Assembly (NCBI GenBank): GCA_000091205.1
Contig: AP006497.2
Strand: one strand, 5' to 3'
DNA length: 64,000 nucleotides
Source of the DNA: Cyanidioschyzon merolae
Taxonomy: Eukaryota
Shown: positions 1 through 64,000 of the stretch, in pieces
How positions within the stretch are numbered: position 1 is the first letter of the stretch
Layout: each line of letters begins with the position of its first letter
The notes under the pieces: model-generated
The model's database searches: none
What the model saw: the letters and a program-made list of their open reading frames with translations, nothing else
Told to the model about the DNA's origin: nothing
Program-made: the position numbers and the translations under genes

Positions 1-797
1 TTGGTTATGCCAGAATCATCATGGGACAAGTTGACCCAGCCATCGGCTTTGACATGATAAACGTTAATGTAGCCGCCGCTGTAAGCATCTCGGTGGGTTG
101 CGTGGAAGATAGCGCGTCGGCCGAGCTCCGCAGCCTCAGCTGCATCCATGTCCCAGCGATAGAACTGGTCCAGAACTCCGTAAGCAAATGTTGAACCTGA
201 CCCGACTGAGAATCGTGTCCCCCGTAAACGAACACCATCGCTATCGACGTAGAAAAGCTGCGGGCCGGTTTTATCCCAGCCCGCAATCATCGTGCCCATG
301 GACAATCCCATGCCCTTGTATTCGTAAACGATATTGGCAAGAAGCTTGGATGCAGCGGCGACTGAGATCCGTTCCCGGTGCTGCAACTCGTGTAGACGAC
401 ATCGCATTCCGAGATAGCGCTCCCAGAATGAGCAGTCGGCCGCGCCGCCCGCCATGGTGCCCAACAGATATGGATTGATCTCGATGATTTTCTTCACGGT
501 ACCAGATCCAATGTATTGGCCCATAGACGCTCTCGAGTCGACGGCCACAATAATCCCATCGCGGAAGACAAACGCTAAAGTGGTTGTCCCGTGCAAAAAC
601 TTCACCAAGGAGCTGTTCTGTTCGTCCCGTAGAACGTCCCGCAACCTCGGTGCGATGCTTGCTCCGCGAGGAACTCGAACTCGCCCAAGACTCAGGTCCA
701 TGGGTGCAGCGGTGTTGTCACCGTCCGAGCTGGGGCATATGTCGCTCCCGCTGCACAACGAAAACGTCCGATCTAAAAACTCCAGCGGTGCGTACAT
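1..797 (-). CDS. PSMB5: 20S proteasome subunit beta type-5 (chymotrypsin-like catalytic subunit), N-terminal ~265 aa; the C-terminal end runs off the window start
   Basis: Minus-strand translation from the ATG near 797 gives a propeptide followed by the mature N-terminus [60 protein letters not shown]...[25 protein letters not shown]...[15 protein letters not shown]...[13 protein letters not shown]. This is near-canonical beta5/PRE2 in one continuous frame. The listed ORF 5..286 is its downstream continuation. Confidence 0.9.
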
Positions 798-2755
798 GAG
801 CGGAACAGGACGCTGAAACTTTGAGCTGTGAAGAGAACCGCGGTTTCCCTAACAAAGAACCGCCTGGTCGATGCAGAGCGCCGTTTGACCAGGAGTACAC
901 ACAGCAAAGCCAGTCAGAGAAGGGCCTCCAGAAGCGTCCCCGTGCGACAGTAAGGCGTGCCTCAGCCCGAGAACGGACGTGCGAAGTAGCTGCAAGTCTC
1001 CCGTGCTCACTTAAAGGAAACCTTCGGTTTTGTGCGTGGCAAGTCAATGGCCAAGCTGCTGAAGAACGAAGCAATCCTAACGGTGCGAGAACGTTGAACT
1101 GAGCCAGCCGCTCACGTCCACGCGAGAAACGCCTCGAGCCCGCGCAATACGCCTGAAACGTCGTGCCCGGCTTGCGGTTCAGCGCAGAAGCGCTGTCCAT
1201 ATTGGACCATTTTTGTACATAACTGCGCTTCAGCGTCGCTACACCCTTACCTGGAACACGGAACCGCTCGATATGTTTCTGAATTTTGATGTATTCGAAC
1301 TTTTTAGATGTGCAACATCGACATTCAAACTGCATCCGTGCGAGATTACGGATTCGTAGATACTTGTAAGGTGCTCGATCTTCTGCTGGGGTCGCTCTTT
1401 CGAATCGTCTCCGCGGGAATTCGTAATGTCTCTGAAATCAAGATGATTCGCAGAGTTATTGAACACGAGTTGGTAAAATAACTGATACAGGTATCCCATG
1501 CAAATGAACAAGTGCCATACCTTTTCCGTCCTTACTTGTACAACGCTCAAAACACGCATACACTCCGAGCTGTCTACATATCTGCATCAACGGAAATTTT
1601 GGACTCGACACTTTTCGCAGCTTGATTGACGAGGAATCATACTCCACTTTTTCGCATGAAGACTTTTCAAAAATTCATGCATAGAGTTCAATGAACTTGG
1701 CAAGTCGAGTATTCCATGCGGTCCAATAGACATATTCTGCTCTCCTAGTGGCTATCGAAGAGACGCCATTCCACGATAGCATCATGATCGGTCTCATCGG
1801 GCACCATCCTTGAGGCTCCCTGTCCTTTCTGTTTGTATGGGAAAGGATCTTGGACTCGGACCTCAGTCATTCCAGGCATCGCGTCCAATGGAGCATGTCT
1901 TGCCAGCTTGCATGAATCACGCGTACACAATTGCAAAGTTCTCGACATCGCCTTCCGCCTGGATGTTCCCTCCGGTACCTGTGCCACCACGGGCAGCTCC
2001 TCGTTCGACAAATCCTCTCTCTCGTACCGGACAGCGTACGCTCGCATATGCAGCAGACGTTGCACCCACTGGATGCCTTATCCAGAAGAGATCCGCTTTC
2101 CTAGGGTACCGCACTGAGCGCGAGAACGGGGCAGCGCCTCCCAGAGAGCCCCCTGGATCTGTCAAGCGTATGTAGCAAACGGTAGAGCAAGCGTACGCAA
2201 GCTACAAGGCGGCGTTCAGAGCATGAGCTGCGGCACGCATCCGGGAACACCCGGCGAGGTCCACGTTTCACTCCTGGAAAGCGCGCACGGCTGCCGCAGA
2301 TGATGATCATCAAAATGGCAAGCGAAGTATCGTTCGCAACGACCGCCCGTGCATGGAACGCGCGACCAAAGTTCGCGAGCTGCTACATCAGAACTTTCAT
2401 GCTGCTATCCACATGCTTCGGCTGCTGACAATAGAGCTGGAGGCGCTGCGCATACCACGCGAATGAAAGACGTAGCTGGTGGAGCAAGGAAAATCAAGCC
2501 GTCAGATACCTTGCCTCCATTGACTGTTGTTGACGACAATGGCAAGAAATCCTGACTTGAACGTGTACACTCGAGTCCGTATAGTGAAGCTCTTCCATTG
2601 TGGTCTGAAAATGACAAGTGCAAGGCAGAACTGTTCGTGTGCATCGGCAGTCGTGCGTTTACCCGCTGAGGCCGCCCGCGCCCAGCGTCCAGATCCGTCG
2701 AGCGATTCGTTTCCGTTCACAGCGTCTAGGGCTTGACCTTTAACGCTGTCTGTAT

Positions 2756-2783
2756 ATGTGTGTGTGTGTGTGTGTGGGTGCTC
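2756..2783. repeat. (TG)n dinucleotide microsatellite
   Basis: Uninterrupted tgtgtgtgtgtgtgtgtgtgtg run seen directly in the sequence. Confidence 0.95.
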
Positions 2784-2844
2784 CTGCGTACGCTCGATAG
2801 TCGACTACACCCAAAGAAGAATTTGAAATAGCAATCAAACGCTC

Positions 2845-3687
2845 ATGTTTGTCACATGTTTACTCGTGTCCGGTTCGAGGCGTAAAGGAACCGCTAACTG
2901 TGCATTGAACTTGCACAGAGCACAAACGGCAACCTGGGCAGCCTCGCGAAGCACGCAGCAGTTGCAAGTGCAAGGTTGGCGGAAACCCGTCAAACCAGGG
3001 GCATGCCAGGTCCTAAACGCCCAGTTAACTGTCTTTCGAAATCCGAAAAGCGGAGGGCCCGGCGCTCAAGCGAGCCGCGAGCCGCCGTCATTCGCACAGG
3101 TCTTGCGTGAAATGGCGCCCACTGGAAAACTCGACGACTTTGTCGTTTACGACTCAGACGGAAAACAACACCAGTTGCTCGATGTTGTCGGGAGTTACGG
3201 ACCAGAAGATAAGGATATGAAAGCAACGTTAGTGATCTGGCCGCGGCACTTTGGCTGCGTGCTTTGTCGCCGCCTCGTGAAAGAGCTCGCCGCCCGTGAA
3301 CAAGCCTTTCGACAAGAGCGCAAGTGGCGGCTCATGGTGATAGGTTGCGGCACTCCGGAGCAAGCTGCCAAGTTCCGTACGGATGCAACGCTTGGGCCCT
3401 TACCAGCGAGCATTCCGGTATACACAGATCCGTTGCGTCGTTCGTATCTCGCACTACGTTTCCGACGCGGTATTCTGTCAACGTTCAACTTGCCTGCACT
3501 ACAGAACATCTTGGACAGTTTTCAGAAAGGCGAGCGTCAGCGCTGGGATATGATTCCTCCGGACGCGTTCCAACAGGGTGGTATTGCGCTCATTGAACGG
3601 GATACCGGGGCACTCTGGATGCTGTACCGTAGTCAGTACGCTGGCGATGCGCCCACTGCAGAGGACCTCCTGAATATAGAACTTTGA
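2845..3687 (+). CDS. Thioredoxin-fold protein of the PRXL2/SelU (AhpC-TSA-like) family; the true start is probably an internal Met (~3112, MAPTGKLDDF)
   Basis: ORF of 280 aa. The segment KATLVIWPRHFGCVLCRRLVKELA...RLMVIGCGTPEQAAKFRTDATLGPLPASIPVYTDPLRRSYLAL resembles the CxxC-containing PRXL2/FAM213-type redox fold. Assignment rests on remembered family features, not a search. Confidence 0.55.
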   Translation: MFVTCLLVSGSRRKGTANCALNLHRAQTATWAASRSTQQLQVQGWRKPVKPGACQVLNAQLTVFRNPKSGGPGAQASREPPSFAQVLREMAPTGKLDDFVVYDSDGKQHQLLDVVGSYGPEDKDMKATLVIWPRHFGCVLCRRLVKELAAREQAFRQERKWRLMVIGCGTPEQAAKFRTDATLGPLPASIPVYTDPLRRSYLALRFRRGILSTFNLPALQNILDSFQKGERQRWDMIPPDAFQQGGIALIERDTGALWMLYRSQYAGDAPTAEDLLNIEL

Positions 3688-4289
3688 TGCAAGCTGGGAT
3701 ATATTTTGCGCATATTCATGGAACCAAGGCTTGTCGCCTGTTCTGGCATGAAACTCTGGTGCATGATGCCGGCGCGCCAGAACGATTCACGTTTCGACGT
3801 ATGACTTGGTACCGGCCCGGACTCCCTGGCGGGCGCTACTCTTTGGTCACATGGACAGCGTGCCGGGCGAACAGAGCCATAGCAGGAGCCGAGTGTCCCT
3901 ATATGGCCGACGTGTCTGTGTTCAGATAAAACGAACCTGGGATTGTGTGACGCCCACGCAAGGTGCGAGGCACTGGCAGCGGCTGCTGCTTCGCCTTCAG
4001 GAAAGACGCCAGTCGAACAGAGCCTCGTGACCGGCGACGGCACGCGAACGTACGGTCGCAGGTTGCTGCAGCTCACACCCTCTGTTGACAGCGTTTGGCG
4101 GTCATGACGCGTGCCGTCGCAAAGCTTCAAATCGTTCGGGCAATTTTACCCAGCGAGCAGGACCCCACACAGGAGAAGCACCTGAGACATCGTTCACGTA
4201 CGGAATTGCGATCTGTTACCCACCCACGTGAAACTGCACCAGACTGTGCACCCAGACGCTGTCCGCTGCGTACCGTCGACGGGACAGCT

Positions 4290-5555
4290 TCAGTGTGAGG
4301 CCATTTTACGAGCGACCAATTCACGTGTTGCTTGCACTTCAGCGGTTAGTTTCCTGGAGGTATCGTCGTTTTGCGTACGCGATATGGTCAAGCCATCTGC
4401 GAGCCGGCGACGTATTCGTACCAGCACCCGAACCAAGCCAGAAATTGCCATGACGAGTACGGCAACGATGAGCAAAGTACGCATCAGGCGGAGCAGCGCT
4501 CGCTGATGCCTCGCAGCGCCACGGCTGGTATGCCCAGCGACATGCTCACGCAAGCCGAGTTCCAAGGTGTAGAGCTTGCGCCACCATTTGCCCGTAACAT
4601 AAAGATTTCGTGGTCGATTCGCATCCCAGGCAATCCCATTGAGCACTGCATCCGGATGTACGGGGTGCACCGGTGACGGGCCCTGCGCTGTTCGCTCCAG
4701 TGCCAGCACCGACAGGTTCAGTTCACCGACAAACAGCGCATGACGCTGACGCTCCAGACCCGCGCAAATATCCATAACAACGATGTTGCTTGAAAGCCAG
4801 ATATTTGCCCATAATTCGGGGAAGCGTTCCGGCCGATTTGCAGCTGGTCTCATGACGACCTCCAGTTCGTTCAGAGACGAGACCTGCTCTCCCGAGCAGG
4901 GATGGTGTAACGCGGGAAAGCTCGTGAGCCATGCTAGTGTCCGGGGATGTCGCACTGTAATGATGCTCGATCCGTTGCTCATGAGGAAGCAAGCTGGCTC
5001 CTCATCTCGTCGAAGACAGTGCTCCGAGTCGGAGCAGGTCCATTGCCGCAACGCACCCGGGCAGGCTGCCAGGTGGTCCCAGTGGACTGCAGCGAGACCC
5101 CAGGCACCCGAGGGCCCGTACGGAATGTCCTGCCCAAAACGGTATCGGAGCTCCGTGCGATCGAAGGTTAGGGCACGTCCAGCGCTCAAGGTCAAGACGA
5201 CGATAGCATCGTCGAAGGCGCGGTATGCAGCACCTTCGGCAAAGAGGCTAGCAGGTTCCACACGCGCTGTCTGTAGGACGCGACCTGTTGGTAGTTCAAC
5301 GTGTTGCAGCCTCGAACGAAAACGAAGCCCGCTCGACTCGTATAATCGACTGCTATTGATGGGGTCAACGAAGAGACCCTGCGTAAACGTAGTCTCGTCG
5401 TGTGGGAGTGCGTTTAAGACGCGAAAGGGAATAGCGTGTTGAAGGTAGCAGACGCGCTGAGCGTCTGGCGCCCAGGCCCGGTGCAGCACCGCTCCAGAGA
5501 CGACAGCTACGGCACTTGCGATGAACAGAAAGAGCGTGTGGAGTGGTCTGTGCAT
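4290..5555 (-). CDS. Glutaminyl-peptide cyclotransferase (plant/bacterial beta-propeller type) with N-terminal signal peptide and a C-terminal hydrophobic anchor
   Basis: ORF of 421 aa. Family motifs are present: HDETTFTQGL, LYESSGLRFRSRLQHVELPTGRV, LFAEGAAY, NGIAWDANRPRNLYVTGKWWRKLYTLEL. The N-terminus MHRPLHTLFLFIASAVAVVSGA is signal-like. The C-terminus LLIVAVLVMAISGLVRVLV is TM-like. Confidence 0.75.
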   Translation of the reverse strand: MHRPLHTLFLFIASAVAVVSGAVLHRAWAPDAQRVCYLQHAIPFRVLNALPHDETTFTQGLFVDPINSSRLYESSGLRFRSRLQHVELPTGRVLQTARVEPASLFAEGAAYRAFDDAIVVLTLSAGRALTFDRTELRYRFGQDIPYGPSGAWGLAAVHWDHLAACPGALRQWTCSDSEHCLRRDEEPACFLMSNGSSIITVRHPRTLAWLTSFPALHHPCSGEQVSSLNELEVVMRPAANRPERFPELWANIWLSSNIVVMDICAGLERQRHALFVGELNLSVLALERTAQGPSPVHPVHPDAVLNGIAWDANRPRNLYVTGKWWRKLYTLELGLREHVAGHTSRGAARHQRALLRLMRTLLIVAVLVMAISGLVRVLVRIRRRLADGLTISRTQNDDTSRKLTAEVQATRELVARKMASH

Positions 5556-5970
5556 GCTCCTCTTTGAATGCAGCTGTGCTCTTTTACGGCAGACGAAGCC
5601 GTGTTGTTCATACTACCGAACAGTGGAATCACTTCATCGGATCCAGTCGATGGCAGAGCTTGTTTGCCGCATGAAGCATTTGCAAAGCGAAGGCAGTTGC
5701 GCTTCGCATGCGGGTGCACTTGTTTTTCCTGGAGCTGTAAACCCCTGCGGGCTCTCATCAACGTACGGTGACGAGGTTGCACACATCCGGGAGACATTTG
5801 GGCAAGCGCCTGTTCTCGAGAAGAGGTGCTGGTTCTGAGGTAGCGCTCACCTGGTGTTTGGTGTCGCTATTCCGCTTTCCGAGACGGTGCTGTTGTGGAG
5901 CATCGTGCGCAGGTCTCCAGGCTTCTGTTCGGTGCTTGGTTTGGTAAGCGTAGCGAGAACAGGCCTCGTG

Positions 5971-6261
5971 ATGGCCCAGAAGCGCCACACGGTTGCACAG
6001 GACCGCGAAACGGCAAACGCTGGGCACGGTGAACCGCAGGATGAGGTTGCAGGTTCGACGTCTGATGCGTGCCAAGCTCTCTTCGACGCCTACATATCCT
6101 GTACACAGCGCTATTTGAGCAGAGGCGGCTTGATCAGAGACGAGTGTCGTCAGGAAGCGAGAGCCTATCGGGAGTGCATAGCGCACTATCTGGAACAGCA
6201 GCGAGCGACCTCGAGTGTCGGTAGAGTGCGGGCAGAACCGACGCGTTTCCAGGACTCGTGA
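5971..6261 (+). CDS. Small twin Cx9C (CHCH-domain) protein, likely mitochondrial intermembrane-space
   Basis: Within ORF 5854..6261 there are two Cx9C motifs: CQALFDAYISC and CRQEARAYREC. The start is placed at the internal Met (MAQKRHTV...). The upstream part of the ORF looks non-coding. Confidence 0.5.
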   Translation: MAQKRHTVAQDRETANAGHGEPQDEVAGSTSDACQALFDAYISCTQRYLSRGGLIRDECRQEARAYRECIAHYLEQQRATSSVGRVRAEPTRFQDS

Positions 6262-7234
6262 CGCGATACGACTCGAAAGCTACTGCGTAACAGGGCAAGT
6301 ACAGAAACGAGAAGCTGTCACTGCATCCTGTGACGTGGCGCTGTTCAGGGAGCACTGCAATCAAGTCGCTTTACCGAAACTGCTGTATAGCGATGGGGGT
6401 TCTCTCGAGGCCGCTTCGCTGCATCGTTGAAGGAATAGAAGCCCCGAGGAAATCGCTTTGACAGAGAAGTCATGTGAAAACGATTGCACCAGTGAAAGCA
6501 ACTGTTATTCCTGTGTTCTGATTACAACTGCTCAAAATGAAATGGAAGCGGAGTGCGGTGTCATATCATAAAAAATGTGATGCTGGCGCTAGTCGACATC
6601 CATCCAAGCAAGCGCCAACATTGGCCTTGGTTGGTCGTTCATGATACGCTGATACGTGTTCTTTGTTTTATTTCTTTTGAACAAGGTATCCGCTCTGCAG
6701 CGAGCTGCTGGGAAGCCGCTCGGGAAACGCTCATGACAGCCTAAAGTTCTGTGTTCGGATCAAGCGAAACCTCTAGTGCAATCATCTTCGCAATGAGACG
6801 CTTGTCGGCAGGGAGCAGATGTTTACAAAGCCTCCCGTTACAATCGTGCGTTTACGAGAAGCTGCAGCGATAGCCCTGGGGGCCTCCCAGCGTCAAGAGT
6901 CCGCGCAGCATCCTCGCACGACGGCCAAGCTGGCGGTATACTCAGGTCCGAGGTCAGCGATGCTTCCTGGGACGACATTCGCAGCCGCAGCGTCCCGTAC
7001 ACCGCAAAAAGGGTATGGTTGCGTCAGAGACCTGTTCGGGATAGATTCGCTCCCCGACATACGTTCAGCGGCAGTGCTTTCTTTTGCCGAAACGGCTATG
7101 CGATAAAGCAAGCCAGCGAGCGAAAAACCATGGATACCAGTCCAGTTCAGCGCGTTCCACTCGCGACGCTCGCACGACAAGTGCGGCAACTCGGACTGGT
7201 TTGGCACTGAGCACGATTCCAACTTTTCCGGTCG

Positions 7235-8716
7235 CTAGCGGCGAGGAATTGCCCCGCTTCGACCAGACATAAGCTGCTGCATGACGCGCTGGAGGCCACC
7301 CGGACCGCTTCCCAGTTGTTGGAGCATGCGTGGGTCCATCATTCTTTGCATCTGCTGCTCCATAGCGCCTATATTGGGTATGCTGTTTGGGCCGGTACCG
7401 TGGCCAACGCCGCCGTGCCCGGGCTGCATCAGGTGCTTCATATTCTTCCCGATACGACTCCATGCCTTGCTGATCAGTTTGTATTGTGTGAGAACCTCAT
7501 CAACCTCCTGCACAGAACGACCACTACCACGAGCAATGCGACGTTTGCGTGAATCATCCCACCGCACTGAAGTACTTTCATCAAGCTCTTCCCGATTCAT
7601 GGAATCGAGAATGACGAGCATATTCCGCACTCGAGTTTGAGCGTCCTTCTCGGAGCCTTTGGGCAGTATCTCCGCCATGCCCGGCATCATGGAGGCGACT
7701 TTGCTCAGCGGCCCAAGCCGCAGCACATTCGAGTACTGCATCTGCATATCGCGCAGCGTCAGGATGCCCTGTGAAATGCGATTCATTTGCTCCTCATCGG
7801 GATTCTCCAGATCTGCCTCCGCAATGGTCGACACGAGACCACGCACGTCTCCCATGCCTAAAAGGCGTCCGACAAAACTCTGTACCTGGAACTCTTCCAA
7901 GTCGTCTAGGTGTTCGCCAGTGCCCAGGAACACGATCGGTGAATGGGTAGCGGCCACTGCGCTGAGGGCACCACCGCCACGGGCGTGGCCGTCCATCTTG
8001 GTGAGGATGACGGAACCCACTCGAACGCGCTGTTGAAACGCTCGTGCCTGGTCGTAAGCTGCCTGACCGATGGAACCGTCCATCACGAATATCACGTGAT
8101 CTGGAGTCAGCGCTCGGTCCAATTGCTCCATTTCAGCGAAGAGGGCTGCCTCCTGCTTGTGCCGTCCACTCGTATCGACCAGAATGACTTCGAAGCCCTC
8201 GCGACGGAATCTTTCGACGCCCTCGCTCGCAACCTTGACAGCGTCGGTCTCACCGTAGCGCCCATAAAAAGGAACACGTGCACGTGTTGCATTCTGTCGC
8301 AGTTGGTCGAAGGCTCCCGCTCGAAAGGTATCGGCACAAACGAGGCCGGTGCGGTATCCCTTGCGCTTGTAAAAATAGGCTACTTTGACACAGCTGGTAG
8401 TCTTGCCGTTTCCCTGGAGACCGACGAACATGATGACGTTTGATTGGCCGCGTTGTGGTCTATAGGGCGGTATGCCTGGGTCCAGCATACGACATAGCTC
8501 CTCGAAGACGGTTTTGTGGATGAGGCGGCGACGATTGGTGCCCGGCGGGAGCTCGGCTAGTCGAACGCGGTTCTTCACGCGCTGGCGCAGCTCCGAGACC
8601 TGTTTTACGTTGACATCAGCCTCGAGAAGGGCACGTGCTACCTCTTTTAGAGCTGCTTCCAAAGCTGTTTCATCTACGACGACTTGGTTGGTTAGCGACT
8701 GCAGCGCCTTGACGAT
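7235..8716 (-). CDS. SRP54: Signal recognition particle 54 kDa protein (SRP54 GTPase)
   Basis: Continuous ORF (listed 7235..8785; the likely start is MVLETLGTKIVKAL at ~8716). It has an N domain, a G domain with GLQGNGKTTSCVKVAYFYKRKG and DTSGRHKQEAALFAEMEQL, and a Met-rich M domain (MEQQMQRMMDPRMLQQLG). Confidence 0.95.
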   Translation of the reverse strand: MVKALQSLTNQVVVDETALEAALKEVARALLEADVNVKQVSELRQRVKNRVRLAELPPGTNRRRLIHKTVFEELCRMLDPGIPPYRPQRGQSNVIMFVGLQGNGKTTSCVKVAYFYKRKGYRTGLVCADTFRAGAFDQLRQNATRARVPFYGRYGETDAVKVASEGVERFRREGFEVILVDTSGRHKQEAALFAEMEQLDRALTPDHVIFVMDGSIGQAAYDQARAFQQRVRVGSVILTKMDGHARGGGALSAVAATHSPIVFLGTGEHLDDLEEFQVQSFVGRLLGMGDVRGLVSTIAEADLENPDEEQMNRISQGILTLRDMQMQYSNVLRLGPLSKVASMMPGMAEILPKGSEKDAQTRVRNMLVILDSMNREELDESTSVRWDDSRKRRIARGSGRSVQEVDEVLTQYKLISKAWSRIGKNMKHLMQPGHGGVGHGTGPNSIPNIGAMEQQMQRMMDPRMLQQLGSGPGGLQRVMQQLMSGRSGAIPRR

Positions 8717-10699
8717 TTTGGTTCCAAGTGTTTCGAGAACCATGAAGCTGTGCAGGTGGCGCCGAACCGCAACAGCCTCCAGCACTTACGGCCGTTTTTT
8801 GACCTTGGAAGGCGCACCCGCTCCAATAAAAAGTGCTGGAGGCAGCCGCTGTTCCTTGTGACAGGTGCGTGCGAAGCACCGCGTACCGCAAAAACGGAGC
8901 GTTCCCCGGTAAACGACTGACCAGGTTGAGGTTTCGGGTCTGGGTAGCTGCTGGGACGTAGCAGCGGGCCCCGGTGCGGCCTGCTGTTCAACTAGATGGG
9001 TGCGTTCATAGAATGAGCAAGTATATACTATGGTGTTCGGAAAGTATAGTTTAGTCGCAGGGGCGAACACGCCTCGCCGATCTGCGCGCCTTGCTGCCCC
9101 GCTGCGTTTGGCAGATGAGCATGGGATGCGACGCTGGTCACTCGGTTCCCGAATTTCGAGTTGTTCCACCAGCATGAGCACCGAGATGCAGACTCGATAT
9201 TCATAGAGTGGCAATCAAGGCTCACGAGCGCCCGGGTAGCTTTCGAATTCGCGGTCGTCGTTTCGGAGTGGATTCTGGGAGACGTTGCAGTTGGAATGCC
9301 TCATGGGAGCGGCATCAAAAAATGATTCGCGACACCTTTGAACAAGGGTTCGTCCAGTAACCGACTTCGCCATCCCGTTTGTACGTATACCGCTCCATGA
9401 TTCGCTTTTGCGTACGTATAGCATGCGCAAACCGCGCATTGTTCAAGTTGCAGGTCTTTTATTTCTAAGAAAACGCAAGGATGCAGCAATGCGCGCTGCT
9501 GCATTCACGAGGCGCGAAGCTCGTCGTCGTCCTTTGGCGACTTGTTCAGAAACGCATGCAGAAACTTCGTTGACCCGATCACGTTAAATACTCAATTCTA
9601 TTCGAAAGAAAAACGCTACTCCTTTCTTTGACCATCGACGCGAATGCAATCGGCGTCAACATGTTCTCGCTCATGGGACATGCTCCCAGAGGTTCGCGTC
9701 TCTTCTGTTTGCGTGGAAGTGGGTCTTGGGGTCGGACCTGATTTGCTGCAGCAATCGCCTGCAGTGGGGAGTGCGTCACTGCTTTGTACGAAGCGGTTTC
9801 GTCCGATCGAAAAGATTTCGATTGTTCTCCAGCCTGGATTCTCCTTCCTGTTCTTGTTTCATCATGGATAACATCGCCGCTCGCGAATTCTCTATCGAAT
9901 GTAAAAGCGTGCACTTGCATGTGAGCGAACAGAACACTCCCTGAGCGGATCGGCATGAAGAGGCCTCTGTTCGTGGTGTACGGCGTCAGGCGCGAAAACG
10001 GAGAAGAGCATCGGGACGACATTGTGTATCCGTCAAGGGCATGGACCGAGCAGTGCAGCAAGCATACGCGTGTGACGAGGCGGCGTTCAGAGGAGGAGAT
10101 GTGGGAGACCTACGGGAACACCTGGCAACGGACAGGTGCCATTGCTGCGACGGACATGCCCTGATCATATGCGAAGGAGACGATACCGGTTGGTGAATCG
10201 TCGATCGATCGCAACTTTCTGCTGTGTATGAACTGGGTAGAAAACAGTGGGAAGCAGCGTCATCGCGACATGAACGATGCCATCAGCATCCTTCGACCTC
10301 GTTCATCGGACCCGAGCTGGCGCGATAGACCTCGGTATGTGAAGCCGGATACCAGAGCGATGAAGTGGAAACATTTGCGGAAGAATCCCGTAAAGGCTGA
10401 CGTTGATCACAGTACGAAGAGACGCAAACTTGCGCGTGCACGCCAGAGTTCGCTACGTGGACTCCCGCCACCTTAGTCCAACACGGATATACTTGTTCAC
10501 GTCGCACAGTCCTATTACCCAACTGTATCTGCTTTCATGGTCGAGACTACCGGTCGCATACGACGCATCAGAGACCGTATCCCGCAGAACTGAAGATAGC
10601 GCTTGTGAGCGCCCGGGAAGTGTTTGCGCGCTCGACATCGCAACGCCACCGCGCGTTGCTCTGCGGTGAATCACCGAGTGTTGCGCATGATTCGATGTA

Positions 10700-11200
10700 T
10701 TGGGGGCAACATTGCTGACAACGTTCGCGTTAGCCTGTTGGTTTGTTGGGATACCTGCCCTCGACGCAACGAGCGCTTGCCGCAGAGCATTCAGTGTCTG
10801 CAAACCTCGCTCTATGGCACTGCTCTATGAAAAGTCCGCGACCTGGCGTTGGCTCGTGCAGCAGGCGCGACGCTCCACAGCAGGGTTGCTCCGAGTGAGC
10901 GGCGCCTTCATTGCGATAGGTATGGGCACTGGTGTTGCGATTTATGCTTTTAGTGAGTGGTTCTCCGGTGGTGCGGAAGTGCGCGCGGCAAACTACCGGG
11001 CAGCTATGCGTCACGACCCGGAGGCTAAGCGCTACGCCGACCACAGCCGGGACGCGCTGCGAGCACTTTTCGCCCAACGAGCGGACCAGCAGAATGTGGA
11101 GCCGGAGACGAGCTCTGAAAAGAGCTCCGTAGCGCTCCCGAAGATTCCCCGAGTGGCCTGGCACCCCAAGGCCGACCCCAAGCCGGACTCGTGTTCCTAG
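10700..11200 (+). CDS. Hypothetical small single-pass membrane protein with a glycine-zipper TM segment
   Basis: ORF of 166 aa. The internal Met MALLYEKS... is followed by the TM-like segment GAFIAIGMGTGVAIYAF. No family was recognised. Coding status is uncertain. Confidence 0.3.
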   Translation: MGATLLTTFALACWFVGIPALDATSACRRAFSVCKPRSMALLYEKSATWRWLVQQARRSTAGLLRVSGAFIAIGMGTGVAIYAFSEWFSGGAEVRAANYRAAMRHDPEAKRYADHSRDALRALFAQRADQQNVEPETSSEKSSVALPKIPRVAWHPKADPKPDSCS

Positions 11201-11826
11201 ACGACCACGGTCGCTGGTCGCTTCCCCGGGTCGGTTGGGTCCCGGGTGTCGCTCCTCTTCTTGAGTCGTGTTGCACACTCGGGTGCACCTCGCTCGATGC
11301 CCTCATACCACTCCGCCAAAACAGGCAGCCAAGTCGGAGACGCCAACATAGAGGCCTCGACGCTGTCGCCTTGGAGACCAGGGGTGTCTGCTGTTGCGGT
11401 TGGCGCTGAAAGGTTACTCGAGCCCTGGATAGAGCCCTGAGACGCACCTGCTTGCTCGCGAGGTGCCTCTCGGGGTGCTGGCCCCTGCCTCTGAGCTGGC
11501 TGGTCGGAGCGAGTCCGCCGTCGCCAACGAAACCAGCCCCCTGAACCCGTGCGTGCGGCGGGTGCTGTGGACCCTGAACCTGTCGCCTTTAACTCACACA
11601 GTGCCTGTTCACTGCAAAGCATCTCCGCCAATTGCCAAGCTCGCGTTTGAACCAACTGCCTGCGCGCCTCTGCTAGCTGCGACTCGCGGTGCTTAAAGTC
11701 TGCGATCTGTAACCGCAGGCGCTCTTTATCGTCCTCTAGCTGCGTTTTACGCTCTAAACCCTGCAATGCCACTGCGAGCGCTAAACCAGCACACCCCATA
11801 GCGATCCAGTCCCAACGAGGAGCCAT
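11197..11826 (-). CDS. Hypothetical protein with N-terminal TM helix plus coiled-coil segment
   Basis: ORF of 209 aa, MAPRWDWIAMGCAGLALAVALQGLERKTQLEDDKERLRLQIADFKHRESQLAEARRQL.... No recognisable domain. Low-complexity C-terminus. Confidence 0.25.
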   Translation of the reverse strand: MAPRWDWIAMGCAGLALAVALQGLERKTQLEDDKERLRLQIADFKHRESQLAEARRQLVQTRAWQLAEMLCSEQALCELKATGSGSTAPAARTGSGGWFRWRRRTRSDQPAQRQGPAPREAPREQAGASQGSIQGSSNLSAPTATADTPGLQGDSVEASMLASPTWLPVLAEWYEGIERGAPECATRLKKRSDTRDPTDPGKRPATVVV

Positions 11827-13128
11827 GTTAGTGGCTCAGCAGCGGCCTGCTATCGAAGACACCGACGAAGAACGAAAACGGGGAAGCAGCGCCGACTGCC
11901 AGCATATCTGCACGGCGACCAGAACGGTTCTCAGAGACCGGTTCGATATTGACCGGGCGCGCACACTCATACGCTTCCTCGCCTAATACCTTCAGGGGTT
12001 TATCTAAACATCACTGGTACAGTTGATCATACGACCAGGAGTGTGCGCTCGCCCGAGTCCAGGAACCTGAAAGCGGGACGGGAACAGAACGTCGCCTCGT
12101 GGACAGCGTGGCGCTCTCTGGTGGTGCACTGGACCCAAGCACGCTTGGGTGTTCTTGTGAATAGTTTCAACCGGGGAAGTAGTAACTATTCTGGAATAAG
12201 AATGGAAACCCGTTGGAAAAGCGTCTTGTACACGTTCACGACACCAGTGGGTAGCGAGAGGACCTTCCCGGAACTTCCTCGCAGCTACCTAGCAGGTAGG
12301 TCGTCTGCGGGCACCTGTTTAGAAGAACCAGCGCAGCGAAGCCTGCTGAACGCAAAGTTCGCAAACTTGACGAGTTCTACGCGATGAATTTACAGTGTGT
12401 TTGCAAGGCGGCACGTAAGCGCAACGTTCGAGCACTTGATGGCGAACGGGGGTCGCTTTGCCGCTGCACCGACGATAAGACACCGTTTGAGCTGGTGTCA
12501 ATAACGACGACGGAGAAAAGCGCGTATATTCAAGGACGATTCTGCGAGGCGTGCACGTCGTCATGCATCCAATAGAAACAAGAGTTTATAGAGTGGAAAA
12601 AATGCTCGTTTTCTTGGTCCCTTGGACCCACGAACAGAAGCGCGTCGGTGGCTTTGGTAAACAATGTGCACGACATCGTCGTTCCCTGAACAGAATGCTT
12701 CGAAGCGTGCTTGCGTCATCACACAACGACTCTAGTCACGCCAACGAAGATGTCTGGAATCATCCTGCTCCTGTTTCTATGACGAGTGTTCCATTTCGAT
12801 GCTACGCTGAGCAAACAGACACACAGACGCTTGCACCCAAGCATTCGTCTACTATGGTGCGCGGATCCTAGGGTCTCTGCTGCACCAGCGTAGCAGCTAA
12901 GCGTTTCGTGAATCGAGCCGAAAGCTGCCCGCACCTAGCACACAGGCCAATGCGGAGATGCAGCCAGGCTCCTGGGGACAGCACCACGGGTCCAAGGCAC
13001 GCGACGACACCGCAGCGTGTTCCAGCGACCGAGAAGCTGCAGCAGTAGCGGGCATGGAGGTCAATGTGCTGCCATCCAGAAGCCAAGGTCTTTACACAGA
13101 CAGCCCTGCTGTAGTATCGAGGGCGCAC

Positions 13129-15726
13129 TCAAAATGGAGATTCTGCACCCGATAGGGACGAGACGGCGTACATGCCTTCCAAGTCGGAGGCGCTCCACGC
13201 ATCCATGTTGGCTTCGTCGTCCTCCGCCGAGAGACGCAGATATTCGAGTGCTGCGAAGCGATCCCAGTCCGTTAGGTCGGGGACTGCCCGCTCCTGTCTC
13301 AAGAGTGATGGATCTCGACTTTCGATCGCGATGAACTTGTTCAAGTTGAACAGGATATTGAAGAAATGGCTCTGCATGCGACTGGATCGTAAAGCTGAAC
13401 GCGTGATCACCGGTGGATCAAGATCCTTGCTGATCATGTCCAGCAACTGACAGAGAATATCCTCAAATGCAACTGGTTCGTGCCCCAGACACTCCATTCG
13501 ATGCAGTTGTTCTGAATAGAGCCAATCAACATCGTACAGGGTGATCTTTCCATCGCCGTCCGCATCAATGCAGCGAAACCAATAATCCAAGGCCGTCTCT
13601 GAATTCTTGTCTTCCTCGCTGAGGATAAACCAGATGAAATCCGTATAGCTCATGTAGCCTGGGCGTGCGCAGTCGAGAGGCCTTCCTCGTCCACTAAAGA
13701 TACAGTCAATGATCCGGTAGGTCAGGGCGTGCCCGTTGTAGCGCAGCAGATCCTCGCGGTCGATCATGAGATCATGATCTGTGTCCAATTCCCAGAATCG
13801 ACAGTAAATCACGTAGAAATGCTCGTAGCTGAAACAACTACGCTCCTGGTTGATGTCCTCTTGTTCGTCGACGCTTCGAAAAATGTCCAAGAGACGATGT
13901 CGGCGGATATCCGACAGATACGCCTGCCCATTCGGCCGGTTCAGATAGTAGAATATCCGTTCGATGACTGTCTCAGCGTAGCGATGCTGGAACTCTGGGG
14001 TGGACTGCAGAAACTGTAAGCCGGGATGCGTCGCCAGCAGCGCATCAATGAAGGGTCGAAAGTCGGAACCAACAAGGTATCGGCGCTCATGTGCTTGTCG
14101 GTCGGCTCGATCCCGTTGCCCGTCGAGATTCCGCCGATTCGATGTCCATGAAGCTGCTGCAGACCTGGGCGAGATGCTGCTTCTTGGTGAGGATACGCTG
14201 TGAGCGTCGCTCTCCGTACGCTCCTCGTTCGGAACCGATGCGTGATAGTCACGGGAGCGTTGGAGTGCGTGGAAGAGGCGAGCGTGTCGATCGTAGCCGG
14301 CACAGTCCTCAACATACCATTGCAAGAATATGGACTGATGGATACGCTCACCCGTTGCCCCCGGGATGCTGATCTCCTTTGCGCCCTTCTTGTTCGTACC
14401 TTCTACCTCCGAAGCTACGTTGGACGTTTCGAAGTGCTGTTGGCGTTGGAGCAAGCGCTCGAAAATGACCAGCGAGACAAAGCTCGGCAACCCGACAATG
14501 TCCATAATGAGTTCAACGACCTCGCGCTGGCTCAGTGCTCCGTCTTGGCAATCAAAAGCGGCCTGTATGGCCTGTTGTTCTTCTGCAGCCCGGATGACGT
14601 GTTCGTGCGCGCGCCCATCTGGATAGTAGAAGCGCGGGATCGTCTCCGCCTTTGCGAATGCGCACTCTGATGGTACAAAGAGCGCATTCACCGCTGAACG
14701 CTTGTTCAGACCTCCTGAATGGAGCGCATTTCGCTGGTGTGCTGTCTCCTCACATGCAGGTAATGGTGGCGAGAACGATGCTCCATTCTCAGTCGAAGAG
14801 CCATCGTGGCCTACTCCCGAGTCCATATATGATGCGATCTCATGGCAACGCTCCTCGGTATCGGATTGACCATGTGCCATCGCCGCATCGCTATCCTCAA
14901 CTTCGGACCAGATCCTAAAAACCTCATACTTTCTGATGAAATGTGATACTGGCGACTGTGGGCTCGACGTCAAAGAAGCTTCCTCTGTGGAGCTACTCCG
15001 TGAACGGCCTTGCCTTGCAACGCGTGCTTCGCCACCAGCGGGCGAGCCCGGAGTTTGGCTCAAGATGCGATAGAAGGCGCTGCGCGCCGCTCCGGCCGGG
15101 GAGTTTGGCGTAATGGTATCGGCATTCGTCGGACGCTTTGCGGTTGCCCCGTGCGATGCAGCATTACACGAAGCTGTCGGGCTCGAAAGTCGTTCCTGGC
15201 GGAGCATGGTAGGCTTCGGTGAACCAGCAGTCACAAGATCTTCGTCGGTCACCCTTCCCGTGACGTCCAGTTTCCCCAGGACCTGCTCCAACCAAGCGAG
15301 CGTTTCCGGGAGAAACAACCAACGCATAAAGAGGTACTCTAAGTGCCGTTTCGGCTCTAGCGCAATATCCGTGGCCGATAGCGTCACCAGCAGTTTTGGT
15401 GCGTCCATGGTGCCGGAAATCGCGTGCACACCGGACTCGTCGCCCCCGGTAACAAACACAGCTGTAACCTCTATACCAGACTCTATGGTCTGCTCAGAGG
15501 ACATTATTGAAGCGTTCCTACGTAGATCACTCGAGCTGCTGCAGCTCAGCGGAGTCAGGCCGGGGAGATGTGTGCCAAGCCTCACCCGCTTGCGTCTCAA
15601 GACACGAGGCGAGACTGGAACGCACCTTTCAACTTTACAACCATCGCCAGAAGCCGTTCGAAAGTCGAACGACGTCGGGCGTGTACAGTAGTGGCGGCGA
15701 ACGCGCCCTAGACAAATCGTCTCCAA
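13129..15726 (-). CDS. Protein phosphatase 2A regulatory subunit B'' (PR72/PR130-like, EF-hand)
   Basis: ORF of 865 aa. The C-terminal half matches the B'' family: DIFRSVDEQED, FSYEHFYVIYCRFWELDTDHDLMIDREDLLRYNGHALTYRIIDCIFSG, YWFRCIDADGDGKITLYDVDWLYSEQLHRMECLGHEPVAFEDILCQLLDMI. The true start is possibly the internal MSSEQTIESG (~15507), because the first 12 codons overlap the outer end of the inverted repeat. Confidence 0.85.
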   Translation of the reverse strand: METICLGRVRRHYCTRPTSFDFRTASGDGCKVERCVPVSPRVLRRKRVRLGTHLPGLTPLSCSSSSDLRRNASIMSSEQTIESGIEVTAVFVTGGDESGVHAISGTMDAPKLLVTLSATDIALEPKRHLEYLFMRWLFLPETLAWLEQVLGKLDVTGRVTDEDLVTAGSPKPTMLRQERLSSPTASCNAASHGATAKRPTNADTITPNSPAGAARSAFYRILSQTPGSPAGGEARVARQGRSRSSSTEEASLTSSPQSPVSHFIRKYEVFRIWSEVEDSDAAMAHGQSDTEERCHEIASYMDSGVGHDGSSTENGASFSPPLPACEETAHQRNALHSGGLNKRSAVNALFVPSECAFAKAETIPRFYYPDGRAHEHVIRAAEEQQAIQAAFDCQDGALSQREVVELIMDIVGLPSFVSLVIFERLLQRQQHFETSNVASEVEGTNKKGAKEISIPGATGERIHQSIFLQWYVEDCAGYDRHARLFHALQRSRDYHASVPNEERTESDAHSVSSPRSSISPRSAAASWTSNRRNLDGQRDRADRQAHERRYLVGSDFRPFIDALLATHPGLQFLQSTPEFQHRYAETVIERIFYYLNRPNGQAYLSDIRRHRLLDIFRSVDEQEDINQERSCFSYEHFYVIYCRFWELDTDHDLMIDREDLLRYNGHALTYRIIDCIFSGRGRPLDCARPGYMSYTDFIWFILSEEDKNSETALDYWFRCIDADGDGKITLYDVDWLYSEQLHRMECLGHEPVAFEDILCQLLDMISKDLDPPVITRSALRSSRMQSHFFNILFNLNKFIAIESRDPSLLRQERAVPDLTDWDRFAALEYLRLSAEDDEANMDAWSASDLEGMYAVSSLSGAESPF

Positions 15727-18195
15727 TTGCTGTGTAGACGCCTTCCCGTCTTTTTGGAGCGGCCGCCAACTACTGCTTCCAACTTTTTCTCATATAGTTC
15801 GACCTTGAGAGGTTGTCCAACAAAGTTCACTCTTGTCAACGCTGGAGGTCTCGTCTCCAGCGCCGCACATCTCCTTATATTGATGGCGGCGTTAAAGTCT
15901 CGGTTCACAAACTCCATACGTTTCGTGCCATCACTGGTTGTACTTACTGATGCAAGCAATCCTCGAACTTTCGCTCTCCTTTCCATTTGCCCTTCCGGCA
16001 GCGCTCCGTACTTTTTCGTATCCTTAGGGCTCCGCTGGCACTTTTCCATCTCCACCCTCTGGAGTGTACACCCCAGTTCATGGTGTGTATACGATGTTCG
16101 AAACTCATCTACAGGTATTGTTTCAAAACGCCGTGCGCGCTCCCTCTACGTTCTCGTCGTTGGAGCTGGCGTCGTCCTTTTTGGGTCTTCCATCGGCCTG
16201 CTCCGTACGCTACTATGAGCCTCTGACTTTTATCCTCCTTCAAGTCACTCAACTGATTGAGAAAGTTCGCGAACGCACGCTGCATCCCACCGTAGAGATT
16301 CATTCGCAAACGAGCCCACCGGGGCTTGGTATACTCCTCCCACAGCGCATCCCAATGGGCAACACGAACTTCCATGAATTTCCGAAAAGCATCAAGGTCC
16401 GCTCCTCGGCTCGTCACCTCGCTCATAGCTTCCAGGTGATCCTTCATTCCTGAATTCCATGTAACGATTTTCTTCCTCGCATTCACTATACCGGATTCTC
16501 GATAGTATCTCGCTCTCGAGAACCTCAACAGACGCATGTCTTTCTGACGAAAGTTGCCGTCAGCACCATCTTCCGCACGCTTGGGAGCAGCGATGGTGAT
16601 GATATTCGTGTTTCCGGGGTCCGCGCCAAGGACAAAGTCGTTATCCTGCACTTTCTGCATCGCAGGATCCGCCTCCTACTTTTCTTCATGCTTTGCCGCG
16701 TCAGCGACAAAGTCGTTATCCTGTACCTCCAGCGTCTCAGGATCCGCCTCCTTCCCATCTTCATCCTTCGTCACGTCAACGTTAAAGTCGTTATCCTGCA
16801 CTTTCTGCATCGTAGGACCCGCCTTCTTCTCATCTTCATGCTTCGTCACGTCAACGACAAGGTCGTTATGCTCCACCTCCTGCGTCGCAGGACCCGCCTC
16901 CTTCTTTGCTTCATCCTTCGTCACGGGCGCAGCCGAGGGCGGAACTGGCCGATCTTTCCTCAATGCCGATAGTGTACACAGATGGCTACTCCATCGGTTT
17001 CGATCAACCCAGTGAGTACCTTTTGTTTGCTGACTTTGAGAAGTTTGAAATTGAAGATATTCTTCCGGTACGCCTCCTGGTTTTCACCGGAGAACTCCTC
17101 CCTGCGAACATTGAACTCCAGACTGATCTCCTTCATAATGCCGTGAAGGATTCTGGAGTGGATGGACACAAAATCTGACCTTATGTTGCACATTGGAACC
17201 ACGTTGAAGCGCTTCCCCATTAGGAACGCCTTCCGTCTCTCCCGCTCTTCATTTCTTTCCTCACTCAGCTTCATCTCCGCTTTGCGTTCGAGCTCTCGGT
17301 CCAGAAACACGAAATATCGCAGGATGAGGCGATAATATCTTTCCTTATCTTTTTTCAACGCTGATATCTTTTCTGCTGGATTCGCCAGCCCCAAGACTGC
17401 ACAGTGCTCTTGTATAGCCGTACGGATTACAGAATCCTCATTCGTGCTCTCGTTTGACGCCTTCTTGTCAACGAATTCGATCTCATCTTCATGCTAGCGA
17501 TCTTTCGTGATGGCATCGATAATCGCCCATATTCCATTGCGAGATAGGCCCGGGTAGCGTGCAAACACGGCGCGTATCATGAAACGTTCGAGGTTCATAG
17601 TCAAATGCTTCTTCAGGTTCGTGAGCTACTTCATCGCCCCATAGTCGTAAATATTCGAGTCACCCTTGTATCGAGTACCATTGAATCTGTAAAAGGGATG
17701 TTTTTCGTGGAGGGTATGCACTAGCACATTTTCCTTCCGCGCTTTCTCTTTACGAAGCATCAGGTGTTGAATAAACGTCTTATCGATGGACTCGTCCGGA
17801 ATCTCGACCGTTTCGATCTGCGTCACGTCGCGATACATCTCTCTCGCCAAATGCATCAGTCCTGACGAAGCCTTGACAAGACTCTTGGAGTACGAGTCGA
17901 CACGGTTTTCGATTGCGTCTCGCAACTTTTCCCTGTACGGATCCTTGATATGTCCAAGAAGAATGGTTGTCGCCACCTTCTCGACGTACAGCCGTCTTTC
18001 TTGCCGCCTTCGACGTAGGGCCTCTCCCTTTAGGTCCTTCTTCGCTTCCTTGTCTTCTGGACTCGGCACAGTTTTCGTTTTTTTCTGGTAGTCGGCGACA
18101 CTGAGCCTCCAGGATCGTCGGCTTGCTGTTTCATAGCTTTTTTGTTTCTTTGAAAAACAACGCTCTTTGAAGGCTTCTGTTACATACAGCGACAA
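15708..18195 (-). CDS. TnpB/Fanzor-like RuvC-fold nuclease, copy 1. It has the same 4-segment structure (17626-18195, 16960-17394, 16109-16963, 15708-16055), plus 3 extra in-frame 25-aa repeat units before RuvC-I
   Basis: The ADPGNTNII motif has its Asp at ~16619-16621. The [10 protein letters not shown] motif has its Asp at 15897-15899. Segment translations are ~98% identical to copy 2. The same TAG codons and frameshift positions are present. Confidence 0.65.
16625..16925 (-). repeat. 4 tandem units of 75 bp, in frame, encoding 25-aa repeats ([25 protein letters not shown] and variants) just upstream of the RuvC-I motif of nuclease copy 1; copy 2 has a single unit (23871-23945)
   Basis: Minus-strand ORF 16676..16963 shows [25 protein letters not shown] / [25 protein letters not shown] / [25 protein letters not shown] / AAKHEEK...[18 protein letters not shown]. 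Confidence 0.85.
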
Positions 18196-18399
18196 AACGC
18201 TTGACTAGACTTGTTTGAGGTTTGAACCACAAATGAATTAGAAAACTACACTTTGCTACGACCTGAACGGATATCCAATGTTTTACAGCTGAACAACACG
18301 TTACTGATGCCCACGACAGGGACCTTTACCACAATGAACGGAGGGGCGGAGGCAGTAGCAGCAGAAAATATTGACGATAATTCTGAGTAGTTATCCGCT

Positions 18400-21300
18400 G
18401 CTCCCGAAACAACGCTGCAGCTTCGGGCGCAAAATCTGGGTCCATCCTCGAGCTCGGGCTCAGTTTTACCTCCTTCTTCGGTTTCTACCTCAACTCTGGA
18501 AACAATCTCGGCGGATATTTTGGAAGACGGCTGGCGGTATGTTCGCGTTCGAAGCTGGAACGAACGACTTGCCCGCCTATGTGTTTGGGGAGCGGATACA
18601 AAGCCGCTGAAAGGTTGGTTCGTAGAGTATCCCCAGTGGTTGAGGGGAGCTTCATGTGTCCGGCAAGATAAAGGTCGCATTCGAGTCGACCTTGACTAAT
18701 GTACATCTGATTCTACGCTAGTGCGGCGCCAAGCACTCAATGAACGACTGGAATGCGGGAGGCGCTGGTGGCATGTACGCTCACACACCCCGTGGAGGGT
18801 GCATCTAAATTGACGACGTATCTCTGGAGTACCGCAGCGCTATTCCTATTCCGTTACGCGCTACAAATCGGTAGGTATTGCATCATGGAATATTTGTGGT
18901 GTAGCCTCGAAACTAGAATAAGAGATATCGAATTACTAGTAGAGTAAAGAGGATCAGATACAACTGAAGGACTCTACAAAAGGAAAAGCGATCCAACGAG
19001 ATACGGAGAAGGAGACACAGGAACCTCATGATCCACCTAGATGCAAAATAACCAGAGAAAGCAGCTCAGGAAAGAGCCCGAAGAAGAAGAAGACCAACAA
19101 GAAAAGACAGAAGAATAGAGAGAAGAACTCCCAAGCGAGCCCATCATGAGTGATCCCCCGAAAGAGCACCCCAGCAGGAACTCAAGAAAGCCGTCGCCAA
19201 ACCGAGTCACCTACTCACAGCGCTGAAGATCCGAAAAGCCGTGCGTACAAATCTTTAGACCAATTGGCACGCGAGTTTGTAGATGGGAATCAGAAGACTG
19301 CCAGAGAACTGGGACGGCTGGCACCAGAACGCAACAGTTGGAAACCGCAGTACCTGAAACGACGTATCAAAACTCGGATTGATGAATGCCACCGACTCAA
19401 TAAGATCCTCAACCGCACCGCCATACGCGCCAACGCCGGAGACAAGGAAGCGAAGGCAGCGCTACCGGCGCTACAGGCGCAACATGAGGAAGCTATCAAA
19501 AGAAAGAAGAAACTTTCCAGAGAAGACAAACGAGAGGATCGAAACCGCAAAATCGCCTCTCTGATGGAATCTACGCTAGAGAGCACCAACGAAGATGAGA
19601 CCTGGCGCTATATTCGATCGAGACTCGACCCACCGAAAAGTGCTTGGGGCTCACACCAACTGTTAAAAAGAAGAGCTGAGGACGGAGAGTGCCTCAGTGA
19701 ATGAGGCCTGGATAGACCACGGGAGAGAGCTGCATGAAGACGCAACTGGGAACTGCCAAGACCGAATCTATTGGCATCAGTATGCTGCAGAACTACCGCG
19801 CCTCAACCCGGTACCGGAATGGAACGACCCAATCTTCTGGCCTGAATCTGTTCGGACCCTGCTATGCTCAAGCAACCGCAAAACACCTGGCATCGACGGT
19901 ATCGCGACGGAGTGGATGAAACTGGCGACCCCAAAAGACGGGACAACAGGGACACCATCGATACCAGATGAACCTGACACAATCTTAGGCAAACGCCCTC
20001 TGGAGCTCATCCAACGCATGTTTGAAGAAGCATACATCCCTGATGTATGTAGGAGTGTTGAGGTCGTATCGATCCTCAAAAAGGACTCCCACATACACAG
20101 ACATGAACAACTACCGGACTATTCGCCTCATCCCGTCAATCATGAAGCTACTTTGCGCCATGCTCACGAACCGGATCCAGAGGGGCCTCGAGGAGCGCAA
20201 GTTCTTCGCTTCAGAACAGGCTGGATTCCGGAGTCGCGAGGAGTGCATGAGCCATGTCCTGACCCTCATCGGAGTGGCGCAACGTCGCTCCATTAGCGAC
20301 CAACAACCAGCTTACGTATGCTTCATCGACTTTCAAAAGGCCTTTGACACGGTCCCGCACGAGGCTCCATTTCTCAAGATGGAACGCGCCGGAGTCTCCG
20401 AAAAGTGCTTGGCGTTCTTCAGTGCGCTCTATGCAGACTCGTGGATGCGCATCCGACTGGGCGACAGCTCAAGAACCCCTTCCAGAAGAATCCGCCGTGG
20501 ACTGCGACAGGGCGACCGCGCATCCCCGCTCCTTTTCAACATCTTCATCAACGATCTGCTGAACAACGGCAGACAATTCGTGGCTGAGGCGCCGTGGATA
20601 GACTGTGGAGATGTCCGGTGAGGAGCCCTCAGATAGGAACCGCCTCGCAGGCCTTCTATTCGCGGACGATGTCGTGCTGTTGGCACCCACCCCGGAAACG
20701 CTTGCGGCTAGCATGGAACAAGTCAGCGCCTGGACCGATCGCTGGGAGATGAGCATAGGAGCATCGAAGTGCGGCGTCATGGTCATCCATGGAGACTCGC
20801 AGAGCATTCGCAATCGCTCGTGGCGGTTGCAGAATCAGGAAATTCCGGTCGTGGAAAAATATCGCTACCTGGGGGTCGGTCTCATGCTGACGCTCGACGA
20901 AAAGGCACACATCGACGAGATGATCGCCAAGATGCATAGAGGTACAGCGATCGCACGCCCATTCCTATCCGATCCCTCTATCTGCATAGCAATCCGTACG
21001 AGGGCACTAAGGATGTGTATCATCCAGCCTGCGACCTGGGGTGCTGAATTGTGCGGCATAAAGCACAAAAATGCCTCGCGTCTGCAGACAGCCGCCAACA
21101 GGGCAATGCGACTCGTTCGTGTTGGATGCTCAGTGCAGAGCAGAGCAACCAACCCGTTGACACTCGGACCTGAACTCCAAACACCATCGACAGAGGCGAT
21201 AGCAGCAGGCTTCCAGGCACGTGTGTGGGCCAAAGGGCCCATCATGCGCACCTGGTTCAGTCGGAGTTTCATGCAGACCCCAACGCACTCCAAGAAATCT

Positions 21301-22400
21301 TGGATGGAATCGACGCAGATTTGGTTGGAGCGCCACTTAGGCGAAAACACGCTCCCCAATCATTCCCCAGGAATATAGAAGGCTCCCGCCGCCTCTAGCG
21401 AACGGTCCGAACAACCATATGGGAATTTAGACAAGGTACCAGTCGCGCAAGTAACGCCGGCTTGACCCTATCCGGAACTACACCCTAGCATACACATGCA
21501 AGTACTGGTAGGGGGTGCTGGAATTCCCGGGACTTGCTCGAGGTACCCAGTGGCTCGCCAAAATCCGCGTTGGTGGCTTCCGGCTGGCAGCACCGGCTCT
21601 AAGCCGGAAAGGAGCACTGGAATCGCACTGGGAATCACACTGTCCCTGCTGTGGAGACGAGAGCCCCCGAGAAGCTGACGCATTTACTGTTACAGTGCCC
21701 GCGCTAGAATCAGGAGCGCAGCGAGCTCCTTGAAGGACAGCAGCAGCTGGGCATCAGCGTGATAGTGGAAGGCCGGACACTCATTCTGAGTGTAGCACTG
21801 GCAACTGATGGTCCGCTAACCGAGCCGCAGCGCTCGTTAGTGGCGAACAAACTCACATTCTACCTTCTAAGCGGCAGGTCCAACGAATCGGATGAGCACA
21901 CGGGTTTAGTGCTCTTTGTGCCTGCCTACTGGCGGGTGTCAAGCACAAACCCGCATTGCCGACCGACAACACATTCAATGCATGATCACGAAGGAGAGAG
22001 GCGGCTCCCAGGATTCATCCTAACAGCCAAGTTTCTCCAGCGTGTCGTGCAGCGAAGGTAAGACTGCATTTGCAGACTCGCTGAGCATATATCGACGAAG
22101 AGACCCGATTCTACGTCGGGTGAACCACGCCTCGAGCCGACGCCCTCTGTGGTATAGCAACGCCGTTCTGTCTCTATGAGCTATCTGCTCCAGCATTTAA
22201 GGTGCAAAGGCGAATACGGAGCGGCAGCTACTAGGCACACACGATAGGACGTATGAAACGACCAGAATATCTGAGATGAAGCATAGGTAATCTAACTTGG
22301 AGGCAGGTGCTTCATCATGGACGCTTTCCCGAAAGCCATTATCCATTCCAAATTCTGGGATCCATGGTCAATGGAAACGTCTTGTCAATAACAAAAAAAC
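18400..22400 (+). mobile_element. Degenerate, probably 5'-truncated non-LTR retrotransposon (LINE, L1/CR1-like RT) occupying the centre of the palindrome
   Basis: RT motifs lie in three different frames: KTPGIDGIATEWMK (19697..20296), YRTIRLIPSIMKLL...QAGFRSREE...FIDFQKAFDTVPHE...GLRQGDRASPLLFNIFINDL (20022..20621), LLFADDVVLLA (20605..21378). A C-terminal Cys/His motif HCPCCGDES...H is at ~21640-21700. An A-rich tail-like stretch aataacaaaaaaacaaa is at ~22385-22400. No endonuclease domain is recognisable upstream. Confidence 0.8.
19697..21378 (+). pseudogene. LINE reverse transcriptase ORF2 remnant with at least two frameshifts
   Basis: RT domains 0-7 are spread over ORFs 19697..20296, 20022..20621 and 20605..21378 in different frames. 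Confidence 0.8.
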
Positions 22401-22482
22401 AAATTGCGCTCGGTGGGCGCACCTCGGAGATCGGGAAGTCAACTGACACGACGCGCATGCCGCCGTAGAAGGGTAACGCGAT

Positions 22483-24880
22483 TGGGATCAGTAACGTGTT
22501 GTTCAGCTGTAAAACATTGGATATCCGTTCAGGTCGTAGCAAAGTGTAGTTTTCTAATTCATTTGTGGTTCAAACCTCAAACAAGTCTAGTCAAGCGTTT
22601 TGTCGCTGTATGTAACAGAAGCCTTCAAAGAGCGTTGTTTTTCAAAGAAACAAAAAAGCTATGAAACAGCAAGCCGACGATCCTGGAGGCTCAGTGTCGC
22701 CGACTACCAGAAAAAAACGAAAACTGTGCCGGGTCCAGAAGACAAGGAATCGAAGAAGGACCTAAAGGGAGAGGCCCTACGTCGAAGGCGGCAAGAAAGA
22801 CGGCTGTACGACGAGAAGGTGGCGACAACCATTCTTCTTGGACATATCAAGGATCCGTACAGGGAAAAGTTGCGAGACGCAATCGAAAACCGTGTCGACT
22901 CGTACTCCAAGAGTCTTGTCAAGGCTTCGTCAGGACTGATGCATTTGGCGAGAGAGATGTATCGCGACGTGACGCAGATCGAAACGGTCGAGATTCCGGA
23001 CGAGTCCATCGATAAGACGTTTATTCAACACCTGATGCTTCGTAAAGAGAAAGCGCGGAAGGAAAATGTGCTAGTGCATACCCTCCACGAAAAACATCCC
23101 TTTTACAGATTCAATGGTACTCGATACAAGGGTGACTCGAATATTTACGACTATGGGGCGATGAAGTAGCTCACGAACCTGAAGAACCATTTGACTATGA
23201 ACCTCGAACGTTTCATGATACGCGCCGTGTTTGCACGCTACCCGGGCCTATCTCGCAATGGAATATGGGCGATTATCGATGCCATCACGAAAGATCGCTA
23301 GCATGAAGATGAGATCGAATTCGTTGACAAGAAGGCGTCAAACGAGAGCACGAATGAGGATTCTGTAATCCGTACGGCTATACAAGAGCACTGTGCAGTC
23401 TTGGGGCTGGCGAATCCAGCAGAAAAGATATCAGCGTTGGAAAAAGATAAGGAAAGATATTATCGCCTCATCCTGCGATATTTCGTGTTTCTGGACCGAG
23501 AGCTCGAACGGAAAGCGGAGATGAAGCTGAGTGAGGAAAGAAATGAAGAGCGGGAGAGACGGAAGGCGTTCCCAATGGGGAAGCGCTTCAACGTGGCTCC
23601 AATGTGCAACATAAGGTCAGATTTTGTGTCCATCCACTCCAGAATCCTTCACGGCATTATGAAGGAGATCAGTCTGGAGTTCAATGTTCGCAGGGAGGAG
23701 TTCTCCGGTGAAAACCAGGAGGCGTACCGGAAGAATATCTTCAATTTCAAACTTCTCAAAGTCAGCAAACAAAAGGTATTCACTGGGTTGATCGAAATCG
23801 ATGGAGTAGCCATCTGTGTACACTATCGGCATTGAGGAAAGATCGGCCAGTTCCGCCCTCGGCTGCGCCCGTGACGAAGGATGAAGCAAAGAAGGAGGCG
23901 GGTCCTGCGACGCAGGAGGTGGAGCATAACGACCTTGTCGTTGACGCGGACCCCGGAAACACGAATATCATCACCATCGCTGCTCCCAAGCGTGCGGAAG
24001 ATGGTGCTGACGGCAACTTTCGTCAGAAAGACATGTGTCTGTTGAGGTTCTCGAGAGCGAGGTACTGCCGAGAATCCGGTATAGTAAATGCGAGGAAGAA
24101 AATCGTTACATGGAATTCAGGAATGAAGGATCACCTGGAAGCTATGAGCGAGGTGACGAGCCGAGGAGCGGACCTTGATGCTTTTCGGAAATTCATGGAA
24201 GTTCGTGTTGCCCATTGGGATGCGCTGTGGGAGGAGTATACCAAGCCCCGGTGGGCTCGTTTGCGAATGAATCTCTACGGTGGGATGCAGCGTGCGTTCG
24301 CGAACTTTCTCAATCAGTTGAGTGACTTGAAGGAGGATAAAAGTCAGAGGCTCATAGTAGCGTACGGAGCAGGCCGATGGAAGACCCAAAAAGGACGACG
24401 CCAGCTCCAACGACGAGAACGTAGAGGGAGCGCGCACGGCGTTTTGAAACAATACCTGTAGATGAGTTTCGAACATCGTATACACACCATGAACTGGGGT
24501 GTACACTCCAGAGGGTGGAGATGGAAAAGTGCCAGCGGAGCCCTGAGGATACGAAAAAGTACGGAGCGCTGCCGGAAGGGCAAATGGAAAGGAGAGCGAA
24601 AGTTCGAGGATTGCTTGCATCAGTAAGTACAACCAGTGATGGCACGAAACGTATGGAGTTTGTGAACCGAGACTTTAACGCCGCCATCAATATAAGGAGA
24701 TGTGCGGTGCTGGAGACGAGACCTCCAGCGTTGACAAGAGTGAACTTTGTTGGACAACCTCTCAAAGTCGAACTATATGAGAAAAAGTTGGAAGCAGTAG
24801 TTGGCGGCCGCTCCAAAAAGACGGGAAGGCGTCTACACAGCAGTTGGAGACGATTTGTCTAGGGCGCGTTCGCCGCCACC
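22483..24880. repeat. Right arm of the large inverted repeat (contains nuclease copy 2 on the plus strand)
   Basis: Reverse-complement match to 15690-18310, read directly. Confidence 0.9.
22600..24862 (+). CDS. TnpB/Fanzor-like RuvC-fold nuclease, copy 2. The reading frame is split into 4 ORF segments (22600-23169, 23401-23835, 23832-24461, 24515-24862; ~657 aa total), so it is either an intron-containing gene or a pseudogene
   Basis: A RuvC-I-like motif [16 protein letters not shown] has its Asp at 23949-23951. A RuvC-III-like motif [15 protein letters not shown] has its Asp at 24671-24673; D-x-N-A-A-x-N-I is the TnpB/Cas12/Fanzor signature. The RuvC-II region reads [12 protein letters not shown] (no Glu), as reported for Fanzor1-type proteins. 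No CxxC...CxxC zinc ribbon is seen. Segments 1-2 are joined in frame through two TAG codons (23167, ~23296). Segments 2-3 differ by a frameshift. Segments 3-4 could be joined by a 56-nt GT..AG intron (24458-24513). A basic NLS-like stretch RRRRQERR lies near the N-terminus. There is no in-frame ATG at the N-terminal end. Confidence 0.65.
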
Positions 24881-25163
24881 GCTGAAAACTGCGGGAAGCA
24901 ACGTCTTTCTTTTGAAAGAGGTTTGTTGTTGCTGGTGGCGGTTGTGCATCTTTATATCCTGGATCGTGTCAGCGATCTCACACGGTACAAAAGTTGAAGG
25001 GGTGCAACACACGTACAGCTTCTCTGTCTGGGCACGTGCAACGCTCGAATCCTGGCGGCGCTCTCGAGACTGATAGAGAAAGCCCGCTTGTGAGGTATGC
25101 TCGGCGCTTGTTTGATTCGCGCTCTTACCCTGCGCAGGAAGCCGTGAACAAAATACTGCTGGC

Positions 25164-27260
25164 ATGGAGGCAGAAGGGGTTGCTGTTGCGACTGCCGCAG
25201 AGCAGGCAGCACTAGTATTCTTCTGCGGTCCGCTGAACGGCAGCATCTTTGTAGCGGAGTGCGCAGAAGTAATAGATGCCGCTATCGTTGAGAGCTCCGA
25301 GGCGTGGCGCTGGACGGTGCGACCAGTGTGGCTGCGCTCTCCCACGAGCGACAACGCATTGAGCCCCGCACTGGCGAGAGCAACCACTGACGGACGCGAA
25401 AGAAAGCGACAGCGGACGAAACCTGCTGACGTATCCGCCAATGTGTCCGAACGAGAGCACCTCCGAGCAGCCAAGGTTGCCGCTGCCCGCTCTCTGCGTG
25501 GCAATGGGGTACGCTGTATCGCGGCTCAGCGCTGCGGGCGGGCGACAAGTCGGGGCGATGGCGAGACCTGCTGGATGCTTGCCGCTGCCGGAGATGATAA
25601 GATACTGCGCGTTTTTCGAGGGAAACACATACAACCCGCGCAAGCGACAGATGCAGCGATGCTCTGGGAGACTGTCGTCGAAAAGTAAGCTGGTTCGGTA
25701 CGAGTACCTCGCTAGCATGCCGAGATCTAAGGATGAAGCGTATAACTGCATTGGACTAGAGTTTCTGAGTCTAATTCTGTGCTGAAAGCGTTGCTTTCCC
25801 TTGGCTGTCTGAAGCTTTCCGGAACGCTGGCCGGGTGCCTCGCACGCTTGACGATACGAGCGTCGCGGATGGAGCCTTTGCTGGACAGATAAACTAACCG
25901 CGGTAATTTTGAGCACAGAGCGAACCCGAAACGGATGACAGCTGTACAGCTGGGTTTCGACGGCCGTGTGGCGCTCACAGCCGACAAATTCGGTGACGTC
26001 TACGCGCTCCAGATCGGGGAGGAAGCGTTGCTGCCAGAGCCGGCTTGGCAGTATTTGTTGCGTCAGCCGGTATATGTTGCGGGGGACGCTTCTGTAGAGC
26101 CAGTCATGGGGCATTTGTCAATCATTACATCGTTGGCAATCGATCCTGGAGGCCGTCTCATAGCTAGTGCTGACATCGAGGGCCAAATTCGCATTTCGGC
26201 ATTTCCGGAGGTGTACAGAGTAGAGCAAATCTACTCTAGTTGCGGCGGTGATCCATCATGGTGCACATCCAGCGACTTTATCACGAGACTCTCCTGGAAG
26301 CATGGTAGTCAAACGCCAACGCTCATAGGCGCTGGGACCGACGTCTGGTTCGTGGCAAAACAAGTGAAGCCGGTGCCCGCGGCACGCGACACTTGCGATG
26401 GTGAATCCTGTTGGCGTATCTGGGGTGGGCGTCTCGGCTCCTTGCGCGGAACTGGAGCGGCCTATGAGGGATCAACTTCAGACGAGAACGCATCAATGGT
26501 GGCCCGAGCGCCTTCTGAGGGTGCAGCTGGCCGCGCACTGGGTCGAGCATCGGGGCTGGAATCTTGCTCGACGCACGGTTTCACGTGGATTTGTCTGGAT
26601 ATCGATGCTCGCCTGACGCTAGCGCTCTGGGGCAACGCTCAGCATCAGACGTGCTTCAGTATTATTTCGTTGATGAACGCGGAATCCGAGAGCGCACTGC
26701 ATCGTTTGAATGAAAGACTGGGCGATGCTCGAGCTCGCTATCGAACGCGTATACCAACCGGATGCTGCTCACTGCCGCTCAGCACGTGCTTGCCCAAGGG
26801 CCGTGAACACCAGCTCCGGTCGTTATCGACGCCCGTAGAACTGTGCTCGATGATCTTCGTTCCGACAGCGCCTGGTCCACTTGATGCCGCGGTCTGCTCG
26901 ATGCATGAGACAGGCGCCCGGTGGACACCTGAGGTGACCCGAACCTCCACAGACGTCTCTGAACCCGAAGCTGTTCGTTTCTTCTTTGTTCTTCCCTTTG
27001 TGGAAAGCGATGACCCAGCAGCGGAGGATGCGCTGTTGCCTCTGGCGGCGACGATGCAGTGGACGCTCAACCAGTCCGTCGCAACTTGCATCCGAGAGTC
27101 CAGCGGGGCGTTCAGTACATCTGAGCGAGCAAACACACCTTACAATGCCTTACATCACTCGGGCTGGAGCTGGATATTCGATCAGGCATGCAACGCCGTG
27201 ACCGGAGGCGACGGAAGCCCAGCGCCCGTGCCGACCCCCACTACGGAAACCTCGAGGTAG
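25164..27260 (+). CDS. tRNA (guanine-N7)-methyltransferase non-catalytic WD-repeat subunit (TRM82/WDR4-like), probably 2 exons (25164-25688 and ~25935-27260) with a long low-complexity C-terminal extension
   Basis: Downstream ORF: LTADKFGDVYALQI...VMGHLSIITSLAIDPGGRLIASADIEGQIRISAFPEVYRVEQIYSSCGGDPSWCTSSDFITRLSW, which includes the WDR4/Trm82 KFGDVY motif. Upstream ORF 25164..25688 carries a WD-like CWMLAAAGDDKILRVFRGKH. The intron position was not resolved. Confidence 0.55.
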
Positions 27261-27735
27261 AGCAGGGACAATTGCCAAGGAAACCTCGAGGTACAGATTG
27301 TGCGTGAGAAAGCCTCACACGAGCGCTTCACGCGCGCAAACTGGTTTTTGGATGACGATTACCGCACGGAGAGTCGCGTCCGAGCCCAACGCGATGCATA
27401 CATCGCGATAAAGCGCACAGACTTTCACAGCATACGTCGGATACTCGCCTATCGCAGCACAGTTCGCGTCGATGACGAGACCGTTACATGGTGCAGTTTT
27501 TAGCGTGCAAATGCTCAGGATATGATATCCCGACGACTCCAAGCTCCGCAAAGCCAATATCGACGCAAATTCTACGCTGCAGCCGGACGCTTTGGTGCTG
27601 CGGCTCTGGGTTACAGGGCTCTAGCGCCTGGTGACGGCATGCGGCTGCACCTGGAGATGTCGGTGACGCCCGGATCCACATATATCCACTATTGCCTGAA
27701 CCAGTTCTCAAATCGACGGCGTATCCGCAGCGATT

Positions 27736-28461
27736 TCAGATATCCACGATAACGAAAACCTCGTAAACGCGCTCGGGGTCGTTGTCGGCAGCTGTCTCTG
27801 CCGGTGTTCGTTTACGAATCGTCATTGCGCTGTACGTGATCGCTTTTACCTCAGTGCCAGTGCCGTGTTTTTGTGGGTCAAAAGCCTCACCGAATGCAGT
27901 GACTTGCATCTGATAGGATTCTCGAGCTTCAGCGGTTAACTGGCCTTCCGAATCATTTAAATCGCTTTCTCGAAATAACTCTTTGTCGGAGACTGGTATT
28001 TGCCACGCCGTCACCAGCACTCGTGCAGCCACGAAGCCGTCCACGTGAAATCGATATAGACCCTCGGACAGAAAGTCGTACAGAAGACTCTTGAGATCGT
28101 GACCCCGAGCGCTCCACGTTTGCGGACTCGCATCCAAGCGCGCACGCACTTGTTCCACGTTGAGCATGACCCCGTAGAGTCCCAGCAGGCACTGGGCGAA
28201 CGCCCCAGGCAATGAGCTCGACCACGCATGGATCATGACGTCGGCAGTGTGGTCAAGATACGTAAACTGGCCACGCGAGTCTAGAATGCTCGCCTCGGCG
28301 ATCGCAACCGGGAACGCGTCGAGTGCCTCAGGCTGCTCCTCCGTTCGCTCCGGGACGTGGTGAGCACCAGAGTCCCGACACAAACGCTGACTTGAACCAG
28401 AGGCGTGGGCGCCTTCCTCGCCCTGCCCCATAGGATCATGCGTTTGGTCAAGTACCGCTTG
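27736..28461 (-). CDS. Archease (cofactor of the tRNA-splicing ligase RtcB)
   Basis: ORF 27736..28797(-). From the internal Met MGQGEEG... it reads FTYLDHTADVMIHAWSSSLPGAFAQCLLGLYGVM...HDLKSLLYDFLSEGLYRFHVDGFVAARVLV...GTEVKAITYSAMTIRK...YEVFVIVDI, which are archease hallmarks. The 5' part of the listed ORF overlaps the neighbouring gene and is probably not coding. Confidence 0.8.
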   Translation of the reverse strand, partial: QAVLDQTHDPMGQGEEGAHASGSSQRLCRDSGAHHVPERTEEQPEALDAFPVAIAEASILDSRGQFTYLDHTADVMIHAWSSSLPGAFAQCLLGLYGVMLNVEQVRARLDASPQTWSARGHDLKSLLYDFLSEGLYRFHVDGFVAARVLVTAWQIPVSDKELFRESDLNDSEGQLTAEARESYQMQVTAFGEAFDPQKHGTGTEVKAITYSAMTIRKRTPAETAADNDPERVYEVFVIVDI

Positions 28462-28856
28462 CCCTGGCTGGTGCAGACTCTCCAGTGAAGAGGCAGCCGT
28501 CGTCGCTGGCTCAGACGTGCGAACCGTAGCCCGCCGCTGGCAACGGGGCCCCGCGGGACGCCTCGGAAGTGAACGGAACCCCCATTCGATCATATGCGGG
28601 TCAAGAGACATACTGTGGCACTGTTTGCTTTCAGGCAAGCGTCCAGTGCTGGCGTCGAGTCGCACGTTCAATACCCGAACTGAGTTTTGTCCACAAGCGA
28701 CTTGTATCGCTGAGAAGCTATCTCCCAGCCGCGTACGGCGTTGCGCATGTGCTGGCGTCCTGCCGACGCACCGATGACTCCCAGGTCGTTGCCGCATTCA
28801 CTTGTGAACTTGGGTGCCTGTGGGGCCACCTAAACAGCATAAATCCAGAAAGCATG

Positions 28857-29654
28857 GCGTTTGGAGTGGTTCCGCAGACACCAAGGCAACAGCCGTCTTT
28901 TTTTCGTTCGCGAACGACGTGCTGTTTCGTGCAACGAACTGCGCAGAGCTCTCCCGCAGTCCTGCGAGCGGCTAGTGCGCTCTCCTGGAACGAAGGCGGA
29001 GCCCAGAGGCCGCTTTGGTTCGTTCCCCCGGCCACAGGAGGACAATCTAAACATTGTGCGAGTGGTAGTCTGTTGATCGCTGCCTCTGACGGGAAACCGG
29101 CGCACACGAACTTGAACCGTCAACGTTCGGGGCCTGCATATCGACCGTCGCGGGACACCAGGCGCGGTGGACACCACCGTGCAGGCGGACGCCCCCAAGC
29201 AAGGCGTTCCGAACAGCAGTGTTTCGTGCTCGTCGCCAACCCGTGCAGACGACCAACGCAGCGCCCGATTATTGAAGTTCGGGCAAGCAAGGCTGTCTTT
29301 GGGAAACGAGCAACGGTGCGGACCCGAGCGCGAAGACGCCTTCGCGCTGCTGCACGGCAAGTGCTGGTGATCTGGGGACGCAGCGACTTTTCCTACGTTA
29401 TTCACGGCTTACCGGAATGTCTCTTTGTGTCGTGGAAAGACCTGCTACAGGAAATGATGGAAGCTTTGCAACGGTCTGGTTGTGCGCATGAGAAAGCTCG
29501 TGCTCCGCCACGTCTACCGCAGCACCCACACGACGCCTCCTCTTCATCAAATGGGCAGGCGTCTGCCGCGGAATCCACCAAAGACGGTTCTCCAGCCGCG
29601 CAGTTGACTCAAACAGATGAAAAACCCACTACAGACGCGTTTCGACGACAGTAG
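28857..29654 (+). CDS. Protein containing a bacterial-type RNase P protein component (RnpA)-like domain
   Basis: ORF 28569..29654. The region PIIEVRASKAVFGKRATVRTRARRRLRAAARQVLVIWGRSDFSYVIHGLPECLFVSWKDLLQEMMEALQRSG parallels the RnpA pattern G.tVaKK.v.rAveRNR.KRrlREafR....DfVvvar....l..l..L. The start is placed at the internal Met MAFGVV... to avoid overlap with archease. Confidence 0.45.
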   Translation, partial: AFGVVPQTPRQQPSFFRSRTTCCFVQRTAQSSPAVLRAASALSWNEGGAQRPLWFVPPATGGQSKHCASGSLLIAASDGKPAHTNLNRQRSGPAYRPSRDTRRGGHHRAGGRPQARRSEQQCFVLVANPCRRPTQRPIIEVRASKAVFGKRATVRTRARRRLRAAARQVLVIWGRSDFSYVIHGLPECLFVSWKDLLQEMMEALQRSGCAHEKARAPPRLPQHPHDASSSSNGQASAAESTKDGSPAAQLTQTDEKPTTDAFRRQ

Positions 29655-30084
29655 CGCCAATGTCACTGCAGTGAAGCGGCGCTCGAACCATACCAGCATG
29701 ACGACTCAGACAAGAGCTGGAAGTACTGTATCGCATGAGCCGATGTTGGCGACCATTCTTCCATTCCATTGAGGAGTAGAATCGATGATGCGAGGAGGTC
29801 GCCATGCGCGCTAGTGGATGATAGCGAATAGAGCGAAACGGCATTCAGTGCTGTGGCCGACGACAGTGCCCCAGATGCATGCCCCTAGCCCAATGCCCCT
29901 ATTCTGATCACGATACCTGCAGCGATGCCTTGGTGTAGCGTTTTTCGGATGCAATACAGGCAGGCTGCATCGAATGGATGCGGAATATGGCGGGAAACGG
30001 GACACGTGTGCCTTGAATGAACCCCGCGATCATGAGGAACAAGCGGACTCGCCCGTGTGTGTATCAACCGCGTCTCCTTGCGGT

Positions 30085-30548
30085 GTTCACATTCCGCTGA
30101 TAAAGCGCTTTGCTGAGTACGAGACGTTCTCGTGATGAGAGCGCAGCCCCGGTGCTTGTCTCTCGCAGTGATCACGCCCATGGCAGAGCACTGGGAACCC
30201 CCGCATTGCACTCATAAAGCGCTTTGCTGAGTACGAGACGTTCTCGTGATGAGAGCGCAGCCCCGGTGCTTGTCTCTCGCAGTGATCACGCCCATGGCAG
30301 AGCACTGGGAACCCCCGCATTGCACTCATAAAGCGCTTTGCTGAGTACGAGACGTTCTCGTGATGAGAGCGCAGCCCCGGTGCTTGTCTCTCGCAGTGAT
30401 CACGCCCATGGCAGAGCACTGGGAACCCCCGCATTCCACTCATAACGCGCTTTGCTGAGTACGAGACGTTCTCGTGATGAGAGCGCAGCCCCGGTGCTTG
30501 TCTCTCGCAGTGATCACGCCCATGGCAGAGCACTAGGAACCGGAACGA
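30085..30548. repeat. Tandem repeat, 4 copies of a 114-115 bp unit
   Basis: The unit ...aaagcgctttgctgagtacgagacgttctcgtgatgagagcgcagccccggtgcttgtctctcgcagtgatcacgcccatggcagagcactgggaacccccgcattgcactcat recurs at 30102, 30216, 30330 and 30444. Read on the minus strand (ORF 30087..30770) it encodes 38-aa repeats. Confidence 0.95.
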
Positions 30549-31900
30549 GTGCGTGCACTGCGATTCAGCTTGAGAATGAGGAGATCCTCGATACCATGTG
30601 CTAAACGAATACCTGGTGGACAGCAAATATCCCGACCATATCGCCGCTCTTCGAGTTGCATACGCGCCACACTGATTGCTAAAAACGGAGGCGGTATCAC
30701 GTCGCGCTCCACGAACACATCGATGGCTCGTACGATCCAGTTCACGAACCCGAGTTGAAGGTCGGTGCATTCCTCCAGATCGGTCGGACGAACTGGCAGC
30801 CGCATTCGAAAGCCACGGGGGTGCAGTACACCCGATACATCAACGGCATAAAAACCCGCATGAATAGGCAGCATGTTCACCGGATCGATTTGGAGCTGTC
30901 GTAGAACAGCCCGATAACAGTGGTCGATCGGTTGTGCTGATCCGTTTTGCACAGCGCTTAATGCCGCTTCATCAGTGTAAACAATGAGGTTATAGAGTGG
31001 TCCGCAAAACGTCAGTGAGTTACGTCGATTCCGAGCGCAGCGGTGGTAAACATGCAGGTCCGCATAGAGCGGCTCCAACGGCACACTAAGATAGATGTCA
31101 GGCTGTTGATAGCGTTGAATCACCGCAGGGATCATGGTTTTCGAGTGTCTGTTTCGGGACCTTGCCGAGCTGGCACGGTTCGGTCGCAGCATCCCCGTCA
31201 GGCTAGTGAGTGCGGGGTGTAGAGGCGCCAACCACTGAGGCCCCGGTGACTGCTCCACTGCTGCAGACGCTTTCTGCACAGTCGCTGCCTGAGCTGCCTG
31301 CCGGTGCTGTTGGTTGCGTAGGCCCCAGCGCGACTCTTGGAGTGATCTAGCAACGCGACTGGCAACCTGAGGCTGCACGCGAGCCGAGGCTAGCGCCGCT
31401 CGTTGCACAGCGATCCAGCCCTGCATGTGCCTCTCGGAACAACCGGCGTTTGTTGAGCTATACCAACAGCTGGACGTGAAACTCAAACTTCGAAACTGAA
31501 GTATAAACGCTCTGAAAGAAAACAACGCCAACGCTGCAGCGGCAGGTGCGCTGTCGTCTCTCGGAACACTGAAACCGATGATTGTATGCCGCTGAATGCC
31601 ATGGTTGTGGGCAAAGCAGCGAATTCTGGAGAACCTGTACCAGAACACCCTATTTATCTTGGTTTCCCCAAAGGCATGGAACAAAGGGAAAGTATCGAGT
31701 AGAGTGGAGACAAGTCCCGCAACGTCTGTGTGCTGTGCCTGCTGGCATGACCTGTACCAGAACACGCTATTTATCTTGGTTTCCCCAAAGGCATGGAACA
31801 AAGGGAAAGTATCGAGTAGAGTGGAGACAAGTCCCGCAACGACTGTGTGCTGTGCCTGCTGGCATGAAGGAGAACGGCATGACGTGTCGGTGTCAGTCAC
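30533..31900 (-). CDS. Hypothetical 455-aa ORF whose N-terminus is built from the 117-bp repeats; C-terminal ~200 aa are globular-looking but the family was not recognised
   Basis: A long ORF in GC-rich DNA. The C-terminal segment ...PIDHCYRAVLRQLQIDPVNMLPIHAGFYAVDVSGVLHPRGFRMRLPVRPTDLEECTDLQLGFVNWIVRAIDVFVERD... has mixed composition, suggesting a real domain. Confidence 0.35.
   Translation of the reverse strand: MTDTDTSCRSPSCQQAQHTVVAGLVSTLLDTFPLFHAFGETKINSVFWYRSCQQAQHTDVAGLVSTLLDTFPLFHAFGETKINRVFWYRFSRIRCFAHNHGIQRHTIIGFSVPRDDSAPAAAALALFSFRAFILQFRSLSFTSSCWYSSTNAGCSERHMQGWIAVQRAALASARVQPQVASRVARSLQESRWGLRNQQHRQAAQAATVQKASAAVEQSPGPQWLAPLHPALTSLTGMLRPNRASSARSRNRHSKTMIPAVIQRYQQPDIYLSVPLEPLYADLHVYHRCARNRRNSLTFCGPLYNLIVYTDEAALSAVQNGSAQPIDHCYRAVLRQLQIDPVNMLPIHAGFYAVDVSGVLHPRGFRMRLPVRPTDLEECTDLQLGFVNWIVRAIDVFVERDVIPPPFLAISVARMQLEERRYGRDICCPPGIRLAHGIEDLLILKLNRSARTRSGS
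31634..31867. repeat. Tandem repeat, 2 copies of a 117-bp unit
   Basis: cctgtaccagaaca...ctgctggcatga recurs at 31634 and 31751. It is ORF-preserving in both the + (31596..32006) and - (30533..31900) frames. Confidence 0.9.
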
Positions 31901-32233
31901 TTTTTCGGTCAGCAGGCGGATGAACTACCCGCGCCGTTGTTCCTATGCTGATAGCCTTGCACCGAAAACAGAACTTGGGAAACTCTATTCACACCACTGT
32001 ATCTAGTGGTCCTCTGGTTCCACTCCGCACGCCCAATCCGAAATACCATTGAATACGTCGTAGAATGAGAAGTTTCCATGCCTTGGATACGAATGGTGAT
32101 ATATGGACGCGCATCGACCGAGATAAGAAGCACTTTTTGCGATAGACCTTTCGAGCGTTGAACAACTCATAATCGATTTTTTAGTGGCATATGAACGCTG
32201 ATTACCGGAGCAATCAGAGATTCGTCTCTTTCG

Positions 32234-32700
32234 ATGAGACGTTATGAGGTAGCAATGCTAGACCTGCATATGCATCATCCTGGAGAGCGCAACCCTTTTG
32301 CTCCCAGAGATGGGCCTGAGCGGCGACTCAGTCGTACGCTCGCCCACAAATCGCTAAATGAACAGAGACCTTCAACATCTTCTCCTTCGTCGAAGCACTC
32401 TTCGTGCCTTCTCCTTCCAATATTTTTGCGTCCTGCTCTTGGACAACGTCCCTAAACATGCTTGGACAGCTGGCGAGGCGGACACGGCTGAGAATTGCTT
32501 TGAGCTGCGCTTCGTGCTTGCTGATTCTCCTTCGTTTAATGCAGTCGATGGCGTCTTCACTGTTGCCCAGTGACAGTTTTTCAGTAACGGACCAATAGGG
32601 GAATCGTTCGCGTCCAAAACATCGATGGATGCAGGGCGCTATTAGGAATCGTGTAGCTTCTGACTTGAGGCAGACTGGCCGAGATTTCCTCGTATGAAGC
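32234..32700. repeat. Copy of a dispersed repeat family shared with 48460-48700
   Basis: The DNA segment cttctccttcgtcgaagcactcttcgtgccttctccttccaatatttttgcgtcctgctcttggacaa resembles cttatacttcgtcgaagcagtcttcgcggatcctccttcccatattcttgcgtcgtgctctcagacaa at 48500. Translations also correspond: SSKHSSCLLLPIFLRPALGQRP vs SSKQSSRILLPIFLRRALRQGR, and PSPSNIFASCSWTTSLNMLGQLARR vs PPSHILASCSQTRALSITYLGQGHRR. Confidence 0.6.
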
Positions 32701-35247
32701 ATCCAGTTAAGCCACTGATCGTACGAGTTCGGGACCTAGGGATGCCAATTCTCCACAATTCTCTGGTTTGCTTCCAGCAAACCTTCAATACGGCAACACA
32801 GCTAATGCTCGGGACTGAAGAGGCTGCACAGATTGTACATAGGATCCGGGATGTACACATCCGCGTCCCAGAATACCATGACACGTTGCCGCAGCACGTC
32901 GGCGATGCGAGCATCCAAAGCGCGGGTACCGAACCTTGTCTGACGAACATCGAAAAAGAACATCTCCATATGCAGATCATTGTCGTGAAGTTCATGCAGC
33001 GCAGCAGCTGAGCGTTGTGCCCACAAATTCGTGGTCCGGTAAAATGCGAAGTGATGCACATGATTCTTGGGATGTTGATAGAGGCAAGTGATCGGCTGGT
33101 GCCACAAGACATCGAGGTGATTGCGAGCTCAGACGAGATGCCGCAACGAGATCCAGAGACGCTTCAGGTCGTTCATGCTTATGATGGTGCTCTGTTTCTC
33201 GGACTGTTGGATGTCGCATGCAGATATCGTTGGAAATGTGATGTGTTCGTGCATTCCTTGCTACCTGCACTCCCGTGTTTTCCTGAAGCGAACGCTCCAG
33301 AGCAAGGAATGCTCCATGTCACTGCAACCCGGGCGCTCTCGCCTCCTCAAAGCTTGAGGACGATATGGTCCCCATGAGTCACATCTACGCCAAAGATATT
33401 ACCATGGACAATTGGATAGCGTACTTTACGGCCTGTTCAGGGAGCGACGGCTTGTCTCTGGCAGCAAACGTAGAGGAGTATTCCGACAACATCGCCTGGA
33501 GCGTTGGCGGAGCCTTTGCAAGGTGTCTCGTTTACAGGGAAGAAACGGAAAGAAGCCGATCAGACAATCGAGATCAACGGAATATCCATTTGTATGCAAT
33601 TCTTGGAACCTTTGCCTGAAGCGAGCGGCTACAATCGATTGCAACCTTTCGTGTAGATGAAGCTCAGGACTTTGTGGTACACGTGGATGCCGGGTCGAAA
33701 GCCGTCATCGTCATCGCCACGCGTCTCGATCAGGAGCGCGGATCCAAACGCCTGATCGGGAGCATGGACGACGCTGCAAAACTATTCGAAGGCTCTTTAC
33801 GATAGCGAGAAGGCCACGCTGGAGGCCAGGATGCGTACCAGCAGGTCGAAGGACGGGATCAGGACCCGTTCGACGCGCTGAGCACCGCATCGAGCCGATG
33901 AGGATGCTATTTACGCAGTACTCAGAGCGTCCGTGAGCATCCAGATGCTTTATGAAGACGAGTTTTGACAGGCGTGTATGTCAGATCGCGCTGGAGTCGC
34001 CAATTGTTCTGATTGGATGGAGACAAGAACATGCTTTAGCCAATTGCATGAATGAGTTGGAAAAGTGACTCGCCGACAAATCGCGTCTATCACTGGTAAC
34101 CTATGGTGCTAGACGTGCCGTAGCGCGCAAAGGCTGCCCGTTTCCCATGATGAACCGAGCGTACAACGAGTGCAGGTATTGATCCTGAGCGATTCCCATC
34201 GATGCGCTCGAGGCGGCATATGCGCACCACGACCATGAACGCATGTGGAATCTGGTAGAAGGAACCAGTGTGAAGCAGATTCGGATGCACTATCTGGTGT
34301 CCGGGAAGCGGACCGGACGCCAGATACCGAAGTGATCGAAGATGAGAGGCTTGCTGTGCTGCGATTCCACGAGCAACAACGCACTTTCTGAACCCAGACC
34401 TGAATGCCTCCATCACCAATACGAAACGTGTCGTGCTTGCAGGGCGTCCGCCGGCCTTGTATCGATCGATGCTTCGAGGTGATCGCTTCGTACTCAATGT
34501 TAGCGTTGTGCTAAAAAGGCTGAAGGCTTCTGATGGGTAAAAATCAATAGCCAGGAGGCCGAGCATTGGAATCTCGAAAGGAGTACGGCATTGGCAGGGC
34601 ACGGTTCAGCAATTCAAAAACGCCAAAAGCGTGGTATATATGCGACAGGAACACTTTCAGCCTGGGCAATCAATGACCAATTGATGAGCTTCATGAATTG
34701 ATGTTGCTGAGTACACGAAACTCGCCATCGACGAAGGTTGATGGCGTTACGTCTCGATCGCAGTGATGAAGGCGTAGCAAACAATGGGGAACAACGAGTA
34801 TTCCCATGCATTTACGGGAAGTAGTCTCCGAGCACGCGGTAGCAGCTTGGGGCGGAAAGATGCCCCGCTTGGTGACCAGCCAGTCACTCGGTCTGTCAGC
34901 CAGACAGCCGGTGCCATGAGGTATCTTGCCGACAGGTGTCTAGCCCGCCATCCATGCTCGTATCCCTTTCAACTACAACGTTCTAGAATTCGCCAGTACC
35001 GTCCACGCTTTGTCACGAACGGCTGTCGCGGACGCCGCCTATGGTGTGTCCAGTTCCTGCCTAACGTTTTCGAATCAATCGGATGCTCGCTAATTTCGTG
35101 CGGCGAAAGAGTCACGCCCCTTGTCGTTGCAGCACAGGCACGCCATCCCCAGCCGCTGATGACCGAATGCAGGGTCAAACGAGCCTTCGCGTGCCTGCAT
35201 ACAGCGCCTGGAAGAGCGGGACGCCGGCACGCGGATGTGCTGACGCA

Positions 35248-37374
35248 TCATCGCAACTGCGGCTGGGGAGAGTCGGTGGCATTCGATGACTCGGTGTGCG
35301 TCGATGACGGCAGACTCTGGCTGGTACGTCGCGAAACGAGCCATGCTGAACGGGGCCATGGCCAACGGCGATACGTCGTTGCACCGGTGCTTGCTTCATG
35401 AGCTTGCGTTGCTGGCGCTACCGGCGCATTCATCATGGTGCCGCTCGGCGGGAGCGCTTCACCAATACCCCGCTCGACGTCTCCAGGTTGTGCAACTGGA
35501 TCCGGTAAACGAGGTTCATTTGGTAGAGCATGGTTCCGCAACAACGGCGAAAAGTCTTCGCGACATACCGGGCACGCCGGATGCTTGCGCAACCACGGGT
35601 CAATGCAGTCTGTATGAAAAAGGTGGTGGCAACCGACCCGACGCACGCGATCCCCATCTGCAAAATCCTCCAGACACACTGGACACGTGATGCTGCTGTA
35701 GGCGATCGACCTCTCTGGGTCGAACATGGCGGATTCGGGGGGTAGTCGCGGCACAGCCGCTAGATCCGTCGTTGATTTCGCCAACTCTCGCGCTTGAACA
35801 AGCAGCGACGGTGAAGTCAACGATTCCGCGGAATTCGGCATCATCATATACGGTGTCGTGTTATCATTGATCGCATCAGGGGTGCGCTCGCCCCCTAGAG
35901 GTACCCCTGGAGTTGCTGCAGCGTTTTCCCCAGCGGCAGCGTCGTCACTCGTATCCGAGCGCTTGCAGGATTGATGCTCTCCGCTGCAATACAAAGACGC
36001 TGGGAATACAGCTTCAATTTTTTCAGGTGGTATCGGAGGAAGACGGTTGCGGGCACCGCGCTGCCCTCGCAACGGCACGATTCGAATGCCGCTGTTCGCG
36101 AGCCTCTGAGCTTCGGCCTCGCTGACGTAAGGACCCATCGCATAAAGAACGCCTGGATCCGTCGGGTATTCCCGCCGCGGGAACAACCAGGCGAGAAGCA
36201 GCCCTATACCCAAGACGCCGGCGATGCCTCCGAAAAGTATCGGGAGTAGGAAAAACCAGCTGTTGTAGAAAGGCGGCCCGGTGCACGCCGGCGACGCCGG
36301 TGGACACGAACCACTGCTACCGCCACAAATTTTCACTTGCAGGGTCACGTTTGCCTTGGAGAACGGATCCATATTCGTTGGACAATACCGGTTTGCAACC
36401 GAAACCCAGTACGTGCTTGCATTTGGTGACAGCAACACGTTTTGCGTCGAATAGCCGCAGATGAAACTGTTCGTATCCGATTCGTTCGCTGGGAAGTTAT
36501 CATTCGGAGAGAATGTTGCGAACACAGGCATCGACCGGTAAGATCCATTGTCCGGGGTAACCAAAAGCTCTGGGCAGCCGTTTTGCCCTTGAATCGCTAA
36601 CGTAACAGCATAGTTGGTAGCTCCCGAGCTCGTATTCAATGTTTGTGCGGAGAAGCGATAATACGACAAGGTGCTGAAATTCACCAAAGTCGTCGTGGAT
36701 TCTCCAACAGTAATATTGGGTGCCTCCACTGAGCAGTACGGTCCGACAAGGCTGCCGCTGCAGTCACATACCCCCCTGGTACTACAGGTCCCATTTCCCC
36801 AGCACGGACTTTCGGAGAACGGTCCTAAGGCGCAGGTTTGCTTCAGCGAGTCCGCGAAGCGCAAACGAATCGGCCCCTGTATCGTGATTGATTGCGGCTC
36901 GCTCGTTAGTACAGAAGAATAGTTCCCCTGGACTGCTACATTCAACGTCCTATTCCCAAACTGCGTCTTATTCAAGACAACATAAACGTATGGGAGTCCA
37001 GCGAGATAGCCCCAGTTGTCCGTAGCCAGCGTCAGATTTCGTGCAACATCCTGAACAGTGAGCTCGACGCGCCCAGCCAAGCGAAAAGCATCAACCGTCA
37101 CGTTTTCTCGTGACATTTCAATTATAAGATACGAGCTATCCATGGAAGATGTATTGACGCGAAACGACAGCGCGGGGCTCGCTACCGGCAAACTAGCGAA
37201 ACAAGCCGAGCTATCCTGTGTCAAAACGGTGTCGTTCGAGCACGTTTCATTTATCGCGCTCCATGGTACTGGAGTCGGCACAGAAGCGTTGACATGCCCA
37301 GTGAAGCGTAGCAGTAACAGGGATAAAACCCCAAGCAAGAAACCGAGCTGCGCTCGGTGCTCATGGCTCGCCAT
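35248..37374 (-). CDS. Type-I transmembrane RING-H2 E3 ubiquitin ligase with large extracellular domain containing an EGF-like Cys module
   Basis: ORF 35248..37509(-). The likely start is MASHEHRAQLGFLLGVLSLLLLRF (a signal peptide). The ectodomain has many N-glycosylation sequons and CWGNGTCSTRGVCDCSGSLVGPYCS. The TM segment is FFLLPILFGGIAGVLGIGLLLAWLF. The cytoplasmic RING-H2 is CPVCLEDFADGDRVRRVGCHHLFHTDCIDPWLRKHPACPVCR. Confidence 0.8.
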   Translation of the reverse strand: MASHEHRAQLGFLLGVLSLLLLRFTGHVNASVPTPVPWSAINETCSNDTVLTQDSSACFASLPVASPALSFRVNTSSMDSSYLIIEMSRENVTVDAFRLAGRVELTVQDVARNLTLATDNWGYLAGLPYVYVVLNKTQFGNRTLNVAVQGNYSSVLTSEPQSITIQGPIRLRFADSLKQTCALGPFSESPCWGNGTCSTRGVCDCSGSLVGPYCSVEAPNITVGESTTTLVNFSTLSYYRFSAQTLNTSSGATNYAVTLAIQGQNGCPELLVTPDNGSYRSMPVFATFSPNDNFPANESDTNSFICGYSTQNVLLSPNASTYWVSVANRYCPTNMDPFSKANVTLQVKICGGSSGSCPPASPACTGPPFYNSWFFLLPILFGGIAGVLGIGLLLAWLFPRREYPTDPGVLYAMGPYVSEAEAQRLANSGIRIVPLRGQRGARNRLPPIPPEKIEAVFPASLYCSGEHQSCKRSDTSDDAAAGENAAATPGVPLGGERTPDAINDNTTPYMMMPNSAESLTSPSLLVQARELAKSTTDLAAVPRLPPESAMFDPERSIAYSSITCPVCLEDFADGDRVRRVGCHHLFHTDCIDPWLRKHPACPVCREDFSPLLRNHALPNEPRLPDPVAQPGDVERGIGEALPPSGTMMNAPVAPATQAHEASTGATTYRRWPWPRSAWLVSRRTSQSLPSSTHTESSNATDSPQPQLR

Positions 37375-39197
37375 GGGCGCTGCTATCTGCCGTGGAGCGC
37401 GCGCCTCGTGCTCACGTTGGCGTTCACGTACCGCCCCAGGCGTGAAACTTGTGCCACTGGTCAAAGCTTTGAAAGTGGAAACTATCACTGCTAGGTTGTA
37501 CGCACACACCGCAACTCAAGAAGCAGGTATCCGAGCGTTCGTTCAGAGTCCGGATTCCGGGTGCGGAAATCGACGTTGGCGTTGTGAACACGATCGCGCT
37601 GCATGCGGCAACGCAAAGGGCGCATCCTCACAGAGGAGCCAGAATACGCTGAAACGTGCAGTTTTTTGGCCATTCTATATGCTTTTGAGAGAGCCACAAC
37701 ATAGCGCACAACTCCTCGCACGCTACCCCTGTACCAGGTGAAAAGAAGGACACGAAGCTGGTTGCTCTGGTTCTTTTTATTCGATTTCTTGTACAATATT
37801 AGCTGTAAATGGACAGTCTCTACATTTGGCGTACAGCGAAAGAGCGCTTTACGTACATGGACGTGATTTAAGGACTTTCGGTCATCGTTTTGAGGTGTGT
37901 ACTTGGACGCTTTGACGAAGGCATATGCTACGTAACGTTAATGAAGATGGGTCGTGACACACTCGAATGAGAGCTCGTAAAATAACCGATAGCAGTATTC
38001 CATGCGAATGCACGAGCCTCAACTCTCGTTCCTTCGCTATGCGACGCATGCTCCATATGATGCATGCGTCAGGTTTTCGATATCTCTGTTTCAAGACACA
38101 TTGTGGGGGCAGCGATTCACACACTCGGATTGACGAGGATAAACAGTCGACGTCGTACTTTGACGACATCTTCACAGCAGAGGCATCCGCGAAGGGGCTG
38201 AATTCTCATCGCTTTTAGCGACGCTATGTTATCGCGTATCTGCCAGTATCCCGCCCGATTCATCCACTGTACACCTTTCAAAAAGTATTGAATCGGATGC
38301 CGGGCTTCAAGTAGGCACACCCGCCGCAGCAGAACGAAGACGCCACGACTCCTGTAGACGATACCACGGAACTCAAGGCTATTTGGGTAGCTAGATCTAT
38401 GAAGTCTCTGGTGCTTCGTTGAGAGTCGGTGGAAATCTCTAAACATCCTTGGAGGAGCTGAGATCTCCTCTCTGGATACCTGTAGCGATTGTGTACGCAC
38501 CGTATTTTGGTTCGATTCACGTATCTCGCAGCGTAGAAAAGTTCCGCTCCGACCGGTAAAGTCGCGTTTCCTCAGCTTCGAATGTCATGAGTCCAGCCAG
38601 CCGGTACTTGCACACATATCTACCCATACATGTCCATGCACATGTACATAGAATGCGGAGCTGTCGTCGAACGCATGGGCGAGGCACGATCCCACTTCTT
38701 AGCCGCCACGAGCCCCGTGAGAATACACCAAACGACCCATAATCATCATTTGCAACGGAAATATCCATCCGCTCCAGTTACCGTGCCCTAGCGATGAAGG
38801 ATGGTACGCACCACTTGGAAGCAAGCGCAGCGAAGAGCTGAATCACTGAGCGAGACCCGCTTATGTCGCTGGGATTCCCTCGAAGCCTGTTAGGACAAAG
38901 CGCTTGGAAACCTGCCCTATTGTTTCCACATTACCCTCGAGTAAAAATCGATCTCAAATGCACTTGAATACAATACCAAAAGCGTCTAGTGACGACGCAG
39001 ATCCCTCAAAGCTCTATGGTATAGAGCGCGGCTCGCTTCACCGATCATCGAGGTGGCGCTTGTTCGGAACTCGGAAGACGTCCGCACTTGAGCGGTTTGT
39101 CGACCTGCACGCTGCTCGGGACGTGAGGCATACGTTGACCTTTAAATCTTCGAATAGCCACAGTTTTCGGTCTTCTTAACTGATTCAGCATTCGATC

Positions 39198-41369
39198 TTG
39201 AACGCGTCTTCGACGAAGCTGGACACCGGTCTGGCCCGTGCGCCTACAGAGGCGCAGCAGCCGCCAGAGGACCCTGGCCTGACTACTGTCGTAGAAAAGT
39301 TCCGAGCGACGTTCGATGCTAACTTGGACTGGCAACCGCTGCAGTATGGCTTGGTAGATGCTGTAACGCCGGGCGCACAGCGGAAAGGTTCTGTTTCTCA
39401 GGTCCTTCGCGCAGAACGCAAAGCTCAGCGACAGAGAGCGAACAGACTCGCCTCTATCGCCGTGGACGCGGCAGCCGTCCAAGCACTCTACGAACAAGGC
39501 AGCTGGGTACTTGCGCCTGAACTCGCTGGAAACGCTGCTCTTGGGACGTCCCCAGAGCAGAACTGGCTTCGTTGCTGGCCGCTGCTGGGGAACAAACGTT
39601 GCGGACGCTGGTACGTGCCGCCGCCGAACACTTTCGCTCAGCTGGGCGAACTTTCATTCGAACCAGTGGTGCACTTCAAGTCCGTTGATGGGCATCATGG
39701 CAAACAGCGCTTTTCAATGCGGTTCATGAACTTGCCAGCCTTGTTACAATGCATTCGCTGCGGAGGCCTGGCGATTGTGGATGCGACCCGCTCCGGGAAA
39801 CTCTGGCCGGATGCGTTACGCTGCACCTTGCCATTGTGGTGTGCAGTAATGAACGCTTTGTGGTGGTGGCCCGTTTTCCACAGCTCGGTCGACGATGTCC
39901 CGGATCCTGCACAGCTCTCGTGTGTTGCAGCATTCTGGCTACGCCTTTGTTGCAACTGGGGCATCGACAAGGACGAAATGACACAGTTGGGGCAAGCGGC
40001 CGCCGCTGCACTGGGCGCATTGATATCCTGCAAACCTTTTATGGACTGGTTTGAAGAAATGATCCGCCAGCGCAGTGACTGGGGTGTACTTTGGCCAATG
40101 GTCGCATTTCGAGGCGACCAAAAACTCGCTGAAAGGTTTCAGGGAACGTCCGCATGTCGCGTTTGTTCGGGACAGTCGTCGAGCGATACCGGGGACTGGC
40201 TCTCGCTCAGCTGCTCAGTACGCGAGGCCTTGGCGGTGCTGCAGCAGGTCGGAATGCGTCTGCAGTACACCGGGGGCAAGCAGTCGTCTCTGCATGTGAT
40301 ACCTGTGGTTGGGATTTCCGCATCTGATGCTCGCCAGGAGGGCAACCCGATCCTCAGTTGTCGTTACCGCTATGTCGCTGGTGCCGGAGACGACGAGGAG
40401 TCCTGGAGCGAGGGCCTCGAGCCGACGCTCTGGTGGCAATACCAGTCGCGTATTCGGGATGTGCTCGCACAGGGTGAAGCACTTTCGTCCGTCCTGCCTG
40501 ATCAGTCGGCTGAAAACAGGCACATTTGTGGGATAGATCACGGAAGCTGCAGAGTAGAGATCCTTGCAAGCATTTGGAAGCAGGAGCGTGTACATGTTTT
40601 TCTGGGACGTTGCGCCTGTTCCAGGGCTAACCCAACATCTGGAGACCACTGTGGACTCCAGTCGGAGAATTCCTTGCACGCTCGCCGGGTTTTCTGGCTG
40701 GATGCGCTCCCTTGCAAGCGCTCTTCGCGTGCAGCAGCAATGCTAGAGTCCAGTTTACGGAGTGCAAGCGTCGCAATACAGCAGACGCGCTCAAACGAAG
40801 ACCTAAGCCCGACGCGTAGCCCGTCTACGCAACCTTTGCATTGCACGCCGCACGAACTCGAGAGAGAGCAATCGACAAAAGCTTGGAAGCAGCCGGAAGC
40901 CGCGGGAGCGCGCTCCGCGCCTCGCGCCTATGCACACCATGGGGATAACTCCGCCCAACAGTGTGCTCGCTCGGCATCGTATGCTCCATGCAAACATTTG
41001 CTGAATTCAGGACAGCCTGCAGCGAGTAACGGTCAGCAGCGATGCGAGGATTGCCTAGCGGTAAGCAACGGCAAGCTGTCTCGTGCAGAGGCGAGCGCTG
41101 CCGCCCTTCTCGATACGCTGTTGCCCCAGATACGCCAGTGTATACAGGAAGAGGATCGATCGGTGGTGCTAGCCTCCACAGCGGGGGACGGCCTGGCGCT
41201 CGCAGCCGCCCTTGTCTGGCTGGCCACCAGTGGTCTGCAGCAGCCAGAGACGGGGCTGTGTCGTCTTCAAGAGACTCTCCTGCTCCTACAGTGTCGATAT
41301 CCTTCAGCGGAAGTGTCTCAAGCGGTCATGAAGCTGGTTCGCGCACACCTGCGACGTTATGCGAGGTAG
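39198..41369 (+). CDS. Initiator tRNA A64 2'-O-ribosylphosphate transferase (RIT1-like) with C-terminal extension
   Basis: ORF of 723 aa. Rit1-family motifs are present: LLGNKRCGRWYVPP (cf. ANERCGSWY) and IVDATRSGKLWPDALRCTLPLWCAVMN (cf. DSTRRGKxMPDALSKTIPIWCAVLN). Confidence 0.7.
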   Translation: MNASSTKLDTGLARAPTEAQQPPEDPGLTTVVEKFRATFDANLDWQPLQYGLVDAVTPGAQRKGSVSQVLRAERKAQRQRANRLASIAVDAAAVQALYEQGSWVLAPELAGNAALGTSPEQNWLRCWPLLGNKRCGRWYVPPPNTFAQLGELSFEPVVHFKSVDGHHGKQRFSMRFMNLPALLQCIRCGGLAIVDATRSGKLWPDALRCTLPLWCAVMNALWWWPVFHSSVDDVPDPAQLSCVAAFWLRLCCNWGIDKDEMTQLGQAAAAALGALISCKPFMDWFEEMIRQRSDWGVLWPMVAFRGDQKLAERFQGTSACRVCSGQSSSDTGDWLSLSCSVREALAVLQQVGMRLQYTGGKQSSLHVIPVVGISASDARQEGNPILSCRYRYVAGAGDDEESWSEGLEPTLWWQYQSRIRDVLAQGEALSSVLPDQSAENRHICGIDHGSCRVEILASIWKQERVHVFLGRCACSRANPTSGDHCGLQSENSLHARRVFWLDALPCKRSSRAAAMLESSLRSASVAIQQTRSNEDLSPTRSPSTQPLHCTPHELEREQSTKAWKQPEAAGARSAPRAYAHHGDNSAQQCARSASYAPCKHLLNSGQPAASNGQQRCEDCLAVSNGKLSRAEASAAALLDTLLPQIRQCIQEEDRSVVLASTAGDGLALAAALVWLATSGLQQPETGLCRLQETLLLLQCRYPSAEVSQAVMKLVRAHLRRYAR

Positions 41370-41778
41370 ACATCTGGACATAATGCCAATTTCCATCGAT
41401 ACACTATCAAGATTAGAGAGGTCGAGGAAGTTTCGCAGGGCACCGCTGTAGATGGCGGCATGCAAACAGGCTCTCGCTTACGCCCAAGAAACCCAGATGC
41501 GTGAGCGGGTCCTCACGAACGCCCACAGAAGAGATAGCGACGCGGCTGACGTGGCAACGGTACGAGAGCGGGTGCCTGCTGGCTCACCACACGCCTGCTC
41601 CTAGTGCACCTACGAACGCACCATACCAAAGCAGCTGGCAGTGCAGCAACACAAGAACAGGTGCCTCGAGGTTTATCACACGCTTGCTCACAACTGGTCT
41701 CTGGACACGGAAGCGAACTTCATTCTTTCCAGCGCAAGAACTGGTGGCCGTTGCGAGCCCGCGGGTATCCCTTTCGCC

Positions 41779-42087
41779 CTAGCGGACGACGCGAAAGGGG
41801 TTCCACTGCCTCCACTCGTCAGGGTGCTGCGGCGGAGGCAACCACTCGATGTCAACGCGATCCACCCGCGCAAGCTCTGGACCACGACGACACCAAGCCA
41901 GGAGCTCCTCAACTTTTGTAGTGGTTCCAAACGCCTCGAGCTCCACGGAGCCGTCGGCACAGTTTCGCACCCAGCCAGCTACGCCGAGCTGTGTGGCTTT
42001 CTCCTGCGTGGAAGCTCGATAAAAGACGCCCTGTACAAGACCGTAAACTCGAGCTCTACAGTGACAGAGGCTTGGACTCGCTTCCAT
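41779..42087 (-). CDS. Acylphosphatase
   Basis: Within ORF 41779..42225(-): RVYGLVQGVFYRASTQEKATQLGVAGWVRNCADGSVELEAFGTTTKVEELLAWCRRGP. The V.G.VQGV.FR and GWV.N..dGsV motifs are present. The start is placed at the internal MEASPSL. Confidence 0.75.
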   Translation of the reverse strand: MEASPSLCHCRARVYGLVQGVFYRASTQEKATQLGVAGWVRNCADGSVELEAFGTTTKVEELLAWCRRGPELARVDRVDIEWLPPPQHPDEWRQWNPFRVVR

Positions 42088-43001
42088 TTGACCCAGTAGG
42101 TCACGTGTCCTATGTGTTTGCTGTGAACGGGATTGCAGCACTCGCGAGCAGTTCATCGCGGTTTCCTCGTTCCGTTCGCTTCCAGGCGATACCAACACGC
42201 TGTCTGTTTCAACGACCATTTGCATGGGTTTGTGTGTTGACTACCAGCTGTTATTCGGATTCGAAGTAGCTCAGATATGCAGTGCTCTGATACATACGCT
42301 TGAGAGCACCTTAGCGCTCCTGGGGCATTCTGTGCGCTTGCAGCGATGTTCTTCTTGACCCTGGATGAGGAGCGACTTGGATTGCCTCGTAGCGTATCGT
42401 ACTATTTTCGCGGTAAACGAGTCGTTTAGTTCCCGAAATCGCTTTGTAAACGCAGTGTCTCTACGCCTTGAGGCAGTGCGGAGATATCGGGCTTGTGTTG
42501 CTTTTCAAGGCGAACATGGTCAGAGCCCCGGAGTTCCGCCATGTGTGCGTCCGCCTTGAGAATGCCCGGCGATAGCTTGAGTGCATCTCTTCCGAGCACA
42601 TATCAAGCAGAGTCTCAAGAATCCCCATGTTGGTATTGATTCAGTACGGAGCATCGGTGCAGCACGCCTGCGACCTCAGAACTGATGCCGGAAAACAGCG
42701 CTCCAGAAAGATCCCATCCCCGGTTTCCTGATCCAGCGTAACGCTTACCTCGACCAGCGTACCCTCATCGTCTCTAGGTGATTTCTCGGGACCTTTCGCT
42801 GCGTGGCTATCGTGGATTGGAAGCCGCCGTCTCTGTCGGGGCATCCGCAACCACCAGGCACCTGTCGTCCATGCGCATTCCAGGTCATCGCTCGCCGAGA
42901 CTTTGCTCGCAACGAGTCGTTCGCTGCTTCGTTGTGAGTCATCTTCGAGGGATTTGCCTCTGGCTCTGCGTCAAGCACTTGACGCCCTCTCTGGGGCTGC
43001 C

Positions 43002-43823
43002 TCATCGACGACGCGATCGACGGGATGCTGGTTCCGCTCTGGCGGCATCTGCAGCGGCTGTGGGCGCACTGCTCGGTTCCCCGGTGCGCTCTGGATCCGC
43101 CTCCGGCGAATTCGTCACCATGGCTTCCTCATGCTCTGACGATTCATCAACAGAAGGCGATGCTCTCGCAAATGCCTCCTCCGCTAGAGGTTCCGATTCA
43201 ATCATCCGCGTTTGCGGACTGTCGCCCAAGTTACCAGCGGTATCGCTGTGCGCATGCGTCACGATGGCGACTCGCTGGTTGACTGCGTCGGACACTGCGA
43301 GCACGGTTGAGTAGCCGCCTCCGTCTGTGGCTACTGGCAATGCTCGTTTATTGAGTTCCCGTTTCCTCTTCTGAGCCGTCACCCGGAAAACCGGAGCGGT
43401 GAGTTGGAGTTCCTCGGGCGGGAGCTCCACTGTATCGCGATCGCCTCTGAATACAGGCAGGGGAACCGCATTCAGTTCACGAGCGTGAAGCATCTGCACT
43501 TCTCGCGGTGGAGGCTGCACGAACTCTCGTTGTAGCTTGAGTTCAATAGCTAGCTTCACGTCGTTCACGTCGATCTCAGCCATGTCACCAGCTGCAGCAG
43601 CTGCGCTAACTCCAGAACCAGTGCGACTAACTTTGCCCTGGCCACGATGAGCGTGTTCTGACAAGTCCCGCGCGTCTGTCAAGACCTCTGCAACATAGCG
43701 ATAGAGAAGCTCCAGTAGTTGGTGGATGACGCGATCATCATACTCTTCGATGCCCATCGATGACAGGATGCTCGCGAGTATGCGCGCGTCCAGCGGCGCT
43801 CCAGCGACCTCCACTTTACTCAT
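43002..43823 (-). CDS. TAF9: Transcription initiation factor TFIID subunit 9 (TAF9, histone-fold)
   Basis: PLDARILASILSSMGIEEYDDRVIHQLLELLYRYVAEVLTDARDLSEHA...IDVNDVKLAIELKLQREFVQPPPREVQMLHARELNAVPLP closely parallels the TAF9 histone-fold and conserved region. Confidence 0.8.
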   Translation of the reverse strand: MSKVEVAGAPLDARILASILSSMGIEEYDDRVIHQLLELLYRYVAEVLTDARDLSEHAHRGQGKVSRTGSGVSAAAAAGDMAEIDVNDVKLAIELKLQREFVQPPPREVQMLHARELNAVPLPVFRGDRDTVELPPEELQLTAPVFRVTAQKRKRELNKRALPVATDGGGYSTVLAVSDAVNQRVAIVTHAHSDTAGNLGDSPQTRMIESEPLAEEAFARASPSVDESSEHEEAMVTNSPEADPERTGEPSSAPTAAADAARAEPASRRSRRR

Positions 43824-45154
43824 GTTGCTGCGTGTGCAAAAACTATTTCCTTAAGTGAGGTCCAAAGCGACACAAGAGTCCAGCTGAAAGTTCGAATCGG
43901 TCAGCCTCGGTGCACCGACGCCTCAGCGAAGCGAGCGTTGGTTGTGGGCAGCGGCCACGTCCGAGCGAAACCACAAGTTTGTGTTCGTTCGGGAGCTACT
44001 AGTCACCTTCGAGGCAAGCCAACCTGCCCACGGAATGAATCGACTCCTGAACCCGTACACGCTCTGAATAAACGTCACTGGTGACCGATGCGAGTGTCTC
44101 AGCGCAGCACGCGAACAGGTATAGAAATGCGAGGATGTGTGCTGGGCGTGTTGGTGCGTGCGCCAGACGCTGCGTCGGCATGAGCACGTTCCAAAGCGAG
44201 TTGTCTGCATGGACTCAGCCTTGCGCGCTTTGGAAGGTTCCTGTATGGGAACAAGGGTACTATGTGGTGTCGGTCACTGTAGGAACTGAGTAGAACAGGT
44301 TCGGTTTGGGAACTGCTTGGGTTTTCGAGCAGTCGAAGACGACTGAGCTAGCTCTCGTGGGTTGTTTGAACAAACGCTGCGTTCTTGGATAATAGTGCAG
44401 TACGTTGCTTTGGATTGACTGATAAATTTTCATCGCACTGGGTCACCGACAGAGTTACGTGCTACAAAACTGCAGGCAAAGCGCTGTGTCCGTGCACGAC
44501 AGAGCACTCGGTTGCTGCGGAGACAGCATCCGGCAGCGTGGTGCCTCCACAGCGAGCCGGATCGTTTCTTTCTCGTGCGTATTTCCCGAGGACATAGAGG
44601 ATGAGCGCCATTGCTGGGCACTAGATTATAAGGTATCGAGGCATTTTGAGCCAGACGAGGCTTAGGGCGCACGACTAGACTCAGCCTTTATCTCGTTAGT
44701 TACCAGTACGCGTTTGGGCGCATCCACGGGTTCCGTCCGAGTCATTGGACCGCTCGAGATATGGTATGCGGTATCTGGCCTGTTCGCTATGTCGACGCGG
44801 AGCCATGTGCCGCTAGACCTGATGCCAAACCAGTGTTTGTTTCGTTTGTTGAAAATGCAAGGAGCGAAGCCTGGTCAGGTTCGGTAAGCCGGCGGTGTCT
44901 CTGCTGGAGCCCATTTGAAACCTCGCTCAGTGATGCAATGATCGTATTGAGGGTCATATCTAGTTTTACATGGATATGGGGGAAACAACATGGGGTCATG
45001 CATCCGCCCGAACAGGCGGTATGAAAATGATAAGCAGGAGCGCAGACCAAGAGCCGCGTACAACTTGGTAAGCGGTAGTATGTACATTAGACGGCAGCCC
45101 CGGGGCAGCCAATGTGGTGATTGCTGCTGGCCCGAAATCGCGCTTGCCGAGTTG

Positions 45155-46177
45155 TCAGTTTAATCTGTGAATCAGCATCGCGCGGTACTCATCGTATCGC
45201 AGTTCCGCCTTGGTGCTTCGGTATGTGGTCAGGAAGACGCATTCCGACCACCAGGAGTCGGTTTCCGTCGCCGGAACGTCACCTAAGTAACCAGATTTTC
45301 TGATAAGAGAACAAATGGTCTCGTATTTGCTCCATTTCAGTTCTAGCGGAACCTCGGGTAGATACGTTGCGCTGTACCGCGAGGTCCGTGGCCTTGTGAA
45401 CCTTCTCCACGCAAATCGCCGCTGCTGAGACTGCGGTTCCACTTCAACAATCAATCCATGGACGCCAGGTTCCCAGTCCCAAACCGAGTCGCGCTCCGTA
45501 AAGTCGCTCAGAAGACTAACAACGCATAGCAGCCGGGGAAGTTCCTCGATACGGATCGGGGCGAAGCGACGATCATGCAAGGCCGCGGTGACTGCGTATG
45601 AACGCAATGCATCGTGGAGGCCGGTCGGTGTCAGTGTACCGATGCAACCGCGAAGTTGCCACACCGAGTCGGTGGTCGTCCGCAGATGCCCTCTGTCCGC
45701 GAGTATCTTCCATGTGATGAAGAGTCCGTAAGCGTCGCTGTCTGGTGGCAGCGCTTCACGGAACGGGTCGTCATCGGTTGATAGACGACCTCGAGCGCGC
45801 AGTTCCCGTTCTAGCACCGAGAACGCGTATGCACACATGACAGACGTCGCGACCACACCAGTAACCCCACCGGGGTGCTGCGCAGCCCCGCCGGCACCGC
45901 TGACCGTTGCGTTCGAAGCGTCCACCTGGGCGGTTACCGAATTGTTGAGCGGCAATCCCGGTGATTCTCTGGCTTTCGTTGCATCACTCAAGTTCCGTGC
46001 CGTTGGTTCGGTGGTAACGCTGCTCTCGTCCGACGTTGCCGCTGGGCTCCGTGTCAAGCGCTCGCCTGCACTTGCGGCCGGCTCAGTTGCTGCTGAGGAA
46101 GCTTTGTCACCAAAGTCAGTGTCTGAACGCTCTGACTGAACAGCGTCTCTTCGAATTAACTTATTCCACATAGGCAA
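45155..46177 (-). CDS. AMMECR1-domain protein (N-terminal ~110 aa low-complexity; alternative start at internal Met ~45841)
   Basis: CAYAFSVLE...LFITWKI...LRGCIGT...ALHDRRFAPIRIEELPRLLCVVSLLSDFTE...WEPGVHGLIVEV...YSATYLPEVPLELKWSKYETICSLIRKSGY matches the AMMECR1 domain pattern. Confidence 0.8.
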   Translation of the reverse strand: MPMWNKLIRRDAVQSERSDTDFGDKASSAATEPAASAGERLTRSPAATSDESSVTTEPTARNLSDATKARESPGLPLNNSVTAQVDASNATVSGAGGAAQHPGGVTGVVATSVMCAYAFSVLERELRARGRLSTDDDPFREALPPDSDAYGLFITWKILADRGHLRTTTDSVWQLRGCIGTLTPTGLHDALRSYAVTAALHDRRFAPIRIEELPRLLCVVSLLSDFTERDSVWDWEPGVHGLIVEVEPQSQQRRFAWRRFTRPRTSRYSATYLPEVPLELKWSKYETICSLIRKSGYLGDVPATETDSWWSECVFLTTYRSTKAELRYDEYRAMLIHRLN

Positions 46178-47099
46178 GCAAACGTTTTCAGGTGAACGTG
46201 CGTGCGCACGTCCATGGACGCACGCATCCGCTTCCTAGACACGCACGCGTGCACGCACGCATGTCAAGTCTTTCAACTCAATTCTGTTTCACCCCTGCTG
46301 CAGCGTATAGCAGGTGATCGATATTACGATGCAAAGTACCGTTTGAATCGTTGGCGAATTGAATGTAGGATACATATTCTTTACTGAACATTGGGAAGAG
46401 CACTGCACTCCTCTTTCGGGTCAGTAGGACCATAGGAGAGGTACGGTTGGGGAACACTGACAGGAACCCATGTATGCTGCCTTTACCAAGACCCGATATT
46501 CTAAAAGTCTGCTTATGGTCAATGGTAGAAAAGGACCCGTTGATCACTTTAGGAGAAGCAAAAGCGACGACAATGGTCGCCACGAGCGTCTCTGTTTCTC
46601 AATACGTTGTCTGTTTGGCCCTGAAACCCTGAGCGTTCCGTCACCAAAAAGTCCGATTTCGATCACGGACATCGCGCACCGAAATCGCAATGGCGGCGTT
46701 CCTGGAACGTCACAATCGGTACGAAGCACATGGACGTAGGTTTGTTTCTTAAGTCGATAAGACTCGCTTCGGAAAAACGGTCGGTGCTCATATGGGTATT
46801 CGCCGAGCAGGGCGCCCGTTTTATGAACGATCGAACTCGAAGAGAACGACGACATCGGCGTATGTTCTAGCTGAAGTGGGTTTATTCGGCAGCCTCAGTT
46901 CCGCTCGTAGAGAAGGCTCATGTAACAGCACCACCGACTTTGCCGAATCATTGAAATCTTTTCCCTGATTTCTGGTGACGTCCTTCTAGTAGATAACGTG
47001 GCATTTACCTGTTCCCGTTGCGTTCGAGCTTTTGCCGATTCTGCCGAGGCGTAGAGCTGCTTCTCATTCCTTCGTATGCTCTGTGGTTGAATCTCATGG

Positions 47100-47740
47100 A
47101 TGGAATGTTTTCCGTCGTGAAACGGAATGATCGATCGATCGTTCGAATTGATGAAGCCTTCAGCACAGTGACACACCGGGGCACATTTCGTATGCCTTCG
47201 GGAAACCGTTTTCCTTCAGGCAAGGTCCTCTCCCGATGGCATAAAGGAGGGGATTCAGTTTCAGAAATAAAAAACCCCAAAGAAAAGTTATGCACATCGA
47301 ATTCGAGTACTCTGGAGGGTCGTCACCCCCGGGTCCGACAAAACCAGAGCGAAAAGTTCTCTTCTAGCCTACCATCGAGCGAAGAAGAACAAATGACGAA
47401 GGAGACGAGGGAGAGTGGGACCTTGGCCAGAAAAAATGTGTATCTGACAGGACGGTGACGAGACGTAGTGTCACAGAGGGCACGAGTTCGAGGACTACTT
47501 GCATTCGTGAGTTCAACCAGAGGACACGAACGCAGGGACTCTGTGAACCAAGACTTGAACGCCGCCATGAATATCCGGAGACCTGCGGCGCTGAAGACAA
47601 GACCCGAAGCGCTGATGCCATTCAACTCTGTGGGGCACCCTCTCACACTCGAATATTGCACGGAGATGCTGAAGCCGATGGCGGGCGGCCGGTCGGAAAC
47701 GGCTTGGAGGCGTCTGTCTGGAGGTATATACGGATAACCT
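47100..47740 (+). pseudogene. Degenerate relic of the TnpB/Fanzor-like nuclease family (3' portion, copy 4)
   Basis: ORF 47468..47737 reads RARVRGLLAFVSSTRGHERRDSVNQDLNAAMNIRRPAALKTRPEAL...MAGGRSETAWRRLSGGIYG. This is homologous to copy 2's [48 protein letters not shown]...[21 protein letters not shown]. The antisense ORF 47323..47844 also matches antisense ORF 15727..16218. It is diverged and interrupted. Confidence 0.55.
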
Positions 47741-48203
47741 CGATGGTTATAGAGCTGCTCAGTTTCACTGATAGGTACGTTGACACGCACACCTCTGAAC
47801 ACGCCGCGGTTGCCCAGCGCCCCGTTGTATGCGAAGCACAGCATTCTGAGTTATCGGACCCAGCACGTCCTTTTCTGTTTCTGTCTATTTTTTCCTTGCA
47901 GCTATTCAACGAACACAATGTATTTAATGAATGGGAGGAACGTCACGAAAAGACTTGACACGCTCACCGCTAGCGAGCGAGGAATGGTTATATGTGTTCA
48001 AGCCAATCACTGCACCGTCCTGAGGTTGACGAACGGACCCTCTCATGGCTCGTATCCTGAACGCTGTCGTCCCAAAATCCAAGTTTCCAGACTCTTTCTA
48101 CAAGAATGTCTCCTGGTCACTCAATTCTCGTCACATATAGTCTATTAGGAAAACGATTAAAGAAGGCACCAGACGAGCAGTTTCCATTCCGTGCATACGA
48201 ACG

Positions 48204-49229
48204 GTGATGATGGGAAACGGATGCGAGGGAGAAGCGCGCCTCTATACAAGACGGTCGCGCGTCCAGCTCCACACAATCGATTTCGTACTGACACGCGAAT
48301 CCTCATTCCAGGACAGAAAGGTATTCGTCTCACTCGATAGGATTCCGTTCGCGAACAACGGCGGACCTGTGTACGGGTACTCAAACCGGGGCCGAACCGC
48401 TGTTTACAATGAAGAAACTAAAACGAGCATGACGACGGCATCAGTCCTAGTGGAGGAGCTGTCGTGTGGTCTCGTATTTATCGCAGATGGCTCGGGATCG
48501 TTCTCCACCTTATACTTCGTCGAAGCAGTCTTCGCGGATCCTCCTTCCCATATTCTTGCGTCGTGCTCTCAGACAAGGGCGCTTTCTATCACATATCTGG
48601 GTCAAGGGCATCGGCGGAATGTGTGGTGCTTCAAGCTTTATTCTGAAGAGCAGCTGCGCTGTAAATGCAGAACGCTTCGGTACTTGGGCAACGCAAAACT
48701 GGGCCTGTCGAGAACGGGTGCAGCATGTTCCCGCTGCAAACTCGACTCGTCGATGTTGTTATTGTGGGTTCTGCCCTGCACCCGAAACTCACGAGCGGCG
48801 TCGCAGCTAGGCCCTCATCTCTGGACCCATGCATCGTTGCTCTTGACACGTGCGGGAAACCTTGCAGATGCTGAGCATTTTGGGCTCGATCTCCAGAATG
48901 AGCTGAGAAAGCAGTCGGCGCTCAAATCCAATCTGTTCCGTTGCCGTATCGCCAGTCGCACGGCTCCCGGGACGCAACCCGTCTCTGCATCGCTTCCAGG
49001 CTCGCTTGACGCACTCTGGGCCAGCTACTGGGCTAATGCTCCAAACACCCGGTGCATGACCCGCAGACAAGATATTGCACAGCGAGCGTGGACGCGTCAT
49101 TCTGGCGGCCCGCAGGTGACCTTGGATCTGGAAGCGCCTTTCTCCATCTCACGATGGATCATGCCTGATGTAAATGAGAACATTTACGATGTTGGCGCCT
49201 GGGTTCACCATCGAAATCACAATCTCTAG
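48204..49229 (+). CDS. Hypothetical 341-aa ORF; its 5' third overlaps the dispersed repeat, so coding status is doubtful
   Basis: A long ORF with no recognised domain. It contains the repeat segment 48460-48700. Confidence 0.2.
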   Translation: MMMGNGCEGEARLYTRRSRVQLHTIDFVLTRESSFQDRKVFVSLDRIPFANNGGPVYGYSNRGRTAVYNEETKTSMTTASVLVEELSCGLVFIADGSGSFSTLYFVEAVFADPPSHILASCSQTRALSITYLGQGHRRNVWCFKLYSEEQLRCKCRTLRYLGNAKLGLSRTGAACSRCKLDSSMLLLWVLPCTRNSRAASQLGPHLWTHASLLLTRAGNLADAEHFGLDLQNELRKQSALKSNLFRCRIASRTAPGTQPVSASLPGSLDALWASYWANAPNTRCMTRRQDIAQRAWTRHSGGPQVTLDLEAPFSISRWIMPDVNENIYDVGAWVHHRNHNL

Positions 49230-49462
49230 GAATTCTCTGACGACATGCGCGCAGAGGTGTCCGCAAAACGGAAACAGCTGTTGGAATGGATCTGAGCGTG
49301 ATCTCATCCGTGCCCGCACAAGGAGATGCGATCCGCTTCTACCAAATCAAGGTTTGATACATGGCGGACAAGTGCCTTACTGATCTCAGCCCGAAAGACC
49401 GTTCCGAACGCGGTTTCCGTTCCTTGGTTCATGCGGCAAGCAAGGGTTCGACGTCGTATCGG

Positions 49463-50479
49463 TTAAGTCCGACGATGACGTTTGGACACTGGAACTTCGT
49501 CCTCGTCTTCGTCCTCGTCAACGGCATCCTCGTCGTCGTCGTCGTCGTCGGCTTCCTCTTCCTCTTCGTCTTCATCAAAGTCTCCGCCCCCGTCCTCATC
49601 GTCATCGAACTCATTATCCTCATCATCCTCTTCTTCACTAAACTCATCGTCCTCGTCTTCTTCGTCGTAGACATAGTCGCCCCCGTCATCATCTTCATCG
49701 TCCTCGTCATCAACGTCGCCGGCGAGGTAGTGCCCGCCCGAAGGGCCTGACGCCTCATCTTCCGAATCCGCCCCATTATTGTCATCTTCCTCCTCTTCGT
49801 CCTCGTCATAGTCACCCTCTTCGTCCTCTTCTCCATCCTCCGCGTCACCACGGTCGTCTTCCTCGTCTTCCTCGTCCAGATCCGCCGGCCTTGTTTTACC
49901 ATACGCCTGTCGAAGCACTGCGTCCTCCTGTTGAATCTCTTCCTCGTCCTCTTCGTATTCCTCATCGTTCTCGTCTTCCTCTGCCCCCTCACCTTCAGCC
50001 TCTTCGTCGTCCTCAACGTCCTCGCCATTTTCATCCTTACCATCTAGCACCATAAGTCCGCGAATCTCGCGGAACATAAACGCGCGATAGTCTTTCAGGT
50101 TGCTCACCGGGCATCCGTAGCAGTCGACGACCCTAAGGTGCAAACAACCGCGCAACGGCTTCAGCGAATCGAGCGTGCGAATAGCGTTTCCAGAAAGATT
50201 CAATACCTCCAAGCGAGGAGCGTGTGTAGGCAAAAGCTCCAGCCCGGCACCAGTTAGGCGGTTGTCGCTGAGCTCCAGCCTCCGCAGCGCCGGAAGCATC
50301 GGAAACCCCGGGGTCAACGAAGTCAATCCGCATCCGTTCATGGACAGAACCTCCAGCGAATCGAAGTTCTCGAGCCCACTTGGATGCGATTGTTTGCAAC
50401 GGTTGTCCAGCACTAACTCCTTGACCTGTCGAGGGAGTTGCTCCCCGATGGCCTTCTTGATTGCCGCCTCCATCTCCAA
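49463..50479 (-). CDS. Acidic leucine-rich nuclear phosphoprotein 32 (ANP32) family member: N-terminal LRR cap plus long poly-Asp/Glu tail
   Basis: MEMEAAIKKAIGEQLPRQVKELVLDNRCKQ...LEVLSMNGCGLTSL...LRRLELSDNRLTGAGLELL...LEVLNLSGNAIRTLDSLKPL...LHLRVVDCYGCPVSNLKDYRAFMFREIRGLMVLDG, followed by ~170 residues of D/E-rich tail. Confidence 0.85.
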   Translation of the reverse strand: MEMEAAIKKAIGEQLPRQVKELVLDNRCKQSHPSGLENFDSLEVLSMNGCGLTSLTPGFPMLPALRRLELSDNRLTGAGLELLPTHAPRLEVLNLSGNAIRTLDSLKPLRGCLHLRVVDCYGCPVSNLKDYRAFMFREIRGLMVLDGKDENGEDVEDDEEAEGEGAEEDENDEEYEEDEEEIQQEDAVLRQAYGKTRPADLDEEDEEDDRGDAEDGEEDEEGDYDEDEEEEDDNNGADSEDEASGPSGGHYLAGDVDDEDDEDDDGGDYVYDEEDEDDEFSEEEDDEDNEFDDDEDGGGDFDEDEEEEEADDDDDDEDAVDEDEDEDEVPVSKRHRRT

Positions 50480-51253
50480 AAGGTGGCGTCTTTCGACGAT
50501 CTAGCTTCTTCCTGTCTCCGAAAATGATTCAAATCGATGATCCTCTGTGTAGCGTAACGCGGTCAGACTGCTATCCCGTTCCTTACGACGGCCAGCAGAG
50601 ACTAGTCGGAGACTCTGCTGCTCGCCTCAGCTCGCTACAGATGAAGAGCGTCCTCTGCAGGCTGAATGCGCGTGTGCGCGGGCAGCGCACGCACCCGCGT
50701 CCACGTCGCCGAGCGATTCGCCACGGCACGCCGCCCAGCGCAGGCGACGCAGTCCAGCGGCGCGACGGAGGTTCGCGCGCGTGTGCGCTGCCCACATGCG
50801 CATCCACGTGACTGTCCCCGCCGCCGCTGCTGTTGTGCCGCGCGGAGATTCCACAGACAGCGATCGCCTTCGGGCGCGCATGCGCTTCAGGTGGCCGATC
50901 GCGTGACACCGAGGTGTCCGCTATGGTGTTTCACTTCAATTGTGTTCCAATCGCCGCTGCGTGCTATGGAATGCTTTTTCGTGGTTTATGGCGGATGCGT
51001 TCAAAGTGAGTTTCTTTGAAGAAATGAAAAATTCACGGGGAAGTGCGTGGACATGGAAATCGGGGGTTCTGGCGGGCCGTCATCACTGAGTTCTACGAAA
51101 ACGATAAGAATCCTCTTCTCGCCGACCATCGAACGAAGAAGCGCAAGTGACGACGAAGAAGAGGCGAGGTAGGCAAGAAAAGGTGTTTGCCCGACGGGAC
51201 GATGACGAGTGTGTCGTGGTACGGGGCCACGAGTTCGATGAATCCTTACATTG

Positions 51254-51270
51254 GAGTGTGTGTGTGTGTG
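51254..51270. repeat. (TG)n microsatellite
   Basis: gtgtgtgtgtgtgtgtg read directly. Confidence 0.9.
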
Positions 51271-51279
51271 TGCAGTCAA

Positions 51280-51970
51280 CGGCAATGCACGAAAGGAGTT
51301 CGTGAACCGAGCCCTCAATATCATGCGCTGCGCTGTCAAGACTCCGCACTTTTTTATATCGTCAGGACTGATCTGGCACTTTTCCATCTCGAGCGTCTGA
51401 AGTGTACACCCCAGCTCGTGGTCTATGCAGGACGTCCGGAACTCGTCTATCGGGAATGTGACAAAACGCCTTGCGCACTCCTTGTAAGCGCGTGTCGGTG
51501 AGGCTGGAGTGCACCCTGTTTTCGACGCCCAGCGCCCTGCTCCCTATGCTGCTACGAGGCTTTGACGCTTGTCCTCCTTGAGGGTGCTCAGCGCATGAAA
51601 AAAGTTCCCAAATGCACGCCATTCCGCACAGTACAAGTTCATATGCGGACGATGGCATGGACATTGGCTTTTGAACGCTCTCTCCGCCGCTGCTTCCATT
51701 GCCGCTCTCTTAGCCCCGAGTGAACATGTGCCGGTCTCTCTTGTCCTTGCAGTTCCCGAGTCAGCAGTCGAGGGATGTCGGTGGCAGCGTTCAAGTTCCG
51801 ATTTCGCCACTTCCCGCCCGTGGTAACGCGTCCCGCGCGTAGGGCCAAGTTGCGGTCCGCACGTCGTTCCCCACGTTCATCTTCTGTGCACATACAGCTT
51901 CGGTGTGTCTTTCGCTGCGCTGACACCGGACTGTGATCAGACGTTCGCATATTCGTCTGCCGCATCTCTC
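51280..51970 (-). pseudogene. Degenerate relic of the TnpB/Fanzor-like nuclease family (3' portion, copy 3) with an internally inverted RuvC-III segment
   Basis: ORF 51544..51810(-) reads ...HMNLYCAEWRAFGNFFHALSTLKEDKRQSLVAA, cf. copy 2 [40 protein letters not shown] 51001..51387(-) reads MEKCQISPDDIKKCGVL, cf. [19 protein letters not shown]. The plus strand at ~51295-51340 reads EFVNRALNIMRCAV. That is the RuvC-III block in opposite orientation to its flanks, with 4 codons deleted. Confidence 0.55.
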
Positions 51971-52632
51971 ACGCGACCGAGCGCCGCCCTGTGGCATGCG
52001 AAGGCTTGCTTCAGCGCTCGATGCATGTCCGGGACTGGCGTAGAAGGCGCTCGTCGAATCCATTCTTTGTCTGCATACCCGATGCCGTGACGAACGATGA
52101 CGGGCTGGTTCCGGGCGATTCCCTTTGCGAGTGCGCTGTATGGTGCAAAAGCAAGCATACGCAGTCCCGTTTGAGAAGGGATTCGTGGAATGCGATATTG
52201 GCCTTGGTGAGGCAGGCACCGGAATGATAACACTCATAGGAGAACCAGTCGAGTGATTTCGATCCGTCCACGCTGTTCTACAGCGAAGCGGCGATCCAGT
52301 CTGCACCAGAGGCGATCGCTGCGACGACTATAGTCAAGGACTTCATTCCATGCAACCAGAAGAGGCGAGTGCATCTGGGCGCGAATCCCCGTGTAACGTA
52401 CGATGCAGCTGTCGAATTCCCTGTCTCGCGGATGACCACAGGGACACAAGGATTTGTCTTTCGAAAGGATTCGATCATTTGATACGAGAAGCACGATGAG
52501 GCTTGGGCGTGAGCGTGTGAACACGTCGTCAAGGAGCGACGTCGGGCTCCGTGCCGCGCCAGTCCAGTGGCGAGCATTGCTGTGCCCACGGGTTGCCTTG
52601 AAACAGAAAGATCGAAAACATGAAGCATGCAT
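51937..52632 (-). CDS. Possible glycosyltransferase group-1 (GT4)-like C-terminal fragment, interrupted
   Basis: ORFs 52234..52632(-) and 51937..52233(-) show a weak resemblance (GLRMLAFAPYSALAKGIARNQPVIVRHGIG, cf. EGFGlvllEAmAcGtPVia...gG). Very tentative. Confidence 0.2.
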
Positions 52633-54673
52633 GATTTGCGCATGCTATACACAAGGAACGCGATAGCGGTAGAGGCTTGTGCCTACAAATTGGTTCATAA
52701 AATCGGCTATTTTACAAACCTTTGTTTGGCGGCGTCGAGAAGCATCTCGATCCCGGTGACGTATCGAGTTACAGGGGCAACGCGTCGAAAGTGGCACGCA
52801 GTAACGCCGACCGGGAATCCGGAAACTGCGCATGAATTTCCAAGCCCTGATTGTTGCACTTTGAGTGTCTAGACCATATATCTAGGACAATGCCGGGAAA
52901 AAAAATCGAAAGGCAGGGCCAGCGCGTGCAGTGCAGTATCCCGTATTCATCCAACGGTGGCACAGCGCTGCGGGAATCGGGCACCATTGAGGCGGGGCGT
53001 GTGTTGCGATGAATTCTATAATCAAAAGAACGTTCTGTTCTGAGCACGGGACCGAACGCTCGATGGATATCATCACCCTGGAAAGCGTCCATTATGCCTC
53101 GCCTTACGTTCAGGTACCAGCCGCCACTAGGCATACTTTTCCTCAGAGATACTAGTCGTCATATGTGTTCAACACTGTTCCGAATCTTCCGAAAATGCCG
53201 GGCAAATTGCGCTGGCTGTGGAGCGCGCTTCGAATGTAGTGCACCAGTGCCGAGAGCGCTTCGACGGCTCGTGCCATCGCGTCTCTGGTACGCCAGGCGA
53301 AGACGAGCCAACGTTGTTGCTGGTGTAAAACTTCTGAAAGGTGCCATGGATTTGGCATTCGCAGGCAGGAGTTGCACAGGCGACACCGACAGCGTACTAT
53401 CAAAAAAATAGGCGCATGGCATGTCGTAGCATAGGGAGCCTTCGTCTCATGAGTGTGTACTGGAAACACGAGTGGCTGCCGCACAGAAGCTGCGGATCGC
53501 GCCGAGAAGCAGCTGGGCATGCGCACAACCCGAGTAATGGGGCACACGCGAGCGTCTCGACGCGACTCCAGTGCTCCAGAATGCCTGGAAGCGTGTGCCG
53601 CGGCCTAGGCTGCCAGGCAAGCCTCGTTCGAGCGGCACCGTCCGGCGCGAGTCGAGTGCGACCTCCCCTCCCACGAGTCAGGCATCCGGGTGCCGGACGC
53701 AAATGATCCTCAGTCGGTATAGCGCGTGCGCATATTGTAGCGACGTGCTCCGATATGGCCGCAACACGTAGGCCACTGGCGCAACTTTTTCGCAGCCCGA
53801 CATACTCTAAACTGCCCAGAGGCTTCTCACTGCGCTTCATGCCGCAAAGCGTTTCCAGTCAGTACTTAGGGCGGTGTCGAGCGCCCTGCTCGACGCAGCG
53901 TTCTCGCGCGCCGCATCAAGTCGTTCTGCAATTCATCATCATTGTTCCGCCTCCGTGACTCGATTCAGTCGCATGCCCTCTAGACTTGCCATCCCGAGTC
54001 GCTGCCCGCGCATTGCGTCCACGAAAGCTCGTCTGTGTAGACAACAAGCGAATCGTTCCAGTCACAACGCTCGTCCCCGTGGACGCGATACAGGATACCC
54101 GCGTCGCCACACGCAGCGGTTACTCGAAGCGTCCCGCTCCTGCCGCTGATACGAGTGCTGCGGCCTCAGCGTCGATATGCCTGCGCAGCGCATGTTTCCG
54201 GCCTGCTTTTTTTTCATTGACAAAACGTTTACTTAGGCCAGCGTTCTCCGATTACGCGCATTTTTCTTTTCTTACTTTTTTCTGTGAGTGTTTTTTTCCC
54301 CGCCCTGCTGCGGAGGCGCGGCGCCCGCGCGATCGATGAACGCATCCCCGCGGATCGTTGCAAAAGCGCGACACGTCACAGCGCCGCATGCGTGCGTGCG
54401 TGCCGGCGGCGGCGGCGGCGGGAACAGCACTGTGGCATGCGTGCGTGCCGCGAACGCTCATTCAACAGTAGGCTCTCAGCGCAGCGTTCTGTTTTTGGGC
54501 GAATACAGGGAGCACCGGCAGTGTTCATCGAGAAGGAGTGTACTACGCGCCTGTGCGAGCGGTGACCGGGCGAAGGACCATTCGGTAGGTATCACTTGGT
54601 ACTCGTTCGAGAACGCCAGAGTTTTCTGCAGAAGCTTTTCGGATTTCGGTAAGAGGAGCCAGCGCGCCGAGGA

Positions 54674-57031
54674 ATGCTTGGTGATAGCACACGTCCCGTG
54701 TTCCTCTCGCCGGGCTTTTGGTGGATAGCCACAGCGCTCCTTTCAACGTATGCCGTTGTCGACGCGCACCTTGGTCACCTCACCAGTGTTTTCGAACGCG
54801 TTGCCGTGGCAGTGCCTTTGGGCTGGGCGGTGTCCTCGTGGCTCGCGTATTTGTTTGCGTCGCTGCGCTACCAAACGCTTGATGTACGATCCGTTCGAGC
54901 TGCTTGGCTAGTGCAAGCTGCAATCGGCTTGTTTCATGTGTGGCTGGTTCAGCGACGGAGAAAGGCGGGTCATGAACCAGCTGGCACCGTGAGGGACTCG
55001 CCGGCCCGCAGTGCGAAGGTAGCACCGCACAGGCCTGGGATGGGCGTCACAGCATTGACGGCTTTGATTGTCTGGCCCATGGTCTCGAGTCGTTTCCTGC
55101 GGAACGAACCAGATGGTAGCGTGAGCTCAGGTGGCGCAACCTGGGCCGATTTGCCGTTCCACATGAATATAGCGGCATCGTTCCTCTATGGAACGAACCG
55201 GGAATTCGACTATCGTCGCACAGAGGCAGCATTTTATGCAGGTTCGCGCCTTGTTTATCCGCTACTTCCAGACTTTCATGCAGCGTGTCTGCGGGTATCG
55301 GGCATGAGCTGGCGCATGAGTTTTCTGCTACCGGCACTGTTTCTGGCTGTATCAGCATCGGCGCTGCTGTATGCGGTGAACTGGCGTTTAACCGGCAGTC
55401 GCGCCGCTGCCGTGCTCTCCGTTCTCCTCGTCATGTGTGCAGGTGGTACCGGGTCCTTTGAGCACTGGATCGAGCGAGGCTGGAGTCACGCGACGCGCGT
55501 AGCCTGGGATGTGGATCCGGTCCAAGCTGACCGTGAGGGCGGCAGACAAGAGATCCTGTGGTTTGCCTACTTTGGGCATGTGTTCTTGCCACAGCGACCG
55601 GCCACGTATGCAATTCCCCTGATCCTCATTGTTATCCTGCTGCTTGTTCTTGCCATGACCGAAGGTGTTCCGCTTCAACAGAGCGCTATTGTGTTGAGGC
55701 TGGCGGCCTTTGTCGCCGGTATCTTGCCCTTATTCCAGGCGCACGCATTTGTTGGTGCAGTGATTCTCTGCTCTGTGCTCTTCATTATGGATTTCGACCG
55801 ATGGTACACACATATGGATCTTCTCTGGCGAGGGTGGCTCACAGCCGCTTTCATCGGTTTGGCGTTGTCGGCGCCCCAGCTTCCGGTATACATCGGGAGG
55901 GTGGCATCGTCGAGGGAGCAAAGAGGCTTTCTTCGCTTCTCTTGGACGGCAATGTCATCCTTCAACAGAGGGTTTTGGAGAACCTGGTTCCGCGCCCTGA
56001 CTCTACACGTTCCAGTCTATACACTTGTGTTTGGCATTGTGTCCGTGGTGCTGTTGGCACAGGCGCTTGCAGATCTGGAGAGACTTTTCGGAGTACGCGG
56101 ATACTTTCCGATCGTGGAACGCATCCAAAACCGCGTTGTGCACTTGCTGCGGGGCCTTGCTCCGGCTTTTAGCGGGCCTTCACATTACTGGCGTTTGAAG
56201 TTCTTCCCCGCATTCGCTGCAGTTTTCGTTTTCTGTAATCTTTTCCTCATTCAGCCATGGGTCAAGGATAACGTCAAGCTCGTGTATATTTGGCTCTTTC
56301 AGGCTGCAGGTGTCGTTGGGTATCTGCTGGTGCGTTTATGGCGGCGCGGTGGGCCTCTGGGCAAGCTCCTGACCCCGCTGATCCTGTTTTTCATGCTCTT
56401 TAGCGGCTTTCTGGGGATGCGCCGAGAATGGGGTGGCGTTACGGCTGAGCTCTTCACACCCGCCGATCAAGAGCTAGGTGAATGGATCAAAATGAACACG
56501 CATTGGCGATCGGTGTTTCTGACTGGCGAAGAGCACGTCAATCCCGCTTGTGCCCTCGGCGGAAGATCGCTGTATCTTGGCTACCTGGGCTGGGTGTGGT
56601 CCCATGGTCTGCCGAATATTCACGAGCGAGTGCAGCTTCGGGACAAAGTGCTTCGAGGTGATGATCGGAATGGGACAGAGCTCTTGAATCTGCTCCGATT
56701 CCGGCGAGTGAGTCATATTTTGCTGGAGCCAAGAATACCGGATCCAGGCTTTGAGAGCATTTTTAACCCGTCCGACGTATGGCTCGGGTACGAGAACCAA
56801 GGATGGCGTCTGTACTTCATCAAGGATGTCGTTCTCGGTGATCGGCCCATCGAGTCTATCTCGAGAGAGCAGCTCTTCTTCTCGACTGGAGTCTCGCTCG
56901 TTGCACTCTGGATGGCCGCTATCTGCTTGTGGTATTTGCCGTGCGTGTTTACGCGGCAGAAGACCGAAGAAGACGGGAACTACGTGCTGCCGCATGGCAC
57001 GATCGGCGGTCGACGCATGAAAGCGCTGTAG
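54674..57031 (+). CDS. Large polytopic membrane protein (>=10 predicted TM helices), family not recognised; possibly a GT-C-type glycosyltransferase-like or transporter-like protein
   Basis: ORF of 785 aa with many long hydrophobic segments (WIATALLSTYAVV, LVYPLLPDFHAACL, LLPALFLAVSASALLYAV, AIPLILIVILLLVLAMT, LAAFVAGILPLFQAHAFVGAVILCSVLFIM, VPVYTLVFGIVSVVLLAQ, etc.). No diagnostic motif was found by eye. Confidence 0.65.
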   Translation: MLGDSTRPVFLSPGFWWIATALLSTYAVVDAHLGHLTSVFERVAVAVPLGWAVSSWLAYLFASLRYQTLDVRSVRAAWLVQAAIGLFHVWLVQRRRKAGHEPAGTVRDSPARSAKVAPHRPGMGVTALTALIVWPMVSSRFLRNEPDGSVSSGGATWADLPFHMNIAASFLYGTNREFDYRRTEAAFYAGSRLVYPLLPDFHAACLRVSGMSWRMSFLLPALFLAVSASALLYAVNWRLTGSRAAAVLSVLLVMCAGGTGSFEHWIERGWSHATRVAWDVDPVQADREGGRQEILWFAYFGHVFLPQRPATYAIPLILIVILLLVLAMTEGVPLQQSAIVLRLAAFVAGILPLFQAHAFVGAVILCSVLFIMDFDRWYTHMDLLWRGWLTAAFIGLALSAPQLPVYIGRVASSREQRGFLRFSWTAMSSFNRGFWRTWFRALTLHVPVYTLVFGIVSVVLLAQALADLERLFGVRGYFPIVERIQNRVVHLLRGLAPAFSGPSHYWRLKFFPAFAAVFVFCNLFLIQPWVKDNVKLVYIWLFQAAGVVGYLLVRLWRRGGPLGKLLTPLILFFMLFSGFLGMRREWGGVTAELFTPADQELGEWIKMNTHWRSVFLTGEEHVNPACALGGRSLYLGYLGWVWSHGLPNIHERVQLRDKVLRGDDRNGTELLNLLRFRRVSHILLEPRIPDPGFESIFNPSDVWLGYENQGWRLYFIKDVVLGDRPIESISREQLFFSTGVSLVALWMAAICLWYLPCVFTRQKTEEDGNYVLPHGTIGGRRMKAL

Positions 57032-58485
57032 CCAATGGCTTCATGAAGAGGGGTTAACGCTCGAGGCTCGACGATATCTTGCTTCTGTCCGCTACATTGC
57101 GAAGCGATTCTTTGGCCGACGCGAGTTGTGCGTACGTATCCGGAATTCGGTGTTGCAGCATCTCAGCGGAGAGGCCATGAATGCTGCACTCGTCAGGCTT
57201 GCTCTCTGACTATCGCCAACGACGTGTCTCTTCATATCTAGTGGGGTCTAGTGACCATTTCGTGCCTGCTACAGCGATGCCAAACGACAAGCATGCAGGT
57301 AGGCAGCCATGTATACCCATACACATACGCAGGCGCTGTTCGTGTTGGAGAAGGCACGGCGCCCTGGTCGCATGCTCGTTCAGGGCACAGGCCAACGCGG
57401 TGACAACGAGCAGCATCCCCGTCCTCGCGGATCGCAAACCGGAGAGCGTCGATTCACTACCAGGACTGCGTGCTCGGGTTGTGTTGTGGCGACGCATAGC
57501 GTCGGGGCACTCATCTTGATGACTAAGCGGGTGCAGCTTTTGAACCGACCGGCTTGAGCCGGAGATCAGCCGCCTGAGCAGCCACGGGAACGATGACGAA
57601 GCGTGCTGGGGTGCGCAAATGCCGCGCACTATTCTAAACGAGACATCAGCGATTCTCTCGTAGTCCCTGGGTACGAGTATTCCCGCATTGCGACGACATG
57701 GCGGGCCATTGATCCATGCGCCTGGTTCACGTTCAGCACAAACCCTGTGGTGTTTTGCAAGTTGTCCCAGTAGTGTCGCCTTTTTGAACGCGAGCAAGCC
57801 TGAGGCTTCGATATCAACCGACTGCGGGCAGGAATTTACGGTGCCAGCGTTGCCGGATGCCTCTGCATGATATGGCAACCTAGACACCGTCGTCGCCAGA
57901 GGCGGGTATGTTGAATCAGCGTATGTGACAGGTCATCGATACATGGGATGTATTGGGTACTCCATGAGCGAGTGCAGCCTATCAGCACATCACATTTGCC
58001 CGCCACTCTCGGAATAACAACCAAACACCTCCAGTCCTCTGGGCGTCGTTTCGTCCTAGAGTGCCACTCCATAATCAGCTAGAACGGGAGAATCAGCAAA
58101 TTCGAGCGCTGAAATCTCCGCTTGTCGGTAAAGGCGTCAACGCAGGGGTGATCTGAGCCAAAGCGACACGTTTCCGTGCGCTGCATATACCCGGGTCCAT
58201 GCCATCGAAGCATTTGTGCAGCGCGGTTTCTCAGTTGCGCGTTGACGTCCGTGTTGCGCAGTAGCACCCCGTGGGGTATTTCAACGCGACCCGTTTGGAT
58301 GCGTCATAAGCGCACACGATTCATGGAGCGGGCACGGCGGACTCGGGACACGCTCAGATGCGTGCCTGAGCGCTCCTTCGATATGCAGCACCATCGAAAG
58401 AGACCAACATGAGGAACGAGCTGTACCTCTGTTGAATGGATACAGATGAACGTATATGCTGCGTTGAGGATGCGGGCACGCGGGG

Positions 58486-61400
58486 ATGACGCCCGAAACA
58501 ATCGCATCGCCTCCAAGCGCTGCAAGGAGAGATGAAATTTTTGTTCGTCAACGGCACCTTTACACACACACACACACAGAGCGATACTTCGGGAATCTGC
58601 TATGTCACGACTGGTATCGGCTTTCGGGAAAGCATCCATCGTTTCGCGTCCTTGTCCCGGGGATTCCACCTCCCCCCAGACTTTCACTCTGGGACACGCG
58701 TTCTGTCTCACGCTCTAACGTGCGTCCAGAGTGCCACCTAGAGCGCCGGTGCGGTCGCAGTACGCAGTCAGAACGGCTTTGCGATACCCCAGCGGGCACC
58801 GGCTCGTCATGGAACAGACGAATGGACGTGCGATGCCCGCTTGCCTGTCGCCAGGTCCGCTGGTGGTCGTGCAGGCGCTGGGGATGCCATCAAGCCAGCG
58901 CCTCTGGCCAATCGATACGCAGCAGCGAAGGGACGCGGAAAATACGCTCACTGCAGCGGGTACGAACTGGCTCTGCACTCCTGGACTGGGTCTACGTTGC
59001 TATGAACCTTGTTCGGAGCCAGCTTGCCTTACAGCGACTACAAGACGGAATTGAGTCCGTTCGATGGAGATATACTGTATTGGATGCGTTGCGAGTAGAG
59101 CCGCGGTTCGTTTCTGCGCTCGTGGCTCGTGAACGGAGCTCCGGAGAGCGTCCTGCGACAACGTCCAGCTCGCGTGACTGCCTCGTGGCGGAGCGTCTTG
59201 ACGGTATCGACGTCGGTGCGGCGGTGACCGAGGCAGAGCTGTGGACTCGGGCGGCAGAACGGGCACCAAAACTTGTTGTACGCCTTGTGGAGTTTATCAA
59301 GGTGGGTGCACGGAGCTGCGTGTTTGTGTACGAAACCTACACGCCAGTCGACCGCGACGCCACGCCGACAGACGCTCAGGTAGTTCGGGTTGCTGCCCAG
59401 GCTTTTTGCCTAGTACGCCTGTGCGAAACGCTGGGCACAAGTGTCAACGGTAGACTGGACAGGTCCGAACTTAGCTTTCAAGGCAAAGCGCGTGGTTTCG
59501 GACCTGGAGTTCTTCTCAGGAGGGAGGCACCGGCAGGCGTCCTCGAAAGCGAATCGGCTGCATCCGAAAGCATAGCCCAGCAGGATGAAAAACAAGTCGT
59601 CTTTCAGCTGGGATGCCTTATGGGCGATCTTTTAGCCGAGGACACGCAGTACTATTCTCGGCGGTTACTACGCCTGCAAGCTAGTTGTGTTCGAGAAGCA
59701 CCTGAAGCGCGTCCAACGCTGAATATCGTGGAGCGGAAGCTTCGACGTCAGATTCAGCGCCTGGTGCGAGCACGCTCCGACAGCGGCTCCACCGAGGCAC
59801 GCGATGAACCACCGTCTACCCCGGAAATCAGCGATGTGACTGCACCGGTGCCGAGCCACGAAGACCTAGAAGAAATGTTGCACCAATGGGAGAGCGGCAT
59901 GTCTGGTAGCCAGACACCGGGACGGGCGTCGAAGAGCTCGCGGGACTCGGAGTCGACGGTGCCAGCCTCTTGTGCCGCTTACCCCGCTGGACCCAGCGTC
60001 GACTCAAATCCCCTTGGCGGTCATGTCGAGGCACCCTGGGCCATGGAGTCGTGCAGTGACCCGACACCGAACGCTGATCGAGTCGAGCAGCTCATTCAGC
60101 TGGCTTTGGGACGTTCCGAGCAAAGCTTCGGGTTTCCGCACTGCATTCGAGCGTTGCTGCTCGAGGCGTTCGCTCGACCCGATCGAGCCGTCATCGACAC
60201 CGTGCTCAAAGCGCTTCGTCGGCGAGTCTTGCAGGACGCTCTGAGCGTATTTTCTCGTTTGCAAGCGCTGTATATTATTCACTTTCTGTTGCTCCGCGGG
60301 CCGCGGAGCGTTTACGATAGCGCCATAACTTACACGGATTTTATTTCTCTTCTTAGGTCCGCTGGTCAGCGTTCCACAAAGACTGCCTTGAAGCAGGTGT
60401 CTCCCAGACCAAAAGGGGCAGGCTTTTGGGTCCAGGGTTGCACTGGCGGCTCCCGGGATGCAACAGGGATCGTGCACCGATACCGTGAAAGAGACCCTTA
60501 TGGCTGGGTGGTCGGCAGCGCGGTGCACGCAAAAGGCGACCAGCAGGCCGAGCGCTCGGCGAACCGCCGACAGGAGATGCTTCTCGAGCAAGCCAATGAG
60601 CTATCGAGGCACTACGGTGCACTTATCCTGAGCAAACTCGACGCGGTGCGGACCTGGCGAGACCAACGGGGCGCAAACAACGACGATGCGCGCCACCAGT
60701 CGAGACGTTTGGGGATGGCGTCCTCGTTGTTGCAAATTTCGAAATCCGCAGGCAAATTGGCTGAAGAGCTCCTTACAAACCCCGCTCCATTACCATTTCG
60801 AGAGCCAGTGATTGATGAGCTACTCTTGGATGTGTTGTGCGGCTTTGCTACCGTGACCTCTATTTTGGCGCCCCGTTTGAGTGGCGTCGAGCGCGTTCGA
60901 CTGGATCACGAGTTCGTCGTGATTTTTCGAGGACTTGCGCGCCTTTTTGGGCTCGCAATTCCCTATTACATCGAACGGAGCCACGAGGCCTTCCTGCGGA
61001 TCGGTCGGAGTCTGTGGGGCCTCTCGCAGAATTGCTCCCTCGACGAACGAACGATTTTCATACAGGCTGCGCGGCGACTTCCGGCGGAGCTGGCTATCGG
61101 CTGTGGCCTTCGCGCTCCAGACACTTATTCGGCGCTACCAGCGTTGGCGCTGTACGCGTTCCGCGCATGCTCATCGTCGAAGTCGGGTAACGTTCGGTCG
61201 ATGCAAGTGGATGCAACGCTGGCTTCCGCCGTGGCAACGACTGCAGATATAACAGCCGATGATTACCGTGCCGCACATTGCCGGGCGCGGAGTAAGAGCA
61301 TCTGCACTGTGCCAAGTTTCGAGACCAGGCTCGGGAATCTGCCCCTGAACCCTGAAGCAACACCTGCGAGACTTGGGCGAAATCTGGATATCGACTGGTT

Positions 61401-62214
61401 GAATATCGAGCTCATTGAGGAACTCGGCCGCGGCAGTTTTGGTACCGTCCATAAGGCAAGATACCTGAATCGCTTGGTGGCAGTGAAAATCTTCGAAATG
61501 GGGCGCAAGTATGCACAAGGCGATCAATATCGTAATTTCTATGCTGAAGTGCGCACGTTGTGTAGTCTCGATCACGAGAACATCCTTCCGTTTATTGGAG
61601 CGGGTAGAGCGCCCGATCCACCGCGTCTTTTCATCGTGACGGAGTTCATGCCCCGCGGAACGCTCTTCGATCTTTTGCATCGTCGACGGGAGGCGCTATC
61701 GCCGCTGCGGAAAAAGTGCATCGCGCTGGACATTTGCCGGGGGATGGCGTACCTGCATGAGCATGGTCTTTTGCATCGCGATCTCAAGTCTTCGAATTTA
61801 CTAATCGATGGTTCTTATCGGGTGAAAATTGGGGATTTTGGCCTGTCCAAGTCCATTCGTTATCTGGCGCTGGACCAGCCAATGACGGGGAACTGCGGCA
61901 CTCCCCAGTACATGGCACCGGAGGTGCTGGCGTCTGCACCCTACGGCACTGCTGCAGACGTGTTCTCATTCGGAATTCTGCTCTGGGAGCTACTAGCGGA
62001 ACAATTACCGTACCAGGGCTTGGAGCCGATGCAGGTCATCACCGCTGTGCTGCAACGCGATGAACGACCGCCGTTAAATCCGCGATGGGATGTCGAGCTC
62101 GTGCGATTGCTCTGCGAGTGCTGGGATCGGGATCCAGCGAAGCGGCCACCATTTCGAGCATTGGTTGCGCGACTGCCGCCAGTTCCATTCCCGGTACCTG
62201 CGCTTGCCGACTAG
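58486..62214 (+). CDS. Protein kinase with C-terminal TKL-like Ser/Thr (dual-specificity-like) catalytic domain (~61390-62200) and long N-terminal region; the N-terminal start is uncertain
   Basis: ELGRGSFGTVHKARYLNRLVAVKIF...ILPFIGAG...LFIVTEFMPRGTLFDLL...GMAYLHEHGLLHRDLKSSNLLIDGSYRVKIGDFGLSK...GTPQYMAPEVL...DVFSFGILLWELL. These are G-loop, VAVK, HRDLK, DFG and APE motifs. The ORF is 3.7 kb and uninterrupted. Confidence 0.85.
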   Translation: MTPETIASPPSAARRDEIFVRQRHLYTHTHTERYFGNLLCHDWYRLSGKHPSFRVLVPGIPPPPRLSLWDTRSVSRSNVRPECHLERRCGRSTQSERLCDTPAGTGSSWNRRMDVRCPLACRQVRWWSCRRWGCHQASASGQSIRSSEGTRKIRSLQRVRTGSALLDWVYVAMNLVRSQLALQRLQDGIESVRWRYTVLDALRVEPRFVSALVARERSSGERPATTSSSRDCLVAERLDGIDVGAAVTEAELWTRAAERAPKLVVRLVEFIKVGARSCVFVYETYTPVDRDATPTDAQVVRVAAQAFCLVRLCETLGTSVNGRLDRSELSFQGKARGFGPGVLLRREAPAGVLESESAASESIAQQDEKQVVFQLGCLMGDLLAEDTQYYSRRLLRLQASCVREAPEARPTLNIVERKLRRQIQRLVRARSDSGSTEARDEPPSTPEISDVTAPVPSHEDLEEMLHQWESGMSGSQTPGRASKSSRDSESTVPASCAAYPAGPSVDSNPLGGHVEAPWAMESCSDPTPNADRVEQLIQLALGRSEQSFGFPHCIRALLLEAFARPDRAVIDTVLKALRRRVLQDALSVFSRLQALYIIHFLLLRGPRSVYDSAITYTDFISLLRSAGQRSTKTALKQVSPRPKGAGFWVQGCTGGSRDATGIVHRYRERDPYGWVVGSAVHAKGDQQAERSANRRQEMLLEQANELSRHYGALILSKLDAVRTWRDQRGANNDDARHQSRRLGMASSLLQISKSAGKLAEELLTNPAPLPFREPVIDELLLDVLCGFATVTSILAPRLSGVERVRLDHEFVVIFRGLARLFGLAIPYYIERSHEAFLRIGRSLWGLSQNCSLDERTIFIQAARRLPAELAIGCGLRAPDTYSALPALALYAFRACSSSKSGNVRSMQVDATLASAVATTADITADDYRAAHCRARSKSICTVPSFETRLGNLPLNPEATPARLGRNLDIDWLNIELIEELGRGSFGTVHKARYLNRLVAVKIFEMGRKYAQGDQYRNFYAEVRTLCSLDHENILPFIGAGRAPDPPRLFIVTEFMPRGTLFDLLHRRREALSPLRKKCIALDICRGMAYLHEHGLLHRDLKSSNLLIDGSYRVKIGDFGLSKSIRYLALDQPMTGNCGTPQYMAPEVLASAPYGTAADVFSFGILLWELLAEQLPYQGLEPMQVITAVLQRDERPPLNPRWDVELVRLLCECWDRDPAKRPPFRALVARLPPVPFPVPALAD
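58561..58578. repeat. (AC)n microsatellite
   Basis: acacacacacacacacac read directly. Confidence 0.9.
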
Positions 62215-63124
62215 AATAGAGGCGTGCGGCTGTCTGGGGCGCTTCTTCGAGTCTGGGCGGCGTCGGATGCGCACCACTGGGGTGCGCGTCTACTCCTGCT
62301 CATACGCGAATGTATCGCACAATCGGTATCGTTTTCCGGTTCCGTTTGGCGATCTCGCGACAGTTACGATGGTATGATAAAGTCGGGGAAATAGATGGCC
62401 CCGTTTTGCAACGCGTGAAACTGCATCGGTGGCAGGAACATACCCGCGTAAACATCATCGTGCAGAGCGAATGTTGCTTCCGATCCACCAGGACAAGCAT
62501 GCGCCTCGGAAGAAATTACGGGATACCGCTTCATGGACACGCTGTCGTTGTCGCAGACAAAACACAGCTTCCGTCATCGGCATGCCAACAAACGATGCCT
62601 CGATCATGGCCAGGTCAGGGGTCCGGGGGTGCAGCGCCGCGCTCCAGGTGTGCACACCGAACACTCCCGAGGCGTGTGCGATGCGCGAACGCCGATGCGC
62701 GCACGGGCACATTCACGCACACGTATGCGATGCGGGAACGGAATGCGTGCGAAGCGACACGTGGCACCACCAAAATGCGCCGCGGAGATTGTCGCGCGAT
62801 TACGCACGAGCTGCCCAGGTGGGCACGGATGCGGTTTCCGCACGTCAAGTCACTTCATTTTACATTGGTGTTGATCATTAAGGTTGTACGTTGCGTCAAC
62901 AGCCGACAGAGTTTTTCTAGGTACTTCGTAAACGAGTTCTATGGCGCCGCAAGGAGACAAAGGTAAGGGAAAGGAGGCAGAGCAGTCCAAACCGATGGGT
63001 GGTCCAGCGATGGCCAAGCCTGCTGCGGATAAGCCTGGGGATAAGCCCGGACAAGGCAGGGCAGGTGGAAAGCCCAAGGGCAAGTGAGCACGTCCTCTGA
63101 AGGTTGTGGGTGTTCTACCGGAAT

Positions 63125-63176
63125 CGTATGGTTGGTTAGTTGGTTGGTTAATTGGTTAGTTGGTTGGTTGGTTGGC
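63125..63176. repeat. (GGTT/GGTTA)n-like microsatellite
   Basis: ggttggttagttggttggttaattggttagttggttggttggttgg read directly. Confidence 0.9.
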
Positions 63177-64000
63177 TATCGTATTGACAAGTGGGTGCTA
63201 ACTTTAGCCGCCGGCGTGACACACGTTGTTTGGTAAGGTGTCGCAGTTCGCGAGCGAGGTCGCAGCGTCTGGACCGTCGACACGGCTGAGGGCGCGTCCT
63301 TGTCAGGTAATCGTCCGCACTGGCGTGGTTGTCAGAGCACGGGTGCGCTGGAACGGATGCTCGTGGTCGTCGTCGATGCTCAGTAGAACAGCGGCGGCGC
63401 CGACTGCATTCCGATGAATGGCAGGGTTTTCCGGCGAGGTCTTGGGGCATCATGAGCATTGCCACCATCGTCGTCGTCATGTTGGTGCCGATGTCGTCAT
63501 GGATTCCATGGTGGCCACGGGTGTGGAGCGATGACATTCAGTGTAAACGTTTTTTCTTGGAGAAAATTAAAGACTTCCATCGGTGTACCAGGCGCACAAC
63601 ACGCGCTGTCCATACGCCCGTGGCGCCGAAAAGACTCAGTGGTAACAAAATCGTGGATGCCGCTGACCTCCTCGACAGCGGGTGTATTTGACGCAACACG
63701 GTACGGGCGCGGCGGCATGGATCGAACGGAGTATGCGGTCTCTGCTTCCTTGTATTTCGTATCAGGGCGCGTGTGCCGCAGCCGTGAAACGGAGCGCGCG
63801 CGCGAACCCCAACACACCCATGGACAGCGGTGATATCGCCGCAGCGATTGCATCGCTGGTATCGCTCCTCCGGAATGACCTATTCCGTGCAGCACGAACT
63901 GCCTCGACAACGGCTCGATGACGCCCCGCATCATTCAGAGCCGGGAGCATGCTCCATAGAGACCAGACGGGCGTCGACTCGAGCGTCGCCTCCGGTTCGA

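Follow-up and report, generated by a model that had tools for sequence, protein, structure and literature searches.

A 9.2-kb structure in the genome of Cyanidioschyzon merolae 10D, lying within the stretch of DNA that we analysed (64,000 nt, hereafter the window), is probably made up of two dead copies of the CMe-1 Fanzor1 family that had separate origins, that were homogenised in their interiors, and that enclose a LINE typical of the family. The structure consists of two inverted arms and a 4,172-nt spacer, an arrangement far beyond chance, and it probably represents a dead compound relic of one C. merolae transposable-element family, in which a LINE is joined at each of its ends to a CMe-1 core, the two cores being in opposite orientation. 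The left near-identical arm lies at positions 15691-18311 on the minus strand (2,621 nt) and the right one at 22484-24879 on the plus strand (2,396 nt), and the inverted repeat reported by a first-pass annotation was thus found in full. That annotation had also described the arms as TnpB/Fanzor-type genes with RuvC motifs, placed head-to-head around a degenerate LINE. The protein type was borne out by the RuvC motifs and by matches to a Fanzor1 profile, and the orientation by the Fanzor frames of the two arms, which diverge from each other; the status of the arms as genes was not. As a dead pair from a Fanzor1 family described in 2013, the locus is of little weight in itself, and the pair can be ascribed to ordinary decay and gene conversion. 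What is possibly new is the mode by which the family spreads.

Both arms are decayed copies of the Fanzor1 element CMe-1

The CMe-1/CMe-1A Fanzor1 element of C. merolae was published in 2013 (Bao & Jurka, Mobile DNA 4:12; PMC3627910), with a 3,169-bp consensus for CMe-1A and a 734-aa CMe-1 protein that was classed in Fanzor1 (PMC3627910). On the basis of alignment we assign both arms to CMe-1 as members of Fanzor1, and therefore to a known family rather than a new one. By blastn the right copy matches consensus positions 649-3166 at 86.4% identity and the left copy positions 729-3137 at 84.8-90.5%. Both arms are collinear with the 734-aa protein, and their DNA identity is that of CMe-1A family members (other copies, ~80%). 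Each copy reaches past its near-identical arm, the left to ~15641 and the right to 22406 and ~24934. The right core copy (22406..24934, plus strand) is complete at both ends, covering consensus 649-3169 plus an extension of ~15 nt, and the left core copy (15641..18311, minus strand) begins at consensus 729 and includes the 3' end. Immediately before RuvC-I, the left copy has a tandem array in which a unit of 75 bp (25 aa) is repeated in frame to a total of four (16624..16923, minus strand); this unit occurs once in the right arm and in the consensus, and one to seven times in related loci.

A split RuvC with D, E, and D in order is present in both arms. RuvC-I reads GADPGNTN or DADPGNTN, with the D codon at 23949-23951 on the right and 16621-16619 on the left, RuvC-II reads VDEFRTS (E codon at 24464-24466 and 16106-16104, respectively), and the RuvC-III D codon lies at 24671-24673 and 15899-15897. 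Across the family (46 aligned sequences), D484 and E656 show no variation, and R724-D725 is at least 90% conserved. The profile built from these 46 sequences matched the solved structures 9CF0 (4e-19), 8GKH (7.9e-13), and 9CER (7.6e-5) in the PDB. Another family profile (A1) matched the published green-algal Fanzor1 proteins VCa-1 (6e-9) and CVu-1 (3e-5), for which a control of 200 shuffled sequences gave a best E of 2.2. Comparison with published Fanzor1 proteins, one of the checks proposed in the first-pass annotation, was therefore positive. Another proposed check, a search with PF01385 and PF07282, was negative or sub-threshold on the window sequences, and solved Fanzor1 structures were reached only by the deep family profile: neither phmmer with the conceptual protein nor a shallow 22-sequence profile had a match in the PDB. 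Pfam and NCBIfam searches of the ORF fragments and of the joined RuvC half had no significant match. PF07282 matched the RD motif alone, below threshold (E 0.07-0.23), and reached E<=0.01 in 6 of 46 distant members. AlphaFold2, run on the 22-sequence alignment, gave an unusable model (mean pLDDT 34). The Fanzor signature of 2013, D-X-[TS][TS]-X-X-C4-X-RD, includes a C4 zinc finger (PMC3627910), but none was found between RuvC-II and RuvC-III, and the family consensus lacks CxxC pairs.

Profile similarity to the characterised Fanzor1 proteins (SpuFz1, 8GKH; Parasitella Fz1, 9CF0; Guillardia Fz1, 9CER) extends over a WED-like 'TDGV' and RuvC-I, II, and III, and the D-E-D triad and the RuvC-II glutamate in its 'DEFRTS' context are common to both groups. 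Unlike those proteins, the CMe-1 clade, which carries the Pfam name DUF8286 (PF26935), has lost the CxxC...CxxC zinc finger, and its RuvC-I is preceded by a tandem repeat of 25 aa that varies. The characterised proteins are also experimentally studied nucleases, whereas the window copies of the CMe-1 clade are pseudogenes.

Codon-aware comparison with the consensus ORF delimited a left pseudogene at 15708..18134 (minus strand) and a right one at 22661..24862 (plus strand). The left carries 1-nt deletions at 18075, 16963, and 16177 and TAG stops at 17628, 17496, and 16148, and the right carries 1-nt deletions at 22720, 23832, and 24393 and TAG stops at 23167, 23299, and 24422. These six disabling lesions, three frameshifts and three stops, are common to both arms, and the left pseudogene has a further private TAG at 16678. 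Both Fanzor copies are pseudogenes, then, and nothing at the locus can act as a nuclease today. Introns were considered as a source of the frame breaks and rejected: measured against the consensus, each break is either a 1-nt deletion or a single-base change that turns TAC or AAG into TAG. Several counts of 'ORF >= 650 aa' at other loci of the family reflect read-through into host genes (e.g., L049) and not intact Fanzor proteins.

The spacer is a LINE with junctions typical of the family

The spacer holds a degenerate non-LTR (LINE) retroelement (18312..22405, plus strand) that lacks its first ~140 bp, the true 5' end of the RT element having been set from two other loci (L073 and L068). The RT domain is split over several frames at ~19900-21378 on the plus strand (PF00078, E=1.8e-19 and 2.6e-6), and its translation contains the motifs KTPGIDGI, FIDFQKAFDTVPH, GLRQGD, and FADD. 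Its best solved relatives in a PDB comparison are R2 (1.5e-16) and LINE-1 ORF2p (1e-12), and we class the RT as being of the non-LTR type. A CCHC-like motif, HCPCCG, lies at 21638, followed by a LINE 3' region (21861-22387) that is the reverse complement of TE-N2_CMe (CMe-1A consensus positions 4-534) and by an A-rich tract at the LINE 3' end (22388-22405). Close homologues of this LINE are annotated as 'retroelement, alive' in C. merolae. An endonuclease domain, APE or restriction-like, had no Pfam match at E<=0.1 in the decayed window copy, nor in the nearest full-length relatives (P0263, P0264, P0274, and P0279), a weak negative given the decay of the window copy; APE is present in more distant relatives (P0273).

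The same alignments indicate that the first 635 bp of CMe-1A, i.e., TE-N2_CMe, are the LINE 3' end in reverse complement. In the 2013 paper, CMe-1A was left unclassified and TE-N2_CMe was treated as a separate element (PMC3627910). Neither terminal inverted repeats nor a target-site duplication were detected for the window copies, in line with what the paper gives for CMe-1A (PMC3627910); the copies differ from its consensus in that no TE-N2 module is found at the consensus position. Compared with the publication, we also find a fixed 5' boundary of the core at ~649 and an element that extends ~10-15 nt beyond the published 3' end.

Both ends of the LINE meet a core in a way that recurs across the family. 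On the left, a head-to-head junction joins the core to the 5' region of the RT element at 18311..18312, as placed by alignment with L067, L024, L017, and L029. It lacks ~230 bp relative to the family-typical form; the missing part comprises the RT 5' end (~140 bp), a filler of ~10 nt, and 80 bp from the start of the core. Head-to-head junctions with the same filler were found at at least six other distinct genomic sites. On the right, the LINE 3' end, A-rich tract, and core 5' end form a co-oriented junction that aligns base for base with those at at least eight other distinct sites. The core 5' boundary is fixed at consensus 648/649 (in L001 and many other loci), and RT-element sequence lies directly upstream of it at 28 of 43 distinct sites, while the cores at the other 15 have no recognisable RT sequence upstream. 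As judged from these alignments, both window junctions recur elsewhere identical by descent, and the LINE between the arms is not an incidental insertion, given that both of its arm junctions are typical of the whole family. The whole two-armed unit around a full RT element had no other clear case among 82 loci, with L013 and L030/L086 as ambiguous cases.

Possible co-mobilisation of the Fanzor core and the LINE

Partial core copies are strongly asymmetric: 27 have the 3' end only, none the 5' end only, and 7 are internal. Together with the recurrent junctions and the frequent RT sequence upstream of cores, this 3' bias points to co-mobilisation. We consider it an even question whether the Fanzor core was mobilised together with, or by, the LINE, and we hold somewhat more tentatively that a non-LTR retrotransposon includes the CMe-1 Fanzor1 module as an integral component at its 3' side and moves together with it. 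The mobile unit would then consist, in order, of the LINE RT, the A-rich tract, the Fanzor ORF, and a terminal RNA hairpin; the 3' terminal hairpin of the family is conserved and sense-strand-specific. Target-primed reverse transcription anchored at this hairpin could yield 5'-truncated copies as well as 5'-inverted, twin-priming-like ones, and the 5' truncation points of the RT parts do vary (q2991, q3911, and others). Core-only copies could be retrocopies of a sub-genomic Fanzor transcript, while CMe-1A, TE-N2_CMe, and the head-to-head forms could be twin-priming inversions, with the palindrome in the window as one such compound product. It is improbable, in our view, that the LINE, without an endonuclease of its own, also uses the RNA-guided Fanzor to open the target for reverse transcription. 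Some observations sit less well with this mechanism. A search for target-site duplications at 10 loci found no convincing direct repeats, in copies that are ~15% diverged and whose exact ends are uncertain. The expected correlation between the divergence of RT parts and that of cores is absent (r=0.07), because all pairs are about equally diverged in what is a star-like phylogeny. Helitron-type rolling-circle elements also show 5' truncation and a 3' hairpin, which counts against a reading based on reverse transcription.

The cores could instead have moved by a DNA-based or rolling-circle route of their own, with a site-specific LINE repeatedly targeting the sequence at their 5' end. In favour of this are the 15 cores without upstream RT sequence and the fact that the RT is matched best in the PDB by R2 proteins, which belong to site-specific elements. 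The co-oriented junction, moreover, always falls at the same core boundary, with variation in the length of the A-rich tract and in the 5' truncation of the LINE, and Helitron-borne Fanzor1 elements of Chlamydomonas are likewise 5'-truncated (PMC3627910). However, the head-to-head type, with its one shared filler, cannot result from independent insertions, and neither can the CMe-1A type, which has the same inner breakpoint and numbers about 150 copies (PMC3627910). RT-derived sequence and core were copied as whole composite units. The RT parts are also as diverged (mean identity 86%) as the cores (83.5%) and are therefore not recent arrivals, and the 27:0 bias of core fragments towards the 3' end also counts against insertion. 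We regard repeated insertion as unlikely on balance.

Less probable still is that the palindrome itself, core(-), LINE(+), core(+), is the master mobile architecture and one-armed copies are its truncated derivatives, whether as a long-TIR or foldback-like composite or through two-ended reverse transcription of the kind that would produce Penelope-like inverted terminal repeats. Both junction types occur family-wide, and transcripts of either strand would finish in the same 3' hairpin, but RT elements with complete 5' ends adjoin unrelated DNA in L073 and L068, and long contigs show L024 and L032 with a single arm. The arrangement core(-), RT fragment, core(+) does appear on one contig at L013, although this may be an assembly join, as the orthologous L001 has host DNA there. 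The orthologues L030 and L086 (98% identical over 11.6 kb) show a head-to-head junction in one and a co-oriented junction in the other, as would be expected of a two-armed locus that flips or assembles ambiguously. Other inverted pairs, on the other hand, are 81-82% identical with differing spacers, that of L085 being without RT, and the two outer tails in the window are of different types. The foldback-like transposon moving as a unit that the first-pass annotation had entertained is disfavoured by these unlike outer tails and by the lack of a clear second two-armed unit among the 82 loci. L085 was also tried as an orthologous palindrome and rejected, because it is flanked by neither PP2A nor WD and its spacer is free of RT.

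OMEGA nucleases (TnpB, IscB, and Fanzor) are understood as helpers of DNA transposons that excise. A retrotransposon carrying or spreading Fanzor has not been observed so far, according to a 2026 review. Co-mobilisation of the CMe-1 core with the LINE, if true, would thus be the first case of a retrotransposon that encodes and spreads an OMEGA/Fanzor nuclease. If the LINE amplified Fanzor1 to about 150 copies, this would account for the lack of TIRs and TSDs in CMe-1A and for the failure to classify it, TE-N2_CMe would have to be regarded as a LINE 3' end, and the 'restorative homing' argument for the retention of such nucleases by transposons would be called into question. The question would be testable in a genome that is tiny, finished, and genetically tractable.

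Probable separate origins and homogenisation of the arms

In a global alignment, the arms differ by 20 substitutions over 2,396 aligned bases (99.2% identity, above the ~98% given by the first-pass annotation), and these differences are spread fairly evenly along the alignment. The only indel, of 225 bp, is accounted for by three 75-bp tandem units that the left arm has in addition. The arms share 298 differences from the consensus and have ~20 private ones. Outside the near-identical tract, the two copies end differently. The outer 50 nt of the left copy (15641-15690) are a 3' tail of its own, of the 'TTCGA' hairpin type, as identified by tail alignment and by comparison with other loci: after GCCGCCAC, the consensus TACTGTACAC is kept (7 of 2,000 shuffles score as well), and the 'CGTCGTTCGACTTTCGAACGGC' tail follows. 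The latter is also found at L030, L032, L034, L045, L055, and L091. On the right, the tail belongs to the 'TTTTC' hairpin type of the consensus, and none of 2,000 shuffles scored as well. The left tail hairpin folds at -22.4 kcal/mol (z=-4.9), and the fold of the last 261 nt has a z-score of -1.8. RNAalifold predicted no common structure on the 3' tails, as each of the two variants has its own register of base pairing, and an Rfam scan of the 64-kb window at gathering thresholds had no match. The GT-rich sequence after the hairpin was considered as a LINE-type microsatellite tail and rejected, being the 3' arm of an extended stem.

As the arms carry different 3' tails, each attested elsewhere in the family, they probably began as separate copies. 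The most likely account, to judge from the alignments, is that the arms had separate origins and that gene conversion homogenised their interiors. Of recent formation and homogenisation, between which the first-pass annotation had left the near-identity of the arms, it is homogenisation that this favours. The two cores would at first have been separate, and their interiors (consensus 729-3127) would later have become 99% identical through conversion between nearby inverted repeats. The trigger may have been a break, the same one that removed ~230 bp from the left junction. As for the 225-bp repeat difference, the right arm may have lost these units afterwards, or conversion may have passed over them as a large mismatch. 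Donor and recipient of conversion were not distinguished by subfamily, since in this star-like family the type of tail is no guide to the similarity of the body. A chimeric origin at the time of insertion, by RT template switching, would be expected to leave the same pattern of arms and tails.

The six shared lesions, the 298 shared differences, and the even spread of the 20 substitutions would also fit a recent inverted segmental duplication, through fold-back repair or template switching, in which the arms would have started out identical and accumulated ~1% divergence afterwards. Near-identity, however, ends 40-50 nt before the element 3' end on both arms, and beyond it stand the two different family-attested tails, so that neither arm copies the other's present form. 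Both boundaries of the identical tract fall inside the element, as conversion predicts and an arbitrary duplication does not, and the architecture of the left junction recurs at at least six other sites. We therefore consider such a duplication, which the first-pass annotation had listed among its explanations, to be improbable.

Palindromes are error-prone in cloning and assembly, and for the inner junctions the reference assembly is the sole support, these not having been found in the other assemblies examined, but a single-copy locus mirrored by assembly is very hard to reconcile with arms that differ by the 20 substitutions, the 225-bp indel, the private stop, and entirely different 3' tails, with outer junctions that face a different host gene on each side and were each recovered in 4-5 independent metagenome assemblies, or with the source of the window, which we take to be a finished chromosome. 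Five host proteins encoded in the window are exact matches to proteins of C. merolae 10D, and the genome of this alga is reportedly 100% complete. The metagenome contigs over the locus come from near-identical strains and end ~130-150 bp inside each arm, and for these reasons were rejected as a view of the ancestral locus.

Comparison with known retroelements and palindromes

Products of LINE-1 retrotransposition include 5' truncation, 5' inversion by twin priming, and 3' transduction. The CMe-1 copies resemble these in that their 3' end is the constant one and their 5' end varies, in that a downstream module would be carried along with a LINE, and in that inverted 5' segments break at an internal A-rich tract. 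Unlike in LINE-1, neither target-site duplications nor poly(A) tails were found here, and the inversion junctions are common by descent to many copies rather than unique to each event. Like 'stringent-type' LINEs, the copies finish in a stem-loop in place of poly(A). Penelope-like elements have inverted or direct pseudo-LTRs, and the arrangement described here likewise has a full-length retroelement that follows a partial, inverted copy of the element's 3' part; it differs from them in its LINE-type RT (best matches R2 and L1; FADD and GLRQGD motifs), and no GIY-YIG domain was found.

Gene conversion between arms is known from the palindromes of primate sex chromosomes and from the inverted repeats of organelles. 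Unlike those large palindromes, the one described here is on a scale of 2.4 kb and has arms that are dead transposons with no apparent selective benefit. It resembles them in that the 99% identity of the arms is far above what the age of the sequence would suggest (~15% diverged from the family consensus) and in that the tract boundaries lie inside the homologous region.

Identity and layout of the two copies

Two inverted arms, at 15691-18311 (minus strand) and 22484-24879 (plus strand), enclose a spacer of 4,172 bp. In a global alignment the arms are 99.2% identical (20 substitutions over 2,396 aligned bases) and also differ by a single 225-bp indel, the left arm carrying three more 75-bp tandem units than the right. 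The RuvC-I (DPGNTN), RuvC-II (VDEFRTS), and RuvC-III motifs are present in both arms, and as the reading directions diverge from the centre, the copies lie head-to-head. The spacer encodes a reverse transcriptase (RT) domain (PF00078, E=1.8e-19) that is broken across several frames. An inverted repeat of this kind, with RuvC-motif arms around a LINE, had been proposed in the first-pass annotation and is borne out by our analysis. On its left the structure is bordered by a gene for a PP2A regulatory subunit (13129-15504, minus) and on its right by a 441-aa gene (25935-27260, plus). Exact matches to C. merolae strain 10D proteins were obtained for five host proteins of the window.

Neither the fragments nor the joined conceptual protein gave a match above threshold in Pfam, NCBIfam, or PDB, and the same holds for the Pfam HMM test that had been suggested for these genes. 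A protein-database search yielded 37 close homologues, which all come from hot-spring metagenomes and bear no label other than DUF8286; the Pfam entry of that name (PF26935) does not make the link to TnpB. A profile built from 22 close homologues had no match in PDB, and an AlphaFold2 model from the same shallow alignment had a pLDDT of 34, too low for use. This profile matched the published green-algal Fanzor1 proteins VCa-1 (6e-9) and CVu-1 (3e-5), with a best E-value of 2.2 among 200 shuffled controls. An exhaustive HMMER search gave 1,494 cluster representatives, and in A2, an alignment of 46 diverse full-length members, the RuvC D, E, and RD residues are invariant or nearly so. The A2 profile matches the solved Fanzor1 structures of Parasitella (9CF0, 4e-19), Spizellomyces (8GKH, 7.9e-13), and Guillardia (9CER, 7.6e-5), which places the family in Fanzor1. 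TnpB and Fanzor proteins normally carry a CxxC...CxxC zinc finger between RuvC-II and RuvC-III; this C4 signature is absent clade-wide among the 46 diverse A2 members (P0001 residues ~656-725).

The element itself has been described before. CMe-1A was reported as a Fanzor1 element of C. merolae by Bao & Jurka in 2013, with ~150 copies that each share ~80% identity with a 3,169-bp consensus, no terminal inverted repeats, undetermined target-site duplications, and an unknown class, and its first 635 bp are another element, TE-N2_CMe (PMC3627910). The supplement of that study provided our mapping references, the CMe-1A consensus and the CMe-1 protein (734 aa), which placed the right copy at 22406-24918 (plus; consensus 649-3166, 86%) and the left copy at 18308-15681 (minus; consensus 729-3137, 85-90%). 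When compared with the consensus ORF, both arms have lost a single nucleotide at each of codons 20, 391, and 579 and carry TAG stops at codons 170, 214, and 589, and the left arm has one additional, private stop. Both Fanzor1 copies are dead, and the locus is non-functional. Because the Fanzor1 identity has been known for C. merolae since 2013 and the locus is dead, the finding is much less novel than the first-pass annotation had assumed. The systematic physical coupling between the CMe-1 Fanzor1 family and a LINE appears not to have been described before.

Coupling of the Fanzor core to a LINE

The spacer is a LINE, with R2 and LINE-1 ORF2p as its best matches of solved structure. Close copies of it carry the C. 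merolae annotation “retroelement, alive”, and the 3' region of the LINE is the reverse complement of TE-N2_CMe. We compared the spacer by BLAST with 80 related loci taken from metagenome contigs, followed by module-by-module mapping. The Fanzor part of CMe-1A, or core, has a fixed 5' boundary at consensus ~649, upstream of which four architectures recur. In the first, a co-oriented LINE 3' end and an A-rich tract precede the core at no fewer than 8 distinct sites, with the junction aligned base for base and a variable 5' truncation of the LINE. The second has an inverted complete LINE joined 5'-to-5' with the core via the same ~10-nt filler (at least 6 distinct sites). An inverted 635-bp LINE 3' segment upstream of the core, the CMe-1A form, makes up the third, and a longer inverted segment than this, at locus L001, the fourth. 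RT-element sequence lies directly upstream of the core at 28 of the 43 distinct sites with a complete core 5' end. Our window holds one LINE with a co-oriented junction on its right and a head-to-head junction on its left, the latter missing ~230 bp compared with the family form.

No APE or other endonuclease domain was detected by Pfam in the decayed LINE at 18312-21900 or in its nearest full-length relatives (P0263, P0264, P0274, and P0279), while the more distant P0273 has an APE domain. Provision of the nick for the LINE by the Fanzor is compatible with an undetectable endonuclease domain, though not supported by it. A LINE-borne Fanzor is a specific and testable hypothesis that is worth genome-wide attention.

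Proposed mode of spread

Partial copies are strongly asymmetric, with 27 retaining only the 3' end, none only the 5' end, and 7 internal; after correction for doubly sampled loci, ~17 only-3'-end copies stand against 0 only-5'-end copies. In the inverted forms, the breakpoints fall at the internal A-rich tract. A stem-loop terminates every copy, in one of two alternative sequence versions (window 24905-24934 and 15641-15675; L034 12266-12310). G.U pairs with GT-rich bases past the published consensus end lengthen the stem to up to 19 bp (z=-7.5, L034), which makes the structure specific to the sense RNA and extends the element ~10-15 nt beyond the 2013 consensus. This stem-loop may serve as a recognition site for the RT, as the stem of an omega-RNA, or as both.

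A cis-encoded RT, a 3' bias, a sense-specific hairpin, and breakpoints at the A-rich tract together form the pattern expected of target-primed reverse transcription, and these sequence features suggest that the Fanzor core and the LINE may have spread together by this route. The RNA template would read LINE, A-rich tract, Fanzor core, and hairpin, and its reverse transcription, with truncation at the 5' end and twin priming, would produce the copies. Helitron-like copying can likewise yield 5' truncation and a 3' hairpin. It also counts against the target-primed reading that the junctions are common by descent and not unique to each event. No convincing target-site duplications were found at 10 loci, where copies are ~15% diverged and their exact ends uncertain. 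A weak point for co-mobilisation is that recognisable RT sequence is absent upstream at 15 of the 43 core sites; divergence of the RT part against that of the core gave r=0.07, with all pairs about equally diverged.

Origin of the near-identical arms

Differences from the consensus that are common to both arms number 298, against only ~20 private ones, so the arm interiors have a very recent common ancestor. Arm identity ends at consensus 3127, 40-50 nt short of the element end, and divergence is strong beyond this point. The left-arm tail consists of consensus TACTGTACAC, then CGTCGTTCGACTTTCGAACGGC, and the right-arm tail reads CGCTGAAAAC...CGTCTTTCTTTTGAAAGAGG. Each of the two tails is a genuine variant of the family, present at many other loci and folding into a terminal hairpin, which indicates that neither arm arose by plain copying of its partner. 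These sequences are most simply explained if two originally separate copies had their interiors homogenised through gene conversion between close inverted repeats; as tail type is uncorrelated with body similarity, no donor can be assigned. A chimeric origin by template switching during insertion is possible. A mirror artefact of assembly is very unlikely, since the arms are unlike in substitutions, indel, private stop codon, and tails and both outer junctions were recovered in independent assemblies, even though the inner junctions draw their support from the reference assembly alone.

The indel lies in a 75-bp (25-aa, acidic/lysine-rich) in-frame tandem repeat at 16624-16923, directly before RuvC-I of the Fanzor ORF; arrays of the same type occur at L032 11220-11600 and L073 9111-9415. 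Individual copies carry between 1 and 7 units, with four in the left arm and one in the right. As the units are only 79-85% alike, and the four of the left arm are 15-20% diverged among themselves, multi-unit arrays must be old. The single right-arm unit may stem from a subsequent deletion or, under gene conversion, from a large mismatch that was passed over.

Recurrence of the two-armed form

More than one copy is present in 27 of the 80 loci, and multi-copy clusters are common. Identity within the other inverted pairs reaches only 81-82%. Opposite junction types occur at L030 and L086, although these two loci are orthologous (98% over 11.6 kb). Their divergence (L030 1-430 against L086 1-1351) begins exactly at the core 5' boundary, with an inverted LINE 5' end in one and a co-oriented LINE 3' end in the other, which could reflect flipping of the spacer in a two-armed locus or assembly ambiguity. 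Similarly, L013 (1-1780) and L001 (8340-8530) are orthologous from the A-rich tract onward at 97% identity, and to the left of the tract L013 has an inverted Fanzor core via the canonical junction where L001 has host DNA. Both cases are suggestive of a recurrent two-armed form, though either might stem from assembly at repeats. Long contigs with a one-armed copy (L024, L032, L068, and L073) argue against the palindrome as an obligatory form.

Other remnants and repeats

Heavily decayed relics of the Fanzor1 family and of the TE-N2/LINE 3' end were found at 32772-34546 and 47468-47716 (plus), 50922-51031 and 51307-51652 (minus), and 58615-58806. They are more decayed than the two arms and bring the remnants of the Fanzor1/LINE family within the 64-kb window to at least five. 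An apparent 801-aa ORF at L049 5240-7645 is a Fanzor C-terminus running into a host FAD-dependent dehydrogenase-like gene, and counts of long ORFs near Fanzor elements can therefore mislead. Two tandem repeats unrelated to the Fanzor or the LINE are also present, one of two ~117-bp units at 31633-31867 (98%) and one of about four 114-bp units at 30090-30541 (96-98% identity). The copy number of the 114-bp array differs between the window and the metagenome contig L007.

Follow-up and report, generated by a model that had tools for sequence, protein, structure and literature searches.

An inverted pair of Fanzor1 pseudogenes

The window, by which we mean the whole stretch of 64,000 nucleotides analyzed here, contains two copies of one gene lying head to head. 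Their near-identical interiors were delimited by arm alignment at 15681–18311 on the minus strand (copy 1, arm 1) and at 22484–24889 on the plus strand (copy 2, arm 2). As an inverted repeat the two arms are 97–99% complementary, and their global alignment shows ~20 substitutions over 2.4 kb with a few more at the edges (~99% identity) and a sole gap of exactly 225 nt, at 16626–16850. Between them, sequence comparison identifies a spacer of repeated DNA (18312–22483, plus strand), which contains frameshifted reverse-transcriptase (RVT_1) ORFs at 20022–20621 and 20605–21378. The neighboring genes in the window are eukaryotic and encode an EF-hand protein, a RING protein, Rit1, a protein kinase, and SRP54. 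The SRP54 shares 88% identity with its counterpart in the nearest named relative, Cyanidiococcus yangmingshanensis, and 67% with the one in Cyanidium caldarium, and an exact match to it occurs only in Logan assemblies. These identities together with the eukaryotic neighbors place the host among the cyanidialean red algae.

Pfam scans of the four ORF pieces in the window, of their close homologues, and of ten distant representatives returned no family match. Precomputed matches to DUF8286 (PF26935) are available for most of the homologues, one of them marked as weak, whereas our own Pfam scan of the window pieces and homologues gave none. The concatenated ORF pieces retrieved 50 relatives with 55–75% identity, all from JGI or ENA metagenomes, and a HMMER scan of 1.84 billion representatives yielded 1,826 relatives. 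A narrow profile (A1) run against the PDB produced a chance coiled-coil match only and no Fanzor1; profile A2, an alignment of 47 diverse relatives, matched the solved Fanzor1 proteins PpFz1 (9cf0, 4.5e-21), SpuFz1 (8gkh, 7.6e-12), and GtFz1 (9cer, 5.9e-7). Among the A2 columns, D484 (of DPG) and E656 (of DEFRT) are invariant and D725 (of RD.NAA.NI) is nearly so, and the three align with residues 777, 935, and 1000 of the 8gkh chain, i.e. with D383, E541, and D606 of SpuFz1, which have been named as the catalytic residues (PMC11423790). Codons for this D-E-D triad are found in both arms of the window. RuvC-I (ADPGNTN) lies at 16604–16624, RuvC-II (VDEFRTS) at 16092–16112, and RuvC-III at 15876–15905 in arm 1 (minus strand), and the same motifs lie at 23946–23966, 24458–24478, and 24665–24694 in arm 2 (plus strand). 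Judged by these alignments, the window gene is a Fanzor1, the eukaryotic TnpB-like transposon gene for an RNA-guided nuclease.

Both window arms are dead genes. Comparison with the intact homologue P0001 reveals three in-frame stops common to the two arms (asterisks mark stops): DYGAMK*, KDR*HEDE, and TTRT*RERARRF. In arm 1 the stops end peptides at 17626–17646, 17485–17508, and 16137–16160, and in arm 2 they lie at 23167–23169, within 23287–23310, and within 24410–24433. Two 1-nt frameshifts are likewise shared, one after CVHY (near 16964–16968 in arm 1, 23827–23831 in arm 2) and one between TQKG and TTPAPTT (16175 and 24395, respectively). Neither copy has an intact Fanzor1 ORF. We considered whether the breaks in the ORF could be introns and rejected this, as the homologues read straight through and the lesions are single stops and 1-nt shifts. 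The preliminary description had placed the array discussed below inside a nuclease core; given the three stops and two frameshifts common to both arms, this was not the core of a working nuclease, and since both copies were already dead, the change in unit number has no effect on any protein here.

Related sequences are abundant in hot-spring metagenome contigs, where 405 relatives were found, those aligned being 78–86% identical to the arms. No long inverted termini were found in the three full loci inspected. The closest described family is CMe-1A, a Fanzor1 family of Cyanidioschyzon merolae with ~150 copies, each ~80% identical to the consensus and ~3 kb long, without TIRs and with few intact ORFs (Bao & Jurka 2013, PMC3627910). 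The present element resembles CMe-1A, as that family is described in print, in that it belongs to the Cyanidiophyceae and has many copies, each ~80% identical to the consensus and ~3 kb long. It also resembles that family in its lack of TIRs, its undetermined TSDs, the scarcity of copies with an intact Fanzor1 ORF, and variable 5' regions that are common to another repeat. Judged by its SRP54, the window host would be a species other than that of CMe-1A. No internal tandem repeat of CMe-1A is described in PMC3627910, where the word "tandem" is absent.

The 75-bp array and its variation across the family

Arm 1 carries a 75-bp coding minisatellite at 16625–16924 (minus strand), the limits of which were set by Tandem Repeats Finder (TRF) and by dissection of the units. 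In the window the program reports 16627–16925 with a period of 75, 4.0 copies, 80% matches, and a score of 374, and alternatively reads the same array with a period of 150 and 85% matches. The four head-to-tail units are u1 (16850–16924), u2 (16775–16849), and u3 (16700–16774), each encoding 25 amino acids, and u4 (16625–16699), encoding 24 amino acids and an in-frame TAG. This TAG (16676–16678, minus strand; HEEK*EA) is found in arm 1 only and occupies the position of a Lys in the homologues (HEEKKEA). The four units are 77–84% identical in pairwise comparison, and a mutual identity of >95% among u2–u4 is excluded by the sequence. Arm 2 has a single unit at 23871–23945 (plus strand) that equals u1 in 75/75 bases and is fused directly to GCG GAC CCC (A-D-P), the homology at this junction being the dinucleotide CG only.

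These data uphold much of what the preliminary description had seen. Its count of four units against one is confirmed by the arm alignment and by TRF, the 225 bp being 3 × 75, and the alignment of the arms that it had proposed as a check, now run, returns the single 225-nt gap, with no other indel in the near-identical part of the arms. The further statement that the reading frame is kept is correct as to the length of 3 × 75 and fails otherwise, since u4 contains an in-frame TAG and neither arm is open. As to position, the array was said to lie directly N-terminal to RuvC-I, and this also stands. In both arms the array ends one codon short of the Asp of ADPGNTN. In the alignment this residue falls on D383, the catalytic Asp of RuvC-I in SpuFz1, so that the array abuts RuvC-I.

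The 25-residue acidic unit encodes the segment from the last WED strand to the first RuvC strand, and the C-terminal residues of the unit (DFVVG) correspond to the strand that enters the catalytic Asp. The array of arm 1 amounts to 100 residues, of which 29 are acidic and 13 basic (net charge −16), and its peptide has a low hydropathy and falls below the charge-hydropathy boundary, among disordered sequences. An AlphaFold2 model of P0001 from a 50-sequence alignment has a mean pLDDT of 41.5 and a pTM of 0.28; the lowest pLDDT values (~22–26) fall in the repeat region, an observation to which we give little weight because the model is poor.

To place the array in its family we used 82 related copies from hot-spring metagenomes, representing 59 distinct arrays. 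One unit is present in 6 of the 82 copies, two in 24, three in 19, four in 20, five in 10, and six in 3. The array length is a multiple of 3 in 58 of the 59 distinct arrays, with some in-frame lengths deviating from n × 75 by −12, −9, −3, or +3, and ten of the arrays contain stops. The 59 arrays have a conserved layout in which a first unit of the VTKDE...QEVEDNDLVVD type is followed by middle units and then by a last-type unit before ADPG. In about four-fifths of them the sequence preceding ADPG is ...NDFVVG, to which arm 1 comes near (DNDFVLG), unlike arm 2. The median identity between neighboring units is 0.79, and of 123 such pairs no more than 9 have an identity of 0.90 or above, from which it follows that most arrays are old and that recent duplications are occasional; the near-identical units in the loci L041 and L050 are such recent unit duplications.

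Unit number also differs between samples at orthologous loci. L046 and L041, whose 4-kb flanks on both sides are 99.1–99.4% identical, have three and five units, and the orthologous L062 and L078 have three and two. The search for unit-number polymorphism in other copies, which had been recommended at the outset, is thus answered in the affirmative, and with 1–6 units in 82 copies and differences between orthologous loci, a change in unit number is, within this family, not the unusual event for which it had been taken. The same variation appears in the proteins as a TDG-to-DPG spacing of 51, 76, 101, 126, 151, or 176 residues in the cyanidialean subfamily, compared with mostly 26–55 residues in distant relatives. 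Of 70 distinct metagenome copies, approximately 5 remain open over 550 aa or more and include all three RuvC motifs, and open frames of 574–778 aa carry two to five units (L003, with 778 aa, has four). The intact ones among the 50 relatives from the protein search read through 25-aa units, the ADPG region, VDEFRTS, and the RuvC-III motif in turn.

Arranged head to tail, with lengths that are a multiple of 3 and with polymorphism between copies and between alleles, the repeat is a coding minisatellite, or VNTR, of the whole family. Coding minisatellites are found within ORFs such as the fungal adhesin genes, where the unit length is a multiple of 3 and the number of units shifts via slippage or unequal recombination, giving rise to allelic polymorphism. 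The present array has in common with these a unit length that is a multiple of 3 and a unit number that is polymorphic between alleles, and differs from them in that it lies inside a transposon-encoded nuclease, most copies of which are decaying pseudogenes.

Origin of the 225-bp difference between the arms

The difference between the arms had been attributed to a recent expansion in copy 1, and it is here that our reading departs from the preliminary description. The units of arm 1 are 77–84% identical to each other within arms that are ~99% identical, and u4 is of the last-unit type of the family. Each of the eight sequences that match u4 best (89–92%) is the last unit of another family copy, and the best matches of u1 are first and middle units of family copies. 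The divergence of the units relative to that of the arms, together with the grouping of u4 with last units, indicates that the four-unit array long predates the similarity of the arms, and as the layout of arm 1 is normal for the family, arm 2 is most probably the derived, contracted copy. We therefore assign a probability of roughly 80% to the reading that the 225 bp reflect a varying number of units in an old minisatellite of the family, with four units, a typical number, in arm 1 and a contracted array in arm 2.

On the sequence comparisons above, we conclude that the single-unit state of arm 2 stems from contraction and that u2–u4 are not new. Arm 1 retains a long-diverged array with one unit of the first type, two of the middle type, and a last unit of canonical form, and arm 2 would have been left, after the loss of units, with a first-type unit fused in register to ADPG. 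The contraction would probably have occurred via replication slippage, unequal exchange, or a gene-conversion tract that stopped at a unit boundary; with the junction exactly at a unit boundary and 2 nt of homology, a crossover at this point by simple in-register unequal exchange is unlikely. The junction of a first-type unit to ADPG is not exclusive to arm 2 and is also seen in a few other copies of the family (L019, P0003/4/6). A 4-versus-1 repeat difference between near-identical copies need not, then, mean expansion.

Growth of copy 1 from one unit to four after the duplication of the arms, in a functional nuclease gene, has in its favor that the lone unit of arm 2 is u1, that the arms are otherwise ~99% identical, and that other family members (L041 and L050) do show recently duplicated units. 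It is nevertheless scarcely credible, because fresh units should nearly equal their template and u1–u4 are only 77–84% identical, because u4 falls among the last units of 15–20% diverged copies, because the reading with a period of 150 (85%) suggests that units were duplicated in twos long ago, and because the gene is dead in both arms. A different history would begin with an ancestral single unit and have arm 1 regain u2–u4 by gene conversion from a close four-unit sibling, with reversion of five private substitutions downstream. The five are a cluster of transitions at 24036–24086 (plus strand), 90–140 nt downstream of the arm 2 junction, and polarity against ~80 family copies assigns the consensus base to arm 1 and a private base to arm 2 at 5/5 sites, a pattern that such a conversion would produce and that equally accords with arm 2 as the derived copy; the remaining differences are evenly divided between arm 1 and arm 2. 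Other signs of gene conversion in the region point the same way, but a donor of the usual family divergence (15–20%) would leave many more differences in the flanks, and u1 and the 72–90 nt beside the array on either side are identical between the arms. Regain would in addition require an old loss followed by a recent gain, where a single event suffices. We regard it as unlikely, and under it, too, u2–u4 would be of old origin and no fresh expansion.

An error of assembly, in which arm 2 was collapsed or arm 1 spuriously expanded and the true unit numbers are equal, was weighed against independent sequence data. The metagenome contigs L082 and L083, from two independent JGI assemblies (samples 3300050366 and 3300050370), align gap-free with 17039–13109 and 17034–15854 of the window, respectively, at 99.5–99.6% identity. 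Both span the complete four-unit array and contain the TAG of u4, which also terminates the ORF called at 2–364 of L082, and the longer contig reaches the unique flank with the EF-hand gene. Its recurrence in these contigs shows that the four-unit array of arm 1 was not expanded by misassembly. The arm 2 junction is covered by no independent assembly, exact-protein look-ups of the arm 2 ORFs (the 209-aa ORF, its 196-aa GTG version, the 113-aa 3' ORF, and the 144-aa upstream ORF) being all negative, and contigs of other samples that contain the right-flank gene end at the arm edge, breaking as they do at the edges of the repeat family. Units that are ~80% alike are, however, not prone to collapse, the unit of arm 2 is a clean u1 and not a chimera, and variation in unit number is genuine elsewhere in the family, so that a collapse of arm 2 into a clean u1 is unlikely and an artefact as the source of the difference highly improbable.

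The contraction that we favor has to be seen in the context of how the arms themselves came to be alike. The ~99% identity of the arms stops inside the element. On the 3' side both copies run ~55 nt further in family-typical sequence and have different variants of a terminal hairpin. That of copy 1 is variant A, ACGTCGTTCGA-CTT-TCGAACGGC (15653–15675, minus strand), which is outside the 99% arm and inside the family element, and that of copy 2 is the other family variant, B, AACGTCTTTC-TTTT-GAAAGAGGTT (24900–24923, plus strand). Both variants occur in many other loci and both preserve pairing, and in family copies the ~30 nt past the stop codon are highly conserved and are followed by the terminal hairpin. 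For the 3' end, where a Fanzor1 element would encode its omegaRNA, RNAalifold gave no consensus structure, and Rfam at the gathering threshold gave no match in the window. On the 5' side, arm 2 runs on into the canonical 5' region of the family, and arm 1 is without ~290 nt of that region and is joined instead to a repeated segment that adjoins at least 10 other copies. In the spacer, the left part adjoins the 5' end of 10 or more other Fanzor copies, and the right part recurs upstream of at least four others.

With the 99% identity ending inside the element and the ends being mosaic, the arms look like two insertions homogenized by gene conversion. The comparison suggests two separate head-to-head insertions, the interiors of which would have been homogenized by conversion between the inverted copies, and a simple inverted duplication fits the mosaic less well. 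If conversion did take place, the 225-bp heterology may be older than the homogenization, and its dating after the arm duplication, as in the preliminary description, is accordingly not supported. If a conversion tract carried u1 into arm 2 and replaced the one unit there, it would run out of homology at the unit boundary and stop, and a tract end at this point would explain the junction with CG only. We also considered the arms as the terminal inverted repeat of one composite element and rejected this, as L014 is without continued spacer homology; the inverted pair of L003, which is only 85% identical and has a different spacer, likewise disfavors it.

Comparison with solved Fanzor1 proteins

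The family matches SpuFz1 (8gkh), PpFz1 (9cf0), and GtFz1 (9cer) from the WED hairpin (TDG) through RuvC-I, -II, and -III. The solved proteins have in the same place, from the WED hairpin to RuvC-I, a segment of 35–50 residues, whereas the cyanidialean segment is a 25-residue acidic module repeated 1–6 times. The region between RuvC-II and RuvC-III in the family consensus (EKCQR...RGLLALVST) contains two Cys and two His and aligns with the solved proteins. In a further difference from these, a canonical CxxC...CxxC zinc finger (TNB/NUC) is not evident in the family consensus, which has no CxxC pairs, and the copies in the window are pseudogenes.

The nearest parallel to an insertion of this kind is the FRI insertion domain of PpFz1, which is folded, comprises ~100 aa, and binds cyclophilin (Xu et al. 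2024, PMC11423790). Each is an insertion peculiar to its lineage and located in the Fanzor1 RuvC domain or beside it, the cyanidialean one differing as a variable-number acidic repeat of low hydropathy. In the Fanzor literature searched we found no description of a tandem repeat inside a Fanzor protein. Upstream of the site of the array, Y345 of SpuFz1 lies in the loop where DNA unwinding starts (PMC10432273). It is conceivable, if doubtful, that in intact members the acidic repeat is a selected, length-tunable module between the WED unwinding loop and the catalytic Asp, its variation being functional and not neutral slippage; the acidic linker might act as a DNA mimic or autoinhibitor, with unit number modulating nuclease activity or target access.

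For the window itself the difference is of little importance, as it separates two dead transposon genes. At the level of the family, the data describe a Fanzor1 lineage that tolerates 25–150 extra acidic residues just before the RuvC-I aspartate, and the site of the array could offer those who engineer Fanzor editors a position that naturally permits insertions. For cyanidialean populations, the array also provides a convenient polymorphic marker.

The 3' terminus of the Fanzor1 element

The Fanzor1 element terminates with a hairpin, which directly follows the conserved ...GCCGCCACTACTGTACAC both in the two window copies (15653-15675, minus strand, in copy 1; 24900-24923, plus strand, in copy 2) and at the 3' ends of the family copies from hot-spring metagenome contigs. 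The stem exists in two variants, ACGTCGTTCGA/TCGAACGGCGT versus AACGTTTTTC/GAAAGGCGTT, with pairing kept in each, and one or the other is formed in ~35 of 45 copies; copy 1 and copy 2 differ in the variant that they carry. The hairpin may represent a right-end or omegaRNA feature.

The conserved terminus also bears on the neighboring EF-hand (PP2A B''-like) ORF of 865 aa, which is listed from a TTG at 15726 and starts within the 3' end of copy 1 (15600-15726, minus strand). The first ~40 "codons" of this ORF (RVRRHYCTRPTSFDFRTA...) are the conserved 3' terminus of the Fanzor1 element; the true start of the ORF must lie further downstream. P0038 and P0041, two metagenome protein relatives of the window Fanzor1, end in the same peptide-like string.

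Within the coding region, the stretch from RuvC-II to RuvC-III (window 24479-24664) has the family consensus THHELGC...EKC...RGLLALVST; the zinc finger (CxxC...CxxC) that would be expected there as part of the TNB/NUC domain is not evident in this subfamily.

Retroelement DNA in the spacer

The spacer between the two inverted arms (18312-22483) is itself repeated DNA, and the reverse-transcriptase (RVT_1) ORFs within it, 20022-20621 and 20605-21378, are frameshifted. At least 10 other Fanzor copies have the left part of the spacer (18306-19992) attached in antisense orientation to their 5' end, all at the same junction, and the right part (19663-22483) lies in sense orientation upstream of the Fanzor copies in the metagenome loci L037, L036, L003, and L002. 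The pairing of this retroelement with Fanzor copies is a recurrent association. A module of ~270 bp (22104-22390) is present again, in most cases inverted, ahead of roughly 20 further members of the family; it lies within ~1 kb of them on the upstream side and shows identities of 67-79%.

Other family copies and tandem repeats

A second head-to-head inverted pair of family copies was found in the metagenome contig L003 (93-1657, minus strand, and 2934-4485, plus strand). Its members, 1.3 kb apart, are only ~85% identical, and therefore head-to-head pairs recur without homogenization. The window itself also contains two short, degraded family fragments, at 47476-47653 (plus strand) and 51342-51642 (minus strand), which are 72-76% identical to the arm.

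Two further long-period tandem repeats occur under or close to the ORF at 30533-31900 (minus strand): one of 114 bp (30100-30541; 3.9 copies, 99%) and one of 117 bp (31633-31867; 2.0 copies, 98%).

Follow-up and report, generated by a model that had tools for sequence, protein, structure and literature searches.

The closest known counterpart of the locus analysed here is CMe-1A of Cyanidioschyzon merolae, which was published as a Fanzor1 family (Bao & Jurka 2013, Mobile DNA 4:12). The family comprises about 150 copies, which lack TIRs and individually share about 80% identity with the consensus; its gene, CMe-1, is listed as a single exon of 734 aa; and the family has no known partner transposase and was left unclassified (Bao & Jurka 2013). 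The same study calls the C4 zinc finger 'strictly conserved' (Bao & Jurka 2013). Fanzors are defined by a signature that combines a DPG motif with an alternative RuvC-II glutamate (Ealt), and a TDG motif in the WED domain is a feature of Fanzor1 (Yoon et al. 2023). Fanzors have Gly or Pro in place of the canonical RuvC-II Glu, and the rearranged Glu occurs throughout the Fanzors (Fz1 and Fz2) as well as in some TnpBs (Jiang 2023). In the cryo-EM structure of SpuFz1, the residues D383, E541 and D606 are the Mg2+ ligands.

We analysed a 64,000-nt stretch of C. merolae DNA (contig AP006497.2), referred to as the window. Our analysis indicates that, very probably, positions 23940-24700 correspond to the RuvC nuclease half of an inactivated copy of CMe-1A, a single-gene, roughly 3-kb, TIR-less family encoding a Fanzor1 (CMe-1) that has the standard Fanzor active site and has lost its zinc-binding cysteines, and whose intact members would, by homology, be omegaRNA-guided. 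Judged by nucleotide and protein identity, the element is already known: it is CMe-1A/CMe-1, catalogued in 2013. Against the published 3,169-bp consensus, which was built from about 150 copies, a blastn search aligns positions 649-3166 to 22406-24918 of the window (copy B) with 86.4% identity over 2,520 nt, and positions 729-3137 align to a minus-strand copy at 18308-15681 (copy A) with 85-90% nucleotide identity. Both copies therefore belong to CMe-1A by the measure of at least 80% nucleotide identity to the consensus over most of the element, and they are 97-99% identical to each other across 22484-24880. Once its frames are repaired, copy B translates into 734 aa that are 80.4% identical to the published CMe-1 protein with no gaps; this is the single CMe-1 Fanzor1 ORF that the family encodes, and in the window it is broken. 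All motifs agree with the published family, including THHELGC...EKC...RGLLALVSTT. The window copies differ from the consensus in that both are inactivated, and in that copy B, which is missing the first 648 bp (5') of the consensus in direct orientation, adjoins an inverted 5' part instead. The same layout, with the inverted 5' part abutting the element, occurs in a further copy (L008). The 3' boundary of the element is sharp, as conservation among about 94 unique copies falls right after ...TTTTGAAAGGCG. An earlier, sequence-only reading of this DNA had assigned the protein to the Fanzor1 type, and that assignment stands; the publication of the family in 2013 went unrecognised. Towards its 3' end, copy A has a hairpin (CGTTCGA-CTT-TCGAACG) that suggested carriage by a Helitron2, as for Chlamydomonas Fanzors; this idea was rejected, since neither copy B nor the consensus conserves the hairpin and Bao & Jurka did not classify CMe-1A. 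The features of both copies are listed in Table 1.

Table 1. Positions of CMe-1A features within the 64,000-nt window
Feature	Position	Strand	Basis or remark
Copy A of CMe-1A element	15649..18308	-	Consensus 729 to about 3169
Additional tandem units of 75 nt (25 aa), copy A	16624..16923	-	Directly upstream of RuvC-I Asp 16619-16621
CMe-1A 5' part, inverted	22104..22387	-	Consensus 4-282, TE-N2_CMe-like; adjoins 5' end of copy B
Copy B of CMe-1A Fanzor1 element	22406..24921	+	Consensus 649-3169; blastn of published consensus
Conceptual Fanzor1 ORF, copy B (interrupted)	22661..24862	+	ATG 22661 to TAG 24860-24862; frames 2, 1, 0, 2; three-frame translation
In-frame TAG (consensus TAC, Tyr)	23167..23169	+	Common to copy A
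In-frame TAG (consensus MAG, Lys/Gln)	23299..23301	+	Common to copy A
1-nt deletion (~23831), frame 1 to frame 0	23829..23834	+	Common to copy A
RuvC-I catalytic Asp (GAC), DPG motif, V-D-A-D-P-G-N-T-N, frame 0	23949..23951	+	Equivalent to SpuFz1 D383
Canonical RuvC-II position, AYG-A-G, Gly in place of TnpB Glu, frame 0	24351..24380	+	Translation; relatives
1-nt deletion (~24394), frame 0 to frame 2, between WKTQKG and TTPAPTT	24392..24397	+	Common to copy A
In-frame TAG (consensus TAC, Tyr)	24422..24424	+	Common to copy A
Alternative RuvC-II Glu (Ealt; GAG), IPVDEFRTS	24464..24466	+	Equivalent to SpuFz1 E541; relatives
Degenerate zinc-finger (NUC/TNB) segment	24467..24670	+	Cys at TGC 24500-24502 and EK-C TGC 24530-24532; 0/4 canonical Cys
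RuvC-III catalytic Asp (GAC), RD motif, frame 2	24671..24673	+	Equivalent to SpuFz1 D606
3' ORF end and 59-nt 3' tail to element end; putative omegaRNA scaffold place	24697..24921	+	Analogy with Fanzors

Copies A and B are unable to make the protein. The ORF of copy B is interrupted and is therefore a pseudogene, and neither copy retains the uninterrupted reading frame of a functional gene. The five lesions (three TAG codons and two 1-nt deletions) are identical in A and B and private to this pair, and the consensus of five copies restores the open frames. Because A and B carry the same lesions, either one was copied from the other or gene conversion took place, in both cases after inactivation. 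The deletion near 24394 falls between the two catalytic aspartates, so that the RuvC-I Asp (frame 0) and the RuvC-III Asp (frame 2) are out of register. The sequence-only reading was right that both aspartates are intact, but it missed that they lie in different reading frames, the alternative Glu at 24464-24466, and the upstream lesions (TAG 23167, TAG 23299 and the deletion at ~23831). The dN/dS ratio is 0.39-0.52 between diverged copies, where values near 0.45 indicate moderate constraint and blend evolution in the active lineage with evolution after insertion, and it is 0.8 for A versus B. RIP-like or CpG decay was rejected as the source of the stops, since two of the three TAGs derive from TAC by a C-to-G transversion. 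Stop-codon reassignment of the trypanosomatid or ciliate type was also rejected: the stop sites are sense codons in other copies, and the host belongs to the cyanidiophycean red algae, with an SRP54 that is 88% identical to that of Cyanidiococcus yangmingshanensis.

A different view of these lesions is that A and B are expressed by recoding, through TAG read-through together with programmed frameshifting or transcriptional slippage at A-runs. All three stops are indeed TAG, one deletion lies within CCCAAAAAGGA, and in several copies an A-run puts the start ATG out of phase with the main frame. Nevertheless, recoding is very unlikely, as in the other copies these sites carry sense codons and lack no base, the lesions occur in A and B alone, the host ORFs in the window end normally, and the dN/dS of A versus B is as high as noted above.

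The Fanzor membership of CMe-1 rests on homology, and the homology is specific to Fanzor1. A profile of the family matches only Fanzor1 chains in the PDB: PpFz1 (9cf0, E 3e-19), SpuFz1 (8gkh, E 2.7e-13) and GtFz1 (9cer, E 2.7e-6). An AF2 model of the protein (pLDDT 77, pTM 0.74) matches the same three proteins in Foldseek with E values of 7e-17 to 2e-14 and TM scores up to 0.71, compared to an E value of 0.05 for the Fanzor2 ApmFz2 (9b0l). The TDG motif of the WED domain is present in the family, in the published consensus and in copy A, and reads EIDG (T-to-I) in copy B. Likeness in profile and fold, and the TDG motif, thus place the family with Fanzor1 and not Fanzor2, consistent with the type of protein originally proposed for this DNA. 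These relationships become visible only with a profile of diverse relatives, as a PDB search with the single sequence P0001 gave no match. A Pfam scan of the repaired protein and its homologues gave only a sub-threshold match to PF07282 (E 0.26) on the last 11 residues, and a second, word-indexed homologue search started from the diverse alignment returned almost solely the same close family. The precomputed Pfam family label is PF26935/DUF8286.

The catalytic residues can be placed on a solved structure. In an HMM alignment, the D, E and D of the family fall on residues 777, 935 and 1000 of 8gkh_P, which are D383, E541 and D606 of SpuFz1, so the motifs superimpose on the RuvC residues of a Fanzor as had been anticipated. 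Every one of 101 diverse relatives, at about 30% identity to the query, carries the Glu of VDEFRTS (101/101), and conservation of the DPG and RD motifs is 90% or more. This Glu lies 34 residues past the Tyr of AYG, the spot that was defined as Ealt by Yoon et al. 2023. The alignments show, on these grounds, that the active site of the family is the standard one for Fanzors: the DPG Asp of RuvC-I; Gly in place of the canonical RuvC-II Glu; Ealt in VDEFRT[ST], just before the position of the former finger; and the RD Asp of RuvC-III in NRDxNAAxNI. Copy A keeps the same three codons at 16619-16621, 16104-16106 and 15897-15899 on the minus strand. The sequence-only reading therefore holds for the coordinates and codons of the two aspartates and their conservation in both copies, for the lack of Glu at the expected RuvC-II position, and for a compensating Glu elsewhere, which can now be placed at the invariant GAG codon aligned to E541. 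It had taken the rearranged RuvC-II as Fanzor1-type; the rearrangement is present, but it is shared by all Fanzors and some TnpBs and is not peculiar to Fanzor1. This active-site layout has been textbook for Fanzors since 2023, and the locus serves as a worked example that a 'missing' Fanzor RuvC-II Glu is to be sought in D-E-[FY]-x-T-[ST].

The zinc finger presents a different picture. No C-x2-5-C pair occurs in the three sense frames of 24340-24700, and the sole CxxC in this interval ('CIRC') is on the antisense strand, in keeping with the initial observation that no zinc ribbon lies between RuvC-II and RuvC-III. That observation had been given three possible causes: loss by the lineage, an unrecognised exon, or decay of the gene. 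If the finger were missing only through decay of these two copies, which are demonstrably pseudogenes, the active family should have a normal C4 finger. However, the consensus of about 150 copies reads THHELGC...EKC...RGLLALVSTT, with none of the four finger cysteines in the published CMe-1; of the roughly 30 metagenomic copies spanning the region, 26-29 have the same finger-less reading; and the finger is absent in all 101 distant relatives, where the four positions are Cys in 10, 0, 63 and 1 sequences, respectively, and never in CxxC register. We thus consider decay as the cause extremely unlikely, even though copies A and B are indeed decaying.

The second cause, an intact gene split by introns with the ribbon in an unrecognised exon, would suit a eukaryotic host and the two frame changes inside the region. 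Yet the repaired translation is colinear and gap-free against the single-exon 734-aa consensus, and this colinearity already refutes the hidden exon. In addition, each frame change is one missing base with no insert, the stop positions are sense codons in other copies, relatives with uninterrupted ORFs equally lack the finger cysteines, and CxxC is found in no sense frame, which leaves this explanation next to no probability. Lineage-level loss is the cause that accounts for the data: as the finger is absent in the consensus and in 101/101 relatives while the catalytic triad shows little or no variation, the cysteines were lost by the lineage and not by decay or through a hidden exon. The alignments show that CMe-1 and a large clade of its relatives have lost the four zinc-binding NUC/TNB cysteines, unlike the solved Fanzor1s. 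The C4 finger expected of a Fanzor is thus lacking in the window copies, in published CMe-1 and in the relatives alike; and since Bao & Jurka list CMe-1 as Fanzor1 despite its lack of a finger, the finger is a usual feature of the group but does not define it.

Tentatively, CMe-1 may stand as the sole published representative of a large Fanzor1 clade, mostly environmental, that has no C4 finger, keeps Ealt invariant and both aspartates near-invariant, and would consist of zinc-independent nucleases if active. The profile matches 1,479 representatives, and the analysis covered at least 100 clusters formed at 50% identity; the members include one from a green alga, Tetrabaena socialis. If the clade is active, its NUC domain would be held by other means, for example a helical insert, and the CMe-1 subfamily possibly has a non-canonical His/His/Cys/Cys site (THHELGC-x9-C) in place of the finger. 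A zinc-finger-less Fanzor1 clade has been little discussed.

Nuclease activity of this clade is suggested by residue conservation and homology. The contrary view is that loss of the finger marks loss of cleavage, and that the whole CMe-1 clade is non-cleaving and acts in RNA-guided DNA binding or as a structural protein of the transposon. In its favor, conservation of the C4 finger has been described for TnpB, Fanzor and SpuFz1, CMe-1A is without a known partner transposase, and CrFNuc-1, the sole green-algal Fanzor1 tested, bound its RNA and gave no in vitro cleavage (Jiang 2023). We regard a non-cleaving clade as unlikely, however, as catalytic residues go in inactivated TnpB lineages, whereas here Ealt is invariant and the DPG and RD aspartates are near-invariant at about 30% identity. 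Moreover, finger-less branches of prokaryotic TnpB are considered active, and Cas12a, too, works without a zinc finger.

Intact members of the family would accordingly be read, by homology, as omegaRNA-guided, Mg2+-dependent DNA endonucleases, and transcription of their guide RNA may run, as for SpuFz1, from the element's 3' end out into the flanking DNA. The last 225 nt at the 3' end have a folding z score of -2.5 in the consensus and -1.1 in copy B. RNAalifold, run on 62 non-redundant 3' ends, gave no consensus structure, compensatory changes in the consensus MFE structure amount to 18 cells compared to 16-32 in slid controls, and the window contains no Rfam match and no tRNA.

For the window itself little is at stake, as it holds two dead copies of a family known since 2013. 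CMe-1A, with about 150 copies, a Fanzor as its only gene and no TIRs or known transposase, is a good system for the question of whether a Fanzor can propagate alone. The finger is commonly cited as a universal feature of TnpB and Fanzor, and its loss under a constrained triad bears on the role of the finger. If any member is active, the finger-less clade would also provide candidates for a zinc-independent compact nuclease.

The structurally characterized Fanzor1s, SpuFz1 (PDB 8GKH, 9CEU-9CEZ), PpFz1 (9CF0-3) and GtFz1 (9CER-T), have the same fold as CMe-1 (Foldseek E 7e-17, TM 0.7), although sequence identity is just 12-15%. The features in common include: the DPG RuvC-I, Ealt in D-E-[FY]-x-T-S and the NRD RuvC-III; a GLL motif that precedes the latter finger half; TDG in the WED domain; and an N-terminal K/R-rich stretch. 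They differ in the zinc finger, which is CCCC (CxxC...Cx4C) in the solved proteins; CMe-1 lacks all four cysteines and carries an insert of roughly 30 residues, predicted to be helical, between the former finger halves. At the level of the element, SpuFz1 elements have 30-nt inverted repeats and CMe-1A has none. Among prokaryotic TnpBs, those with a rearranged RuvC-II (TnpB2/RIIr, such as TvTnpB) likewise offset loss of the canonical Glu by an alternative Glu. Together with branches such as RIIIr-4, they differ from CMe-1 in being prokaryotic, far smaller and IS200/605- or IS607-associated, and in having mostly D-hydrophobic-G and not DPG; in these clades, Ealt and finger loss have apparently not been reported jointly. 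The TnpB branches without a C4 finger, for instance RIIIr-4, nonetheless resemble CMe-1 in that the finger was lost at the level of the lineage while the catalytic site was kept.

The RuvC-like region lies within one of two inverted copies (A and B) of CMe-1A, a Fanzor1 transposon family described from Cyanidioschyzon merolae as ~150 copies, each ~80% identical to a ~3-kb consensus (Bao and Jurka 2013). The element itself is already known: its consensus (3,169 bp) and its 734-aa Fanzor1 protein, CMe-1, are given in the supplement of that study, in which CMe-1A, lacking TIRs and with TSDs not determined, was left unclassified. No transposase is encoded in CMe-1A. At least six CMe-1A pieces occur in the 64-kb window, and a 20-nt pattern scan found at least 120 element copies in metagenome contigs. 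Cyanidialean red algae were suggested by the absence of introns, by G+C content and by the series of samples concerned. The inverted 5' part adjoining the 5' end of copy B corresponds to a portion of the consensus common to a separate element, TE-N2_CMe; the same head-to-head arrangement recurs in an unrelated metagenomic locus (L008) and may be a subfamily mark.

The window (G+C ~55%) is eukaryotic DNA, with long and unbroken host ORFs that include SRP54, a protein kinase and a RING protein. Identity of this SRP54 is 88% with Cyanidiococcus yangmingshanensis, 67% with Cyanidium caldarium and 58% with Galdieria, and the exact protein is found only in metagenome contigs (ENA ERZ27247235; JGI 3300050354 and 3300050366). 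The host therefore belongs to the cyanidiophycean red algae, as a relative of C. merolae and Cyanidiococcus. Two repetitive coding regions of the window, one of which would encode an acidic Asp/Glu-rich tract, are listed with the other features below.

Features of the window, with positions on the stretch
Feature	Position	Strand	Remarks
Copy A	~15649-18308	-	Inverted repeat of copy B; 18308-15681 = consensus 729-3137, 85-90%
Copy B	~22406-24921	+	CMe-1A Fanzor1 copy holding the RuvC-like region (23940-24700); 22406-24918 = consensus 649-3166, 86.4%
Inverted CMe-1A 5' part	22104-22387	-	First ~280 bp of consensus, by consensus mapping
CMe-1A fragment	47476-47716	+	73-78% to consensus
CMe-1A fragment	51311-51652	-	73-78% to consensus
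CMe-1A fragment	50922-51031	+	73-78% to consensus
CMe-1A fragment	58744-58806	+	73-78% to consensus
RuvC-I Asp	23949-23951	+	GAC in ADPGNTN
Canonical RuvC-II position	24351-24380	+	Without Glu
Alternative RuvC-II Glu (Ealt)	24464-24466	+	GAG, frame 2
RuvC-III Asp	24671-24673	+	GAC
TAG	23167	+	Consensus TAC (Tyr); common to A and B
TAG	23299	+	Consensus MAG (Lys/Gln); common to A and B
1-nt deletion	~23831	+	Common to A and B
1-nt deletion	~24394	+	Common to A and B
TAG	24422	+	Consensus TAC (Tyr); common to A and B
75-nt (25-aa) tandem unit, copy B	23870-23944	+	One unit
75-nt (25-aa) tandem unit, copy A	16624-16923	-	Four units, mutually 79-83% alike
Degenerate non-LTR retrotransposon (LINE)	19150-21400	+	Between A and B; RVT_1 E 2e-19 and 3e-6, over at least two frames
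EF-hand protein gene	near 15504-15726	-	Same strand as copy A
Older Fanzor1-like pseudogene	32766-34552	+	26-32% aa identity to CMe-1 family
455-aa ORF	30533-31900	-	No Pfam match; near-perfect tandem repeats
Tandem repeats	30090-30541 and 31633-31866		114 nt x 3 (97-99%) and 117 nt x 2 (98%)
Degenerate GAC/GAG/GAA-type coding repeat	49470-50050	-	Long; TCG/TCC/TCT-rich on + strand; within ORF 49463-50479 (-)

Both window copies are inactivated. In three-frame translation the Fanzor-like reading of copy B passes from frame 1 to 0 to 2 with three internal TAG codons, and scoring against a five-copy consensus and the published consensus showed every lesion to be common to A and B, so that the two descend from one copy that was already dead. 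Two of the three TAG codons derive from TAC by C-to-G. In addition, the conserved start ATG at 22661 is offset from the main frame by an A-rich run, CCAGAAAAAAACGAAAAC (22661-22720, + strand), in copies A and B and in the metagenomic loci L001 and L008, an offset that the published consensus does not have. This segment is purine-rich, so every frame gives a Lys/Arg-rich, NLS-like peptide. Lesions in other copies are different and private, L001 having just one, a late TAA. The dN/dS ratio is 0.39-0.52 among diverged copies and 0.8 for A versus B, the usual pattern of a transposon gene that is constrained in the active lineage and neutral once inserted.

Copies A and B are 97-99% identical (22484-24880 versus 15690-18311), and this block ends ~40 nt short of the element 3' end, beyond which the tails (15649-15689 and 24881-24921) are different variants, each present in other copies. 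This suggests either gene conversion, acting on two inserts that lie close together in opposite orientation, or an inverted duplication broken within the element. The 75-nt unit directly upstream of the RuvC-I DPG varies in number (up to four in metagenomic copies); the divergence of the copy A units shows that they are not recent, and the region is disordered in the AlphaFold2 model (pLDDT ~30).

The catalytic residues reported in the sequence-only reading are present at exactly the positions given. Their codons are intact in copy A as well. That reading had further proposed a rearranged, Fanzor1-type RuvC-II with a compensating Glu elsewhere, and this residue can now be located, 34 residues past the Tyr of AYG. 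Its position fits two published descriptions: in Fanzors the canonical RuvC-II Glu is replaced by Gly or Pro and a conserved Glu ~45 residues downstream is used, its mutation in ApmFNuc (E467A) abolishing cleavage (Jiang et al. 2023); and Fanzors are defined by the RuvC-I DPG together with Ealt, six residues before the first zinc-finger CxxC (Yoon et al. 2023).

A family profile, built from the protein of a metagenomic copy (P0001; 81-84% nucleotide identity) and 24 relatives of ~30% identity, matches the solved Fanzor1 chains PpFz1 (E 3e-19), SpuFz1 (E 2.7e-13) and GtFz1 (E 2.7e-6). The profile alignment pairs the family D(PG) with residue 777 of chain 8gkh_P, E(FRT) with 935 and (NR)D with 1000; after subtraction of the 394-residue MBP offset, these are SpuFz1 D383, E541 and D606, the ligands of two Mg2+ ions (Saito et al. 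2023). Among 101 representatives, Ealt is the sole fully invariant column, and conservation reaches at least 90% at every position of the DPG and RD motifs. At the level of sequence alignment, the D-Ealt-D triad superimposes on the SpuFz1 metal ligands and is constrained family-wide. The AlphaFold2 model of P0001 (pLDDT 77, pTM 0.74) matches SpuFz1, PpFz1 and GtFz1 with Foldseek E-values of 7e-17 to 2e-14 (TM up to 0.71), versus just 0.05 for Fanzor2, and the family also carries, as FTGLIETDG, the WED-domain TDG motif specific to Fanzor1. Homology to Fanzor1 extends to both sequence and fold. On whether the motifs superimpose on RuvC catalytic residues at all, the aligned triad, the fold match and the TDG motif favor the Fanzor reading.

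By analogy with the established behavior of Fanzor and TnpB, CMe-1 in intact form would be expected to bind an omegaRNA transcribed from the element's own 3' end, to use as guide the ~16-21 nt extending into the flank, to recognize a TAM and to cleave DNA through one RuvC site with two Mg2+ ions. The element has a sharp 3' boundary, at ...TTTTGAAAGGCG. The last 225 nt of the consensus are somewhat more stably folded than shuffled sequences (z = -2.5); the copy B 3' end is not (z = -1.1). RNAalifold on 62 non-redundant 3' ends gave no consensus structure, and compensatory changes in the predicted 3' fold showed no excess over slid controls. The 3' end of copy A (~15649) lies, in the outward direction of the putative guide RNA, ~145 nt upstream of the EF-hand gene start codon (ATG).

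The zinc finger is the point of departure from the solved Fanzor1 proteins. No CxxC had been seen between RuvC-II and RuvC-III, and indeed a C-x2-5-C pair is absent from all sense frames of 24340-24700. Compared with PpFz1 (first half DEFRTSSFCPKC, second half GLLRCKNMSC) and SpuFz1 (DEYKTSSVCPRC and GLLGCTNPNC), the window copies lack all four finger Cys at the matching columns. Three explanations had been offered. An unrecognised exon is excluded, since the 734-aa repaired translation of copy B aligns with CMe-1 without gaps (80.4% identity). Decay is real in that both copies are dead; it is not the cause of the missing ribbon, because the published consensus and 26-29 of the ~30 metagenomic copies covering the segment have the same residues at these positions. 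The remaining explanation, loss in the lineage, proves correct. None of 101 relatives, taken from the 1,479 matches (E <= 1e-3) among 1.84 billion cluster representatives searched, has an in-register CxxC. The first Cys position is most often His (42; Cys in 10), the second Asp (49) or Thr (32) and never Cys, and the fourth has no preferred residue (Cys in 1); the third, in RGLLWC, is Cys in 63. In the AlphaFold2 model the confidence for this segment is still moderate to good (block means 57-88), and a ~30-residue insert within it has two short helices. The lineage has therefore dropped the zinc ligands and retained the domain.

The much older pseudogene, invisible to blastn, reads YGARRAVARKG...IPIDALEAAYAHHDHE...MRGLLCCDSTSNN...FLNPDLNASITN; it keeps the 'GLLxC' Cys of this wider zinc-finger-less clade and has lost Ealt.

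The remaining interest is a zinc finger lost across a clade in which the catalytic triad is kept. The literature searched contained no discussion of such a loss in Fanzors. The C4 finger has been called 'strictly conserved' (Bao and Jurka 2013) and is conserved between SpuFz1 and ISDra2 TnpB (Saito et al.). Prokaryotic TnpB offers a precedent for loss of the finger with the catalytic triad retained.

Follow-up and report, generated by a model that had tools for sequence, protein, structure and literature searches.

Shared in-frame TAG codons and frameshifts in an inverted pair of Fanzor1 elements of Cyanidioschyzon merolae very probably reflect pseudogene decay

When two copies of a gene are interrupted in the same way, the question arises whether the interruptions are functional, being spliced out or recoded during translation, or are the marks of a dead gene. 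Such a pair lies in a 64,000-nucleotide stretch of DNA (the window), which belongs to the nuclear genome of Cyanidioschyzon merolae 10D and whose ORFs for SRP54, PP2A-B'' and a Raf-like MAPKKK are identical to BAM81519, BAM81520 and BAM81535 of that strain. An earlier note on this sequence had described two nuclease copies with the same interruptions and proposed introns, stop-codon readthrough or a pseudogene as possible explanations. The last of these fits the evidence: the two arms of the inverted repeat are very probably decayed copies of the Fanzor1/TnpB-like element CMe-1A, and their lesions ordinary point mutations and indels. The Fanzor1 family was already catalogued in 2013 and the finding is an ordinary one.

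The right copy runs on the plus strand from its left end at 22403 to its right end at 24925, as delimited by sharp ends and by homology to the family member P0001, to which its conceptual protein is 66% identical over 90% of its length. No fewer than 18 related loci show the left-end boundary at 22403 just as sharply. The left copy occupies 15650-18311 on the minus strand; its left end is short of the initial ~81 nt, and it has 225 nt of additional tandem repeat. A set of 30 close homologues of the nuclease was assembled, and the HMM profile made from these matched 1924 cluster representatives. While the narrow family profile gave no Fanzor match in the PDB, a profile broadened to 46 diverse members, and only this one, matched the solved Fanzor1 proteins 9cf0 (6.6e-20), 8gkh (3e-14) and 9cer (4.9e-10), in alignments that span the DPG, DEFRT and NRD..NAA motifs. 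The stitched protein matched no family in a Pfam scan, OrfB_Zn_ribbon included; the precomputed label DUF8286 was not found in the literature, and an AlphaFold2 model of P0001, based on 18 close sequences, reached a mean pLDDT of 35.

The D/E/D motifs of the RuvC domain are found in order in the right copy, now spread over different frames: RuvC-I (DPGNTN) at 23949-23966, RuvC-II (VDEFRTS, with the catalytic Glu) at 24458-24478 and RuvC-III at 24665-24694, all on the plus strand like the other features of this copy given below. The linker before RuvC-I holds a tandem-repeat unit of 75 nt, or 25 amino acids (23870-23949), and the left arm has three further 75-nt units in comparison with the right one (16624-16923). 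At the 5' end, as had been noted, there is no ATG in the main frame; comparison with related loci places the family start codon at 22661-22663, in another frame than the body of the gene, and it is followed by an N-terminal region with an NLS-like RKKRK (22709-22723). The family stop codon is a TAG at 24860-24862, a site which is TAG in 18 related loci and TAA in 10.

The lesions were called by comparing the two copies with about 60 related loci (55-65 per site), drawn from a set of 71 loci in hot-spring metagenomes collected with P0001 as the query; none of the close homologue proteins is encoded at the class-2 related loci. Each copy carries three in-frame TAG codons and three frame-breaking indels. 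TAG 1 (23167-23169) stands in place of a Tyr codon, since the related loci have TAC in 43 cases, TAT in 6 and TAG in 0 of 55. TAG 2, previously placed at about 23296 and actually located at 23299-23301, lies in the same frame, separated from TAG 1 by 43 open codons as reported, and replaces a Lys codon, AAG in 42 of 57 loci; the three of these 57 that have TAG are the orthologs L045 and L056 and the locus L055. The number of three in-frame TAGs given in the earlier note is right, although the third is found at 24422-24424, where 53 of 65 loci have TAC for Tyr and only the ortholog L045 has TAG. The TAG at 24459-24461, which had been counted in its stead, is present but falls outside the ancestral frame, being the first stop that is reached past the last frameshift.

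With regard to the frame, three breaks were identified rather than the single one first proposed. Frameshift 1 is a 1-nt indel near 22721 within an A-rich run (22711-22730), which is one base longer in L002, and because of it the ATG and the body of the gene are in different frames. The other two are clear 1-nt deletions. The deletion at 23830-23831 yields HYRH and a TGA (23833-23835) instead of VHYRRLKKDRPVP, so that the internal stops are not all TAG as had been stated; the extra base is kept in 58 of 60 loci, the deletion being common only to the orthologs L045 and L056. At 24394-24395, 58 of 65 loci retain the extra base, as does the ortholog L045, and the off-frame reading beyond this deletion runs to the TAG at 24459-24461 mentioned above. 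All lesion contexts are identical in both arms, in agreement with the original observation, and in the left arm the TAGs correspond to 17626-17628, 17494-17496 and 16146-16148 and the deletions to positions near 16964 and 16176, on the minus strand. Since three in-frame TAGs and three indels are found in both arms, these copies are to be regarded as pseudogenes and not as working Fanzor1 members. They are in numerous company, as in-frame stops occur in 71 of the 71 related metagenomic loci and a long ORF is kept only in L001. That the interruptions could be errors of sequencing or assembly in an intact gene has next to no probability, because the same lesions appear in both arms and three of them recur in the independent metagenome assemblies of L045 and L056.

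A spliceosomal intron of 56 nt at 24458-24513, the candidate of the earlier note, might restore the frame and keep the gene functional, possibly together with more tiny introns. The interval does begin with GT and end with AG, it does measure 56 nt, and its excision joins two open frames, namely frame 0 to frame 2. However, in the alignment of homologues the same interval is coding sequence in frame 2, comprising the RuvC-II segment VDEFRTS and the conserved residues downstream of it, and the intron reading is therefore refuted at the sequence level. In addition, the change of frame is accounted for by the 24395 deletion, 63 nt upstream, and the in-frame TAG at 24422 as well as the other lesions would survive splicing. 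The rarity of introns in C. merolae, for which only 27 are known (PMC4829280), argues in the same direction, and the probability left to the intron is negligible.

According to a second functional explanation, the TAG codons would be translated, by readthrough or as sense codons, and programmed frameshifts would complete a full-length nuclease. Its appeal lies in the fact that all three in-frame stops are TAG, that each of the three frame breaks shifts the reading the same way and that the first of them falls within an A-run resembling a slippery site. None of these features is out of the ordinary, however, when seen against chance expectation and the related loci. Among 216 premature stops found in the 71 loci, 123 (57%) are TAG, and random single-base nonsense changes in the nuclease coding sequence give TAG in 42-51% of cases, so that three TAGs out of three have a probability of ~0.1-0.2 and are unremarkable; a common direction of the three breaks has a chance probability of 0.25. 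The frame relation across the A-run was scored in 42 loci and is mixed (same in 16, -1 in 18, +1 in 8), which indicates an indel hotspot and no conserved recoding site, and the deletions at 23830 and 24395 lack a slippery sequence and are private to the lineage. TAG is not conserved at the three sites, which are Tyr or Lys codons in the homologues. Furthermore, TAG is used as a normal terminator: a depletion of this codon among the stops of the host genes had been proposed as a check, and of the 18 long ORFs in the window 10 end in TAG, among them the complete SRP54 gene and the MAPKKK gene. A tRNA scan of the window found no tRNA gene of any kind, and the substitutions between the arms, described below, look neutral. 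Readthrough or reassignment of TAG is accordingly very improbable.

Once the lesions are regarded as decay, the question remains of how both arms came to share them. Apart from the 225-nt tandem-repeat expansion of the left arm, the arms show 25 differences over ~2406 positions and are 99% identical. The differences in coding sequence number 19 and are distributed over the codon positions as 6/7/6; 14 of them are nonsynonymous and 5 synonymous (22% synonymous being expected at random). The codon-position pattern had been put forward in the earlier note as a way of recognizing neutral decay, and neutral decay is what the substitutions between the arms display. The high identity and the sharing of all six lesions are what one recent inverted duplication of a dead copy would leave, with no gene conversion involved. 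Against this simple history stands L045, the left-arm locus of a related strain, which is 98.7% identical over 5219 nt, both left-arm flanks included. TAG 2, TAG 3 and the 23830 deletion are all found in this ortholog, whereas its TAG 1 site reads TAC and the 24395 deletion is missing; the proposal that the lesions predate the duplication is thus compatible with the first three and fails for the other two, which are the youngest lesions and reached both arms late. Moreover, ~81 nt of the left end are found only in the right arm and the 225-nt expansion only in the left one, and both left-arm states are also those of L045, which is devoid of the two lesions, so that neither arm can have arisen simply as a late copy of its partner. 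The shared sites also form a mosaic pattern, with 15 runs against 20.8 expected (p ~0.04). A single recent duplication is therefore unlikely, and the two youngest lesions have probably spread by gene conversion from arm to arm, a conclusion drawn from one related strain and two metagenome assemblies in which chimeras across repeats are possible. Metagenome contigs retrieved by look-ups of SRP54 and of a 441-aa ORF end near the arm boundaries and do not span the whole palindrome, and an exact look-up of the PP2A ORF among the contigs found nothing.

The space between the arms (18312-22402, plus strand) is filled by a degenerate non-LTR, LINE-like reverse-transcriptase element with several frameshifts. 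It matches RVT_1 at 1.8e-19, among solved structures its nearest relatives are R2 (2.5e-17) and LINE-1 ORF2p (1.4e-11), and it possesses a FADD motif and a C-terminal CCHC knuckle. The A-rich 3' tail of this element adjoins the left end of the right copy, and the same junction between a LINE A-rich tail and the exact Fanzor left end recurs outside the window in five or more divergent loci from metagenomes, while inverted LINE pieces meet the same Fanzor left-end base in two further loci. It is conceivable, though rather doubtful, that the recurrence is no coincidence and reflects either an R2-like site-specific insertion of the LINE or a Fanzor carried along by it, for instance by 3' transduction; the latter, if true, would represent a retroelement route for the spread of Fanzor. 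The insertion of a LINE plus Fanzor unit into the left copy was also considered and was rejected, the missing 81 nt being absent beyond the right end of the right copy.

At the opposite end of the element, conservation of the 3' UTR extends as far as a terminal hairpin, beyond which about 40 loci diverge sharply. This hairpin, AACGTCTTTC-TTTT-GAAAGAGGTT, is located at 24900-24923 on the plus strand (15653-15673 in the left arm) and is a candidate omega-RNA or right-end stem. RNAalifold found no consensus structure in the 3' tail, the covariation of the hairpin as drawn by hand was not significant, being not above that of shuffles, and an Rfam scan of the window gave no match.

On the whole, these data point to the following course of decay. 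The ancestral gene was very probably one intronless ORF of ~750-830 codons, with the ATG at 22661 as its start and the TAG at 24860 as its stop, in which nonsense changes (TAC>TAG at 23167, AAG>TAG at 23299 and TAC>TAG at 24422) and frame-breaking indels (near 22721, 23830 and 24395) were added in the lineage. The damage accumulated stepwise, in arms placed head to head around the degenerate LINE-like element. Neither copy should be able to make the nuclease and both would be neutral relics, from which, judging by their sequence, no expression would be anticipated. The removal of a false lead, namely a tiny intron or the recoding of TAG, in a genome noted for its mere 27 introns, carries little weight in itself. 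As by-products, the analysis provides the precise left and right ends of the subfamily and a conserved non-coding tail at its 3' side, a possible guide to the omega-RNA of Cyanidiales Fanzor, as well as a small natural case of a pseudogene that decayed step by step, with gene conversion between the arms as a likely contributor.

Among known systems, the nearest is CMe-1A itself, a Fanzor1 of which ~150 copies have been reported in the C. merolae genome (Bao and Jurka, 2013; PMC3627910). The copies of the window share with it the organism, the protein family and the presence of one Fanzor1 ORF per element, as well as the lack of detected TIRs and TSDs and the fact that copies are numerous, old and mainly decayed. 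They differ in that the right copy is without the ~635-nt, TE-N2_CMe-like 5' module, which is present in 12 related loci and is replaced here by the LINE tail, that the left copy is short by 81 nt at its left end, and that the two form a 99% identical pair in inverted orientation. The solved Fanzor1 proteins PpFz1 (9cf0), SpuFz1 (8gkh) and GtFz1 (9cer), RNA-guided endonucleases encoded in eukaryotic transposons, are homologous at the profile level and have the same order of RuvC D/E/D; in contrast to these distant relatives, the copies described here are broken, their RuvC-I is preceded by a 25-aa tandem repeat of variable number, and their guide RNA is only putative. The bacterial TnpB of IS200/IS605 represents the ancestral family, in which the nuclease gene is likewise at the 3' end of the transposon and the right end is structured, as it may be in the present element, whereas here the host is eukaryotic, the N-terminus is NLS-like, and there is neither a TnpA nor a match to OrfB_Zn_ribbon. 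Finally, inverted arms that are kept alike by gene conversion are familiar from the palindromes of the primate Y chromosome. The arms described here resemble these in their inverted orientation, their 99% identity and their mosaic of shared variants, but they measure only 2.4-2.6 kb and consist of transposon pseudogenes in place of a functional cargo.

The two arms are inverted relative to each other (right arm, 22484-24889, + strand; left arm, 18311-15681, - strand; both delimited by repeat search and by direct alignment of the arms) and are, with high confidence, both pseudogenes from a catalogued Fanzor1 family, each broken by ordinary mutations, with no intron, no recoding of TAG and no programmed frameshift. 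What had been observed earlier from the sequence is real in part; its interpretation as an intron or as recoding fails. The host DNA is eukaryotic, has a GC content of about 55% and contains few introns, and three ORFs of the window are exact matches to annotated Cyanidioschyzon merolae 10D proteins from a 902,900-bp chromosome, namely SRP54 (7235-8743, - strand, identical to BAM81519), the PP2A B'' subunit (13129-15504, - strand, BAM81520) and a Raf-like MAPKKK (58486-62214, + strand, BAM81535).

By direct alignment, the arms differ by 25 substitutions over about 2406 nt and by a 225-nt insertion in the left arm, made of three additional 75-nt tandem units. This unit encodes a 25-residue in-frame repeat with a high content of Lys, Glu and Asp, immediately preceding RuvC-I (23870-23949 in the right arm, 16624-16923 in the left); the right arm has about one copy, against four in the left arm and in its ortholog, and the number is highly variable across homologues. 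The space between the arms (18312-22402) is occupied by a degenerate non-LTR retrotransposon with RVT_1 matches, a FADD motif, a C-terminal CCHC knuckle and several frameshifts, the top solved relatives of its reverse transcriptase being R2 and LINE-1 ORF2p. Metagenome contigs carrying the flanking host genes end near the outer boundaries of the arms (about 15790 and 24850-24920), which suggests that the repeat also disturbs assembly in natural populations.

Elsewhere in the window, old 3' fragments of the Fanzor family (about 72-73% identity) lie at 51342-51642 (- strand) and 47476-47715 (+ strand), and further tandem repeats at 30090-30541, 31633-31866 and 49470-50050 (114-nt units in three to four copies, 117-nt units in two, plus an extended GA(C/T)-rich tract encoding acidic repeats on the - strand). 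Moreover, 71 nt at 54208-54278 are 96% identical to positions 8401-8471 of the related metagenomic locus L001, where they adjoin a LINE 3' end; this conservation is well above that of the surrounding repeats (82-87%), and the stretch has no tRNA or Rfam match.

The ancestral state at each lesion was read from a protein alignment and from DNA alignments to the long-flank loci L001 and L002 and to 71 further metagenomic loci. At the TAG at 23167 the related loci carry TAC (43) or TAT (6) and never TAG, at 23299 they mostly carry AAG (42 of 57) and at 24422 TAC (53 of 65). The breaks at 23830/23831 and 24394/24395 are 1-nt deletions, the extra base being present in 58 of 60 loci, where it restores VHYRRLKKDRPVP, and in 58 of 65 loci, where it restores a 14-residue stretch, respectively. 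Every one of these contexts is found in both arms. The family start, MK(K)Q.DDPGG...RKKRK, can be read at 22661, out of the body frame. A frame-breaking indel near 22721, within a run of A, separates the two, which is why the body frame lacks an ATG at its 5' end. Across 42 loci the frame relation over this A-run is the same in 16, -1 in 18 and +1 in 8, a mixture that marks a mutational hotspot rather than a conserved recoding signal.

Three-frame translation confirmed the in-frame TAGs at 23167-23169 and 23299-23301, the 43 open codons separating them and the TAG at 24459-24461. The latter had been read as the end of a third coding segment; it exists, but is off-frame, being merely the first such stop downstream of the 24395 deletion. 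Similarly, the proposed GT...AG intron (24458-24513) does measure 56 nt and its excision does join two open frames, but the interval is coding: the frame reconstructed earlier for the last third was wrong, and frame 2 continues right across it. In fact, the first codon of the supposed intron is the Val of VDEFRTS (24458-24478), the RuvC-II motif bearing the catalytic glutamate. A special role for TAG is equally contradicted, since host genes end in TAG and its share of nonsense is as expected. TAG terminates ten of the window's 18 longest ORFs, including the kinase gene and a complete SRP54, both with products that match annotated proteins exactly. When the intact homologue or the repaired arm was put through every possible single-base change, TAG made up 42-51% of nonsense outcomes, because G/C-ending codons dominate; the 71 related loci together hold 216 premature stops, 57% of them TAG. 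The chance of finding TAG at all three sites is accordingly about 0.1-0.2. Furthermore, the codon-position comparison of the arms, for which the earlier note had named a neutral pattern as a refuting result, gave just that: the 19 differences in the repaired coding frame fall 6/7/6 by codon position, with 14 nonsynonymous and 5 synonymous changes (random expectation, 22% synonymous).

A metagenome contig, L045 (Ga0080006), matches window 14316-19533 at 98.7% identity over 5219 nt and, since the match takes in both the PP2A and the LINE flanks, is the left-arm ortholog in a related strain; L056, from a different sample, is consistent with it. This ortholog has the TAGs corresponding to 23299 and 24422, the 23830 deletion, a left end shortened by 81 nt and the 225-nt expansion, with TAC at the 23167 site and the base deleted at 24395 retained; carrying only part of the lesions, it indicates that the damage built up stepwise. 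The 81 nt are kept in the right arm and absent from the left arm and L045, and the expansion of these two is absent from the right arm; as judged from these sequence differences, neither arm arose by simple late copying of the other. Despite them, the two youngest lesions (TAG 23167 and the 24395 deletion) are common to both arms. Informative sites form a mosaic, the right arm agreeing with the left at 21 sites and also at the 24395 indel, the left arm with L045 at 18 and the right arm with L045 at 6, in 15 runs against 20.8 expected (p ~0.04). Gene conversion from arm to arm would have spread the two youngest lesions, and we infer it as the simplest account of their sharing.

At the left end of the element, homology has an abrupt onset at 22403, shared by at least 18 related loci. 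Two classes of upstream sequence occur: a module of about 630 nt, found in 12 loci and probably corresponding to TE-N2_CMe, and a LINE-like A-rich 3' tail fused to the exact left-end base, which opens ATCGCGCTCGG. The second class comprises the right copy (22300-22410) and five divergent metagenomic loci, L022, L025, L028, L031 and L039 (about 1000-1180); in L001 (8510-9673) and L011 an inverted LINE fragment adjoins the same base. The LINE at the L031 junction has an internal deletion, 18312-18815 and 21859-22315 being retained, and R2 elements, among the top solved relatives of the junction LINE's reverse transcriptase, are site-specific. Insertion of a joint LINE and Fanzor unit into the left copy was rejected, the missing 81 nt not being found beyond the right end of the right copy. 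At the right end, conservation of the 3' non-coding tail (24863-24925; 15650-15707) extends as far as a terminal hairpin (24900-24923 in the right arm, 15653-15673 in the left) in about 40 loci, after which the flanks diverge, in many loci starting G/T-rich (GGTGGTG or GTTGTTG-like). Two hairpin types, TTCGA-CTT-TCGAA and TTTTTC-TTTC-GAAAGG, can both pair; hairpin covariation was no higher than in shuffles, and RNAalifold returned no consensus structure for the tail. The hairpin is, as a lead, a candidate omega-RNA or right-end element, and the tail could form the end of an omega-RNA scaffold that has a guide or target preference. In L044 (351-457) a Fanzor right end (the hairpin together with the final ~40 nt of the ORF) precedes the ~630-nt module of another copy by about 90 nt, an arrangement also seen in L013, L066 and L078 that suggests tandem or nested insertion beside an existing right end.

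As regards known systems, the ORF fragments of the arms have no NCBI protein annotation, and all 30 close homologues of the stitched arm protein come from JGI hot-spring metagenomes. The top one, P0001, has a 752-codon open frame with 66% identity across 90% of the query. It is the only long open copy found (L001, 9936-12259); its ATG frame differs from the body frame and it ends about 45 codons short of the family stop, so that this copy may not be fully intact either. A profile built from the 30 homologues retrieved 1924 cluster representatives, and a profile of 46 diverse members matches the solved Fanzor1 proteins of Parasitella (PDB 9cf0, E 6.6e-20), Spizellomyces (8gkh, E 3e-14) and Guillardia (9cer, E 4.9e-10), in alignments spanning the DPG(R/N), (D)EFRT and NRD..NAA motifs. 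Bao and Jurka (2013; PMC3627910) reported one Fanzor1 family in C. merolae, CMe-1A. Its copies number about 150 and each match a consensus of about 3 kb at about 80% identity; some are still intact, and they lack TIRs and TSDs and have a 635-bp 5' module in common with TE-N2_CMe. Taken with the Fanzor1 matches, this description identifies the arms as copies of an already known element, CMe-1A, catalogued in 2013.

Follow-up and report, generated by a model that had tools for sequence, protein, structure and literature searches.

The 64,000-nucleotide stretch analyzed here (the window) contains two inverted arms, at 15691-18311 and 22484-24879, that are ~99% identical outside one 225-bp tandem-repeat expansion in copy 1. 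As the first-pass annotation had proposed, each arm carries an outward-pointing TnpB-like gene, with TAG stop codons at 24860-24862 (+ strand, copy 2) and 15708-15710 (- strand, copy 1), and the identity between the arms ends shortly past these stops, by our measurement 17 nt beyond each, at 24879 and 15691. Between the two copies lies a LINE-like reverse-transcriptase (RT) element (18306-22402, + strand) with RVT_1 matches at 20022-20618 (E = 1.8e-19) and 20605-21375; its 5' end at 18306 is common to five loci, and its A-rich 3' end adjoins the 5' end of the nuclease-bearing element. We also considered, and rejected, a reading of the two arms as long terminal repeats belonging to a single large RT-carrying transposon, since the central RT element has its own ends, common to other loci, and each arm falls within an older Fanzor1 unit whose family boundaries lie outside the arm. 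Tandem and head-to-head arrangements are frequent among related loci.

By sequence comparison, the nuclease genes are Fanzor1 genes. The RuvC D/E/D motifs are present, and a wider-family profile matches the solved Fanzor1 structures from Parasitella (9cf0, E = 9.7e-21), Spizellomyces (8gkh, E = 9.3e-12), and Guillardia (9cer, E = 4.2e-7); only this broadened profile succeeded, as PDB searches with the P0001 sequence and with a close-family profile returned no match. In Pfam, the only matches were to the Cas12f1-like TNB domain and were below threshold, and an AlphaFold model built from a shallow alignment was unusable (pLDDT of 33). Both genes in the window are pseudogenes, each with three TAG stops and two frameshifts; in copy 2 (22600-24862, + strand) the in-frame stops are at 23167, 23299, and 24422. 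That all three internal stops are TAG raised the possibility of codon reassignment, which we rejected, since the residues found there in homologues are Y, K, and Y and frameshifts are also present. A full open reading frame (ORF) ending at the canonical stop was found in none of the related copies that were fetched. Because both genes are pseudogenes and the linker of copy 2, described below, is mutated, the two loci are probably decayed relics rather than working units.

The extent of the elements was determined by comparison with 78 related metagenomic loci, in which conservation past the stop codon spans 68 to 78 nt and then drops to background (majority-base fraction, 0.3 to 0.4). Family-level similarity thus runs past 24879 and 15691 for another 58 and 51 nt, to ~24937 in copy 2 and ~15640 in copy 1, and the element ends that had been placed at 24879 and 15691 must be moved outward accordingly. 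With family-level boundaries, copy 2 occupies 22403-24937 (+ strand), with a 5' boundary at 22403-22406 recovered in more than 20 loci and a 3' boundary at 24937/24938 that is common to four loci carrying the same hairpin variant (variant B; L037, L076, L069, and L077) and is followed by single-copy flank. Copy 1 (15640-18311, - strand) is 5' truncated by ~80 bp; its 3' boundary comes from the family comparison, and its flank is unique. The right flanks beyond the element end are different at every locus, and the left flanks, which belong to several repeated classes, have no short motif (TAM) in common. Two degenerate copies had been cited as losing similarity right after the stop; we found that the one at 47.7 kb loses it ~25 to 30 nt before the expected stop position and that the one at 51.3 kb is a fragment that never extends to the stop. 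The 3' module described below was searched for in both fragments and is absent from them.

The element begins with ATCGCGCTC (first bases ATCGCG) and ends with ...GGTG. Direct comparison of the 5' and 3' ends revealed no terminal inverted repeats. Stem-loop 1 of the 3' module begins with a stretch that matches the reverse-complemented 5' end at 7/9 positions, but this resemblance is not maintained across copies and was dropped. A conserved hairpin, GCGCTC-GGT-GAGCGC, is located at the 5' end. Some copies have a separate repeated 5' module of ~650 bp. At three loci (L005, L049, and L060), 5' modules appear to be inserted 8 to 18 nt past the 3' module of another copy; these cases are at least partly one duplicated composite and were not taken as independent events.

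[quoted passage not shown] It consists of a short conserved stem-loop 1 (SL1), a conserved linker of 9 to 12 nt (CACUACUGUAC), and a long stem-loop 2 (SL2), and nearly all copies keep this order, with a linker of ~10 nt. In copy 2, SL1 (GGCG...CGCC) is at 24863-24877, with stem positions 90 to 100% conserved and a variable loop among 45 copies; the linker is at 24878-24889; and SL2, of variant B, is at 24890-24937, with an apical stem formed by AACGTCTTTC and GAAAGAGGTT and a stem base that pairs with the element-terminal GGTG tail. In copy 1 (15640-15707, - strand), which has variant A, SL1 is at 15707-15693, the linker at 15692-15684, and SL2 at 15683-15642. SL1 and the linker are ~90% conserved, as much as coding sequence, even in copies with a destroyed ORF. 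In contrast, at least five sequence versions of the distal part of SL2 occur, all of them hairpin forming, so that its sequence varies while pairing is kept. The linker of copy 2, ACCGCTGAAAAC, has ~4 substitutions relative to the family consensus ACTACTGTACAC.

A covariance model of the module recovered both copies in the window, at 24860-24940 (+ strand) and 15710-15635 (- strand), and all 84 of its matches are in sense orientation and begin at a Fanzor stop codon. Copy 1 scored 77.9 bits (E = 7e-18), with a fold of -29.0 kcal/mol and a z-score of -2.43, whereas copy 2 scored only 30.1 bits because of its linker substitutions. Within the model, helix 1 (SL1) is 76% paired.

Copies 1 and 2 have different stem-2 variants, which accounts for the early end of the identity between the arms and fits gene conversion. 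The near-identity of the two copies, between which 22 substitutions were counted, most likely reflects gene conversion or some comparable recent exchange between older copies lying head to head, with the exchanged tract most likely having stopped inside the 3' module, at 24879 and 15691. More generally, the end of a local block of near-identity can mislead as to where a transposon ends, and placing the guide requires a comparison that takes in the entire family.

Several lines of evidence indicate that the pairing in this module has been maintained. Among 48 non-redundant copies, the mean folding energy was -29.3 kcal/mol for the sense strand versus -22.4 kcal/mol for the antisense strand, the sense fold was more stable in 44 (P = 5e-9), and the median folding z-score was -1.9 for the module versus -0.33 for the adjacent coding sequence. 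RNAalifold run on a plain MAFFT alignment mixing all hairpin variants returned no consensus structure; the variants are out of register in that alignment, and we therefore used per-variant alignment, per-copy folding, and the covariance model. In the covariance-model alignment of 61 distinct sequences, 78% of cells pair, compared with 35 to 54% in slid controls; a MAFFT-only alignment gave 79.5%, compared with 31 to 53% in its controls. Changes on both sides were seen at 14 of 25 pairs in the former alignment (equalled in 3 of 500 shuffles), and neither its 50 double-change cells nor its covariation score of 0.137 was equalled in any of 500 shuffles, with the reservation that these counts derive partly from a model-fitted alignment of related copies, whose common ancestry inflates shuffle statistics. 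Among non-Watson-Crick cells, G·U outnumbered A·C by 236 to 50. Rfam contained no match to the module at the gathering threshold or at E values up to 10.

Folding and covariance analysis across copies thus located conserved paired structure past the stop, and none was found in the last ~100 nt of the ORF. The first-pass annotation had pointed to the 3' end of each nuclease gene as the place to look for a structured noncoding RNA, and a conserved, strand-specific module ending at the end of the repeat family is indeed present within the region flagged there; its placement in the ORF did not hold. In full, that proposal put the scaffold within the last ~150 bp of the ORF, the element ends at 24879 and 15691, and the guide in supposedly unique flank at 24879-24900. 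Such an arrangement would agree with the point at which arm identity stops and with the folding of the interval 24680-24900 (z-score of -2.0), but family conservation extends 51 to 58 nt further, the coding control has a z-score of -0.33, with no consensus structure in the last 100 nt, and in other copies the sequence aligned to 24879-24900 is the conserved linker plus the stem-2 5' strand. We therefore regard these bases as scaffold (a diverged linker plus the 5' strand of a conserved hairpin), with any guide starting further out, and the original arrangement as having almost no chance of being correct.

The position of the module directly past the stop, on the sense strand and structured, would also suit an ordinary element of the 3' untranslated region (UTR) of the Fanzor mRNA that has no part in guiding and acts in 3'-end formation or in stability. 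We consider this very unlikely, as module and repeat unit end together at every locus, SL1 and the linker remain conserved like coding sequence where the ORF is destroyed, and the layout matches that of the SpuFz1 scaffold discussed below.

Another explanation assigns the module to the neighboring LINE-like RT as a 3' recognition signal, with the Fanzor unit mobilized as RNA in the manner of a SINE or HAL1. A LINE-like RT element adjoins the Fanzor 5' end in the window and at two further loci (L016 and L074), many element copies are 5'-truncated fragments, and the 3' tail of the element is short, G/T rich, and variable in length, all of which would suit such a mechanism. Against this, the 3' end of the LINE-like element (…GTCAATAACAAAAAAACAA) has no likeness to the Fanzor 3' module and no covariance-model match, and the sharp 5' boundary at 22403 common to more than 20 loci is unlike random 5' truncation. 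This origin of the module is thus highly improbable.

Overall, we consider it probable that the 68 to 75 nt past each stop codon (24863-24937, + strand; 15707-15640, - strand) constitute the omega-RNA scaffold of a Fanzor1 transposon carried by Cyanidiales red algae. Omega-RNAs of Fanzor1 and other OMEGA systems are small RNAs that run ~14 to 21 nt into the flank and, in a ribonucleoprotein, direct TAM-dependent cleavage of DNA. We infer transcription of the module, binding of its RNA by Fanzor1, and use of a guide. In active members, the sense transcript would fold into the short conserved SL1, a conserved single-stranded linker, and the long SL2; the Fanzor1 protein would bind SL1 and the linker; and the predicted RNA would run on for ~15 nt into flanking host DNA, this extension possibly acting as the guide for cleavage of DNA adjoining the element. 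By analogy with SpuFz1, from which the 14- to 15-nt length of the putative guide is taken (PMC10432273), a guide, if any, would begin at ~24938 in copy 2 or at ~15639, reading downward, in copy 1. The putative guide positions are therefore 24938-24952 (+ strand, GCGGTTGTGCATCTT), the first unique flank past the family boundary, and 15625-15639 (- strand, TGTAAAGTTGAAAGG), likewise in unique flank; neither candidate has a second match in the window. We counted against the omega-RNA reading that SL1 has 4 to 6 pairs here versus the 7 reported in three solved Fanzor1 omega-RNAs, that terminal inverted repeats were not found and no TAM was definable in the left flank, and that a single-stranded DNA (ssDNA) hairpin on the same strand would produce an equal strand bias.

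The last point bears on the possibility that the module is a DNA-level transposon end only, i.e., a subterminal ssDNA hairpin for an HUH-type or other transposase, as at the 3' ends of IS200/IS605 elements and Helitrons, with no RNA role. The strand bias would be equally expected from a strand-specific ssDNA mechanism, and this reading is further favored by the lack of terminal inverted repeats (here and also in PMC3627910), by a conserved hairpin at the 5' end as well, and by the common tandem and head-to-head arrangements. On the other hand, a search of the 2.5-kb unit identified no transposase gene, the ends break the Helitron rules (5' ATCGCG rather than TC, 3' GGTG rather than CTRR), 18% of the pairs in the module are G·U, which is weak in DNA, and the two stems with a linker and the 75-nt size match a known omega-RNA. 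We judge a purely DNA-level role unlikely; it is also not exclusive of the omega-RNA reading, as OMEGA systems combine both roles. More speculatively, the elements could correspond, in eukaryotes, to single-strand transposons of the IS200/IS605 type, with the 3' module being both omega-RNA scaffold and DNA end for mobility and the distal stem 2 being swapped between copies as a cassette. This idea, which draws on the lack of inverted repeats and of a transposase and on the hairpin at each end, would account for the sharp A/B variant changeover at 24879, but we give it little credence.

The omega-RNA reading provides a testable model, comprising boundaries, two stems, linker, and guide start, for the Fanzor1 elements of a family found in thermo-acidophilic hot-spring red algae. 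The biology is what the field would expect at a Fanzor locus. When a family resembling this one was published in 2013, it was presented as a transposon whose class was unknown, and no guide RNA is reported for it in the papers checked. For genome editing, a compact-scaffold Fanzor1 of hot-spring origin could be of interest, but only if an intact copy were found or reconstructed.

Fanzor1 genes are known passengers of Helitrons, which begin with TC, end with CTRR, carry a hairpin 10 to 12 nt before the 3' end, and insert between A and T. The elements studied here share with Helitrons a subterminal hairpin near the 3' end, and with Helitron2 a 5'-end hairpin too, but they have no 5' TC/T, no 3' CTRR, and no RepHel gene, and their 3' hairpin, far longer than that of Helitrons, follows the conserved SL1 and linker. 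Membership among the Helitrons was therefore rejected. IS200/IS605-like elements have subterminal hairpins at both ends and a Y1 transposase and insert 3' of a fixed 4- to 5-nt motif. The likeness to them lies in the hairpins at both ends, the lack of terminal inverted repeats, and, as for TnpB omega-RNAs, a scaffold that comes from the element's right end, on the nuclease strand, with a guide from the flank (scaffold and guide both being putative here). In contrast to those systems, no TnpA-like (Y1) transposase was found in the unit and no fixed motif in the flank, and a TnpB scaffold usually extends over the 3'-terminal part of its gene and includes a pseudoknot, whereas the coding part here has no conserved structure.

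By description, the family resembles CMe-1A, a Fanzor1 element family of Cyanidioschyzon merolae (Bao and Jurka, 2013; PMC3627910), the match resting on the published account and not on the Repbase consensus sequence. Both have a Fanzor1 gene, a unit of ~2.5 to 3 kb, many copies that are ~80 to 87% alike, no terminal inverted repeats, a Cyanidioschyzon-type host, and, in some copies, a repeated ~650-bp 5' module that also occurs in another repeat. The family studied here numbers more than 450 copies. Its host is a Cyanidiales red alga and a close relative, with an SRP54 protein 88% identical to that of Cyanidiococcus and 87% identical to the next match. The 2013 account was published before omega-RNAs were discovered and describes no 3' RNA module.

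The closest structural parallel to the module is the omega-RNA of Spizellomyces punctatus Fanzor1 (SpuFz1; Saito et al., 2023; PDB 8gkh), in which a 75-nt scaffold opens with stem-loop 1, continues through a linker of 6 nt into a long stem 2 whose distal part is dispensable, and leads into a 14- to 15-nt guide (PMC10432273). The module has no sequence similarity to it, its SL1 is shorter (4 to 6 versus 7 pairs) and its linker longer (9 to 12 versus 6 nt), and the 30-nt terminal inverted repeats and CA/TA left-flank motif of SpuFz1 were not found here. Across Fanzor1 omega-RNAs, SL1 is the constant feature and the region past it is unconstrained (PMC11423790). In both systems, SL1 and a short linker precede a long stem 2 with a freely varying distal part, and the module, of ~75 nt, fills the interval from the Fanzor1 stop codon to the right-hand element end, past which the sequence differs from locus to locus.

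The first-pass annotation described a large inverted repeat with an outward-facing TnpB-like reading frame in each arm, and both features were confirmed. The arms (15691-18311 and 22484-24879) are ~99% identical outside a tandem repeat that is expanded in copy 1, and the frames end in TAG at 24860-24862 on the plus strand (copy 2) and at 15708-15710 on the minus strand (copy 1). The conceptual protein (~754 aa) carries RuvC motifs in two stretches. Direct Pfam and PDB searches with it were nearly blank. A library-wide HMMER search recovered 1,485 relatives, and a profile made from 75 of these matched the solved Fanzor1 proteins of Parasitella (9cf0, E value = 9.7e-21), Spizellomyces (8gkh, E value = 9.3e-12), and Guillardia (9cer, E value = 4.2e-7), identifying the gene family as Fanzor1. 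Just N-terminal of the RuvC-I motif lies an in-frame tandem repeat of 75 nt (25 aa; 16624-16923 and 23870-23949), with three more units in copy 1 than in copy 2 and other unit numbers in the homologous proteins P0001 and P0008; each repeat unit is similar to the strand that runs up to the catalytic Asp residue (…DNDLVVDA…).

In each window copy, the gene is a pseudogene bearing identical defects: three in-frame TAG codons (23167, 23299, and 24422, and the mirrored sites of copy 1) in place of the Y, K, and Y of intact homologues, plus two frameshifts. Given these residues and the accompanying frameshifts, the TAG codons were attributed to ordinary decay rather than to recoding. Since both genes are broken and no intact ORF was found among the family copies fetched, the window loci are best interpreted as remnants of a system that was once active. 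All DNA related to the family came from JGI metagenomes. The host belongs to the Cyanidiales red algae: the intronless SRP54 gene of the window (7235-8785) is 88% identical to that of Cyanidiococcus yangmingshanensis, 87% to the next match, and 67% to that of Cyanidium.

To delimit the elements, we scanned metagenomes with the C-terminal 155 aa, which returned 78 loci, of more than 456 matches. BLAST of window positions 24560-25000 against these loci gave two populations of alignments, ending at 24879 or at 24924-24938. A constant order was seen downstream of the stop codon at each locus: GGCGCGgTTGCCGCCAC-TACTGTACAC, then a long hairpin with two main sequence versions, variant A (core GTCGTTCGA-CTT-TCGAACGGC), found in copy 1, and variant B (core AACGTYTTTC-TTTT-GAAAGRCGTT), found in copy 2. 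Similarity among loci ceases past a short G/T-rich tail (…GGTG), 68 to 78 nt after the stop codon, rather than ~16 bp after it as previously proposed, and the sequence beyond differs at every locus. In the window, copy 2 ends at ~24937 and copy 1 at ~15640; both have single-copy outer flanks.

The near-identity of the arms does stop 17 nt beyond each stop codon, but only because the copies carry different hairpin variants; the outermost 58 nt of copy 2 and 51 nt of copy 1 are still homologous (~59%). The family unit begins at 22403, and the 5' arm boundary at 22484 is internal to it. Identity ending within diverged homologous sequence, the shared lesions, and this internal boundary together point to a recent exchange, by gene conversion or a similar process, between two older copies lying head to head, and they do not indicate a designed long-terminal-repeat transposon. 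Fanzor fragments arranged head to head, their 3' modules facing outward, also occur in metagenomic loci L035/L039 (5585-5943, minus; 6163-6528, plus) and L052 (2499-2801, minus; 4160-4479, plus), and many loci hold direct tandem copies 3.1 to 3.9 kb apart.

Folding and covariance analysis across copies, suggested in the first-pass annotation, revealed a conserved structure, but in the 68 to 75 nt after the stop codon. Almost all folded copies share one layout: a short stem-loop (SL1; GGCG…CGCC, 4 to 6 pairs), a linker of ~9 to 12 unpaired nucleotides (CACUACUGUAC), and a long stem-loop (SL2) whose base pairs an ACACC box with the GGUG tail. Folding energies reached -33.7 kcal/mol (z = -4.9) in L044, -38.8 (z = -5.7) in L051, and -41.7 (z = -3.8) in L043, with its 15-bp GC stem of unrelated sequence; the window copies gave -29.0 (z = -2.4; copy 1) and -26.5 (z = -1.7; copy 2). 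Among 48 nonredundant copies, the median z of the module was -1.9, versus -0.33 for adjacent coding sequence, and the sense strand was the more stable in 44 (mean, -29.3 versus -22.4 kcal/mol; P value = 5e-9).

RNAalifold saw no structure in a mixed-variant alignment. In a MAFFT-only alignment of 21 variant A copies, 79.5% of cells pair, versus 31 to 53% with slid partners. The covariance model built from it found 84 instances, every one on the sense strand and starting at the Fanzor stop codon; across the 61 distinct sequences, pairing holds in 78% of cells (35 to 54% slid), with changes on both sides in 14 of 25 pairs (reached in 3 of 500 shuffles) and double changes in 50 cells (0 of 500), counts drawn from mutually related copies in an alignment fitted to the model. 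Among non-Watson-Crick cells, G·U is commoner than A·C (236 versus 50), as expected if the folded molecule is the sense strand. A purely DNA-level terminal hairpin is nevertheless a possible reading of the module, compatible with the missing inverted repeats and with the conserved hairpin at the 5' start of the unit (GCGCTC-GGT-GRGCGC, 22406-22420). In OMEGA elements, a role at the DNA end and a role as RNA coexist.

Conservation of the SL1 stems and linker is ~90%, similar to that of codon positions 1 and 2 upstream, while the loop of SL1 and the distal part of SL2 are variable. Further SL2 versions of unrelated sequence occupy the same position after the linker (L043 2371-2440, a perfect 15-bp GC stem; L079 1193-1262; L065 729-803; L019 926-988). 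One metagenome version (L011 590-775, compared with L025 6365-6550) tandemly duplicates 49 nt, comprising the 3' strand of SL1, the linker, and SL2, and so holds two scaffolds in a row. The family consensus linker includes the palindrome TGTACA (24883-24889 region; GTGTACAC in many copies), and GGTGTACAC is also conserved within the ORF (24498-24507), ~360 nt upstream; long-range or intermolecular pairing is conceivable.

We regard 24863-24937 (copy 2) and 15707-15640 (copy 1) as the probable omega-RNA scaffolds. The first-pass annotation was right about the region and mistaken about its anatomy: the last ~150 bp of the ORF were proposed as scaffold, and the last 100 nt have essentially no consensus structure; the proposed guide, 24879-24900, consists of linker sequence and the 5' side of stem 2. 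A guide would instead start at ~24938 in copy 2 (GCGGTTGTGCATCTT) and at ~15639, reading downward, in copy 1 (TGTAAAGTTGAAAGG); neither candidate has a second match within the window. Copy 2 has about four linker substitutions, and it scores 30 bits against the covariance model versus 78 for copy 1. The module is absent from the degenerate Fanzor-like fragments at 47468-47716 (plus), 51238-51651 (minus), and 34027-34546 (plus), the first two of which encode adjacent, slightly overlapping protein parts on opposite strands.

Between the Fanzor copies lies a frameshifted LINE-like reverse transcriptase element (RVT_1; 18306-22402), whose 5' end is common to five other loci. The module is unlikely to be a LINE-dependent signal, because the 3' end of this adjacent element is unrelated to it. 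That A-rich end adjoins the exact Fanzor 5' end at 22403, as in L016 and L074; either both elements were copied together as one composite, or one of them targets the end of the other. Upstream of the Fanzor start (22403-22460), at least three repeated sequence classes occur. Unrelated to the module are a coding repeat that is long, acidic, and of low complexity and, inside a 455-aa ORF without Pfam matches, near-perfect tandem repeats of 114 and 117 nt (jointly, 30090-30541, 31633-31866, and 49470-50050).

By its published description, the window family fits CMe-1A, a Cyanidioschyzon merolae Fanzor1 element of ~3 kb with ~150 copies ~80% alike, without inverted repeats and of unknown class, whose 5' 635 bp are common to another repeat (Bao and Jurka; PMC3627910). 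Some window-family copies have a repeated 5' module of ~690 bp that we liken to this part, and one such upstream class (L008 3250-3943) possibly corresponds to the 5' module of CMe-1A that resembles TE-N2_CMe. The family's element ends do not follow Helitron rules. No omega-RNA for this family was described in the literature searched, and no Rfam family matches the module. In the 75-nt scaffold of SpuFz1, a Spizellomyces Fanzor1, stem-loop 1 is joined by a 6-nt linker to a long stem 2; the distal portion of this stem lacks protein contacts and is deletable, and a 14- to 15-nt guide read from the flank follows the scaffold (Saito et al.; PMC10432273). Xu et al. found SL1 to be the constant element of Fanzor1 omega-RNAs, with the region past it unconstrained (PMC11423790). 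Although the module has no sequence similarity to the SpuFz1 omega-RNA, the two match in location and size, in the order of their parts, and in which parts are conserved.
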